From contig OZ037766.1 of assembly GCA_964035545.1 (NCBI GenBank), forward strand, positions 9,104,722 through 9,168,721: 64,000 nucleotides of DNA. The letters are read 5' to 3'. This DNA comes from Bugula neritina (Eukaryota > Animalia > Bryozoa). The notes below the pieces were generated by a model, which saw nothing but the letters and a program-made list of their open reading frames with translations, did no database searches and was not told the DNA's origin. Shown piece by piece: positions 1-64,000 of the stretch. A program made the translations under genes and the position numbers. Numbering within the stretch: position 1 is the stretch's first letter; each line of letters opens with the position of its first letter.

Positions 1-650
1 TCGGTTATACTTATAGTTAATGTTATAGTTATACAATTATACTTATAGTTATACTTATTTAGTTTTATATTTACGTTTAGCTTTAGTTTTACAATTACAT
101 TACGCTTACAGGATTACTGATTACTCATTAGACTTACTCTTAGTCATTGGTGATTAGTCATTAATATCACTTACACTTACAGTAACTCACAGTATAACTG
201 TGAGTATTGTGTTTAGTCATTATGATTATTCATTATTGTTAGAGTTACTACTAGTAGTAGTACTAGTACTAAACCTAGTCATAGTGATAGTGGCTAATAA
301 TTGCTCTATAATTAAGTTATACTTATACTTTATAGTTATAGAATCTTATAGTTATAGAGTAACTACTTACAGTTAGTGTTACACAATGACTATAAGTATA
401 AGTATAATAATAAGTTTAATAAAATTTAATTTTATTGTTATTAATTTTAATTATATGTATATAGTTATATTTATTGTAACATCGACAATATATTAATTAT
501 AATATAAATATAATACTAATACTAATAATTATACTATAACTAAGAGTGAGTAGTAGTAGTAGTAGTATTTGACTTAGTAATTACACGTACTAATTAATAT
601 TATGATAATGATTATTATTTATTTATTATCATTATCTTACATAAATATGA
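1..650. repeat. Degenerate 3/6-nt periodic low-complexity tract upstream of the DDX46 start-codon exon (probable 5'-most intron)
   Basis: Runs such as ttatac-ttatag-ttaatg-ttatag, ttacat-tacgct-tacagg, tactaa-tactaa and agtagtagt. The acceptor tgtag at about 1165 precedes the ATG exon. Confidence 0.8.
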
Positions 651-1214
651 TTAGATCAGCATTTAAACTTAACATCAAATGTTGCAAAAGAATTAATACA
701 AATGACAATATGCATACAGCTCTTTTCACTACTATTATTTAAAATTTTACTCAGTTTAATGATAGCATAAAATCTATGCTCTACCAGTTTTAATTTAAAT
801 TTTAAAACTTTTCTCTGTTTCAACATAGTGATACTGGGCATTCTGAAGTAAAGCTAACTGCCATTCACATTCATAATTTCATTGTTATAGCTGATATTTA
901 TAATCGTGGTTCCTAGTAGTAGAACTGATGTTAATATTTTATTATACCCAAACTTGAAATATAAATTTTACTTGAAAATAAGATTAAAGGTTGAGTTGTA
1001 CTGCAACTTGTAGTAGCAGAGAAATAAAGCTGTAGTAAACTTAGTAGTACTGGATTTGAAATAAATTCATGCTGCAATAGTATTGGCAGTAGCAGAAGTA
1101 TTGGTCTATTCTATGGTCTAGGTCAAAGATGTTATATTATGTTAATTTTTCATTGCCATTTGTAGAAAAAGAACTTTAAGTTTAAGGTTATAGTCAGCAA
1201 GTCATCAACTTAAC

Positions 1215-4200
1215 ATGCCCAGAGAAAGCAGGTAATGATTATTGCATAGTTATACTAGTTAATGTTTTGACTTGTGCATATTAATAAGAGTATGCTTTGA
1301 AGGATATGCAAGTTTAAGCATTTATACATTTCTAACAGACCCAGTAATTAATCAAAATTGAGGTTTTTGAAATTTTACTAAAACGCTTTATATTTATGCA
1401 ACCTGTAATATTATATTTTTATTACAATCGCCAACTCATTTCATGACGGTTAACTTGAATTTATAAGCCATAATAGAAAGTTTATTAAATGATATTTTAT
1501 GATAATACATTGCAATATAGTTTGTTTTGTCAACTGTCTTGTTCAGATGCTTACTGTGTGTTACCTGACTTTACTAGCTCAAAATGTTTTCAGATCCTAC
1601 AGAAAGAGAAGCAGGAGTCGATCAAAGTCTTCTGATCGAAAAGATGATAAAAAGACTTCTCGTCGGTCAAGATCCAGAGATCGTAAATATCGAAAACGAT
1701 CTCGCAGTCGAGATCGAAGGCGCTCAAGGTCTAGAGATAGGAAAAGGGCTAGGTCAAGAGACCGTAAGAGAAGTCGATCTGGAGATCGTAAAGAAAGGTG
1801 AAATCTGTAATGTTTTCATTGTACATAGCAGGTTGTTAATGTTAGCAAGACAATTTTTTGATTTCTTTTATTCGTTTGTTAATTCATCTCTCTGTTACAT
1901 TTTTTAACTTTGTTTTTAAATTTCATATGATTGCAGTCGCAGTAAGCGGAAGTCACGATCTCGTAGCAGGGAGAAAGATAAAAAAGAAGATAAAAGATTA
2001 GTGATTGAAGGTGCAATAGCTTCTGAGCCAGGCAGCTTGAATACAGTAAGTCATAATATTGACTAGTATAATAACAAATTTTACCCTTCTGTTTATTTTC
2101 TATTTTATTGCTACGTTATTTCATTAATTAGGAATCAGAAAAAGCTAAACTTGAAGAAGAAATGCAGAAGCGGAGAGAACGCGTAGAAAAATGGCGAAAA
2201 GAGAAAAATAAAGGAAAATCTGATAATGCAATGGTAAGTTGAAGCTGGTGATCTATATCTATTGGTAAATTAACCTGCCGCAAGCTGCTGTTGATGCAAT
2301 ATTTTATGCTGCCAGGTGATCATGCCCACCGCAAAGTCTTGGAATCTAGAAGACGAGGATGAGGACGATGATGAGACGAATGCAGAGAAGAATGACTCTG
2401 GTAGCGAGGAAGATCCCCTTGACGCGTTCATGAAGGTCTGTTGGTGGTAATTGTTGTAAATATATATTATAGAGAGTTTATGGAAATTAAGAATTAGTGT
2501 TTAAATAATAGTTTATATTGTAGGGACTTGATACAGATGAACAGAAGAAAAATGGTTCTCGTGCCCCCTCGGTTAGTACTTTTAACTCTCATCATTATGC
2601 AGCTTTCTCATTTTCAGAATGAAATAACCTGGAGTTTTGCTCTCTGTATTTTCTCCAATTTTTCTTTAACGTTTTTGTAGCCTAAAAACCAAGATGGTGC
2701 CAAAAATACGGGAAAGACTACAATAATCACAGCAGTTGTTGCTAAAAAAAGCAATGATGTGGAGAAAGTAAAAGGAGAAAGAATGGAAAATGATGCTGAT
2801 CACATGGAGGTAGCGATTTCTTATAATTTTTTAATAATTTGTTTTAAATAATAATCGCACACATTTGAAATGAATTGAATATTTTTTGGAGATTTAAGAT
2901 TGTGTTGGCTCACTACAAATTCCACTATTTTTCACTTTTATCAGTTGCCATCATACGTTGCAAACGTAATAATTATTTTCGCTCTCTCAACACCTGGTTT
3001 TGTTGCCAAGTAAAAAAGAAATACTAATATTTATAATTTAAGAATCATCTCTTTATTTACAAGTAATATAATATGACAAAGCACTTCTATATACTACTAA
3101 ACTTTACCAATACCTGCCTGAAATGTTGAAACATATTGTGAGTTTTTCAAACAAAATACTCTTTTAATTGCAATTGTGTTTATAGTTGGTTTTATACAAT
3201 TTTAGATTAGCTATGGGATAATTGCTTATAGTAAATGGTCACTTACTTTATTAGGAAAAATTAGAGTTGTCGCACAGTTTACACTTGTTGAATAAAGAAA
3301 GCTATGTATTTGAGTAATTGTTTTATAACTGCATCTGTTGTTTGTCTTGTAATATTGAGAACATTAGGAAACTTATTGAAATAAGAACAGTCGTAGTCAA
3401 ATTAAATAAGTATATGTTTGAGTAACCAAAGAGCATTTGAATTTATAGTAAGAAGACCTAACTTTTGTTTTGATGGATTTGAATGCATAATTTTTTTCTG
3501 TAATCCTAATTTTTGTTTCAATTCTAATCTCCGTAATGATCGTGTAATTTCCACACTAAATATTTCAGTATTCTTCTGAAGAAGAAGAGGAGGACCTGGA
3601 GACTACGCTGGCAAACTCGCTGAAGAATAAGAAAAAGGAATTGTTTGTTGTAGATCACGAGAAAGTTTATTACAGACCTTTTAAAAAGAATTTCTACGTT
3701 GAAGTACCACAGATAAAAGACATGTCAGCTGAAGGTTTTTATCTCCTAGTCATTATAAAACCTTTAAATTCTGGATGTGAGACAATAAATTTGTATTTGC
3801 ACTTTAACTAAATCAAATCTATGTATTTGCTCAAGAATTGTAATTATGTGGTATAAATATTTTTGGTTAACGGTTTATGATATTGCATACCCATAGTTTC
3901 AGACTAGTTCATGATAGTGTGGATGCTTACTATATATTACCTCATGTTTATTGAATATCACTTGTGATCACATGCATCTCATGTCTATGTGTCATATGGG
4001 AAACTTGCTTGGGTGTTGGTCACCTAATAACTCATGATGTCAGATGATCTTTAAAGTATGAGTTTATGCAATTTTGTAGAGGTTGAGATTATGAGAAGTG
4101 AAATGGATGATATTAAGGTGAAAGGAAAGAATTGTCCTCGCCCAGTACAAACCTGGGCTCAAGCTGGTGTATCCAAGAAACTACTTGATGCATTAAAAAA

Positions 4201-7200
4201 GTAAGCTAAAGGGTTGGAACTCAATTGGTTGTTTGTTTGTAATATCTACAACATGCATCTCAACAGGCCAAATGTATATCACAATCCTGTAATAAGTAAG
4301 GCTGTCACTTTCATAAGACAAAATGGTAACCTGGCTGTATTGATATAGTTGTATGCCAGTCAGACTAACATTTCTTCCAATTATTTCATTCTTTGCTTAC
4401 TAAGAGCTATTCTAATCAAAATATCCATGGCTTGGATTTTTTATCGTATTGCTTGAGGGTCTAGGTATTTGTATGCGTATCTGGTTTTGTTTACCAACTA
4501 CGGTAATACGTGTCAGGTATGGTTTCTTGCACATGTTGCATATTTTAGACATGGATACGCCAAACCAACTCCTATACAGATGCAAGCCATTCCTGCCATT
4601 ATGAGTGGGCGGAATCTCATTGGTATAGCCAAAACAGGAAGTGGTAAAACTGTTGCCTTTTTGCTTCCTATGCTGAGGCACATTCTAGATCAGGAAGCCA
4701 TAGAAGAGGGAGATGGTCCAGTGGGTAAGTCACAAGGTTATTACTGCTGTACAAAATTTATATTCACCCCCCCCCCCCCCGGCTTACTATGAATTAAATC
4801 TATATATAATTTATATGATATCTTGTTCACCTTACAAAGAGTGCATATATATTGTGTATCTATTTATTTAACTTTGGCTTTTAGGTATAATTCTCACTCC
4901 AACAAGAGAGTTGGCCATGCAAATCTTTAAGGAATGCAAAAGGTTTGCAAAGCCTCTAGGTTTAACGACAGTGTGTGTCTATGGAGGTACTGGCGTATCG
5001 GAGCAAATCGCTGAACTCAAAAGGGGGTGTGAAATTGTGGTCTGCACTCCTGGAAGAATGATTGACATGTTGGCGGCCAACAATGGTAGGATTATTGGTA
5101 GTTTATGTGTTTCTTTTTAAATACCTTCTTTATATCATATTGCATTATTTTTTGTTAATATTTGAAACATTCTGTAGTTAAAATACTCGCGCACTCACCC
5201 AAGTTTATAGTCGCTATCCCTGTGAAAAACCCCTGATAGAAAGGGTTTTTGTTAAAGCGGGCTAAGGACTTATTTAAATGAGGCACGGGAGCAATTATGA
5301 CTGGATGCTCTTCCTAACATCACCAATGGCCTTTGTCAGGGCTCGAACCCATGACCTCGTCTTTACTAGGCAAACGCTCTAACCCCTAGACCACGGCTGC
5401 TCCCTATTCTGTAGTTAAAATATTACTATTATATTATATATATGCTACTATTTGTTGGCTTGCTTCTTATGTTGAATAATCTTTTTTTAAACAAAAAATT
5501 CAAGATATATCGCCATAAAATACATTTGTTTTTAACTTTTCATAATTCACTGTATCTGTTCTGGGCTATTTATTAGGGAGAGTTACTAATTTACGTAGGA
5601 TTACATACGTGGTGCTGGACGAAGCCGACCGCATGTTTGATCTCGGCTTTGAACCACAAGTGATGAAAATAATTGACAATATCAGGCCCGATCGCCAGAC
5701 CGTTTTATTCTCTGCGACATTCCCTCGGCAGATGGAGGCTCTGGCCAGAAAGATACTGGACAAGCCAATAGAGGTTTTGGTTGGAGGAAGGAGTGTGGTG
5801 GCTAAGGATATATCACAACACGTTGTAAGTATTCTGTGGCAGCAGCATAGGTGACTGATGATGCTCTAGTCAGCTGCTATTTTGCTAAAATGAAATTTAT
5901 TATAAACATGATTGGCAATTTCTTCATAGTTTCTTTAGTTGTACAAATGGGTGTATGATTGTATAAGGACATTTCTTAGTTATTTCTCACTAGCAAATCC
6001 AACCTAGAAACTCATAATTTATTCAAGATTATTTATATCTTCACCAATGTTGACAGAAAGCTACCAATGTCATTATACTTTGCCTATAGGACAGATCAGC
6101 TGACGGTAAACTTGATAAATTTAATGTTAAAACAGTGCTATCACGTGATTTATTTTATCGTTTCATCTGTTTTAGATAATTTGTGACAATGAAGACAAGT
6201 TTTTAAAGCTTTTAGAACTTTTAGGTTTATACCAGGAAGATGGCAGTGTGCTGGTGTTTGTTGACAAGCAGGAGCATGCTGACGAGGTGTGTGATATTCA
6301 ATCTCATTTCAATGTTTTGTACATTTGTAGCCATTTTATTATGTATTTAAAGTAATGCCTTGTGCTACATTTTCTTGAAATTGAAAAGTGCAGTTTTATA
6401 GGCATTTCCATAAGAAATGTTGAAAATTTCTAGCTTTAAATTTTCATATTGTTAGTTGAGAGCACTAATAAAAAGTGCATAATACCTTCGAAATAATAAG
6501 CAAAATTTTATATTTCACTAAATTACTAATGGGAAGTGCTAAGGCAAAGCATAGATAATTTAAAATAAGACTTATATATAGATTACTTAACTTGCTTCTA
6601 CTTTGTCATTATGCTGTAAGTAAGAATTTTTTTTTCATCTCATTTTTGAGTTTTTCACTTATTATCGATGTTATTTTTTGTTATTTGTTCAACTACTAAG
6701 TCCTAGAAAAACATTCAACATAACTTGTAAGAAAGTAACATAAAATTACCCATAGGTAGAATTACCATTATATGTATTATTTTAAGCTAATTAGTTCTGT
6801 GGGATATCTTGTGTCTAGGAGGCAAGTATAGGTGTCAATTACCGAGTAATATTTAAATAATTTTGTATTGTGTTGTGATTTTAGCTGATGAATAATTTGT
6901 GCAAGCATTCATATCCTTGTATGGCGCTGCACGGTGGAATAGATCAATATGACCGAGATAGCACTATTCTTGATTTCAAGAATGGAAATATCAAGTTAAT
7001 GGTAGGCCATTTTGTAATTCTGGTAGTGTATTTATTATATGTAATGTTCTAAATTTATTGTTGTTATATCATTGTTATGCTGCTGTAATAATTCACTGCT
7101 ACTATAATGCGATGTCAAAAAAGTGAAACTATATTTTTAGCAGGAGGAAACAGTTGAATGTAGATTTATTAATATCTTATTTAATATCTTCTAAACTTGG

Positions 7201-10200
7201 AGCTTTGCTGCTTGTGTTTCAACTTGTTGATAGTCTTGCATTGAACACTGTTGTAAGTAGCAGTAAACTATTGGAACTAGTTTCATAGAAATTGAAACAG
7301 CAATTTTTAATGAGCATAAAAAGAGTGTTAACTGCAAATCTATGGAGAGGTACTAAGTATACGGTCATAAGATTTAGACAAGGACAGGGAAAGTTCTAAA
7401 AATCGTCATTTAAATATTTCACTTTATACGTTTCATTATTGCTGTAGCTTTTTTATGAACAACAAAATCCACAAACTATAACTTGTAAATCTCAAAAATA
7501 TATATTTGTGTTTAAAGCCTTCTGCCACCTAGCAACACTTTTTGTATTAGTATTATTGATCTTACCAATACAGTATTTTATACATCATAAAAGTGTATTC
7601 TGCAATGTAGACATTCAGAAAACTGTCAAGTATGCATTGTAAACTTGTATCTGTTTACGTTGTGTTTGTGGGTGTTGGTGAATTTTTTTTTTCTAGACAC
7701 AATGTGTAACTTTAGTCTATTGTTTTTGAACTTTTCTCAAGTATATACCTAGGTTTGTTTCCCAGTGTGTCTAGATATAAGTACCTAGTCAAATATTTCT
7801 GTGTTCTATAAAACTGTATTATAAATTTGTTCAGGTGGCCACCTCTGTAGCTGCAAGAGGGTTAGATGTTAAAGAGTTAATATTAGTTGTTAACTATGAC
7901 TGTCCCAATCACTATGAAGATTATGTGCACAGATGTGGGTGAGTGAGCTAACTCACTGCTCCTGCTTTGTTTATTGTTTAATTTTAATTTTAATTGATTC
8001 TCTGTAATTACAACGCCAGTCTTTTTAAAATTGAATCTCATTTTTTTCAAACTCGTGTCGGTGTCAGTGTTTATTTATGGTTAAAATTTTTATATTTTGT
8101 TCCTAGAATTGTATGCACATGTAAATTTAGTTTCAGTTTCGAGTAACCCTCTAATGACGAGATAGTCAATTCTGTTTCACTGTAATAGTAGAAGGCTTTC
8201 TATTAGTTTCACTGCTCCTGACTAGTTTGCTAATGCCCCTCTTTTATTTACAGTCGCACAGGTCGAGCTGGGAACAAAGGAGTTGCCTACACATTTATTA
8301 CTCCTGAACAGAAGCGGCAGGCCGGAGATGTCATGAAGGCCTTCGAGTTGAGTCACACGCCTATACCTGATGATTTAAAGACATTGTGGGACAAATATGT
8401 TGAGGAAATGAAGGCGGTTAGTTGTAAAACATTATATTAGATTTATGGGATGTTGTTTTTTGCAAGCTTACATAGTTTTTTTTAAATTTAACACATCATG
8501 TAATGAAAAATCTACCCTATAGTTTATGGTGACTTCAAAAGATTTGTTGCAAATTTATTTACTTCCGATGTGCTTCCGCATTCATTTAAATAAAGAATGT
8601 TATATATATATATATATATATATTTAAATCCTAATTTCATGTCCCAATTTCCAGATTGGGATTGCTATCAAATAATTATGCAGTTCACTGTTTCTAGGAA
8701 GGCAAGACTGTGAAAGCTGGAGGGGGTGGTTTTGGTGGCCGAGGATTTAAATTTGATGAAACTGAGGCTAACATTGCCAGTGACAGGAAGAAGGTGCAAG
8801 CTGCAGCTCTCGGTATCACCCACGATGGCGGGGAAGATGAAGGACCTGCTGATGTGATTATTATATACTCTACTTTAACCTTTGCTGTTTAAATGTTAAC
8901 AGTGCAGCAGAATCACTGCATATTATCTTATAATCTAGAGACCTAAGTTCCATTATAAATCTCATTCATGCTTTTTATTGGCTATGGGTTGGTTCTGATC
9001 ACCAATGTTACAAGTAGAACGCCTTTCAAATCAGTATTTCCTTGTTTTCATAGTAGTGTGCGTTACTTAATTATAATGGTGTTTGGGATCCTTTTTTTAC
9101 AGTGTGTAAACACACAATGCGTTTGATAATGAACTTTCAAAAGATTACCAAAGTGCAAGAACTCTCTACATTTCTATGTCTGAGTGTGTGATGGCAACTG
9201 TAGTGTTGTTTGTCAATTGTTGTAGATTGATGAGCAGATCGAGACCATGTTTGCTAGTAAAAAGAGAGTAACCGATGTGGCTAAGGCAAACATGCCTATA
9301 GTTGCTGCAGGTTTGTTTCATTTGTGTAATTCATGAAAAATATAACCTATTAGAGTTTTGTGGTACTTTATGCAATAGCTAAATGTAAAAGTAATGATAG
9401 TATAAGGTTTTTAGGTTGTACTATCTACTTGCTGTTAGTTTTAGTCAATACTTATTATGTCACACTACTAGCCGAAGCGTATATTCTATCTAACAATAAT
9501 AAAGTTTATTCAATTAGATCTCCAAATTGGCTATTATCCATATTTTTTTATCATGCCTTATATTTCATAGTCACAATAAATGTTTCTATAGATGGAACAT
9601 ACTTTTGTAGGTACCCAAACACCTGCTCAGTCTCAAAATCTCAAAGCCTTAGAGGAAGCTCGCCTACGAGCCTCTACAGTTCACAGGGCTAGAAATATAG
9701 GCGCTGAGGCTACAGATATCACACAGCAAGCTGCAGCCGCTCTACTTAGAGGCGGTGCTTTACAAGCCCCTCAAGTTTCGGTAAATGCATTTGGCCTTCA
9801 CTTGAAAATTTACAATCAATTTATTAGTTTTTGGCTCTTTCACGTGAAATTTAACTGGCGGTTACAAATTTTTGTGTCAAAACTCGAACAAACATAACTT
9901 TATTTTATTTCAGTGGAAGATTAGCTAAGATTTACACCCTTCACTTCACCAAATAGCATAAATTAGCTCAACCTTATAGCACAGAGCACCAAGTTCAGTG
10001 CAGCTCGCAGTAACAGTAAAATATGTATTGACCGCCATTGTTTTCTCTGTTTAAGACGCGAACTATAGCCAATCAGATGGCTGAAAAGCTCAATGCTAAG
10101 CTGGGTTACACAGCTCGAGTGGAAGAGGAAGAAGAGGTCGTGGAAACAGTGACGAGATATGAAGAGGAGCTAGAGATCAATGATTTCCCTCAGACTTGCA

Positions 10201-10729
10201 GATGGCGAGTGACATCAAGGGTTAGTATAGATATTTTTATTTGTCTAGTGTTGTACTCCTACTTTCTATCTGGAATTAAGTTTATTGTTTTGTTGTTCCT
10301 TGAAATGTAGTTTTGCAATTAATTATGTTTTTAACATTTTTCAACATAGAAACAGATGCATAAACATTTGAAAATATTACCGAAGTACAATATTTTTTAT
10401 CGTAATGTAATATGATGGCAGTCAGTAATATCTCTTACTTTAGGTTAAAATCACTTTGAACTAGTAAGATGTTGTGTGGTTTGTTGTAGGATGCGTTGGC
10501 AAGTATAAGTGAGTACGCAGAGGCGGGCATTACTGTCAGGGGCACATATGTTTTACCTAACAAGGAGCCCCCAGCTGGTGAGCAAAAGCTCTACTTGGCC
10601 ATAGAAGCTACGTCCGAGTTGGCAGTACAGAAGGCTAAAGCTGAAATCACTAGACTGATAAAAGAGGAACTTGTCAGACTACAGAACTCTTACCAACCTA
10701 TTAACAAGAGCAGATATACTGTTGTTTGA
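1215..10729 (+). CDS. DDX46: DEAD-box RNA helicase DDX46/Prp5, 21 coding exons
   Basis: GT-AG exons in consistent phase: 1215-1231, 1594-1797, 1937-2045, 2132-2233, 2316-2435, 2524-2571, 2681-2809, 3569-3734, 4080-4200, 4549-4724, 4885-5085, 5577-5824, 6176-6286, 6885-7001, 7835-7938, 8254-8416, 8698-8853, 9226-9310, 9611-9780, 10056-10220, 10490-10729. Protein starts [14 protein letters not shown] (RS domain) and contains [62 protein letters not shown] and C-terminal [14 protein letters not shown] at about 10815. Confidence 0.96.
5186..5405 (-). mobile_element. tRNA-derived SINE, full-length copy with 17-bp TSD
   Basis: Perfect direct repeat ATTCTGTAGTTAAAATA at 5169-5185 and 5406-5422. The minus strand has an A-box-like TGGTCTAGGGG and a B-box GGTTCGAGCC, followed by GGCCATTGGTGATGTTAGGAAGAGCATCCAG. 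Three further copies occur in the window. Confidence 0.88.
8601..8623. repeat. (TA)n microsatellite
   Basis: Direct read. Confidence 0.9.
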
Positions 10730-10847
10730 AATACCCTTCATGTACAGATGACTTGTGATTTGCTGATATTCACTACCAACACATAGCAAATACTTTTCAC
10801 ACATTTGTTTTGTAAATAAAAAATCATTCTCATTCTTTAGCTATATA

Positions 10848-12616
10848 CAGTGCTGTGAAAAAGTTTAAGGACGCTTGCAGAAATTTCTATGTATTTCTAT
10901 GTATTGTTTAATAGGCATTTCTTGGAAGTTCTTAGTATTTTCCTGCAAGTTCTATATATCAAAATGACCCTTAGAATGTGCACTACAATTTTCAGGTTAT
11001 AAATTTCTACTGCTATGATGTTTTCTACCTATTTTCAGGCTAACTATACAAGCAGCGAGGAAAGCGCAACTCCTGTGTTTTTATGTTTCCAAAGTTTATT
11101 GCTTCTGATAATCACAAAAGGCTAAACAGTGAAATTTTACTTTGTACATGACATCATGATACCATAAAGTATGACTTTCTTCCATGATTTGAAATCTGTC
11201 ATTTAGTTGTAAGCTTTTACATGGTGTCCACTTAGGTGCTGCGCATAGACAAAATGAGAGCTGTAAATCTTACTTCAGAAGCAAGGTTTGTAACAATTTT
11301 TTTTTTAACGAAGGTTATTCAGTTAGGAAAATATCTGAAAAGGTTGGCAAAGCAAAAACAGCTGTTTATCAAGTTATCAGGAATTTCATGGAGACTGGTA
11401 GTGTAGCAGATCGACCTGGAAGTGGACGACCAAGAATAAGCACACTCGGAGATGACAAGGTTTTCATTAGGGTCAGCAAGAAAAATCGCCATAAAACAAG
11501 TTCTGAGTTGGCAAAGAATGATCAGAATCGACAGGAACAACAGCTTCGACATCCCTGATAAGGTGAAGACTGCTGAGCAATGGTCTATGTGTCTGCAAAG
11601 CAAGAAGGAAGCCTCTACTAACCGAGAAGTAGCAAGAAAACCGGCTACGGTTTGGTCAAGGAGCATGGTAGTTAACAGTGAATGATTAGAAAAAAGTAAT
11701 TATTTCAAATAAATCTACATTTAATGTGAACAATCATGCTGGAAACTGTTTTGTTAGAAGATATCAGTATGAGAAAAATAACCCCTAATGTATTCTTACA
11801 ACAATTAAGCACCCTATCGGTGTTATGTTCTGGCTGGGGTTGTATAGCATCAAAAGGTGTAGGTCGACTCAGTAATTGCTCTAGAATGATGTTAATGCCC
11901 AAAAATATATAGAGAATCTCAATGCTAAACTTCTTCCAATCATAAAAAACTTCTTTTTAAATGGAATTAACGTATTTGAGGATGACAATGCACCATGCCA
12001 AATTGGGCAAAAACTGTTGAAGAGTGGATGAAAAAGCAGAGGGTCTCAACGCTTAACTGGCCAGCCTAATAAGAAATTCATGGTCAAGAATGGCTAAAAT
12101 AGTCTCTTCACAGAAGCCAACAACTAAGGTGACACTCATAGAGCCTGTAATTCATCAATAGGATCATGTTGTGACTGAAAACGAGTTGGAGAAGCTGTAC
12201 GAGTTGATGCCTCGTCGCTGCCAACTAGTGATTGAGAATAAAGGCTGGCCAACAAAACATTGATATACTAAAATTTAAAGCACTGTGTGTTGCAATGCTG
12301 CTATAATGTGTAGAACAAATTACATACAATATTTTTTTATGTTTCAAATAAAATATTCTGATATCCTACAGTACACACAAATTGTGAGAACGTTGAATAA
12401 TTCCCATATATGCATAGTATCTCATTATTTCACCCATATTTTGGAAGGAAGTGAAAAGAGACGCTAATGATTTAGGTAAATGAGATAAGGAGATCTTAAG
12501 GATCATTTTGATAGGCATCATGTCTATGGAAATGCTTTTGTTATGTCTTAAAATTAGCTTGGAATATTGCTGTTATGGAAAACAATGAGGCGTCCTTAAA
12601 CTTTTTCACAGCACTG
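10848..12616 (+). mobile_element. Tc1/mariner DNA transposon, full-length but decayed
   Basis: Perfect 27-bp TIR CAGTGCTGTGAAAAAGTTTAAGGACGC at 10848-10874 and 12590-12616, with TA on both sides. Contains an internal transposase remnant. Confidence 0.93.
11254..12263 (+). pseudogene. Tc1-family transposase pseudogene with multiple frameshifts/stops
   Basis: Fragments in shifting frames: EGYSVRKIS (HTH), ETGSVADRPGSGRPR, RKKPLL, GCIASKGVGRL, FEDDNAPC, LNWPA* and LYELMPRRCQLVIENKGWPTKH*. Confidence 0.88.
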
Positions 12617-12924
12617 TATCTCTTGTGTTGAAAAGTTTCTTTCATGATATATTGAAAATTGAGACTGCTAAATTTCAAGAGCAATTTATGAGTGATATAC
12701 TAATTGAATTACCTATAGCACATTTCTATTATTGCTGCTTAGTAGTTTATTCAGATTTTTTAAAATTCAGTAAGTGTTGATTGTCGAAGTGAATCAGGTT
12801 TAGCCACTGCTTCTGTCAAATATATAAGACAAAAGGGATATAAAAACACTGATTCTTTGACCCTGCTAAACTAAACAAGCGCCTGGTCAGCGAACTTGCC
12901 ACTGAAAAAATATATGCTCAACCT

Positions 12925-12970
12925 GTTTGTGGCAGATGTTTCAGGGCTTGTCCCTTCGTCAGCACAGAAC
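12925..12970 (-). ncRNA. Minimal hammerhead-ribozyme-like motif (Penelope/retrozyme type), probably degenerate
   Basis: The minus strand reads GTTCTGTG-CTGACGA-AGGG-ACAAG-CCCT-GAAA-CATCTGC-CACAAAC: CUGANGA and GAAA core boxes, a perfect stem II and a stem I. The U of the NUH site is missing. Confidence 0.45.
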
Positions 12971-13173
12971 AGCGTACCATGGCGCACACCTTCGCAATAG
13001 AAGAAACTTGTGTTTCTACTAAAGCGTATGCGAATCAGATAGCTCAAGTAACTATATTATGTCGCAGGAGGTACGTAGCCTTGCATAAATATTTTGTAGA
13101 GTTTTCTCTCCCTGAGTTTTTTGCCGTATTTTAAAGACCTTAGTACGCGCATCAACAATCCACATCGTGCAAC

Positions 13174-15150
13174 ATGGCTGCTATTGTAAGAGCCGGTACT
13201 AAACTTGGCGTTAGTAAGTTTATAAATTTAATAGATATGCAAACTTTGTAGCATTTGATCATAATAATGTACTGCGACTAATGTATTTTTCAAATAAAAT
13301 GGAGGTAGCAATATTACTAATACGTTCACTGTATTGTGTTATCTCGCTATTCAGTTAGTGTTTGACTTGGACTTGGAGTTAGAGTGTTGCTGTTAGTCAG
13401 TTGGGGTTAGCGTTACACTTACTGTTACTAGCAGACAACAGTGTTCGTGTTAGGAATAGGTCTCGGTTGCTGTTGGCCTTGGAGTATCACTAGACTTCTT
13501 CTGTTATTCATATTGATATTGAAAATGTGTAACAGTAACACTAACTCAAAACTGACTTAAACTGTAATCAGTAATGCCAATGGCTACCAGTACCAGTATC
13601 ACTGTGACTTAAAATTAATCTTATGAGTATGGCTATAACTTATAAGTAACTATGGGTATCAGTAGGATTATGATATACTGATACTCACTACGAGTATGAG
13701 TGTATGAGTATCACTATCAGTATCACTATGACTCAATCAGTCAATGTAATTGTATGAGTATGTCGTACTTTTACTTTTACTTTTAGTGAGTTAGTCCAAC
13801 TTTATTAGACTATCAGTATGAGTATGAGTATCACTATGGCTATCACTGTGACTTTTGTACTGACTATGTCTACGACTACTAGACCTAGTACTAACTACTG
13901 CTACTGTACTGCTACTACTACTACTAGTAGTAGTACTAGTAGCAGTATTAGTGGTAGTAGTAGCATTTGCAGTTCCATGTTCAACATAATCGACATCATG
14001 ATGTTGATATTTGCAGTCTGAGTCACTAGGTTTGTAAGAGTAAGGTTAGCCATTAGTGTAAACTAAAACATTAATAGCAAATGTCTAATGAGTATGGCTT
14101 AGACTATGAGCAAACTGAAACTTAATCTGTAAAAATCTAGTTTAGAACTAAGAATTACTGTTGCACTTACTTTTAGTAGCAGTAGCTCTAACAGCAATTC
14201 TGAACAAGCTGTACTTTTGTTTAGACTTCTAGTTTTACTTGAGTTAAAGTGGACTTTAAAGTTTAACTTCTAGTTTTAGTTTAGGCTGCAGCAGTGAGAA
14301 GCAGAGTAAAACTAGATGTAACTGGAAACGTTAGCCTTGCCTTTTGGACTTTACATTCTTTCTAAACTTCGTTCACAAATAATTATAGTAATAGTTATAT
14401 CTAATCTTACACTTCCAGTTTTAGTACTTACTGATCAGCGTAATAAATTAAAAGAGACCTAATTTTTAATATTTTTATCATTTTATTTTCAATTATTAAA
14501 TTTATTAATATGCTCATATTAATTTATTAAATTTAAGTAACTAATAAGTGAGTAACATTACGCCAATAACTTGAAGTTGCTACTAATAGTGATAGATATA
14601 ATATGAATGATAATGAATAAATAGTAATAGTGAATAAATGTCGGCATAAATATTTGAAATAAGAGTGATTTACGGGTTTTTTAGTCAGGAGTAAAAGCTG
14701 AGTAATGCATTGTGATTTTTTGCAGCTGTAGTAGAGGCAGCTAAGCCTCGATTAGCTAATGCATGGAAATACTCTAAAGTTGAACTGAGACCACCCGGAC
14801 CTAGTGAATGGGGTGCTGCTGCTGCAGAAGCTGGACAGTTTGTGAAATCTCTTACTACTGGAAAGTTTCTCCAACAGACAACCACAGTTAGTAATTCCCA
14901 ACTATTTACACCGAGTTTTACACATTGTTTTAAGAGTTAGGTTGAGTGCCTTTTAAAACCGTTATCATTGCTAATCATTTTTGTTGTGTACTTGATTATA
15001 GCAATAGATTAAATTTTGTGTAAATTTATTTTTCAGGAGGCAATGACTAATGCTGTAGTGATCGCAGATGTTGCATTTTGCTTTTTTATTGGTGAAGTCA
15101 TTGGCAGAAAGAGTTTGATAGGATACAACATTAAGGGAGCACACATGTGA
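13174..15150 (+). CDS. ATP5MG: Mitochondrial ATP synthase subunit g, 3 exons
   Basis: Exons 13174-13213, 14726-14886 and 15037-15150 splice in frame to MAAIVRAGTKLGVTVVEAAKPRLANAWKYSKVELRPPGPSEW...TGKFLQQTTTEAMTNAVVIADVAFCFFIGEVIGRKSLIGYNIKGAHM*. Matches the subunit g pattern KPRL..W.Y.KVEL.PP and the GxxxG motif GEVIG. Not in the ORF track. Confidence 0.93.
13340..14640. repeat. Degenerate 3/6-nt periodic tract filling ATP5MG intron 1
   Basis: For example agtatg-agtatg-agtatc-actatg-gctatc-actgtg-act, actact/agtagt runs and ttttag/ttttac/ttctag units. The intron runs 13214-14725. Confidence 0.85.
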
Positions 15151-15999
15151 TAGACTTCTACTCAACATTGTCTTGGATTACCAATGTGTGTGACTGTTGA
15201 TGCTATGTGATCCTAATTTCTAGAATATTTTTTTAGTTGACTTTAGAGCATATTTTATTTATGTTCTATTTTCAATTACAAATGTATTGAATAATATTAC
15301 TGAAATATATTATATGATACACCTTGATTTATTAAGTGAATAAAATATAGCTTAAATTATGCAATTACCATATAAAAATATCTACAAAATACATTAGGCT
15401 AAAAGCTAAATTCATCAAGTAACTTTCTCAAATAGGTATGCTATGCTAACAAAACATTATCCAATGACAGCTTTAAATGAGGAGTTGTGTTCTCGCTAGC
15501 TTCAGCTTTATTTTTAAATTGATATTGGAAGCTGTTGACCACATTGATGATTCACAATTTATGAGTGAGTTTTCATACAAGCTGTATAGTATGAGTAATT
15601 GATATAGAAAGGCAATGAAGAATACTGATAGGCCACTTCTGTAAATAAGATGATCGGTGAAGTTTATCACTGCAGCATTTCCCCCAAAACAAGTGCTAGT
15701 ATTCTTGTGTGGACAGCCAAAATGTATCGCAAAGTTGATCCATGATGTATTGATGAGTGTCTATTTAGTATAACCTGCTGATATTTTATTCTGTAGAAAT
15801 GCAGCTCAAGCAATTTTATTGCTGTGTTTTGCAGCAGAACGCAAATTGTAAAATCCGCATTGGGAAACTTTTGCAAGCCTAGCGATAACATAGGACAGTC
15901 AAATTAGTGGTGCTTGAAGCTATAGAGGGGACATGTTCTAAAAAATTGCTGATGCTATAATTTACCTGCAAGCATAAAGCACTACTACTATAAATAATG

Positions 16000-18900
16000 C
16001 TAACAATTTTTATCTACAACTGCTACGCCAGCATAACTTCTACCAGTTGTCATAACCATTGGCAGTAATGTCCAGGTATTAGATTTTGGGTCATAACTTT
16101 CTACAGAATTAAGGTTTGTTGATCCGTCATCTCCCCCAATAACATACAGCAGGCCACCATTAGCCACAACACCTGAAATAAGAAAATGCTTATACAATTT
16201 ATATTGTATTTGCAGCAAATTATATGATATAGAAACTAAGAAACCGGTAGCAGTTTGAACCCTTGCAGTAGCAAGGTGCTGCAAATTGCCCCACTAACAA
16301 CATACTATTTAGTATTGTCTTAGAGCTGATAGTTTTAACGGAATAAGCACTAACAAGGTACCTGCATTCCTACGACAGCAGTGCATATCTGCCACTTGTG
16401 TCCAAATGTTGAGCTCCGGATTCAAGACCTCGACACTTTTTCTTACTAACGGTCCATCATGGCCACCGATGGCATATAACAGACCATCCACAACACCAAC
16501 ACCTAGTAAACATTTCATATGAACTATATTTGCAACTTTACAAGAGGCTAATTACAAGTAGCTAGTTTAATAATCAGTGGGCTTGGCACTTGTCAAATTT
16601 ATTTGTAATTTAGCTCAAGATAATTTTACAATTAACAAATAACAGTAACTCCTGTTTGTTTAGAGTTATTTTCTCTGTGAAAATCTGACATTGTATCCAG
16701 CCACACTAAAGGCTTCAAAGTAACTGAACAATCAGCCCAGTACAATGCATGTGGTAATATACAAGAGCCTCTGATGTGTTTAAGCAAATTATATTCCAGT
16801 CAAAAGACTTGAAACAGACAAACTAACTAAGTAATATTACATGGAGTCATAGACAAACCTGCTCCACTACGTCTACAAGACATCTCAGCTACAGTGGCCC
16901 AGCTATCTTGTTTTGCATCATAACACTCTACAGATGCTAAGCAGTGACGAGAAGCACCATCATACCCGCCAACAGCATAGAGTAAATCTATAAACACAAT
17001 ACAAATGTGAAAATAAATGTTGTCAGAAAATTAATATATTGTTCCAATATTTCTAACTAAACAAAAGTTTGTCGGAATAAAGCATCTTTAATACGATTAC
17101 CACTACTAAAGCCTTGCTTATGCTGAGTTATGTGGTGCTGTGAGATTTATGTGAATCTTGGACTTACAGAAATATCTCATGTTTCTTCAAAGTCTCCAAC
17201 TCTATGAAAATCTCCAATGACAGGTTTTTTAAGCAGGCTAAGCACTGCGCCTCTCGCTATGTTGGTAAAATGGGTCCGGGGACTTTTACTTTGGCACAGG
17301 AGCAATTATAACATTACCAAAGGCCTGCAGTACTGAACCCATGACTTGTACCCCACTAGGCATGCGCTCTAATTACTAGGCCACAGCCTGATCCCTCTCA
17401 GACTTAATAGCAAACTATTTTTCATTTCATGTAAACAGCTATACTGACGGTAGCTTTTCAGGTTAGACATATCTGGTATAAAATGATCACATTAAATCAT
17501 GTCAGACAACTCAACTGCTGCTACCAGAGCATAAAGCTACAGTTGAGCAAATACTATGCATATTTTTAAGAATTCTAACTTGTAAAGATGTATATTTTCC
17601 CGATCCAATGATGCGGTGTCTTTTATAGCTCTATAGGAAACTAGCATACCGCAATGCCGGCCTCCATCAAACTTAATCTAAATTTATATATTATGCTCAC
17701 TGTTGCTAGTAGTTTGCTAGTAGTAGGAAACAAAGCTGTATTTTTGAACAATGAATGCTGATGGTTACAAAATAAAAATTATTTTCACCATTAAGCTAGA
17801 ATTCAATATTTGTATAACATAGCATTTGAAACACTTGTGCAATGTATGGTCACCAAAAAGCTTATTGAGGCATTAGGCTGATAAGCCTACCAATCTCACT
17901 CAATAGCAAAGTGCGGAATTAGATTCAATAAACTGCTAGCATTATGTAAAACAATTGATTCTGCTTTATATTTCCCATTACCTCTTACTACAGCAACTCC
18001 AACACTGCTTCTTCTTGTACTCATATTAGCAATAGTTCTCCACTCTTTAACCTCCGGATCATAACATTCTACGCTATTCAAACCTGTAAGAGCATAATTC
18101 ATTATGTATCAATATCTAGTATATTACAAACTTACGTTAGCTTCAAATCTCTCTAAATATTTCACTAAATTTTTTCTCAAAGTACTCATTTCTTATACCA
18201 ATTTATTTTTCTTACTCATCACATATATCTATAAAAAAAACTTCATGATGAACTTTGAAACTGTTTAACAAACTCATAAACACTATATGAATTTATAGTT
18301 TGTAATGAAGCTAAACTACCAATCTACAGTGAAACAACTAAAAAATTCAATGTTATCATTATAAGATGATGAATGGGAAACAGGCCAACACATACTCGAC
18401 CGCTAGTGACCAAACAAAAAAATTGTAATCATCTGTTGAATGAGATGAACCAGGGATATTCACTGAGCCAACATCTTCTAATGTATAAAAACTAGCTCAT
18501 TACTTCTCATTGATTAGATCATTAAAATTTTAGTTAGTAAATTTTAACATTACTTTTTTATGGTTTTGAAAATGAGATCTGCAGCACACAGCTTACAAAA
18601 CTTTTAACCTTGAAGTTTTGAGGGTCTTCAACCAACAGCATAACATAAAAGTATAATTATAATTTACTTCTGGTAATGACAGCCATTTAGTGGCATTTCT
18701 GGCAATTCTGGTAACATAAAATGCACAAAGAGCACTTGCGATGCGATACTATTTTTAAATGTTAAAAACGTTCAATTTTTTTAGTTAAATCAAAGTATTT
18801 ATGAAGTTAGAGCTACACTATAAAGACTATTATATAAACTTCTTGAGATTTTAAAAACTAGTATATTCTTAACGTTTAAAATTACAACAAATCAAAAATT

Positions 18901-21900
18901 AGAATTATTGTTTTATCATTTTCTTTTCCGAAAAGGAGGTCATATGCTATATTCTCACCTGATGAGCCATCGAAGCCGCCCACAGCATATACCATGTTGT
19001 CAAGGACAGCTGCACCAAGCGTGCTCCTTCGAGCCTCCATTGGCTGTACTGTCGTCCAGACATCTTTAACAGGGTCATAGACATCAACAGTTCTCACCCT
19101 CAACGAACCATTGAACCCCCCACAGACGTAAACTTGGTTGTTTACCACTGCTACACCTGTATAAACATAACACATAAAGTAGAATTGCAATTGAATACAC
19201 ACATTTTCTAATCTTCTTCATTTAAGTTCCTTAAAATCAATTAAAATAATTATCATAAATAAAATACTTATTAGGAGTCAATGTAAAATTATATCTGAAC
19301 AAAATTTCTTTTTTATTTGTTCTTCAAGTTTACAATGATGTAATAGATAAGACAGCTCTGTGTGTTTCACTGAATTAAATAAACTTTCATAGAGATGAAA
19401 ATATAAAATACAAACTTGCTATTATTATAGATGTTAATACTATTTGTTGATCAAAGCATATGCAACTAGGTAGTGTATTATAAACCATACTAAACATGCA
19501 TTGCATACATATCTTCAAACAACAACATAAATAAACCTAACAAATAAAACACACAGATGCGAGATGAAACCTACCACAGCGACATCGCCTTGTCAGCATT
19601 TCACTAACTTGATTCCAACGTTCATCTTTAAAATCATAAACTTCTACACTTCGAATAGCTTTGGGGGCTTGACCACCCAGCACTAACAGCACCTGTAGAC
19701 ATCAAAACACTTGCTATAATACATAGAATCTGTCAGCCACAAGTGAAAACTTCTCTTGACAGAGAGATAGTACTTAATATATCATATTATATCTTACACT
19801 ATATTAATAATATTTCTGCAGCCCTAGCTAGTGGAAGTTAACTTTATGAATGTAAAAAGCCAGATAATAAACCTTTGGCAGACCAACAGGAGTTCTGCGT
19901 TTAGTTCGAGGCGTGACCAGAGACATATTTTCATTTCCTTTCATAAGATGATATTTAAGAGCTTCGATCAAGTAATCTTTACATTTGGTGTCACCCTTCA
20001 CAAGTTCTTCTTCCTCCACCTGCATATGTGTGTATTGAATGTATTCTAAATTAATAAGTGTAAACTCATGCTATACATGTTTTATATAAATTATAAATAC
20101 TGAAAACGATAGCACCTGTTGCAAGGTTGACATGTATACATTGACTGGCATGTAAGATGAGGCAGATATTTCACCAAGCTATACATATTCTTTAGTACGA
20201 GTTAAACGCTTGGTAGATTGCTCAATATTCTATTCTCTTCAAATATTACTAGATCCAGTGACATCATACCCTAACCAGGTACTCCTGAGTGACCAGTGGC
20301 AACCTGACATACTCCATGATGTGCCCAAAGTGCTGAGACCTTTTCTTAAAGTCGTACTTTACCCATGCCAAAACTGCTTCATACACCTGAGGAGAATATA
20401 TTACAGTGATATATACAGGAGTTTTTGAGCTAGATTAACAATGCACTAAGAAATCTCAACATAATTATAATATCTTTAAATGATAACAAAGTAAAGAGAG
20501 TAAAAAGTTAAACTTTATGCATGGAATATGTGGAATCATAGTCATTCTCCTGTACTATACAATTGATAAGTAAAAATATATATATTATTTACCTGTGACT
20601 CATTTTTAACAGAGAGTCTGTCACTGGAGATCAGCTTCACCAGCTGAGGTAAAGTAAGATGCATAAACTCATCATGTGTAACTACTTCGCTGAAAAAGAC
20701 AATCAAGTTACTTCAAACAACTAGAAAGTATTTCACCTTCAGTATAGTTAACCCTCACGTATGGCCTAGTTAAGGGTAAGAATTTAGTTAATCTAGGATA
20801 CTGCATGCCATCATTCCTAGAAAAAGAGGGTTGGAGAGACAAAGTCATCAGAGCTGAAGTTCCATTATAAATTTCTGATTTCAAAATAGTACAAATCTAA
20901 ATAACTTTTTTTCTTTTAAAAATATACACAAATTAAAGATGGACACAAAAAAGTTTATTAAATAATTAACTCACTTGAAATGTTGCTCAGTATATTGAGT
21001 GCAGCATAACAACAATTCTCTACAGTTATGTAAGTCAGCAAAAGCAGAGAAACCCAGTGAGTTGCTGGGATGTAACTGAGACTGAAGAAAATCACAACAG
21101 GCTTCCTCTACCTGAGATAGTTGAAGGAGGTTGGCAGCGGGTAGCAGAGTCTACAAGCAGCAGCAATTTTATCAGTCAAGGAAAAATTGTATGTATCACA
21201 TCAATTTGAAAAAAACCTCAAGCAGGTCTGCAGTCGCCATTCCTGTGAGAACCCTTGATAGAAGAGTTTTTGTTAAATCGGGCTAAGGACTTATTCAGAT
21301 GGGGCCAAGGAGCAATTATGACTGGATACTCTTCCTAGCATTAGAAATGGCATTTGTCAGGGCTTGAACCCATGACTTTGTGTTTAATAGCCAGGCGCTC
21401 TAACCCCTAGACCACGGCACCACATCAACTTGAAAGATGGCAGTTATATTCTTACAGGAACATGGTCAAAGTGCTATCCTTCAAATGAAACATAATGCAT
21501 CATAGTATTTACTTTGATGTAATAATCACTTGTATAATATCATTTACCAAAAATGTTAAACGTAAATCCATACTTGTACATTTTCTTCAGTGACTTGAAT
21601 CTCAGAAGTGTAAACAAAGTCTATTAGCTGGACCAGCGCATTACCATCAACCTCTTGGAGAGTGATACGGTTTGAGTTGCTTTCAGCGAGTTCGCAAGTA
21701 AACATAGCATAGAAGTACGGACTGCATGCGGACAGCACAGCTTTATGAGCTTGTAGCTCTTGTTCATCTGCTATGAGCACAACGTCGCATAACAAGTTTT
21801 CCCTGTTGAAATTGATTCAAATAAGTTTTAAACTTGCACACCAATCATACCTTAATACTGAAAAACATTTTAGCAATTTGAGTAAATTAGATGCTACTAC

Positions 21901-22186
21901 ATTTACTATACCTTCTCAGTTTGTTAAACTCAGCAAATGCTTTCTTGCTATGGTGTTGGTGTCGGTAAACTGGCTTTGCTGCTTTGAGCGGACAGCTAGC
22001 ATCAACTTCCTTTTGTAGAGCTCCTTTTCTGAACTCTTTTCGTATAGATGATGCAACATTATGAGATGGAGCTGACCTGGGCCTTACTGAGCTTTCTGAC
22101 AGAGCTGGTGATTCACGAGATGCTGCCAGAGAAGCATTACCTGTGGCAGTTGTCTGCCCTTGAGCAGCTTCACTTTCATCTTCCAT
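16000..22186 (-). CDS. KLHL2: BTB-BACK-Kelch protein, KLHL2/KLHL3 (Drosophila kelch) family, 12 coding exons
   Basis: Minus-strand exons at about 22186-21912, 21802-21574, 21150-20975, 20689-20593, 20386-20270, 20019-19873, 19692-19575, 19157-18959, 18083-17982, 16987-16859, 16502-16362 and 16172-16000. BTB: LCDVVL..HKAVLSACSPYFYAMFT. Kelch repeats: GGQAPKAIRSVEVYDF, GGFNGSLRVRTVDVYD, GGHDGPLVRKSVE, GGDDGSTNLNSVE. Co-orthologue of KLHL2 and KLHL3. Confidence 0.9.
17275..17395 (-). mobile_element. Degenerate copy of the tRNA-derived SINE
   Basis: Shares ggcacaggagcaattat...ccaaaggcct...gaacccatgac...actaggc...cgctctaa...ctaggccacagc with the 5186-5405 copy. Confidence 0.7.
21212..21420 (-). 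mobile_element. tRNA-derived SINE copy with 15-bp TSD
   Basis: Highly similar to 5186-5405 over about 190 bp. Flanked by CACATCAATTTGAAA (21197-21211) and CACATCAACTTGAAA (21421-21435). Confidence 0.85.
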
Positions 22187-22739
22187 ATGAAACAACTATG
22201 CAAAATATTCAACTTTATAGATGCATAATTTCAATCAGACTTTTTAATATACCTATATTAAAATGTCTATAAAATATTGAGTAGACTACTGTACTGGTGT
22301 AAAGAGCAATAGGCCTATGCATCCTTTAGCAAAATGACTCACTCACAAAGTGTGAACATCAGTATTAGACTGGATGTCACTCATTTTCCGACACTTACTC
22401 ATTCGTGTACTCATCGATTTGCTAAAATTATTGACTTGACAACTAATTGACTTGACTGATATAGCTACAAATTGTTAAAATACAAGCAGAACAAAGTATC
22501 AAATTGCCTAATTAGTAATTAAGTTTATAATTTACAACTACTTTAATAAACTATTGTTTTAAAATACGGGTAACCTTTGATTGTCTTTATGCCAATAGGC
22601 AATTGTACACTTAAAAACAAAAATTAAACTGTTTCAGTTTGAAACTTAAAAAAACAGTTTTAAAATGGTGGAACCTATAGCTAAAAACTTATTCTTGTTT
22701 ACTCATAGTTTAGACTGCTCAAAAGCAATGCATGCAACT

Positions 22740-23180
22740 AATAACATTAACTATTGATGTGAACTTGCATTATGATTAAAACTGATAACTTATAATAACT
22801 AATAACTAAATAAGTAATAGTTAAGTTATAATATAAATAATACGTAGAATAATACTACTACTAGTACTAGTAGTAGTAGTGAGTAATACTTATACTAATA
22901 CTAATACTAATAGTAATAGTAATACTAATAGTTTAAGTTATACTTATACTTATAGTAACACTAATATTAATAGTAACAGTAATACTTAATTTGTTGAAAT
23001 TAAATTACAAGTATCAAAATGAATAAGATAATCATATTAGAACTGTTAATTATAATTCTAATAATAAACATTGTGCTGCACATTGACATTGTGATTGTTA
23101 ACTGTGTTAACAATGTTATTGTAACTGTATGATAATCGTTCCAATTACATACTAGTAGTAGCGTACAAACGGAAATTATC
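22740..23180. repeat. Degenerate 3/6-nt periodic tract in the KLHL 5'-most intron
   Basis: Runs of tactaa-tactaa-tagtaa-tagtaa, ttatac-ttatac-ttatag and actactag/tagtagtag. It lies downstream of the minus-strand donor GTGAGT at 23341. Confidence 0.8.
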
Positions 23181-23242
23181 ATTCACATAAATTAATCTGA
23201 ATCGTTAAAAAGAAAGTTAATCTCCGGACTAAAAAAAGTTTG

Positions 23243-23319
23243 CTAGAAGCAGCACCGAGTTAGTTTGGGGCTCTTGAGTTCAAAGTTCGGACAACAATAC
23301 AAATATGTGCTGCTTCTAG
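23243..23319. repeat. Small inverted-repeat element related to the 42662-42842 foldback
   Basis: Perfect 13-bp IR CTAGAAGCAGCAC/GTGCTGCTTCTAG. The internal gcagc.ccgagtt...tttgggg.tcttgagtt is shared with 42686-42740. Confidence 0.5.
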
Positions 23320-23341
23320 TAATAGTCTTATCGTTACTCAC

Positions 23342-24001
23342 CAAACTAGAAATACTGGTCGTTTCTAGTTCTTTGTTGAAACGTATATTTTACATTACTG
23401 CAGCGAGCCTGTTTGAATAATATGAGATAGGAGTAGGAGATAAATGAGAGTGATTTTTTAACCCTTTGATAAATGATAACCAAAATTATGTATACATGCG
23501 CTACAATGTATTTTACAAATTAGTTAGCAAAATTAAAAATGAGCATTAGTTTAATTTTATTTCAATAAATCGCACTATATCCTCAACCGATAGGAGTTAT
23601 AGCCAAAGGGTTAAGTTCACACGCCTTAGTGACTGAACTAAAAATAACTTTTCCAGTTCAGTGGCCTTAGTAAGAAAACTCCGTATCTAGAGTAACGTGA
23701 AAATTCTTTTTAGCCGTCTAAACCATATCTTTGTCTCATACCTTTTCCGAACATATTCGTAGCTACTTCGAAGTTGATGAATAATTAAGTTCTCACCAGA
23801 GTAGATATGTTGAAGACCTCATTGTTTGTCACAAGCTTGCAGACGAACCTGAAGTTGCATTGAGTTTATTGTTCAAAGCTCTCTGGTTTATTAGCAATAC
23901 ATAATCATATTATACTCAACGTGTGGTTAATAACATTTGTCAGCAAAATCACTTCCAAGCCCTAAAAACTATCTTAACCAACCTTAAATTTTAATTTATC
24001 T
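23342..24001. promoter_or_regulatory. Inferred bidirectional promoter and non-coding first exons of KLHL (-) and the SYCE2-like gene (+)
   Basis: Divergent genes, with outward-facing GTGAGTAA donors at 23341 (-) and 24002 (+). Higher-complexity core between two periodic tracts. Confidence 0.6.
23631..23663. mobile_element. 33-bp inverted-repeat insert with 8-bp TSD (transposon footprint or micro-MITE)
   Basis: GCCTTAGT at 23623-23630 and 23664-23671 flanks GACTGAACTAAAAATAACTTTTCCAGTTCAGTG, whose ends are inverted (ACTGAACT/AGTTCAGT). Confidence 0.6.
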
Positions 24002-24088
24002 GTGAGTAACTTAAACTCAAACTTTCTTAGATCAAAAAATTTATATAAATTAGATATGTGAATATATTATATATATAATATATATATA

Positions 24089-24129
<41 letters not shown>

Positions 24130-24131
<2 letters not shown>

Positions 24132-24530
24132 ACTCTCAGGCTGTCACTGTCGGTGTGAGTGTCACACTCACTGTGATACTCATACTCATAGTCATACTCA
24201 TACTGGTATCACTATCAGTATGAGTATCGTAGACGTTAGAACTAGGCGTATGTCCATGGTTTACTGCCATAGCAATTTATCAAGGACATTACTCATTACA
24301 TTTACTGGTACCTGTACTCATGCTGACTGTCATAGTGACTAATAGTAATACTTAACTAATACTAATAGTAATAGTAATACTAATAGTATTAGTTATTTAT
24401 TTTTAGTGAATGCCTATTACTATTAGTATTACATTTACTACTAGTATTGCAAATTTACTGTTGCCAATATGAATATAGAAATTCAAATTCAATTTGGAAT
24501 AGGCCATAGGCATAGCCATTAGATTAATAA
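24130..24530. repeat. Degenerate 3/6-nt periodic tract in intron 1 of the SYCE2-like gene
   Basis: atactc-atactc-atagtc-atactc-atactg-gtatc-actatc-agtatg-agtatc and actaat-agtaat-agtaat-actaat. Confidence 0.8.
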
Positions 24531-24881
24531 TAACTGTACATTTATGTTCAGTTGATAAATTTTCAATAAAAAAGCTTGCTAAAGTGTTGCTTCATGTTCT
24601 TAATCTTATCAGAAAAATTCAATTTTATGCTATTTTGATTTTAGATCAAAAAATTTATATAAATTAGATATGTGAATATATTATATATATAATTTTATGC
24701 TACATAAATGATAAATTACTATTAGGTGCATGTGGGCATGCTAGCATTATCACATTGATGATTGATATAAATGAGTAAAATGGCATTTTTTTTTAAATTT
24801 TGGGCTCAGTAATATCCTTCTATCTTTAAAACCTAGTTGTTTCAAATTATAGGTTGATGATTATAATTATTCAGCATTGCT

Positions 24882-25098
24882 ATGGACCCAATGTTCAACT
24901 TTTTTGCTGATAGCGACAAATCGTCAGATGATGGAAGAGAGCCAGAAAATAGTAATGTTATTGATGCTTTATTTGGTGGCTCAGAAAATACAACTACTAC
25001 CAATTTTTTCTTCAGGTTTGCTCTGTTTATGTAATTTAAATGATACAATATATTAGTTAAATTGTTTTGTTATAAAGTTGTTATTGCTGACACTCACA

Positions 25099-25168
<70 letters not shown>

Positions 25169-25217
25169 TAAAATGTTATATATATATATATGATTATATA
25201 TATATGATTATATATAT

Positions 25218-25291
<74 letters not shown>

Positions 25292-27203
25292 CATATATAA
25301 TACATATATAATACATATAATAAAAATATATAATATATATAATATAAATATATATGTTATATAATATATATATTATATATGTTATATATATAAAAGTAAT
25401 TTGTAATAAAGTAGCAATTCTGTCTGACTATAACATATTCATAATAAAATGAAATAAAAGGTTCATTCTACTTGTAGAAGCAAATAATTTGTTAAATTGC
25501 CATAATTTTAAAATTTATATGTTGTTTGCTCTGCTTTAATGCATTTTGTTAATTTTTTATATTATTACTATAATATTAGAAACGCTATAGCTACTTTTGC
25601 AGTATTGTTGCTATAAAAAAAATTTCATAATTTTACTTTCAAAAACAACAAAGTAGTTTGAAATATTGTAATTTACCAAAAGCTTATTGAGGTGTGGATT
25701 ATTATTAATTAAGAAATCCGTGCATTTTTATCAACAGTGAGGAAGAAATGGAGAATACAAGTTGTCAAAAAATCACCCAGAATAAAGATTCAATATTCTC
25801 AGCAACAACTCAAGAAGATTTAGTTACAAGGTAGTTTTACAAATGAATATCTGGACCAAACAAAAACACTTAGTATAATCGCCTATTGAAGATGCTTTAG
25901 GTGATAATTAAAGTGAATTGAGATTCGTTGCTTATTTAGTTGTTTTGCAATGGGTGCATCTGATGATTTGATATATTTTAGAATTTACATAAAAGACAAG
26001 ATTAAGCCAAAAGAGATTAGAAGCTCTGGTTATAAGCATAACCAAGAAATACGGAGACATGAAGATTCCATTCAGGAATGCCAAAGTCAGCCTTCCAAAT
26101 CTGATCAAGTCAGTAAAAGAAAGTTGGAAAATAAACCTGAGGAAACTGGTAATTCTAGTAAAGTAACTTGTAATGGCAAGAAATTTTGTATGACAAATGG
26201 CACCGAGAGCTCTACAATTAAACACTTGAATGAGAAGAAAAGCAGTTGCATCAATGTATTATCAAACTCAAATGGGATACAAAACAAAGCGAAGCCTGAA
26301 AATAATGTATCGGAATCTGCGAGACTTATGCCACCTCCCCAACCTATTAACACGCCTAATAAAGAACTTATGCTAACCAAGTCTTCGAAAGCTGATGAAA
26401 TCAATGAAATACTCATTGAGAAAAAAGATGAAAATGATTTAGAGGACAGTTGTAATGATGCTGATGTGCTTTCCGCAGCTTTGACGACAACAAATTATGA
26501 AAAACTTAGAGAGCAACTCAGTAATTTGCATGCAGCAAAGATATCAGGAAATTTTGTTTACCAGGTTGCTGGTAGTGTAGATGCCCTGTTTAAATGCTCA
26601 GAAGCAGTACAAAACAAACTTACTTTAAAATTTGATGATCAACTTAAGAGCGTGTTCGAAAAGGTAAGTAAGTTATCGTAACTTAATAGGAGGTTTCCCT
26701 TTTACTTAATTCTTATGCATTACAAGTTTATTCAATGTATTATTTCCAATACACTTGAAAATTTCAGATTGCTTCAAGTTTTGGTAATTTAAATGTGAAA
26801 AACATAAACAACTAATCTTCTCCAATTGATCAAATTTTGTTTTATTTTTATAAAAAATCATATCTAGTCCTGCTGACCAGCTGATCTGGTTTTACAAGTT
26901 GAGAATCAAAAGGTTACACTTATTAACAGATGAGTAGCATCAATAGAAGTAGCCTGTGGTTTAACTAAATTTGTGGTTTTTTATATTATAGTGTCAGTTT
27001 GCATTACGTTGTAGGTAGATAGTGTAAAGTTGTTGCTTAAAACCAAGCTAGAAGAAGCAAACCAGCATCATCAGGCTATCATAGACTTCAAGCTCGCCAA
27101 GTTGTCTTCTGTTCTTGATGAAATAAAAACTAAAGATGAAGAATTAAACAAGTATAAAAATTTACTACGTTCTTTATCATCTAGTATTCCCTGTTCTCAG
27201 TGA
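24882..27203 (+). CDS. Protein with a disordered N-terminus and a C-terminal coiled coil; candidate SYCE2 (synaptonemal complex central element) homologue
   Basis: Exons 24882-25015, 25738-25830, 25982-26663 and 27015-27203 join in frame (MDPMFNFF...SVFEK|[47 protein letters not shown]...PCSQ*). The gene model is well supported. The SYCE2 similarity is by-eye against the remembered human sequence. Confidence 0.6.
25097..25392. repeat. Long interrupted (TA)n microsatellite
   Basis: Direct read. A shorter (TA)n also lies at about 24065-24127. Confidence 0.95.
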
Positions 27204-28526
27204 AATGTACATTTATTAAGCCTTGACAATCGTATACTCATTGTCTAAACTATAGATAGCTTTGTTATTTTAGATAACTAAAATAATTAGATACTGTGTG
27301 TAAAACTCTCATTGACTATTACGCTGACTAATATTTCTATCTTCTATTATTTTTTGTTGTTGTTGAATACATTTCCGCATATATGAATCTGTAGTGAGAG
27401 TAATATCTCAATTTTGCATTAAGCAGTATAGTAGATGATTTTCAGAATGATTTCAGTGTCTAAAACCCACAAACTGCTAGATGACTACACTATATATATA
27501 TTATTTCTAGGGAAGAGATGGGCATGCCATTTGGCAATGTAAATCTCTAATTCAAATCTAAAAATTTGCTTTACTGGCTTGTTGTGCAATGGTGCAGCTT
27601 TGTAAGTGTTGTAGATTATGGTAGAAATTTTCATATGTAGGTTATTACAAGATATAACATTTGTATTAGCAAAACTTTGATTGAGCTGTAGTGTCAAACC
27701 CAATTTACTAAGCTTCAATTGATTTGGATTACTATGCAAAAAGTTTTTGAGTAAACTAGTGACCCCTGAATGGTTGAAAACTCTGCATTGCCCTAAAGAA
27801 ACAATGAACATTATTTTGAGTCTAGTAGGCCTTTATTTGTAAATAGCTGGAAAACTTCAGCATGTTTCCTGTTCTGAATTAGTACAGTCAGCAGCACAGA
27901 GTAGTCATCTTACTTCAAGTATAAGCTGTTATCTATATAATAATTTCACTATGTTATGTTACAAAGAAATGCTCACATTCAAGTAAAATGGGTCTGTTGG
28001 TCTTGGGAATGTAAAATTTCCAGAGAGAATTTGATAGTTTTGAGAACTGAAAATTATAGCAAAATCTTAACAATTTATTTAATTAAAATTTCCATAATTT
28101 TATAAAAAATACCAACACAAGTATAGTACATGAATTATTTGAGAATATAATCATATGATCAAAAACCTGCAGAACGTGTAAGAAAATTCTCAAATAGTCT
28201 GCATAATTTATAAAAGGCATCTTGCCATTAAAATATAAATGTAAATTTTATTGCAGAAATGCTCCAGTGGTATTGTGAAGGCCACATAGAGCAACAAATA
28301 ATCAATCAAGATAAAAAACTGAATAAAATGGTCACATGGCAGTAGCAAAGTTGACGCCAAAATACTATATGCACACAATGTGTAAATATACATCCAATAA
28401 TGCATTGCTAATTGAATATGGACAGTTACTTTACAAAGTTTTTCATATCAAATGACTTGACTACTGAATTATGAAATTTGTTGTAGTAAGATAGTTAAAG
28501 ATAAAAGTAAATTGAGTCAGTCTCAA

Positions 28527-31122
28527 CTACACTTCACTACTTAATCTCCACAATTTTATGTCTCCATCATCACTGCATGATGCTAACATATCTGGCTTTG
28601 CTGGGTTCCAGTCAATGCTATTTACATCTTCATTGTGAGCATTCTTCATTTGAGCTATCATTTGAAATGAAGGGGCATTGTCATCAGAGTCTGCACTTTC
28701 ACTAAATATTCTAATGGAATTATCTCCACAAGCAGTTGCTATATATCCAGTAACATTGTTCCTAGAGCATAAATAAAACAGGTGAAGGATTTGCAACTTA
28801 TTTCTTAAACCTGTCCTATTCATCTACAAACTTGCGATTTACTATAAAATAAACAGCACAAGTTGAAAGCCGTATTAAATATTTTGAAAAGAACCTTGAA
28901 ATCAAATAATCAATGTTTTATTAGGGAACTAAAACATATAATCACTGCTAACTGAAAAGTTTTACCCACTGAAAGGTAGCGTTAAAAAGGCAATAAATTT
29001 AAATTAATGTATATACTGTTATAGTGGTAGTTAACTAAAGTTGATAAGATACATGGAAACTTTGATAGCAACAACTGGTATGAGAGTCATACTAATCAAA
29101 TGTCAAATGCAAACAGATAATACAAAGTAAGGTATGAAGGAGATATATTTTACAAACTATTGTATAAACTTACCATTTTATATCATAAATAGTACGTTGA
29201 TGATATCCAGACAAAGAGCATACGCATTTCCAGGTGGAATAGTTGCCTGGAGTAATAACACCTAATGAAGAAAATTAATGCTGTGTTAATTTATTAAGAA
29301 TTGTATTACGAGGTTGGTGGTTAAATCTTTTATTGCTCGAGCAAATTAAAATTTAGTATTAAACACACACACACAGCTACACCCTAAGTAAAGTTGCCTG
29401 TTCCCAGCCAACTAAGCTACCTACAATCTTTTTAATATGACTTTTTTAACTATTGAGTACCCCAGTTGATGGGTCTATTTACTACATTCTGCTAAAGTAT
29501 TCATATATAATATATTTTAATATTACATAGCAGTGAGCTGTTGTATTTTTAGGAACACTAGCCATAAACACGGTGCACTTTATAATATATGAATGTGGTC
29601 TAGCTTCGCAACATATAGCACATATTTGAAGTACAACACCAGTTATTACATTATATAGGTACAACATGGCACTAGATAGTGAACAAAAACACAAACCTTC
29701 CTTGTTTTGAGGGAGATACTCTTGCCATATTTTGACAGAGCAATCGTCAGAACATGACGCAAATCGTTGGCCAGTCTTGTCAAATGCAGCAGCCCATACT
29801 GTACTTGTGTGTGATTCTACAAATCAAAATTATATCTCCTAGATAATTTTAAGTGTCTAAGAATACAATGAGAAATAATAACACAGTGTCATATTCAATT
29901 ATAATAAAATTCTTGAAAAAAATAAATATATGCACCAAGTAGGGCATAAAAGCTCATAAAACTTGAACAGATTAAAGTTGAGAAAAATAAAATGACTGAA
30001 AGATCCTACCTAACACACTAATGCATTCCCAATCGTCCTCTTGCTCTTCATATATCCTAATGGTGTTATCGTAACTAGTAGAGAGCAATGTGTCTTTATG
30101 AGGGTGCCAAGTAACAGATTTTACATCTTGAGTGTGAGAGCTCAACACACTACTACACTCGTAATCAGAGTCATCATCTATTGACCATATCCACACACGC
30201 TTGTCTCGACCACAAGTAGCTAGAGTAGGTTACATACATGTGATATTAATATAAAATATAAACAAACAGTGTATTCAAATATTGTACATATTTATATGTT
30301 GATATCTTATGTATCATTTTAATAAAAGTGACACTATCAATTATAATCAACAATATAAACGCAAGGTTTGAAAATTGATATTTACAATGTAAAAGGTTTT
30401 CCCACAAATATTTAAACAATTGCACACGTCACAGTTATATTTTCTGTTACCCAGGTATTGCCCTGATGGTGACCATGCTGCACATTTTACTTCATTTTCA
30501 TGGCCTTCTAAGGTTAAAGCACACTCAAATTCGCCATTCTTTCTATCCCATACTGCTGTTGTTCCATCAAAGCTTGTGGAAGTTAATAGTTTGTCACATG
30601 GTGACCAAGTTACACATCTAATCGTTCTGCTATGTCCATCAGAAAGCACACTACTGCGTATCCATCGCTCTCCTAATATATTGACCATACAGTTTCTATG
30701 AGATGATCAGAAAATATTACAATGAAATAAAGATCTAAGAAATTTTAGTAATGAAATATGCACCATTTAACGATCTTTGCAATTTAGCATTTTATTTATT
30801 ATTAGAAAATTTAAAACTTTTTCTGAATTTACTAAGCACAGGTATGTATGCCTCATAATAGATGTAGAAGCACAGATGTGTTCTCTGAGTGTGTTGTTTC
30901 AGATTAAACTGCTTTTTTCCAAGACCTTTTCTATGCCTAGATAATAGCATATATCATTGTTGTAATGGCTGCAATACTCATAATACCTTCAAGTTTCCAA
31001 ATGCACACAACTTTATCTGTTCCACAAGTAGCTAAAAGTGTCCCGCTGTGATTCCAAGCCACGCACCAAACCCGATCTTCATGTCCTTTCAATGTAGCTA
31101 AACACTCCATATTTACAGCCAT
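28527..31122 (-). CDS. CIAO1: Cytosolic iron-sulfur assembly WD40 protein CIAO1/Cia1, 6 coding exons
   Basis: Minus-strand exons at about 31122-30987, 30672-30451, 30219-30010, 29816-29698, 29262-29174 and 28761-28527. Motifs: [73 protein letters not shown] and [14 protein letters not shown] non-coding first exon is inferred from the AG|GTGAGT donor at 37209. Confidence 0.95.
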
Positions 31123-31499
31123 TAATAGAAGCTAAAATTCCCTTTTGTATTTTCTTGACTAAAATCAAACTTTATAGCGATATTCAAAATTAAACTTGTA
31201 AATGATTGTTGTATGACAATCTATCTGCATATATATATAAAGATTCAAAAGCAAATTTAAAACTATCGTAAATGATAGGCATCATCATATTCATCATGCC
31301 TAGTATTTGCTTTTAATGAACACAGTTTTTTCATTTTTTCAATAAAAAATCAAAACTGTGTTGGAAAATGTTGGCTCTTTCCAAGCAATCGACAATTTGA
31401 TAAATCAAAGCACTATTTGCATAAAGGTAAGCCTTGCATGATGTGCTAATGATGAATGTTGATAATTTTGTAGAACATCTATGCCGATTAGCAGTAAAA

Positions 31500-31712
31500 G
31501 ATTATCACTATTACTATAAGTATAAGTATAAATAGAACTGTATTAGTATTTAAACATTATTATTATATGACTAGGTATACAATAAAAACTAACTTCAAGT
31601 ATCGGTATGACTATCATGATGAGTCACTTGAGTGAACAGAGTATGAGTAGCAGCATTTGTAAAACCATCATATAAAGATTATCATCAGTATTACTATTAT
31701 TAGTATTAGTAT
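31500..31712. repeat. Periodic tract, distal part (CIAO1 intron 1, beyond the LINE 3' end)
   Basis: attatc-actatt-actata-agtata-agtata, agtatg-agtagc and ttagta-ttagta. Confidence 0.65.
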
Positions 31713-32033
31713 TCTCATCTCATCTCATCTCATCTAATTAATCTCACTCGGAGCGCTTTGGCTCCTTTATCGAGATGCAGTGGTGTATGAACAATTGTTT
31801 AGATTATCAGTAGTAAGGAAGAAAACTATTTTGTCTACGAGATAAGAATATAGTTAATTATGCTTCGATTCAAAGCTCAATAGCTAGCTACTGCCAGGAG
31901 AGAAAGAAAAAAGAAAGAGAAAAAAAAAAAAAAAGTAAATAAATAAATAGATATACACCGCACAGCTTCAGATGATATAAAGCAGAGTCGATGTTAAGTG
32001 CTTATAATCAGTTAGGCAAAGCAGCTAGAATCA

Positions 32034-34781
32034 TTAGAAAAGTTTATGGATGCGATGTTTATATGAATGTTTGGCAGTTTTGGTATTGATATTGCCCTTA
32101 ATAGCACCATGTCTGGTATTGTGAGACTCTGCAAAATGAAGGGAGAACCGGTCTTGGTCTATAGCGGCACTACCAGAAAGCATACGAAAGTACATTTTTT
32201 GGTCTGCATTGTCACGTCTTTGTGCAAGGCTATCCCAATTAGAATTTGTCATGAGCTCAGTTATATGATTTCGTTTTCTCTTACAGAATGTCCACCTGAA
32301 GGCTTTTCTATTTATACCTTCTATGATGTTGATGTTTTTCAATTTAAATGGAGACCAGGTGTGGGTCGCAAATTCTAGTATAGGGCGACAGACTGTTTTA
32401 TAAGCTATGGCTCTGGTTTTACTTTTAGCCTTTTTTAGACAGCGCATCAGCATGTGTAATAATTTATTAGCTTTTGAGCAAATGTTTATTATATGTTGAT
32501 CGAATGACAGTTTATTATCAATCGTGACACCAAGGTATAATACTTTGTCAACACATTGTAAGGGGTCATTATTCATGCTGTATTGAGACACTAGAGGATT
32601 TACAGTGGAGCGTTGAATTGTCATATGCTCACATTTATTTATATTGAACTTCATCTGAGAACTGTCTGCCCAAGTTATAAGATGGTCTAAGTCATTCTGA
32701 AATAAACTAGAATCAGCAGGTGTTGTGATTGGTTTGTACAACAAGGAATTATCTGCATATAGTTTAAGCTTGCTGTTGGCTACCGCAGAGTGCATGTCAT
32801 TTATGTACACATTAAATAACAATGGTCCTAATACACTGCCTTGGGGCACTCCTGAGGTCACATGTCTAGTGGCCGATTTGACGTTGTTGACACAGACTGA
32901 AAGAAGACGGTTCTGAAGCCATGAAAAAATCCATTTGACAGTTTTATCAGCTATTCCGATATTTAGCAGTTTAACCTGTAGTTTATGGTGCGACACAACG
33001 TCAAAGGCCTTTGAAAAATCCAAGACAGCGAGATCAACCGGTATCATTTCGTCAAAAAAATCTATAAATTCACTCACTGTATTCAACAACTGAGTATCGC
33101 AGCCATGATTTGTCCTGAAACCATGTTGGTGTGGGTAAAACAGGTCATTTGATTCGAGGAAACAAGTGATATTATGTGATACGATATGCTCGAAGATTTT
33201 GGATATGATAGAAGTGAGTGATATTGGCCTGTAATTCAGCGGGTCTGTACGACTTCCTTTCTTGAAGATCGGTACAATGTTTGCTGTTTTCCAGTTTTGT
33301 GGTGTCTGAGATGTATCGTAGAAGTACTGAAAAACTTTTGTCAGGGGCTCATATATATAATGTGCAAGATATTTTAGAAGTGCAGGAGAAAGCTCATCTG
33401 GGCCAGCACCTTTTCGTGGATCGAGTTTGGTGAGCTGTGTTAGGACTCCCCGAGGATCAAATTGTATAGGAGATGATATAGTTTGAGGTGGAATGCAGGG
33501 AGGGATATTACCATCATCAATAGAAAACACAGAAGCAAAGGAGTCCGCAAAAGATTCAGCTATAGCAGTATTGTTGTTAGGGGGGATGTTGTCTAGTTGG
33601 CGTACAGTATTTGAGCTGCCCTTTTTACTTGCTATGAACCGATAAAGAGGTTTTGAATCACCCTGCTCTAATGTATTGCATATGTGTTTGTTTATATAAT
33701 TATTATAGTCCCTGTTACACAATTTCTTGCAGTACCGGGACTGGGTGGCATGTTTTAAAATGTTGTGCGGGGTGCGATCGTTAAGGCAAGCTAGGTGGAG
33801 GTGTTTTCTTTTTCTGATCTCACTTTTAGTTTCTTGGGATATCCAGAGTTTTGATTTTTTCTTTCTAAATTTGTATGGGATATTGGAATGGGCTACCTGA
33901 AGTATTCCAGATTTGAGATTATGCCATAACTGTTCAGCGCTACATTTCTTAGAGATATCTGAGGTGATTTTACAATGTAGGGAGTAACAGTCCACGGTGA
34001 TGTTCGTTATGTCTGCCTTTTCAAACTGCCAATATGGCTTTGGTTTGGTTAGGGATGCTGTCCTTTTAATAACATTATCCGCCAACACATTGAAATTGAT
34101 AATAAAATGGTCAGAGCAGGATGACTCAACTCGGGGGTTAGTGGTAGTTACATTTGTAACAACTAGATCAAGCGTATTACCTTTGTCGTGAGTAGGTTTA
34201 TTGATAGCCTGAGAAAGATTATTCGAAATTATAAAATCTACGAACAATTGATGCAAGTTAGTTTCTCTAGTTGTTTTAAGTACAGGCCTGCTACTATCAT
34301 TCCAGTCAATGTCAGGTAGGTTAAAATCCCCAACCATAACAATGTTCGGATTGGTTTGATCATAATACCAATTTACTATATCTTCTACTTGTTTTATACA
34401 GGGTCTACGGTAATAGCATGCAATAGTGAAAGAGTATCCACAGATTGATAAGTCAAGGGCAATGATTTCCCCAGGGTGTGAGACATTGATTCTACTAACA
34501 ACAAAGGGACATTTATTGGATAGGCCTATAAGGACTCCACCTCCACGTCCTAGTCCGTCAGTTCGATCACGCCGGTACAGGGTGTAGTCTCTGGATAACT
34601 CATTATCGGAAACTGATGAATCTAGTTTTGTTTCACATAAGCAAAAGATATCTGGCGATTGCTGATCTAGTAGCATGGAAAGTTCATGTATTTTACCCCT
34701 GATACCATTACAATTCCAAGATATTACTTTTAACTCTTTTTGTTCTGCCATGATAGTTGAGTTGGACAGGTTAGTTAGCAT
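32034..34781 (-). CDS. LINE ORF2: apurinic-like endonuclease plus reverse transcriptase (915 aa; YADD reads YADN)
   Basis: APE motifs SWNCNG, CLCETKL, GGGVLI, VGDFNLP, LDLVVT and SDH. RT motifs KGAGPDEL, NYRPISLTS, QHGFR, LDFSKAFD, GVPQGSVLGPLLF, YADNS and YLGVTID. Confidence 0.93.
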   Translation of the reverse strand: MLTNLSNSTIMAEQKELKVISWNCNGIRGKIHELSMLLDQQSPDIFCLCETKLDSSVSDNELSRDYTLYRRDRTDGLGRGGGVLIGLSNKCPFVVSRINVSHPGEIIALDLSICGYSFTIACYYRRPCIKQVEDIVNWYYDQTNPNIVMVGDFNLPDIDWNDSSRPVLKTTRETNLHQLFVDFIISNNLSQAINKPTHDKGNTLDLVVTNVTTTNPRVESSCSDHFIINFNVLADNVIKRTASLTKPKPYWQFEKADITNITVDCYSLHCKITSDISKKCSAEQLWHNLKSGILQVAHSNIPYKFRKKKSKLWISQETKSEIRKRKHLHLACLNDRTPHNILKHATQSRYCKKLCNRDYNNYINKHICNTLEQGDSKPLYRFIASKKGSSNTVRQLDNIPPNNNTAIAESFADSFASVFSIDDGNIPPCIPPQTISSPIQFDPRGVLTQLTKLDPRKGAGPDELSPALLKYLAHYIYEPLTKVFQYFYDTSQTPQNWKTANIVPIFKKGSRTDPLNYRPISLTSIISKIFEHIVSHNITCFLESNDLFYPHQHGFRTNHGCDTQLLNTVSEFIDFFDEMIPVDLAVLDFSKAFDVVSHHKLQVKLLNIGIADKTVKWIFSWLQNRLLSVCVNNVKSATRHVTSGVPQGSVLGPLLFNVYINDMHSAVANSKLKLYADNSLLYKPITTPADSSLFQNDLDHLITWADSSQMKFNINKCEHMTIQRSTVNPLVSQYSMNNDPLQCVDKVLYLGVTIDNKLSFDQHIINICSKANKLLHMLMRCLKKAKSKTRAIAYKTVCRPILEFATHTWSPFKLKNINIIEGINRKAFRWTFCKRKRNHITELMTNSNWDSLAQRRDNADQKMYFRMLSGSAAIDQDRFSLHFAESHNTRHGAIKGNINTKTAKHSYKHRIHKLF

Positions 34782-35755
34782 TAGAGTGGTAATGTCCAGC
34801 TGTGTTTTTATCAGTTATGGTGTTAGTCTCGCTGGGGTCCCGGAGAGATTCTGAAGCAATAGTATCAGAGTCATGGGCAAACTTGGACCAGCGGTCTGAC
34901 CTGGATGTTTTAGACTTGGAGTAAATAGAGCCATTTCTTACTTGAAACATTTTGTCTGAGTGAGTTGCTTTTAATTCGTCTCTCAGTTTTCTAAGTTTAT
35001 AGTCACGGTCACGCTCTTCAGGAGATAGGTCTGGTGTACAAAATGTAGATGCTTTATTTTCCCAGGTGTTGTATCTATACATAAAATCATTTTTATTCAT
35101 CTCAGAGTTAAAGGTGGCTTTAACTGGTCTTATTTTATCAGAGTTGGGGAGGTTCATGTTACGTCTACCTAGTCTTAGAGAATTTTAACAGAGACTCATG
35201 ATTGAAACTTAGAATATCACATATTTCCATAATCTCTTCCATGGTATTGTTATTCTCTTTTAAGCCATGTATGATAACACTATGGGCACGTTCTTCCTTC
35301 TCTTTTCGTTTCAGTTGGGATTGGGCATTGGTTTCCAATCTTTCGACAGTTTGTTTGATTTTAGTAAACCAGGGTTCTGTGTTATCGGGCTTGATTGTCT
35401 CAGATTTGGTCAGTTTGATATTCTCACAGACCAGGTTTTGGACAGAATCCATTTTAGTTTCTATTTGAGCAAGAGATTTTTTAATTTCATCACCGCTGAT
35501 GTAATGACTGAGCGTGGGCTCACATGTCTGGCAATACCATTTCAAGCCAGATCTAGAAAACAGTTTGGTGATATCTATAGATCGATTTAGGTCCTTCCAG
35601 TCTGGTAGACAGTTGGTATGTGTCGATCTCGAACAGAGACAGCACTCAAGACTGGGTTTATTATATGTTGACATTGTGCATAATGTGCATGCATTAGAGC
35701 TCCCCGAGGTTGAACTAGTACGAGAACTCTGACCACCAGACTCCTTACCAGCCAT
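34771..35755 (-). pseudogene. LINE ORF1 (PHD finger plus RLG/RP motif region) broken by a +1 frameshift near 35176
   Basis: ORF 35755-35165 has the C4HC3 pattern CTLC..CCLC..HTNC..WYCQTC. Removing one A from TCT-AAG-ACT joins it to 35157-34771, giving LKFSRLGRRNMNLPNSDKIRPVKATF..TPDLSPEER. Confidence 0.85.
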
Positions 35756-36289
35756 TGCAGGTGTTTACAGACCAAGAATAGATGTCAGATCAGGTACCCC
35801 TAGAAGAGGGAAAAAATTTCAGAGCGAAGCAACAAAACTGCCTGCTCCGAGAAGAAAACAAAGGAGAAAAAGCAGAGGCAAGAGAAATGCAGGGGCAAGA
35901 ACAACCAGCAAAGGACAAATTTATTTGCTTTATGAAAATTATTTGCTTTATGAAATGTAAAGTAGTTTGCTCCTAGAAAAGAGCCCAACAGAAAAAAAAG
36001 AGAAAATATTTGTAAGGGCAAGCAACTTCAACCAAAGCAGAAGCAATCAAGACAAAAGAAGAACGAAACCGAATTGCAAATATCCTGAAAGAATGCAGAT
36101 CCAAAATCCAAAATCACTGAAAATAAAAATAATTTACTCTGAAGCAGTCACTGAAAAAAAAAATAAATAAATAAAAAATAAATAAATAGTATACTCTAAA
36201 GTAGTCACTGTCTAGTGACCAGTATTACATCGACTGTGACAATTAGATCTACTAAAACAGGTTGAAGCTCCAAGAGTGAGAATTGATAT

Positions 36290-37110
36290 TACAAGTAACA
36301 CACTAGCAGAGTAAATTCAAAACAACAAAACTTACATTTCTCTTTTTGAAGATTAGCATTAGTGATTACAGATTAGTATGACTGTGATCATTGCTATGAG
36401 AGTGTACTATGTAAATGTTTTCTAACAACCTGAATCTACTCTCAGTCTCACTCTGAAGTTAAACTTAACAGTAGGCTAAGTCTTACTCTAAGCCATACAA
36501 ATAGGTTGGTTGAATAGGTAGGTTAAATATATAATTTAATTAAATTATTATTAGTATTACTATTACTGAGTATTAGTATTTCACTATTCGATCTACCTTT
36601 CTAAAATATACACAGGGTCTTACACTTACAGTAATAATTCAAATGATAATCATATTAATAAGAACATGAATATATTTATAAAAAGAAAGATCAAGACTAA
36701 AAATATAACTATTAATAAATAAGCATTGCATTTACTTTTAATTTTACTAATAATTAATTTAATATGAATTATCAATTAATATTATAATTATGAATATCAA
36801 TATGAATATGGTATACTGAATTATAATAACTGATATTGATGTCTATGAAGTATGATATTGATAACAGTCTTAGTCCATTACCTATGATATTGTGATTGCT
36901 ATTGTGGTACTAATTCAGTGATTGTCATTCACTCATTCACATTGTCATACTCATTGTCATTCACATCATTATTGTGATTGACTGAATCATTGAGTTTGAC
37001 TTTGAGAAAACCTGAAAAGGAAGTGACTATTCTGATGAGTATTCTTTAATCAAAATAAAGTTTCCACATATTGCAGAGACATAATAATAATTATAATCAT
37101 AATGATGACT
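36290..37110. repeat. Periodic tract, promoter-proximal part (CIAO1 intron 1)
   Basis: attagt-attact-attact-gagtat-tagtat, aatatg-aatatc-aatatg and attgtc-attcac-tcattc-acattg-tcatac. Starts about 100 bp after the donor at 37209 (-). Confidence 0.78.
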
Positions 37111-38961
37111 CCAGCTCATTGTCTTTAATTCTGTATAAAGAGCTTACATAGGGCTTGGCTGCAACTGTTTCCTTACAAAGCTTTCCACCTGATCACCACC
37201 ACCACTCACCTTTGGTGAAAAAGGTTAGAAATACAATAGTTATAATCGCTATTTTAGTAACGAATTACCGAAAGACTGAAATCAATATTGCCGAATTTGA
37301 TTGTAGTCTAATAATAATCCTTCTGCAATGACACAAAAGCATCCTTCATAGGATCTGTAGCTATCCCAACCCCTACTAAGGCCTAAGCTGTTTGCCAATA
37401 AAGATTGAGTCATCTATAAGAATTAGCTATTTATGTTTTAGCTATCCAGAAGCTAGATAGTGCATCACACATATAATATATGTTATTTGTTTCAACTCCT
37501 GGTTCTACTTACCCTATTATATATTATGAGTATGTAATGTTACTGCCTTCCACTGGCACTTTTATTGTCATGTCAACGTAAAAAGTAATTGGTTTGCTTG
37601 TGTTTATAAAGTTGACATGTCTTAGCATGCTGCTAATATAGTCCTTAGTCCAACATACTATATAATGATGTTATGCTATTTCCTTAATAAAAAATCAATG
37701 TTTGTTTTTCAAAGCTGCTTTAGCCTATAGTTTATGAATAGTGACTGCTCATAATATTGATAAATGTCGATACACGTGCATACCACTTGATTATTTGAAT
37801 AACAGCTAGTAATCCAACAAATCTATTTATTTTATTATCTCCTCTTTCCTGTTATACTGTGTGGCAACTTTTGGCCATTTTTGTGGATTTGCTTCTACTT
37901 AATTTCTGTTGCAGGTGAATATAAATTAAATGCTGCTGATTTTTGTAGGAAAGTTTGTAATATACGCAATGCATACATGAGCTGCCCATAGTTCCGGTGA
38001 TAAAGTTTTCTTTAAGTTTTGAAAATGTTTATTGCAAATATACAACAGCATTTCTTCCATTATAAATTCAATTGTACAGAACAATTGTGGCCTAACATAT
38101 TATACATACAGAATTAAACAATAGACAATTTCTATTACACTTCTCCCATAAAAATTAATGAAGACCCGTCATGTATTCAGGCACAAAATTCACAGCTGTA
38201 AGAAAATTTCTTTCAAGTATAGTAAAACTATATAATTAGGATGAAGCCACCTTTTTGTACCAGTATAAAACAAGCACTACGTAGTAAACTTTTAAAAAAC
38301 CTTAGTTAATAAGGACAAAATATTCTGTAAAACACAATTGCTATTACGTAACATAGTTGTTCAGTGCAAGCTTACTGCTATATTTTCTATTCCCTTTCAA
38401 TATGTTTTTCCTATAGATATATATATTATTCTAAGTTACAACTTCCATACAGTGTTTTAAAGAAATGAAATATTATGAAAACTGCCTATTATCAAGTTCT
38501 TCAACAGAAACACATGGGGTTGAAGCAGAAGTTAAACAAAGTAACAGTTATAAAACTTGAAACAAATAAAATTCTCTTTCTCTCTCTTATATTATAAAAT
38601 GTTATAAATACACCATAAATACAAACCTCACATTACAATTTAAACAAATGTTAGTACATAAGCTGATGAAATTTAAATATAATCAGAAATGCTAAAAAAA
38701 ATCCATATAAATTTCAAACTACATAAATAAACTTATATATTACTATATTAATTACAGTCTACTGCCAAATAGAAAATTAAAAATTTTTAAATAAAAGTTA
38801 AAAGAAGTTAACAGCTTAACAATATGTAATTAATATAATATGTAAAGATAAATAATATAATATATCTAATATTTAATATGTTGAGCATCTTAAATACTAT
38901 ATTTTACTTAGTGTCAGATGATTGTTTTTTTGGCAAACAAAAAGATAAAACTATGTAAAAC

Positions 38962-41900
38962 TTATACAGCAAAGTCTCTAACACGATGACCCCATATACT
39001 AGTGCGAAACATGCCCACAGTGGGACGAGAGATGGTAGAAAACAACTCCGAATTAACTGATGCTGAAATGAGATTGCGTCTAATTTTTGATAGATGTTCT
39101 TCTGGTAGCATACTATACACACTCAGAGCTTTGAAGTGTGGCAACTCTCTAAGAACACTGAAAGGAAAAAAAAAGAACTTTATAACATTTGCAACATGAT
39201 AAATTTATTGTTTAATTGTTTCTGTACTGAGTGAAAAACCATTGAAATTTTCCCTCATATACTTGATAGATGAACTATATAAATTATATAAAAAGGACAA
39301 AGATATAGCAATACTAGAAAGACTATGAATGTTTTTAACTCTAGCAGATAAGCTGGTAACTAACACTTATTTATAATCTAAAGTGTCATAATTACCAATA
39401 ACCAGCAACTACCAAAAAATTGAAAAATATTATCACACGTAATCACCTGATATAGCAACATAACTCTGTATCTATTTACACTAATATATGCAACATAACA
39501 AGCTATATGTAATTATATCTGAGGCCACTACATTGTCACAAGGAATCACCTGTAACTGCCTGGACTAATATAATAACATCTGCTAAGATGAAGAGTGTTC
39601 AAGTACTTCAGTTCCCGGACAATGCTGTATACTGATTGTTCTGTCAGGCCCAAGGAGTCACTCACATCCAGTTCTCTCAGTTGGTTGCAACGAGTTACTA
39701 ATCTATCCAAATCTAAAGTAAGAGACCACAGGCTATCAAATCAAAAACAAATATATTCTAAACTATAGAAAACTGCACATTGCTTTGATACAAAAATAGG
39801 TTTAAATTACAAAAAATTAACAAACAAAATTTTAATTTTAATATTGTATTGATATACAATTAAAGAAATATGGATTGTAACACAGGTACATCTATAACCT
39901 TACTGTGGTCATCCATAAACTCTCGGCATCCTGAGAAATTGAGTCGGAAGAGGTTTGGTGGAAGTTTACTGATGACTAAACCAACATCTGAATGAGATAA
40001 CTTGATCCAGCCAATATTCAACTCATCTAGACTAATAGTCAGAAATTTACATTACACTGTGTTTGTGTACATGCATTCTTTAGACTACCAGCTGCATGAG
40101 TGAGAAAATATAACCTTTCGAAAATTTATTTCAAAGCACATGTTTAAAAATGTGGCACATGCGTAAAAAAGGAATGCATTAGATAATTCACATACAAATA
40201 TATAAGCTTACAGTGGGCAAGAGTTGAATATCTTTTCTAGTCCTTTGCAAGTAAGCCCACTAACCATTGCACAGTTCAACGTTGTAAGAAACACATTTTG
40301 TGCTATCAACCTACATTAAAATACAAAAAGTGCACTACAAAGACCATTAACAACCATTAACTTCTAGCAATTGCATTCTAGAAGCAAAAGTAGAACATTG
40401 TAACAATAGCATAAATTTATTAATTAAAACGAAGGGTGGCATACCTGAGCTTTTAAATAGGTATGCAAGAGCTCAAAATTCCATATCAACTTCATTATAG
40501 TTAATTTAATCAAAATCAACAAACTATACATGGAATGCTACAAGCAGAAAGTATAAGTATTACCTGCAAATATCATTATTTATAGAGAGATTCTCGATGC
40601 TAAGTTTACGAAGTTGTTTGCATCTGCCAAGCAATTGTGATAAAGCGTTTTGCGAGATGCTTGCCATGGTGAGATCAAGATACTGTAACTTATGAAACTG
40701 AGTAAAACACTTTTTCCCCAACGTGAAGTCCCCAATCTAAAATTCAATGGCAGGTTTTAGCAAGATATCCTTTAACAAGCGTACAGAAAATATTTTTATT
40801 ATGCTAGTAAAAAAATCATTGTTCAAAATGTGCCCTAAGTGTGTCAAAAAGCAGATGTTATTAAAATAACTTACTGTGGTGGGCAAAAAAAACTTTTTTT
40901 ATTAGGAGCTAAATTTTCTTGCAATACAGTAACAGATATCGATTTGTTAAAGTTTAAAGTTACATTACTAAACGCAATAAAACTGTTAAATGAGAGTAGA
41001 CTAAAATTCTTAACCGGTGACACAGACAAATAATTGTTCCATTCTTGGAACTTAGTCTAAAACTGAAGACATGGTTTATCTATGACTACTTCTCACATAC
41101 TTCTGCACTAGCTAGCCTAAGGAACTCCACACCTCTGTCAAGGATAGTGTTTCCCAGAACACCACCCTTGAGTATTCTACCTCCAAAATCCAGTCTTCGC
41201 CATAAACTTTCATCATATCTACAAGTCAGAGATACTATAGATTGACTGTAGCACACGGCTTAGTTGATATACATGTAACAACTGCCTGTTTCATTTTTCA
41301 CATACAAAGTTTAATAGCAACAGCAATCATGCACATGTAAAAACTATAAAAAGTAGGGGCACAGCAGGGCAAATCTCAAGTTATTTATAGTCATTGCACA
41401 AAATCAATTTTATTTCAATATAATGGGCCTTATTCAACAGAATATATATTTATGTGATTTAAACAACAACTAAGTTTATTCATTTCCAATCAAAAATATA
41501 GGTAACCATAAACTTGCCTAAGCAAACACGAAATCATGGGTTCAAACCCATCTAAAGGCCATTGGTGAAGTTAAGTAGAGCATCTAAGTATTTTAATTAC
41601 TTCTATGCCACATATGGATAAGTTCTTAAAAACTTGAAAAACCCTTCTTTCACCAGGGGTTCTCAAAGAGACAGTGACTAGAAACGTTGACAAAAACTAA
41701 CAGATGGCACTCATAAGAAAGCTAGAAAAACTTTGAATTAAAAAAACTCACGCTATACGCCTCCACCGCTTGCACACTCTTGCACATTTTACAAGAATCC
41801 GTTTTGGCATTTTTTGAAAAATAGAAAGAATTACTTCATCGGCCACAAACATAAAGTGTCCATCATAGCTAGCTTGTGACTCATTCCCACGACTTTTGTT

Positions 41901-44124
41901 CGGCTTTCGGATTCGTAATCCAAGTTCTGACCAGCCTCGTTTTCCTTCCTCAGGAGAATCAAATATAGTGATGGCACGATTCTTTGTGACCTTCGCATGA
42001 GAAGACCTGACATCCTAAAAAATGTATAAAAGTTAAACGTAAATTTGTAAGAAAGTCACTGCTTGACTCGATATAGAATTTAATCATAAACTGAAACATA
42101 CAGAAACGATTCCAAAATTGAGGGACAAATTTATGTTTAAATATAATAAAGAAAATGATAAATATGCTGCTAAAGTCATCATTTTCTTAGTAACTTAATG
42201 TGATACTGAAAATACAAGCCATAAAACCATCCTAAGCCACCAGATAAACAAAGGACATTTTACATGACTCAGCAAGTATTTTTCATATTTTACATATTAT
42301 ATACTACATAACATGAGTGTATAGGTAATAGCTTACTTTATTTTGGCTACAGTTTGTTGGATTACATTTCCTGTCTAATAAAGACAAGTGGCAAGTGGTA
42401 GGAGAAGGTGTAGGGAATATACAGTCAGTATTAGTCTCCTGAATACTGTCTAACTTTATTATTCCTGTAACTCCTAGTTCAGATAAGCAGTTTTCATCCG
42501 CTAACAACTGATCAGATATGTGTGTGTCAAAAAGAGACGTACTACGACGTTTGATGTCCCGCACATGGTAGGTCAAGGGGTTGTGTCTCTTCTTACTACA
42601 ACAAAGATGCAGTTATGATTTGTTCATTCCACAGCAAGTTGAGTGACCAGCATGCTCATACCACTGAACTATTCAGATTGTTCTATAAGCAGCTCCGAGT
42701 TGGGGGTGACTGAGTGCAGTAGTTTGGGGGTCTTGAGTTTAGAATTGGGAGCTCCAAGTTCCAATCTAAACCTCCAACTGCTGCACTCAGTCACCCCCAA
42801 CATGGAATAGAATTATTATAGAATAATTCAAATTATTTACTGAAACAGTTTTAGACAGCTAATGTACTCTCTACACCATGTATAGCACATTCAATGTTTG
42901 AGAAGAACATACAGCATACATTTCCTGCGTTGCATTGTCTTTAAAATGAGATCCTACGAAGTGTGTTGTTTAATGATGTGACAACTCTCTAAAAACCTCT
43001 TTGAAAATGGCATCAAGCTGCAGTTTTTCATTTTCACTTTAATATCAGTTTGGAAATCAATGTTGGACAAAACGTAAACCAACACATAAAAAGCAGCCAT
43101 GGCAGTAAGAAACAGATGTCCGATGAGTTATAATTACATGATGAACCTATATGAGGAGATTGTAATTGGTAAGCTACGTGAAACTACAAGTAGACTACTT
43201 CTATCAGACACACAAATACTCTAGCAAACCTATAGTCAACTGGTGTAAACATTTTAGACTTGCAATCAGTACAATTAAACTAAAACAGAAAAACCACAGT
43301 AACATGCTAAGTGGTGTTGAAAGGTATAACAGATGTATATGTTTTGTATTAAGTGCAACTATAGTGAGTTTCATGTGCCACAAATTTTAAACTATATAGA
43401 ATACAATGCAATATTGTCATTCTGGTATAAAAATGCTCACCCCTAAAATAGTTGTTACTATATATATTTTCCAATACACGGATCTTAAAAGAAAAGTAAA
43501 GAAAATTAACAATTGTAGCCAGTCAAAGTAAAAAATGGTGCCTAGTAATCATGGAGTAATAAGCAGCTTCTACATCCTGGATTAGACAAGCTAAATTGGC
43601 TATTAATGGTGTCAATGGTAAATCCGCTTCTGATATTAGTTTACAATGTTGCTAATAAAAACAATATGAAGATTAGGTTGAACAGTTTTACATTTTTGAA
43701 CATAGTGTGAAGTTTTATTCATATCTGTATCAAGAGAAGTTCCCGTGTGTACAATAATGCAGTCATACTTGAAATCAAACTTAGCTAGAACCCCAAGTTA
43801 AGTGAAATATTAAGCTGTATCTTTAGTCTACAACATTAATAGACAAAGTTTTACATCCTATAACTGTAGCTACTAGCTACTAATAGGCTACTCTAACTGA
43901 GCACAAGCAGTCAAATAGCTTCTCCTATTTTGGCACACAGTCTATCTTCAAATAGATCTCATAGCTTTCTTGTGAAGCATATATTCAATAATGTCTTTAT
44001 CTTACCCAGAGTTATTGTCATTGGTAGTAAAAGTTTGAGCTGGTTCTTCAGTGCCACTGATACTCAACTCTCTATTATACTCTACTGAATCCACACTTAA
44101 AAAGCTTCCATCATGCTCCGCCAT
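38962..44124 (-). CDS. SKP2: S-phase kinase-associated protein 2 (F-box/LRR)
   Basis: Minus-strand exons at about 44124-44006, 42595-42337, 42014-41752, 41217-41101, 40736-40564, 40310-40211, 40031-39844, 39712-39550 and 39157-38962. F-box VADEVILSIF..LVKCARVCKRWRRIAYDESLWRRLD; LRRs LQYLDLT, LDELNIGW, LNFSGCR, LDVSDS, LHLSRCYYI; C-terminal FSTISRPTVG..TSIWG as in SKP2. The start codon is less certain. Confidence 0.9.
41510..41690 (+). mobile_element. Diverged copy of the tRNA-derived SINE in the opposite orientation
   Basis: ttgcctaag...catgggttcaaaccc...aaaggccattggtgaagttaagtagagcatc...aaaaccctt...caggggttctca...tgactagaaac aligns with the reverse complement of 5186-5405. Confidence 0.75.
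42662..42842. mobile_element. Foldback MITE-like element
   Basis: Nested inverted repeats: GTTGGGGGTGACTGAGTGCAG / CTGCACTCAGTCACCCCCAAC, TTTAGAATTGG / CCAATCTAAA, and imperfect outer arms ending TTCTATAA / TTATAGAA. Confidence 0.7.
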
Positions 44125-44465
44125 AATTACTGTGCATTGTTTGAATGCTTCTCAAAAATATGTTATCGTGCTACGTACATTCATGCAGTATTCATTGTGC
44201 CACTTAGATCAACTGTTCTATAACAAATGCGTTTCAAAAGACGCTGATAAATAAAATTCAACCAATCAGAGACTGTGAAATAGACAACACGCTTGCCCAC
44301 ATTCAAACTAGTATTTATTGATTGGGGATATAGAATTTCAACCCTGCTTGCTTATTATGCAGCTGCTGAGTCCCTTAGTGCATAGCACTGATTAGTGACT
44401 TGTGACAGTAAACATGCTAATAGGCCAACACTATACAAGACTGAAGCTATAATTGAGTATTAAAT

Positions 44466-44510
44466 ACTGTAGGCTATGTGTATCAAATTTTGATGCACAT
44501 AGCCTACAGT
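44466..44510. repeat. Palindrome with 22-bp arms and a 1-nt spacer (one mismatch)
   Basis: ACTGTAGGCTATGTGTATCAAA-T-TTTGATGCACATAGCCTACAGT. Confidence 0.9.
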
Positions 44511-44797
44511 GGTGTCCTTTAAAAATGGCACAGGTAAAATGGCACAGTAAAAATGGCACAGGTAATGGCAAATTAGGTAAAAATGGCGCATTTCAATATT
44601 TGTTTGGGATTTGGGGTGGGTTTAGGGGTTTGGAATGGGGGGGGGTTTAAGTTTGGGGATTTGAGTTTGGGATTCAAGTTTAAGGGTTGGGTTTGAGGTT
44701 TGGGAAAATTTAACATCAGCGTGCCAGTTTTTTCTACATTGCCATTTATGCCATTATTACCTGTGCCATTATTGCCGGTGCCATTTTTACTTAAAAC
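44511..44797 (+). mobile_element. Non-autonomous element with tandem subterminal inverted repeats and a G/T-rich core (MITE/HINE-like)
   Basis: Left tandem GGTAAAAATGGCACA units, right TGCCATTTTTAC units, and a central TTTGGG/TTAGGG-like tract. Related copies at about 45293-45475, 46024-46110 and 51497-51677. Confidence 0.75.
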
Positions 44798-45292
44798 TAC
44801 ATACAGTGCATATTTACCAGTCATTCCTGGTCATTTAAATGTGTATGGAAGAGTAAGGAGCCACATATTATATACGAAAGGCTTTCATTCATGATTTTTA
44901 ATACAGAAAGTTATAATCATTTTACATCAACGTATTGGTGTTTTCTGCATATAGTATATACTTTATACCCTATGTATTTGTTTGCATATAGATCACAAAA
45001 GAACTAAAGATATAAATCTTGCATATAAACATACCTCTTCTGCATAACTATTTGATACATATAAATTGATGCATTACAGATTAAATGTAGTGAGCCATAC
45101 ACCAAACTTACCAATTTTTCACAGTTCTGTAAGTTCTTTGGTTTCTTTGTTTAGTCAATTGACTTCGCATTTTCTTATAGATTTATGATTTGCTCTTGAC
45201 AACAGAATTTTCTTGAATCATAATCTACACATTACAAATGTTACATTTTTAGTTATGTAAAGTGCTAAAAACAGGTGCAAAAGTGTTATATA

Positions 45293-45475
45293 GTGGGGCG
45301 GTGTCTGGTAAAAGTGGCACGCTTTCAATATTAGGGTTTGGGGTGGGGTGTTTAGGATGGGGGTTTAAGTTTGGGAATGGGAAGGGGTTGAGTTTGAGGT
45401 TTAAGGGTTGATAGTTTGAGTTTGGGGTTTGGGAAAATTTAACATTAGTGTGCCATTTTTACCTAAAATCATAAT
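45293..45475 (+). mobile_element. Shorter copy of the GGTAAAAATGGCAC / TTTGGG element
   Basis: ggtaaaagtggcac...ttagggtttgggg...tttgggaaaatttaacattagtgtgccatttttacctaaaatc. Confidence 0.75.
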
Positions 45476-46023
45476 GAGGCAGCTTCAAAATTTTCATATT
45501 ACTGAGAATTGCCATCAGCTTTGAGATTATACCCAACTACAGGTAGAAGTTGCTTTTAATCATGCTATTACATATAAATGTTTGTATTTTATCATAATGT
45601 TTGTCAAAAAAGAATGTTTTCTAAAGCTGTCAAGTAATTTAATATAGGAAACAGAAGTGAATTGTACCTAAAAACAAAGTAATAATGTGGAGTGAGATAA
45701 GCTTTCGTGAGCTTTCCCTATCCACCCTCCTATTTTGGTTTGGTGGTTAGGTGGTACAATAGGTATAACTTCACACTACCAAACAAGTTGACACTATAAG
45801 GTTCAAACTCCATAATTGACAAAAGAATCATTAAATGATTCTTTTAACACTTTATTTATAGCTCATAACTGTACATGCAGTGTGTGCGATATATGCAGAT
45901 ACTTTTGCTTTTAGTGTACTATTGCCTATTGGCCATTAGGATTATTAGCGTGTTCACATACTATTACCCTTTAGCACCACTATGACCATTGCCATTTCAC
46001 ATAGTAGTAAAACCCAATCTGAA

Positions 46024-46110
46024 AATTATGATTTTAGGTAAAAATGGCACAGGTAAAAATGGCACAGGTAAAAATAGCACGATATAGATGGCACAGGTAA
46101 TAATGGCAGA
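46024..46110 (-). mobile_element. Partial inverted copy (end) of the same element
   Basis: attatgattttaggtaaaaatggcaca is the exact reverse complement of tgtgccatttttacctaaaatcataat at about 45449-45475. Confidence 0.7.
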
Positions 46111-46830
46111 GTCTAGTTGAAGTTTACTCAAAGCTAAACTTGAAGTTATACTTAAACTTAAAGCTAATGATAACTTTTATTTTATGTTTCTAGCTCCATG
46201 TCTATTACAGCAATAATAATAATTATAATAATAATAATAATAATACTTAATAGTGCTACAGCTGCATGTTACTAGTATGAATTGTGGTAGTATAAGTATT
46301 AACTGAATGGTCATAAAATACTATAAGATTAAGTACCTATTTATTTTTAATAACAATATAAATATATTTATACTTATAGTTAATGTTATAGACAAAAAAT
46401 ATAGAATTAGATAGCAATTGTAAACACTAAACACTACCTCAGTTTCAGATATGTTGGTTTCAGTGTAAATGTAATTAAAACTAGTAACAGTAATTTTTAT
46501 AGTTGCACTCTTGGACTTATAATTATACTTATAGTTATAATTTAGTCCTATATTTATAAATTACAGTTAATGTTAAACTTAACGTTATAGACTTTTAGTT
46601 TTATTAGACTAAAATAATTATAAATATTAATAATAATATACACCTTTATATTACTACTAGCACTAGTGTTGCAGTTATAGATGATAGCTATGCTACTACT
46701 AATGGTTTTAGAATGGTATTAAAGTGATTGGTATTGTTGTACATATTGTTCAAAAATAAAATAACCAATCTCAATTAATATTTATCAATTGTGAAGTAAA
46801 GTAACTGTAAAGTTTCAGTTTAAAATTGAG
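46110..46830. repeat. Periodic tract on the SKP2 side of the divergent promoter
   Basis: aagtta-tactta-aactta-aagcta, ttatac-ttatag-ttaatg-ttatag, (aat)n and tactactag. Confidence 0.75.
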
Positions 46831-47240
46831 CAACAGTGCAGGAGAGATAACTCTACAAGCAGAACAAACAGTTGAGATAAAAACTTTCCAAACGGATTCG
46901 CTGTATCACGTATTTCTGAATCTTCAACATAAAAGACTGCTAACACTCTATAATATTATTATAGTTATTATTCTGTATCCTCATGTTTATGAAAGAATGC
47001 GCCAACAAACCATCAAATGAACTATCATTTATATTTATTATTAATCTAGGTGTCAGTATTTTTATTTAATTATTGTAAGTCATCAACTCATTGACTGTTG
47101 GTATCGTTCGAACTTCAATGACAGTGGCTCAGCATAGTGATGGTGCCATGCCCATAGGGCATAGGCATAGGCCATAGGGCTAGGCCATGGGCATAGTTCA
47201 GTTTCGTTTTTTCCGTGTAGCATTAGTCACTGTCCGACTC
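46830..47240. promoter_or_regulatory. Inferred bidirectional promoter core of SKP2 (-) and TMEM55 (+)
   Basis: Divergent gene orientation and a higher-complexity, CpG-containing core between two periodic tracts. The exact first exons are not resolved. Confidence 0.5.
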
Positions 47241-48180
47241 GGTGGTTGTTTACTATTACTATTAGTATTAGTATTACTACAGATTACTATTACTATTAGT
47301 GATACTGATAGTATTAATGTTTCTATTAAAGTTAATGTTTAGTTTTACGTGGTGAGCCGTGAGTGACCGTGGTGGTGATCTTTAATTTTATTTTTCAATT
47401 TATCTCTAATACTTATAGTTATAGTTATACTTATACTATTAGTATTAGTATTACTATTACTATTAGTATTACTGTAAATCAAAATGTAATACTAATAATA
47501 ATAGTAATTTCAATTTGTTTTTTTTTAGTTTTGGAAGTTAACGGCTAAACAATTTAACATTCAATAATTGATAATTATAATTTAAATTATAATAATTATA
47601 ATAACTTAATCTTATATTATTTAGTTTCAAAGGAAATGTGATTAAGATAATCATTATCATAACTTTAGAGTTAGTCCTAAAATAAACTCAATCACTTAAT
47701 GATTAAGATGAAAGTTATACTGATACTCATAGTGATAGTGAGTTATATAGATTAAGATTATCATTATAGTGACCATGATTACGATAACCTTTTTAACATG
47801 TCCCAGTCATAATGTTACAACTATTCATAGTCACAGCAATGATCAATCCCTTAGACATAGGCTTATTGCCAATATAAATATGAATATGATAATTTAAGTT
47901 ATAAAAATATAATACTGATTATCTATTTACACTCAAGTTCACTAATTGATATCAGTCACTGGACAGAATTTAAACTTTTTTTCTTCAATATTTTAAGTAA
48001 TTATTGATCATTTTACTTTTAGTTGTCAAAATATTCATATATTGTTATTTCTATATAGTACCCTTTGTTAGTTGACGTTGCCCATTTAATTGTTTGATTC
48101 AATCTTGTAATGTAATTAATTATACTTGGAAACTAATATCTATAGTTATACTAATGATGAATATACTAATAGTAATGCTA
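47240..48180. repeat. Periodic tract on the TMEM55 side of the divergent promoter
   Basis: actatt-actatt-agtatt-agtatt-actact, acttat-agttat-agttat-acttat-actatt and atactg-atactc-atagtg-atagtg. Confidence 0.8.
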
Positions 48181-48413
48181 TGCTGGCGGTAGCTACATAC
48201 TGGCTATCTTTGTTTCACAAATTATTTCAGGCATTTATTATTAGAATGATACAGGATGGAAAAGTAAAAGTACTAGCTAATTAAATTTTTTTATATATTT
48301 GTAGTGTTGAGTTTCACCTCTTGGTACTTTTTTAGGAAAAACGATATCTAAGGTATATCAATCAATACTACATATCGATATTTTGTTTGTTCATTTAGGT
48401 TTGAAGTTTAGCT

Positions 48414-51400
48414 ATGGCATCTTCATCAGACACAACAATCCTTATAAGACCAGATGAAGGAGAGGATGATAATGATGCTTGTGCTTCGCAGCCTCCTAAG
48501 TATTCAGAAATAGATTTGGGCACTGCTGATGGTAAAATAAATATGGTCATAAATATTCAACTTGCTAACACACTAATATGTCATATATTAGAACTAGATT
48601 TAACACCAATTGGAATTTATAAATGTATTAATTCTAAATGGCATTTTAATAAACCAGGATAAATCATGCCGGTAACTTTGTTGATAAATCTGGGTAAATT
48701 ATGATAATATTTTGGGTTGTATTATGTTGGCTAATTTGATTCAATAATATTAGCAAGTTCAGCTATGCACAACCTCAATCTCATTGGTTAAGATATAAAG
48801 TTTATGCAAGTTGCTGACTAGCATAACTAAGGCCAGTAGACGAAAACCTTAGGCGTAAAAGGTGTTTATTTTTGAAGCATATCACCATCAGCCAGCCCAT
48901 AGCCTTGCTGTGTGAGCCTAATGGATTTTTAACGTTTATACGTGCACTATCACTCTTTACTGAAAATACAATATGAAGTCTAAAAACTAATCATATTTTC
49001 ATGGAATCAAAATAGAAAATTTTCTGTTTTTTAGAAGGATCTACCGCTGGTGTGCCAGATGTAGTTGTTCCAGATGAGCTGCCTCCGCCATACTCTGCTA
49101 ATCTCTTTGTGAATTGCAGGGTGTGCCAAGTACCCATAAATTTAGAGAGAAGGCAACACCTCGCTGTAGTTAAGTGCGGCCAGTGTAACGAGGCCACCGT
49201 GAGTATTATTCTTAGCACTTCTTTAAACTAGTTTTTTCATAAAGCATCGTAGTGTTTTTTTTTATAAAGCGTAGTAGATTTAATGAAAAATTGTATTGTC
49301 TTGCAGAGGTTCTTTATAAATTCTGTAGTTTGCATGTGGAGCCCAGTTGAAGAATTGTTTCTTTACATCTGTTACAGCCCCTAAAGCCAGCAGCACCTGG
49401 GAAGAAGTATGTTCGGTGTCCATGTAATTGCCTGCTGATCTGCAATGCAAATGCTCGCCGTACTGCCTGCCCTCGTGCAAACTGGTAACATAATTTGATT
49501 TTGAAAAACATAAATTATATAAACTCTCACCAAAACTGTTCTGTATTGTTGCAGTATGGCCTGTTTAATATTATAGTCGAAGAATGATCAGCCTCCAAGC
49601 TACGGACACCTATGGGAGGCCCGCAGTAGTTGCTACAGCACCCAGGGCTGCTGTTAGAGCTAACTGTGCACACTGCAACCAAGTTTTTGTGGTTAGTAAG
49701 CTCTATATGGTAACAAATATTTTTGTTAAGTTTGTTGTTTTATTTCTTGAATACTTTCTATAGGCATTTCAATGTTTGTGACCTATGATTAGCTTTTGTG
49801 TAAATATGTTAGACAAGTATGCTGCGGCTAGCTATTACAACATAACTGCTCAAATATTTAGTGTAAGGCTTCAAAGGTCTTTCATCATCTAATACCTTTT
49901 CCTTTTACAACTTCAAGACTTGCTGGTTGTAACCAATGTAGTATTTGTACATTTTAAAAATACATTTCACATGATGGGGAGATGGCAATGTCCAAAAAGA
50001 AAATTGCTTTACATTACATAATGCATTTATAAAAAAAACCTTTGTCCATACACACAATAGAATTTAGTTTTATTGTGTACACTGGTTTTTGCTGTGTGCC
50101 TTTAGTAATAAGAGAAAGAGAAAAATTGTGATTGCAGAAGTCCTTTAAAACTTTTTGATTATGTCTTTTTGGAAGATTCAAATTTGGAAACACCAAGCAA
50201 CCAAAGTTTTTTTTTATGTAATTGAGCAAGATCATCTCTTTGCTGCAAACACAATTTATTAACTTGGGTATCTATGTTTTTGCTGCACAAAGCACTGTCA
50301 TTTTTGGTTTATTTTATCATAAATTTAAGCTAGTTATGTTTATTGGAAAGGAGTGAAAAAATTGTTTGCTTACTTTGTTGTGTAGTGTTGAAATAAATAC
50401 AAGTAAATGTATAATCATATTAGTCAGACAAGTTGGCTCCTGACTCCACATGCGGTTCCACGAAATACTGTCAATTCTGAGTTAAGGCTTTTGTTCTTTG
50501 CAATTTCTGAATCACTGAACTTAAATTTGAGATACAGTGTTCACTCTGTATCTTACTAAGCTACTAGTCTCAAAACATCAAATCGTGACATGGTAAAATA
50601 CGAGATTCAACTCATGGATTCGTAAAATTTGCTATTTTGTCCCTATACACACATACATAAGCCGCAAAGCTAAGGTCCAAGCTCTTGGAATTTCGTGAGA
50701 ATGAGATCCATGAGATATAGAGGAAGCAGGTTACTGGTTTTGAGTGTCAACTGTTTTTTGCTACTTTTCAGTTTATGCATAGTAGCCAATGGACTCAGTT
50801 TAACTGAATGTGTGTAGTTCATTTATTTGGTTTGCTGTAGGTACTCAAGGCTACTGTGAACACTAGGCTGGCACGATGTCCTCACTGCAATAGAGTGTAA
50901 GTAGCTCAACACGAATCTCATGATAAATTCTGTTTCCAATAGATTATTCTGTTAGATAAAAGAATTTATAACACCTTATCTGTTCTTTTCATATCAGTAG
51001 TTATTCACAAATTAGATAATATCACGTGCTGATAAGATATTATTCAACTATAAAGGTTATTTTGGAGCTCATATTCAAACATCTATTGATGGTGAAGTCC
51101 TCCTCCCGTGTCTTTTACTTCTGCAGTCACAGCTTGTCCACTAAATCACTGTTACAATTTTATTGGCAGCGTATCTTGGTTACACTCTTCTCATTGTGTG
51201 ATTTATTTATAGAATTATGGTAAGCTGCCAAGTTGAGCTAAAATAGTTATATTCATTCACATAATAGAAATTTTCATCTTTTACGTTCTTCAGATTGTAG
51301 GAACACTTGTTTAAGTTTCTCCAGACACTTTATGACATTCCAAGTCTAATTTGTACAGGCAGTTGGTTACTGCTGAAAGCTTAACATAGAGTCATAGACT

Positions 51401-53132
51401 ATCTCAAACATAGGCCCAAGAAAGCAATGTTATATACTTGGTTATGTAAGGTAGCTTCTATACTAGATGCTTTAGGTTACACCAATGAAATACTGCAGGG
51501 TCCGGTAAAACTGTCACCTTTTCATTATTGGAGTTTGGGGTTGGAGGTTTGGGGTGGGGGTTTAAGTTTGGGGTGGGGGTTTGAGTTTATGGTTTGGGAA
51601 AATCTAGCACCAGTGTGCCATTTTTACCTACTTTTCTATTTATGCCATCATTATCTGCGCCATTTTTACCTAAAATCAAACACTGCAGAAGATTTGAGAT
51701 GTCATTAGTGTCATTTTAATATACTACTAACTCTTTCAGGTCTGCTGTTGGCAATGGTTACATCAAAAGGAAGGTCTTGCTCTTTGGCATTATTGGTGCC
51801 GTGTTTTTGATTTTGGGTATTTCGACAACGGTGAGTACCCACTACTGAGCTATACTTTAATTTCGTCATTTGGAAACGCAATTAACTGATAAATAGCTTC
51901 TGTTAGCAGAAGCTTGGATAGTTTTTGTTTGATATCAAACTAGAAACAAGTAATATTATATACGTTATATGTGTTGAAAATGTGAAGTTTTGCTTCTGAT
52001 TGAACTAATGGCTACCGAGTTGTAGGTTTAAGAGACTTGTTCACTATCTGCTGTGTACCATGCAATGACCAGCTGGATTTTGTAGTCATTTATATTTACA
52101 ACTAGTCCAAAGCTTTACAATATTCATGTATACCTAGACAATATTTGCATTAGTCCAGATGTCAATTCCTGGATCAGCGTATACTGATACAAACATGGAA
52201 GGTTTAGATTTAGCTAGTTGGTTTTAAAAAAAACTATATTTACCAGAAGTTTTGAATTATGTTTTAAATTGATTGTCCTTGCTTTAGATCATTAAATTCA
52301 CACTATTTTGTTTCTGAACTGTGACAATTTTTTCATCTGTAATTTATGTAGGTCGTGTCGGCTTTTACTACATCTGGATACGGTGTTTATATCATTTGGG
52401 TTGGTAAGTATATTCATATACCTTTTTCCTTGAATAAATAAATTATAAACATTTACCCTGTCCAGGCATTTCTGTGCATATAGGTTGCTAGTAATCATAG
52501 TCATGACTCTAGAAAGCATATTAGGCATTGCAGTGTAATTATATATTACAAGCATAGTTTTATTTGCTAATTATATAATGTAAAGGCTTGAATAAATGTT
52601 TTGCTACAAAATGCATGCATGTTTACGTTTAACATGTATATTTTCTAAGCAGTTTTTCATTTAAAGACCAGAATGCTGAACCAAACAAGTTGTTGTATTT
52701 GTTGCTAAAAGTAATTGCTAGGCTAATCATTCCTGCCTTATGATGAAGCTTAAAAAATTTCTATAAACTAGTTCCTATCTTCATTGAATACATCATTTAC
52801 TAGGCATTTGGTGATATTCAAGAAATATTTCTTTATCAGTTGTTTGATTTTAAATTAGCAAGAAAACGGATTTGGGAGCAACAAAATTATTAAAATGATT
52901 ATGTTGGGTTAATACCCATCTGAACGATTTTTAAAACCAGCCTGTTATAGTTTCAAAATTTGCAATAGCACATTGAATTAGGATAGACTCTGCCAGTGAA
53001 AAAAGAGCTGAGACTGTGAACTGAAATGACAATGTTTTCTGCCTTGTTTCAGGAGCGTATATAGTGGGTGGCCTAAATCTGTTGAGGGCAATGCTCTTCT
53101 GTTGTCACAAAGTCAGTCGACCAATTGAGTAA
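48414..53132 (+). CDS. PIP4P1: Phosphatidylinositol-4,5-bisphosphate 4-phosphatase (TMEM55/PIP4P family), 8 coding exons
   Basis: Exons at about 48414-48531, 49036-49198, 49378-49484, 49577-49691, 50841-50895, 51740-51830, 52352-52403 and 53053-53132. Motifs [42 protein letters not shown]5R (CNANARR) and LARCPHC, then two C-terminal TM helices ending KVSRPIE*. Co-orthologue of PIP4P1 and PIP4P2. Confidence 0.9.
51497..51677 (+). mobile_element. Copy of the GGTAAAAATGGCAC / TTTGGG element in a TMEM55 intron
   Basis: ccggtaaaactgtcac...tttggggtgggggtttaagtttggg...tttgggaaaat...gtgtgccatttttacct...gccatttttacctaaaatc. Confidence 0.75.
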
Positions 53133-54299
53133 TGAGTTTTATTTAATAACAACTGCTGCTTTTTAATCTATTATTATATAACTCTTTCTTGAATGGTTTA
53201 AATTGCTATAAATATGTATAATTGCTATTGGCAATATTTTTAACCAATAATATTTTTATTGTTTATATGGAGATGGAATTATTTTATTACTGAGTATTTT
53301 ATGAGCTTACTTCATTAATAGATTCTAATGTTTACACATATTATTTGTTAGTTTTATATGAAATATATACTTGCATCTATAATGTTGCTTTAACAAGATT
53401 TCTTATAAAATAATATAATATTACTAACTGTTTGTTGCAATTCAAATTGGTTTTTAATAAATGGGTTGTTTCTGCTTTGAAGTTTACAACAGCTATTCTT
53501 ACATATAAAACTTGTATATATGGCCACCCTGTGTATTAGGTGTTACAATTATCTGAGATATAATATTATTTGCCATGTCTTACTAAGATTTTATATTTTG
53601 ACTATAATATCTTGAGTATCACACAAATGGTTGAATGGTTGAACAAACGATTTTTGTTGTTAATTAGTTTGCTCTATAGCTTACATACAACTAACTCAGA
53701 CTAGCGTGGTACGTGAAACTGTCCCAATTTGAGCAGGTGTTAACATACAGCATTTGATTGGATTAAAACATTACATAATAGTTTACACTAGATATACATA
53801 ATATATTGCATGACAAATAGAAGAGTAACACATTGAAGGTAAAGCCAAATCTCTTGAATTTCAGGCACTCGATTGCATTCTGAAAATCTGTTCCAGTTTT
53901 AGATGCATACTTTTATAATGTGTGTATAGTGTTATATCGTAGCTTTAGATCTGATAATATTTAGTTGTCTTCTCTTGCATAGAGAGTAAAACTGTTTGTG
54001 TAAGTTGAGCTAAAGTAATAGGCAGTGTAAGATGGATGTGCAAGAGGTTATATTTAGAAGAGAGGGGGAGAGATTGTGAATTGTGAATAAATAGATAAAT
54101 TGAAAAAGTGTGAGAGTGCTTGTGAGTGCTCAGCTCAGGATTCAAAACAAATGAATACCCTAACCTGCACAGGCAAAACTGGCCCTACAAATTAAGACAG
54201 GAGCTAGAGTTGCTTCGCTGCCACCCACCCACATCCCCCCCCCCCCCCCCCGCACGCTCGCACACACGCGTACACTAATGCGCGCGAAGTTTTAATAGC

Positions 54300-54450
54300 T
54301 GTTATAGAACTACGGTATATTGGATTCATGTGAAGAGTAATAATTACTCTTCACATGAATCCAATATACCGTAGTTCTATAACAATTTAACTTCGATACA
54401 ATAATAATACAATACAATTATTGTATTGTATTATTATTGTATCGAAGTTA
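54300..54450. repeat. Two abutting perfect palindromes (42-bp and 31-bp arms, 1-nt spacers)
   Basis: 54300-54341 pairs with 54343-54384 and 54388-54418 pairs with 54420-54450; both are exact reverse complements. Confidence 0.95.
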
Positions 54451-54799
54451 TTCTGAGCCAATGAAATTGCTCGGATAAACTAATTCACCCCTTGAAATGG
54501 GGTAATAATGTTTATACGATAAGCCTCAGCTTCAAGTTATATTAAACAACTTTTTAAATCATATACGATAACCGTCAAATATACATACCTTTTATTAAAA
54601 GTATGGATCCAAGCTTAGGTTGGCGCGAAGAAGTAGCGGTTCAATGTTGATCTTGATGATTTAAAATTGTTGAGATCTCGTTTGCCTTTACTTTGGCTAG
54701 AAGTAATAACATTAACAATAACAAACACGTTGAACTAAGATCTGTAATAACATTATTTTCATGATAAGACACTCTAATTAATCAAAATCTGTAAGTTGT

Positions 54800-55920
54800 T
54801 TTAAATTCATCATTATTAAAAATAAGTGAGCTTTAGTTTGTTAGTTTTTAAAGTTAGACTCAGACTGCATTCTCATTCTCGATTCTGATTCTCCACCTGA
54901 CACACTATCACATTCAATTTCATTTTCAATCATTGAATTTTATCATTAACTTTAAGTTTAAGTTTTAATGATTAAAAATAAATGACATTCTAATTGACTT
55001 TTATTTTTAGTTTTACTGTTAAGTGTTAAGCGAATGTGAGTATTTATTATTTACAATTTCTCGTAATCATGTCAGTCTGAGTCTGAATCATGCTCATACT
55101 GATACTCATACTGTCAAACTTGCGTGAGTTTTTATATTATAATCATAATCATATTAATGATCATTACTATTACTGTATTAGTATTATTATTACCACTACG
55201 ATTACCTTTGAAGTTTGAAAATATCGAACACTTGGGAACACTCAAACTTATAGTTATAAAGTGCCTCAATTGGTATAAAGTGTGGCGTTCATTTGACTAC
55301 AGTCTGAGTCTACAGGTTAACTAAGTCATTAAGTGAAAATTATGTTTATTATTTTTTATATGTGCTCCCTGTGGTGTTTCTAATGGTTCTACTTCTTGGT
55401 AATAATTAGAAACTACCATGATACACTAGTGACTAGTGAGTGTATGTATGTAGAAGACAGCTAGATCTAGTGGGTATTATCATAATTTAGTGATATTTTG
55501 TGATTTCATCATGCACCATTGCCGGTATTTAGTGTTTTTCTTCCTGCGGGATTTTCATGATAAGATTTAGTCAATGAGTCCTGTGTAATAATTTAAAAAG
55601 GCTGAATACCAAGCTGAAAACATGCCTTGGTTATACTTTCAATTACCATCATGATGATCAATATAAATGTCATTGTTATTGCTAGACTATTAGCATTTAT
55701 ATTATTATTGGAGTATTACTATTAGTAATAATTTTACTATTCGTATTGAATTTATCATTACACTTAGTATTACTTACACAGCTTCAGTTCGTCTTACACT
55801 TAAAGCTAAGGCCTAAGACTAATCTTATATTATTACTAATACTTGTCTATTCTATTGTAATTTTGATAGCAATGATCAGTATGGAGTTGTATATGGTGTC
55901 TCTTTTATTCTGTATGAATA
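54800..55920. repeat. Periodic tract in the CENP-C 5'-most intron
   Basis: Begins right after the donor GTAAGT at 54791: attctc-attctc-gattct, atactg-atactc-atactg, atcata-atcata, attact-attact-gtatt-agtatt. Confidence 0.75.
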
Positions 55921-57298
55921 TCAATATTGCTATGCATTTACCTAAGTCTGCTCTTCACTCACAATGAATAATCAATAACTGAAAGAGCAACCTAGTAGAA
56001 AACTAAACTCAGCATCCAATGGGGTTGTTTATAGCTCTAATTTTCTAGTAGGGATCTAAAGTGTACTGCTGACACAGAGGTAAACTGAACTAATTGACAT
56101 ACTATTGTATATGTGTGGTTCTATCATAATTTGAAATTTTATTATTACTCTGTAGGTATTGTTAATAAATAATTGCTTTAAAACATAAGTTTTAAGGATA
56201 ATGAGTGTAAGGGTCACAAGTTTGTGGTGGTTAGTTAGTGTTTTATAAAAAAACTAATACTAATAATGTATTGATTATTTTTGATTGATTTTGTTGATTT
56301 GAATGTGTGTGCATGCACGCGTGCGCGGTCGCGTATAGACTATAGACACTACTAGCATAATATGTTTAAAACTGCCAACACATTTTCCGCCTAAACTAGA
56401 GGAGCTTTTTTGAACAATAAACTATATTTATTTATTTTAGATTGAATTTTATAGTGTTTGAAAGACATCTCTGTAAATAAAACTTGTACCCAGGGCAGAT
56501 TTTACTAAAAGGGCTGTTTAATTTACTTTTCAACTTCACACAACTTGATAATTTAGAAAGTTTATTATTGAAGTTCCTTGATAATGTAATAAGTTGTGTA
56601 GTGTAATATTGTATTGCTACACTTACATTGTCATACCGTTCTGTTCAACTATTTTTATAGTGGATTTATTTGCCTTCAACATTAAAAGATGACTATTTAT
56701 GCAGTGTTGATACTAATGTATTGGTAACTAATGGATTAGTAAGTAACTTTGATTACTGTTTTTTTTTTGTAGCCAATAGCCGGTGTAACATGTAAAGTGA
56801 AAAAAGCCAATAAAACAGTGTTGCCGTAAAGCAAGGTTATAAAAAAGGTGATTTATACAGTTATTTTAGTGATTTGGTTTGTTAAATTGTTGTATCTATA
56901 GAGTTATCTCTCCCTAAAATGGAGAACTAACTTTAATGTTTTAATCATTTCGAATCTAAAATATTTTGCTTGTGGTTACTTTCAAAATGTTTTATTATAC
57001 TTAACCATAATCAATATATTAAATATTGTAAGGTGAACACCAATTTAATTTTCAATATGTAACCTAATCCATCAAGTATTAACAGTTTGTGAATTTGACC
57101 TTTCTTCAGCCTTTGCCTCATAAAGTTGTAATTATGCATATAAGCTTGCTGTGAAATTAAAAGCAAATTTATTTATTTGTGCTGTAATCTAATTTTCGCA
57201 CTGTGTCATGCACTTGAGCCCTGCCATAATATCGACCTGCCATTTATGCATTTGCTTAGTATTTTCCTTTAAATATGTATGTCTTTTTCTAGAACATT

Positions 57299-60200
57299 AT
57301 GAATCTTTATGTGTTGGAGAAATTTGAGAGAGTGGGCAATGTCAGGGCTATGTTTCCAGATGATGATTTCTCGGAGCTCTCAGGTGGGTTATTTTACATG
57401 TACTTGTTGATTCGTGGCCGCTTGTTTTCAAGCTCCACACTGCTAAATTATGTCGAAGAATATTTAGGAAACTTTTTTCACGTGGTTGAGCTTACTAAAC
57501 ATTGTCAGATTTTGCGAAAATTAATAGAGTTTTTGAGTAACTTTGCTTTTGTGACGTAGTATCATAAATGTATATTATATGCTTATCTTTACTTTCTTTT
57601 GCAGATTTGGGGCAGAGTGTTAGGATTTCATATAAAAGTGAAACTAGCAGTAGGTAGGTTTTAGGTTTTTTCTGTATACGTTGCGTAATATGCTTATAAC
57701 TTCTGGTAACATGTGACTCATCATCACCATACTCTTTGAAATTGGTTCAAATTCAACTTGAAAATGTTGTTTGATTATTGAGTAGAATTTGTCTTGTTAT
57801 TTAGCTGTTGGCAGTTCCATGGTCATTTTTTCGGTGTATTTTGATGCTATAACTAAGGTTCTGTACTTGATGTTATTTATTCCATTACATTTATATTTAT
57901 TGCATTTTATTTATATATATAATTAGACCTTCTTCTGATGGAAGCATGGTTACAGATGAGCTGACGTGGAAACCGGTCGCCCCTGTTGCTTCACCTCAGT
58001 CCAGTTTTATCACCAGCACCAAGATTGGTAAAGCAATATTGAAAGACATAACACTTCGAGCAAATGCTTTTAATGTAGACTCCACTTCTCAATTATATGA
58101 TGACTCATCACCACACGTAGAGAAAATAGTGAGACACTCTAATAAACTACCCAATTCTGAAAAAGTAGTTCCAATGAAAGCTGAAAATGTACAATATAAT
58201 ACATCAAATACTCTATCATCTGGTGAGGATACGGGAAACAGGTTTGTCACTTATTCAGTTGAGGAGGCTGAAGTATCATCAACAATGTCCGTGGACCCGT
58301 CAGTTTCTAAATTTGCAAAACTTACAGAGGAAGCTTCTGCTAGAACTGGTGAAGATGGTTCCTCTGTGTCTGGGTCAGAAAGAAGGTCTGATCTTGTGTT
58401 GAATGACCTCCCAACGGCGAGTAGTCTCGGCTCCTCACTACCTTCAGATAGTTCTATGCAATTTAATCAAAATCCCGGGACTCAAGAAAGTGTCGATATA
58501 CCCACAAGCTCACAGGAAATGGAGATAATCCCAGACATCAGCACGCGCTCAGCAAAAAATGTAACTTATAATATAACTAATGTCGGAGCCCGAACGTTCA
58601 ATGTCGACCAGCCATCCTATAATTTTGAAGGAAGATCCGCAGCAAGCAATTCCTCTTCAGGTACTTCTCAAGGTAAGTAAATACTTTATATATTTCAGTC
58701 TAACTTTCTGAGCTATTAGAAAGTGTCACTTACTTGTCATATTAGTATTATATCATCATACGAGTGTCACCAATTAATTTTCAATCATCGAACTAATAGC
58801 CAATTTTCTAGGCAAATGAAAGTTTGAATTTGATGAACTTGTTAACTTTTATTGAGAGTGTAACTATGGATTGGTTGAATATATCAACAGTTTTGCATTT
58901 ATAGTTATGTTACAGAAATAAGTCTTTAATATTCAGATTTTAAGTGAAAGGAACTTAAGTAATAATTTTTTTTAATAATAAGAACTTATATATAGTACTT
59001 AAGTACTTGTTCATTCTGTCACAGTTGTGTTAATCTTTAAAAATCCAACTTTTAGGTTTCTGTGAGTAATTTTTACTCAATTTTATTTTTAACAACTTTT
59101 AGCTGACGATGCTCTTGCGAATGAGTATCTCGGAGATGTTTCCAGGTCTGCCAAATCTCTCACCAGGTAACTGGTTAATTTAATTTCATCTTTAAATAAT
59201 TCCAGTGAAATTTGCTAAAGTTTAAATAAACAATTATCAATTCAACTATTTGTTTTTAGTTTTAGTGATGTCCATGTTCTTAATTTAAAAAAAGAGGAGA
59301 TATCACCAAATGGCACTGCTGTTATCTCCAACAACACCATATCCAGCGTTGCTCCAAATTCAGGTATTTCCCAAAATTTGCACTCAATTAATAATATATG
59401 TGGATTAATTGTTCTCATACAAAAACCTTGTATTCCACTCGATTCTCTCCTAATAATATCACCAGCTAAATTCGGATGGTCATTGTTGAATTTACCAGGT
59501 TTTAAATATCTTCATTTTAAGTCTTAAGCCAGAGCCCATCGCAAGGGGACACAATTATCGCTGGTGTAGAAGATGCCCATCGGCTCGATGACTCTCGCCC
59601 TCATAGGAGAAGTCAGAGACTGCGGCACAGGGTTACACTAAACCCACAGCAAGCTACTAAGACCTCTAACAGTGCAAGGAGCTCTTCGGGCTCAAAGATA
59701 GAAGGCTCTAAAAGGTATATATTGTTGCATGTATATTGCGAACTACAATTCTTCTCAGTTCAATCTGCCAGTAATTGTTCTTTTTATGCTTGTTTTGTTA
59801 TTGTGAACATCATTACTCGATTTTTGAGATTATAGCAACCTGAGTGTGTGTGATGAATGCATAGATAAGAATGTTTATTTCACACTGGTGGGTATTAAAC
59901 TTCTGATTGGTATGATGTCCATTTGTTGCTACTGGAGAATATCAACTAAGTCTTTGAAAGCTGTTGTACCGGTCAAGTTGATGTAAATATGTTCCAATAC
60001 AGTTTAGCAGAAATTTAAACATCAAAAGCAGCTGATAGCATTTTTGCTGTTATTGAAACAAGCTGTAGGTTACATATCACATTTTTATTGCTAATGGTGA
60101 GTTCATAAATAAATGCTGATGCCCTTAATTGTGTTTTTCAGGACAATAACAAGGAAAGCAAAAAGTAGGTATTCTGTATATGATGCTTCGCTACCGTCAC

Positions 60201-63200
60201 CCACAACCTCTCCTTGTCATTTCAATGAGATCACTGATAATGCCCAAACACCCAAGCCCACCCGAACGAAGACTGGTTTGAGAGGGCAAAAGATACATGT
60301 TTATCAGTCACCGAAATTGAGTGAGTTGGAGCATAGCTGCTTATTGTTCATATATGATACATGTATGTGTGTACCATATTTTTAAGATTATTATTTTTGA
60401 ATTCTTGTTTTATATTCTTACTGAAATTCTATTTTTTTAATATTGCATCATTTTTGTTGATGCTATTAGTGGGCTGGGGTTTAAATTTTGTTACATTGAA
60501 TATTATTTTCTAGATATCATGTTCATTTGTGTTTTAGTACTGCCAAGGTTATCACCCAGCACTGAAGGTTTACGGCGAAGCAAAAGGACAAAGTTGCCTC
60601 TTTTAAGACACTATGCTGGAGAAAGGCCAATATACGAATTGGATAAAGAAACTAGTAAATTATTCAGTGTTATAATTAAACTTTGAACGAGCTTTGCTCT
60701 GATTGGTTATTTTCTAACTTATCTTAATATATATCTATATCTAGCCAGGGTTTCCTGCCTACATAGTAATATGTAATGTACACGTTCTGTGATAAGAGTA
60801 AATGAATGCAAATATAAACAAACATAATTTTTTCTGATTTTAGTCTAGTTATGTTATAAGCATTAGATAACTTCTTTTTGAGATAGCGGTGAGAGCTTTG
60901 TAAAAAATTTAGCTTAACTAGAATTTTTTTTTAATTGATAAACATTACTAGCTCCTTAACAATTCAATTGAAATTTAATAAAAATATACATTATAATATA
61001 TCAACATTAAATTACCAGTTCTAAATAAAAATCTTTGTAGGCTAATAACTTACTACGAGTATTTTAGCCAAATAACAAAAAACTAAATTATAAATTAATT
61101 TATAATTATTGATAGGATATGACGAGTATGAATGTTACAGCTCCTCTTGTACAATATACTTGTACAGCTCTTACTCATCCTAGTATGTTTAACTGGCATA
61201 GCATCCTTGATTTTCTAGGGACTCGGTACATCACTGGAGTGCAGAGGTCATCTCCATCAAAGGACTTCGAATTAGAGTGGATAAGTAAAAGTAAGCACTT
61301 GTAATGTCTTTTCAACTCTAATTAAAGTTCTCAAAATGTTATTGTTGGTAAGTTTCAGGCTCAAGAATAATCTTGTATTTTCTTATTAAAGAACAAATAG
61401 AGAAAAAAAAGAAAAATAAGCGTTCTAAGTCTCGAAAAGCAAAAGATAGCTCCCTTCATTTGGAAGATGTGGGCAGTGATGTCTCTTTGTCAGATAACGA
61501 AATCTCCGTGTATGATGCCAAACAACAAACATACGTCAAGAAAGGTATAAGTCTATAGCTGTATCTACTATCCAGTAATCTGTACTCTAGGCTGGTCGAA
61601 GAAATTAATGTTGCTTTAAAAAAGTTAGTTCTGTATATGCAGACTTTGTTCTAGTTATTAATATGTAGTTTTAGAATCTGTAGCAGCTGTCTCAATAGCA
61701 GGGTGCACATCTTTTTTTTAGTTATGATATTTATTCTGCTGTTGAGTAATAATAATCTGTTTTAGAACTAGAAAGTAGAATGCAGTTTATTTGCGCTAAA
61801 AATAGAAGTCTGTGCTGAACAATGATGGCGTTCTAGAATTCTGACTGTAATGTTTAGCTGGTTGTACATAATGACACTAGTTTGTATGGTTAGAAAACCA
61901 GAAACTTGCTAAATCTGTTGTGTGTTGGAAAATTATTATGACTAAAGTTATGTGTTATAGATGAATTATATGAGTTGAAATAACATCCCCTTGATACCTT
62001 TTGGGCAGTTTGGTCTTACTGAATAACGTCATGTGATTTTGGGATGGTTGGTAAAATCATTAAGTTTTGAGCTTTCCAATGATGCAGTATATTTCTATAT
62101 GGCAGAAGACCTTCAATGTATAATGGCTAGTTGCATTGATATTGCACAGCTTAGCCTACAGGCTTAATAAAAAAGAAAATTTTAAATTTAGCTATTAGCA
62201 ATCTTTTTCTGTGATTCATTAATACAAATTTGTATGATATATTTCAATTCTCTAGAAATTTGTTCATACTTGACTTGTGAATAGCAGCACTCACTGTACG
62301 CTGCCTGCTGTTTTGTACCTACTATAAAGGAGCTATGGTCTACATTTGACTTTCCTGCAGGCCATGAAAAATATTCACAATTTCTAGCAGGTATTTTTTT
62401 AATTTCTAAGCTGCAAATGTAACCCTTAAGATCACAACTATTTGTTTTTTATTTCAGTTGTTAATTGTAAAAGCAAAGACTCTACAGAATATGATTGCCG
62501 CGGTAATGTGGCAGACTCATCAACAAATGTAAGATTAGTTCAACATTGCGAGTTTGACACTGTGCGATGTGGGGAAATCATTTTGGATGCTTTTTCAGAA
62601 AAATCTAATTCTGTTGTTCGAGGATACACTGCGGTAAGCTCAAAAGACTATTGCAAATGCTATTTGAGAGTAATGGTTGTAGATTGTGAACTGCTACAAA
62701 TTTTTGTTGCACGGTATTATATTTTTGTTTAATTATTTTCCTATTATAAATGGATGGTGATCCATGCAGAAGTCAGTAAGGGTTTATGAAGAAGTGTAAT
62801 GATTGTTGAACAATGATAAATTTGAAAATGAACTTTAACTTTTAACTGTTCTATGAAGTATTTATTGGCACTAATAAAATATATGTAAAAGTTGTTGTTT
62901 CTGATGAATTTATTAAAGTTGTGCAATACAGTTCAAATCACATGAATGTGTGATGTTGAGTTAATAGCTGGTCATTATATGATGTTTATGCTTGACAAAC
63001 TAACTAGGGTTGCCTTCTTTTGCCACCTATCTTGTTTATGAGACCCTGAGATTTGACTATTTCAGACTTTCTGTGTACTGGAGGGGGCAGTTTTGCTCAC
63101 AATAAACAGCAATAATAAGAAGCTGATAACCAATCATGACAGCTTTATTGTTCCAGAAGGTTGGTACTCTGTCATATTAAGCCTAAAGTTGTGCCATGTT

Positions 63201-63791
63201 TACATTGGCAGCGAATATATGCGTTTTCCTTTCTGTGAATATTTGCTTGCAAAACAATGTTTTTCCTATAATAACTCAGGTAACGTTCTTGAAAATGCCC
63301 AGTTGTATAATATATTACAGCATGTTTATAAGTGTAATATAATAAAAACAACATCATGTTATACTTTAGGAGCTAATTATACAGGCTAGGTTTATTGCAG
63401 TCACTGCATTTCCATGAATGTGCATTATGGGAATGGATGCCGTAGGGATTAATTTGTGATTGTGGTTTCCTTCACTGTAACTTTCCATAAGACAAATGAA
63501 AAATCCATTTGCATAATGTGAATCATGGAAATATAGTGAATGTACAGAGTGCTATAACCTGTTTGACTGAAAAGTTGGATTCTGAATAATTTTGTTCTCA
63601 GGCCATCAGTTTATGTTTACCCGTTGGATTAATTTTGGTGCAAACCAACTCGAATTTTATGTACCAAATTTGGTGTCTAAAACATCCTTTTCCAAATTTG
63701 CTATTGTTTTTTTTCAGGTAACAGCTATCAATTGAAGAACTTGAAAAAATCTACTGCCAAAATATTTTACACAGTTACGTCAATGTCTTGA
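57299..63791 (+). CDS. CENPC: Centromere protein C (CENP-C/Mif2); 5' end uncertain
   Basis: In-phase exons at about 57299-57383, 57605-57653, 57927-58672, 59103-59166, 59260-59363, 59522-59714, 60142-60320, 60538-60654, 61219-61290, 61392-61544, 62458-62633, 63066-63159 and 63718-63791. Long Ser/Thr-rich disordered region, CENP-C motif GLRRSKRTKLPLLRHYAGERPIY, and C-terminal cupin CGEIILDAFSEK..TFCVLEGAVLLTIN..HDSFIVPEGNSYQLKNL..AKIFYT. Confidence 0.85.
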
Positions 63792-64000
63792 GGAAAAAAG
63801 AAACACTTTTTCATAATTGCTGGTACTAGCAAAGTTTATAACTTGTGTAACAATTTTCTTTACTTTGGCTCACTTTTTGGTATGTCTCTGGAAATAATAA
63901 CATTAAGATAATATATAATGCAAATATTATTATGTTGAAAAATGTTGATTTCTATGATTTTTACATAGTCTGGCTCTCATTTGTTATAGATTTTAATGAC

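Follow-up and report, generated by a model that had tools for sequence, protein, structure and literature searches.

Promoter-proximal 6-bp tracts of Bugula neritina as probable scars of hairpin end joining

What fills the first introns of Bugula neritina genes with long, phase-locked and imperfectly repeated DNA? The question is posed by intron 1 of ATP5MG, which lies within a stretch of 64,000 nucleotides (hereafter the window; contig OZ037766.1, positions 9,104,722 to 9,168,721) in which, according to a preliminary description, each of eight genes has such a tract in its 5'-most intron, made either by a mutational process near promoters or by selection for a cis-acting signal.

Six-base-pair tracts at gene starts

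In nine of the nine named tracts of the window, sequence identity at a lag of six bases reaches 0.42-0.54, compared to ~0.29 elsewhere (z = 6 to 17 against shuffles), and exact tandem 6-mers, which define the repeat unit as 6 bp, occur at 10.2 per kb inside the tracts and 0.58 per kb outside, with A-S-T-A-W-T as a loose consensus. By the same count of exact duplications neither 3-bp units (17.0 versus 15.1 per kb) nor tandem 2-5-mers are enriched; of the 3/6-nt periodicity originally noted, the period of 6 is thus retained, while the apparent period of 3 disappears because it is a harmonic of the former. The ATP5MG tract, previously drawn from 13340 to 14640, extends from ~13330 to 14400, with mostly ordinary AT-rich intron between 14400 and 14640; it starts ~120-150 bp past the donor at 13214 and contains 37 complement-junction events, located at 13367-14396. 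Consistent with the suggestion that tracts begin near the first donor and then fade, the events of seven window genes, aligned on their first donors, are densest between +100 and +700 and have faded by ~+1000, and upstream of the unidirectional promoters among the donor-aligned genes they are absent; here first-intron status derives from splice signals and start codons rather than RNA starts, with RNA contigs confirming only internal introns of TMEM55.

Table 1. Tracts and associated features of the window (positions in window coordinates). The names SKP2, TMEM55, SYCE2-like and CENP-C are from exon reading; Pfam backs only ATP5MG, DEAD, BTB/Kelch and WD40, and spliced gene models were queried one exon at a time in protein searches.
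Feature	Position	Strand	Remarks
DDX46 5'UTR intron 1 tract	1-1100		starts ~170 bp before position 1; exon 2 = 1167-1231
ATP5MG exon 1, coding	13174-13213	+	from sequence; conserved in allele L031
ATP5MG first donor	13214		splice signal
ATP5MG intron 1 footprint tract (main locus)	13330-14400		lag-6 z = 16.6; 6/12-bp indels versus allele L031
ATP5MG exon 2	14726-14887		matches PF04718
KLHL first-intron tract	22630-23160		gene on minus strand
Tract in first intron of plus-strand partner gene	24120-24560		SYCE2-like gene of the preliminary description
CIAO1 intron-1 tract, distal piece	31500-31712		pushed away by LINE
CR1/L2-type LINE splitting the CIAO1 tract	31713-36190	-	PHD ORF1; intact endonuclease-RT ORF2
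CIAO1 intron-1 tract, proximal piece	36200-37110		donor ~37148
SKP2 first-intron tract	45890-46830		minus-strand gene of bidirectional promoter
TMEM55 5'UTR intron-1 tract	47110-48200		donor 47075, acceptor 48400
In-frame +6 complement-junction footprint, TMEM55 coding exon	48470-48487	+	single; polymorphic between lineages
Two perfect back-to-back palindromes, CENP-C promoter	54300-54450		arm lengths 42 and 31 bp; 1-nt centre in both
Tract at CENP-C 5' end, two lobes	54650-55920		donor ~54792

Together with 200 kb of flanking DNA, the window makes up a sample of 264 kb, ~0.1% of the genome (assembly, 216 Mb), of which 18 kb (~7%) is tract sequence. Nine further clusters are found in the flanks, eight of them where transcription-linked strand skew switches from minus to plus, as at divergent gene starts (p = 8e-5); these clusters adjoin CpG-richer DNA (p = 8e-7) and, by exon reading, precede Ral, cyclophilin, UNC45, TDP2, METTL9, a zinc transporter, eIF3g, TOM40 and others. 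The association of a tract with eight of eight genes accordingly describes the window and not every gene, five flank genes having weak or absent tracts: ATP synthase beta retains no more than a weak remnant, lying behind a young foldback insertion of 2.8 kb, and no tract was seen within the 200 kb of flanks at two CRAL-TRIO-like duplicates and two other genes. The tandem CRAL-TRIO-like duplicates lie in L016-L018, between 78 and 94 kb of the sampled 264 kb, and the single one of them with a tract is that nearest the promoter. The foldback element (L009:7711 to L010:539) has near-identical arms of 890 bp, lies ~100 bp past the first donor of ATP synthase beta and carries no scars in either arm, being too young to serve as a positional test.

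Assembly artefact, raised earlier as grounds for dismissal, is contradicted by Illumina contigs from other samples and by JGI/Logan alleles, in which the tracts recur; with ~10,000 contig pieces per run matching tract cores in independent Illumina contigs, the tracts are real and genome-wide. As stated before, they share no transposable element or satellite consensus, since matches elsewhere are restricted to low-complexity cores, on both strands and without shared ends. The window as a whole displays mosaic CpG depletion (o/e ~0.4) with weak CpG-richer promoters, as well as strong transcription-linked G and T skew, whose G/C component is lost inside the tracts.

Complementary junctions and differences between lineages

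The units of a tract are joined according to a rule. Of 976 mismatches that follow directly on five matching bases at lag 6, 70% pair a base with its complement (C<>G 452, A<>T 228), and, with the target written ABCDEF and complements primed, many polymorphic indels have the form ABCDE f' a' BCDEF or contain one complemented base. In a set of 24 tracts, complement-bounded cores of four and five bases exceed a phase-preserving null 3.6-fold and 5-fold (z 16 and 26, respectively), three-base cores and non-complementary boundaries remaining near that null. The junction order f'a' was counted 55 times versus 5 for the order expected from micro-inversion (p = 1e-11), which therefore occurs at chance level and leads to rejection of micro-inversion by template switch; moreover, the base following f' is e' (66), a (57) or a' (61) and seldom the forbidden fourth base (14), against a flat background. 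Direct cores of 4-5 bp with a net gain of 6 fit a 6- or 7-bp duplication, in addition to minor 4/5/7/8 classes. The strand symmetry of the tracts, already remarked upon, is explained by these junctions, because they are written as complements.

Palindromes with a 1-nt centre are four-fold enriched in the tracts (12.4 versus 3.0 per kb in shuffled sequence), with no corresponding enrichment of even palindromes. The double palindrome of the CENP-C promoter (Table 1), which is present once in the genome, is missing from alleles L036/L037 and implies a 4-bp overlap, consists of two 1-nt-centred palindromes back to back; it is the product of a single break, both ends of which were hairpinned and opened far from the tip.

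How tracts change was read from sister-lineage alleles (L031, L036 and L037, ~8% diverged), whose indels are unpolarised as they lack an outgroup. Indels in multiples of 6 account for 24 of 72 inside tracts and 16 of 219 outside (p = 3e-7), and no 3-bp indels were observed in the tracts of these alleles. Off-phase indels are as frequent in tracts as outside, with no sign of purging; substitutions amount to 0.072 per site in tracts and 0.088 outside; and C<>G changes affect 1.8% of C/G sites in both, a background rate on which point C-to-G hypermutation at A-S-T was rejected. Because substitutions, C<>G changes and other indels are all near background, the 6-bp events sit atop normal mutation, and the lattice shows no sign of constraint. 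Tracts also differ between alleles by large gains and losses; nine of 20 polymorphic +6 indels are exact complement-junction duplications, and two are perfect copies.

A pattern scan of metagenomes picked up ~30 loci (GC 42%) that belong to a single animal and come from two metagenomes of JGI; they are pattern-selected and thus no measure of prevalence. The best match with a name for the riboflavin kinase of this animal is from Watersipora, and the protein is 73% identical to that of Bugula neritina, so that, judging from this protein, the source is a distant bryozoan. In this second species the tracts lie directly past first donors and obey the junction rule (f'a' 38, micro-inversion order 5), with extra 4-, 5- and 7-bp classes and long palindromes; a long near-perfect one occupies L075:8150-8500 in a first-intron tract. 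No clear tract was recognised at the riboflavin kinase locus of Watersipora (L120; one gene) or in bryozoan contigs L121, L125, L126 and L032-L035, which represent one gene each and often leave intron 1 uncovered; contig L124 has a short tract-like stretch. The Watersipora riboflavin kinase intron contains a tandem array built from the 5' part of the next exon (L120:12600-13200).

Origin of the tracts

Any explanation has to account for the observed positional bias, ongoing net +6 indels, junction rule and order, 1-nt-centred palindromes and paucity of pure arrays. Very probably, the tracts are scars of hairpin end joining, whether started by a transposon or not; that they are, more specifically, serial insertion and excision scars of a promoter-targeting hAT-like element is the reading we favour as probable. 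The agent would be a mobile, cut-and-paste element with hAT-type chemistry, inserting 100-1000 bp past germline-active transcription start sites (TSSs) in response to some chromatin cue. Its target would be an AT-rich palindrome, of which 6-7 bp (ABCDEF) are duplicated upon insertion. At excision, each flank would be nicked one base inside and sealed as a hairpin, with the complement of the terminal base at its tip; opening by the host and end joining would then yield ABCDE f' a' BCDEF, ABCDE f' e' BCDEF or the single-complement form, all with a net gain of 6. By analogy with Ds, a symmetric target of 7 bp would account for the common single-complement class, whereas the double-complement class would require a target of 6 bp or a shifted nick, and the excess of A-C-T / A-G-T would partly be the hairpin tip itself (E f' e'). 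Every scar would recreate a good in-phase target, making the lattice self-feeding, and purging from exons and core promoter would leave presumably neutral scars to pile up in intron 1.

A search of the 264 kb and the alleles (~0.1% of the genome) for an element with a 6- or 7-bp duplication detected none, TIR/TSD scans giving ambiguous or lattice matches; the claim is hence that the process works like hAT excision, not that its agent belongs to a named family. The genome does encode intact multi-copy hAT ORFs, including three identical-scoring ORFs of 563 aa, as well as intact MULE ORFs; hAT copies are placed at C1:30462367, C3:28905230 and C5:1593917 of the assembly. DUF4371, which we assumed to be a lead for Blackjack-lineage hATs, gave no match when searched for, an outcome uninformative on hAT lineage. 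With a scar load of ~a million and very few resident copies, the favoured model needs excision to be very efficient, or else the element to be rare or extinct; and, given the 4-bp overlap of the double palindrome and the 4-, 5- and 7-bp classes of the second bryozoan, one family may be too few for all duplication lengths.

Other mobile elements were encountered in the sampled DNA. The only young MITE inside a tract, on the TOM40 side, is PIF/Harbinger-like with a 3-bp TWA duplication (L028:4419-4762; 344 bp, 97% identity, 862 candidate matches), and the flanks of its other copies look tract-like. A suspected missed gene between DDX46 and ATP5MG turned out to be a decayed Tc1/mariner (10847-12618) with TIRs and a TA duplication, absent from allele L031. 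At window position 53458, the sister-lineage allele alone has a 3-kb Academ-like element with TAG...CTA ends and a 3-bp duplication (L036:15333-18299). A dispersed repeat with G-rich internal tandem units, which we take to be Helentron/HINE-like, is found at 44510-44830, 45300-45480, 46020-46110 and 51500-51670, one copy being polymorphic.

Among the mutational processes near promoters proposed at the outset, serial transposon footprints are supported, and slippage and plain staggered-break fill-in are discarded because both give perfect copies and hence pure arrays. Genome-wide, only 183 of 5,161 four-unit arrays of the commonest spacer (3.5%) are pure C or pure G, compared to expectations of 12.5% for random choice and 83% for slippage, in line with the original statement that the tracts are not pure microsatellites; orientation flips reach 55%, where slippage predicts 3%. 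A complement rule with ~20% perfect-copy steps produces 3.5% pure arrays, the one-in-five proportion being fitted, and simulations match the tract statistics only with complement (hairpin) junctions and never with slippage, needing a tuned target preference to fully recover the dominant unit. Slippage as the main process is already contradicted, and cryptic microsatellites produced at promoters by slippage plus point mutation, or by template-switch micro-inversions, are very improbable: perfect 6-bp copies are enriched too, ~20% of steps resemble them and some zones contain simple trinucleotide runs, but the point C<>G rate is not raised and the micro-inversion order stays at chance, aside from the discrepancies in purity and flips. 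We consider scarcely credible that the tracts are footprints of the young PIF/Harbinger-like MITE, or of a 5-bp duplication with random C/G left by a transposon end. The family's hundreds of candidate matches at 97% identity, its copy inside a tract and the TWA present in many cores speak for this; against it, direct cores of 4-5 bp number 394 and 181 versus 89 for the Harbinger parse of 3 bp plus P-nucleotides, and a C/G remnant, fixed or random, is at odds with A/T junctions that flip just as C/G ones do and with a share of pure arrays well below that of random choice.

That the tracts are instead, whatever their first origin, a cis-lattice under purifying selection (for PATC-like licensing, as a protein-binding array or as an RNA hairpin scaffold) is improbable. 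Their near-universality at broadly expressed genes, the slightly lower substitution rate, retention in two bryozoans and tract RNA folding that beats shuffles in three of four cases are compatible with selection, yet this folding is alike on both strands, the lattice centre has no extra conservation, ATP synthase beta manages without a full tract, and neither the f'a' order nor the avoidance of pure arrays is predicted by selection; coupled with near-background substitutions, unpurged off-phase indels and large allelic gains and losses, this leaves the earlier idea of a selected PATC-like signal without support. The alternative suggestion of U1-site enrichment fares no better, GTRAG being counted 27 times in sense and 44 times in antisense orientation against a background of 23; U1 telescripting was rejected for lack of a sense-strand excess of 5' splice-site motifs, and a PAS signal was rejected as well. 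A more serious contender, possible although we rate it well below the transposon model, dispenses with the element: a domesticated transposase or host nuclease acting on promoter-proximal germline chromatin would make offset breaks with hairpin caps, for instance between sister chromatids or through strand transfer and reversal, and their end joining would leave the same scars. The junction evidence is identical for both, and the lack of a resident element in the search, sharp, one-sided targeting downstream of the TSS and retention, with duplications of varying length, in two distantly related bryozoans agree with an element-free origin. Its drawback is that 4-6-bp direct duplications with hairpin tips need fill-in between two cuts, which insertion followed by excision supplies naturally; we know of no host enzyme that performs such hairpin breaks plus fill-in duplication, and candidate active hAT families exist in the genome. 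It is conceivable, if rather doubtful, that, with mobile elements no longer taking part, a host hairpin nuclease is still writing 6-bp scars in the first kb of active germline genes, a RAG-like programmed breakage across the genome, possibly marking or diversifying promoters.

Relation to known systems

Footprints are an old candidate for unseen sequence change, but hard to recognise. If the hAT-like excision origin is true, scars usually met singly can give rise to an entire category of non-coding DNA, and the first introns of most genes, which seem to hold a kilobase-long record of repeated DNA breakage, would provide a sequence-readable map of germline-active promoters in an animal; a further prediction is that a hAT-like transposase, or a host nuclease, has an unusual specificity for promoters. 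The junction rule is a direct statistical footprint test applicable to any genome, the tracts are a free aid to TSS annotation in these bryozoans, and 5' exons receive two-codon insertions in frame from the scars. Searches of the literature turned up no account of footprint tracts near promoters, and the tracts would represent a known kind of scar, accumulated in a manner apparently undescribed.

Like C. elegans PATCs and promoter microsatellites, the tracts are periodic non-coding DNA linked to gene position; however, PATCs are 10-bp A/T clusters with demonstrated germline function and microsatellites grow by perfect copying, whereas Bugula tracts have a 6-bp period, are complement-scrambled and lack signs of constraint. 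RAG hairpins are blunt and give rise to even palindromes, unlike the tracts, where these are not enriched; and MULEs differ in that Muta1 excision is mostly precise and duplications are 8-10 bp. With hairpin-capped flanks opened by host enzymes, the proposed process would nonetheless be akin to V(D)J coding joints, Transib and MULE, the flank being hairpinned by hAT, Transib, MULE and RAG and not by Tc1/mariner or piggyBac (PMC5499845).

Footprints of Ac/Ds combine deletions with P-nucleotides whose centre is complementary to the base beside the transposon end, and originate from flank hairpins that are opened and end-joined (PMC5873905); hAT-type footprint sequences are also documented elsewhere (PMC1978519). 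As with Ac/Ds, Tam3, Hermes and TcBuster, a duplication is accompanied in Bugula by P-nucleotides centred on the complement of the base that would adjoin the element, and long palindromes appear now and then (PMC5873905, PMC1978519); the preference for TSSs is shared with the hAT element TcBuster (PMC3499496). The hAT5, hAT6 and hAT7 groups make 5-, 6- and 7-bp duplications (PMC12730594), the latter two being the lengths needed here, although no such element was found in the 264-kb sample. Known hAT footprints each record one excision from one donor site, with a duplication of 8 bp, whereas the putative ones of Bugula have a net gain of 6 and are stacked, up to ~100 per gene, at most gene starts.
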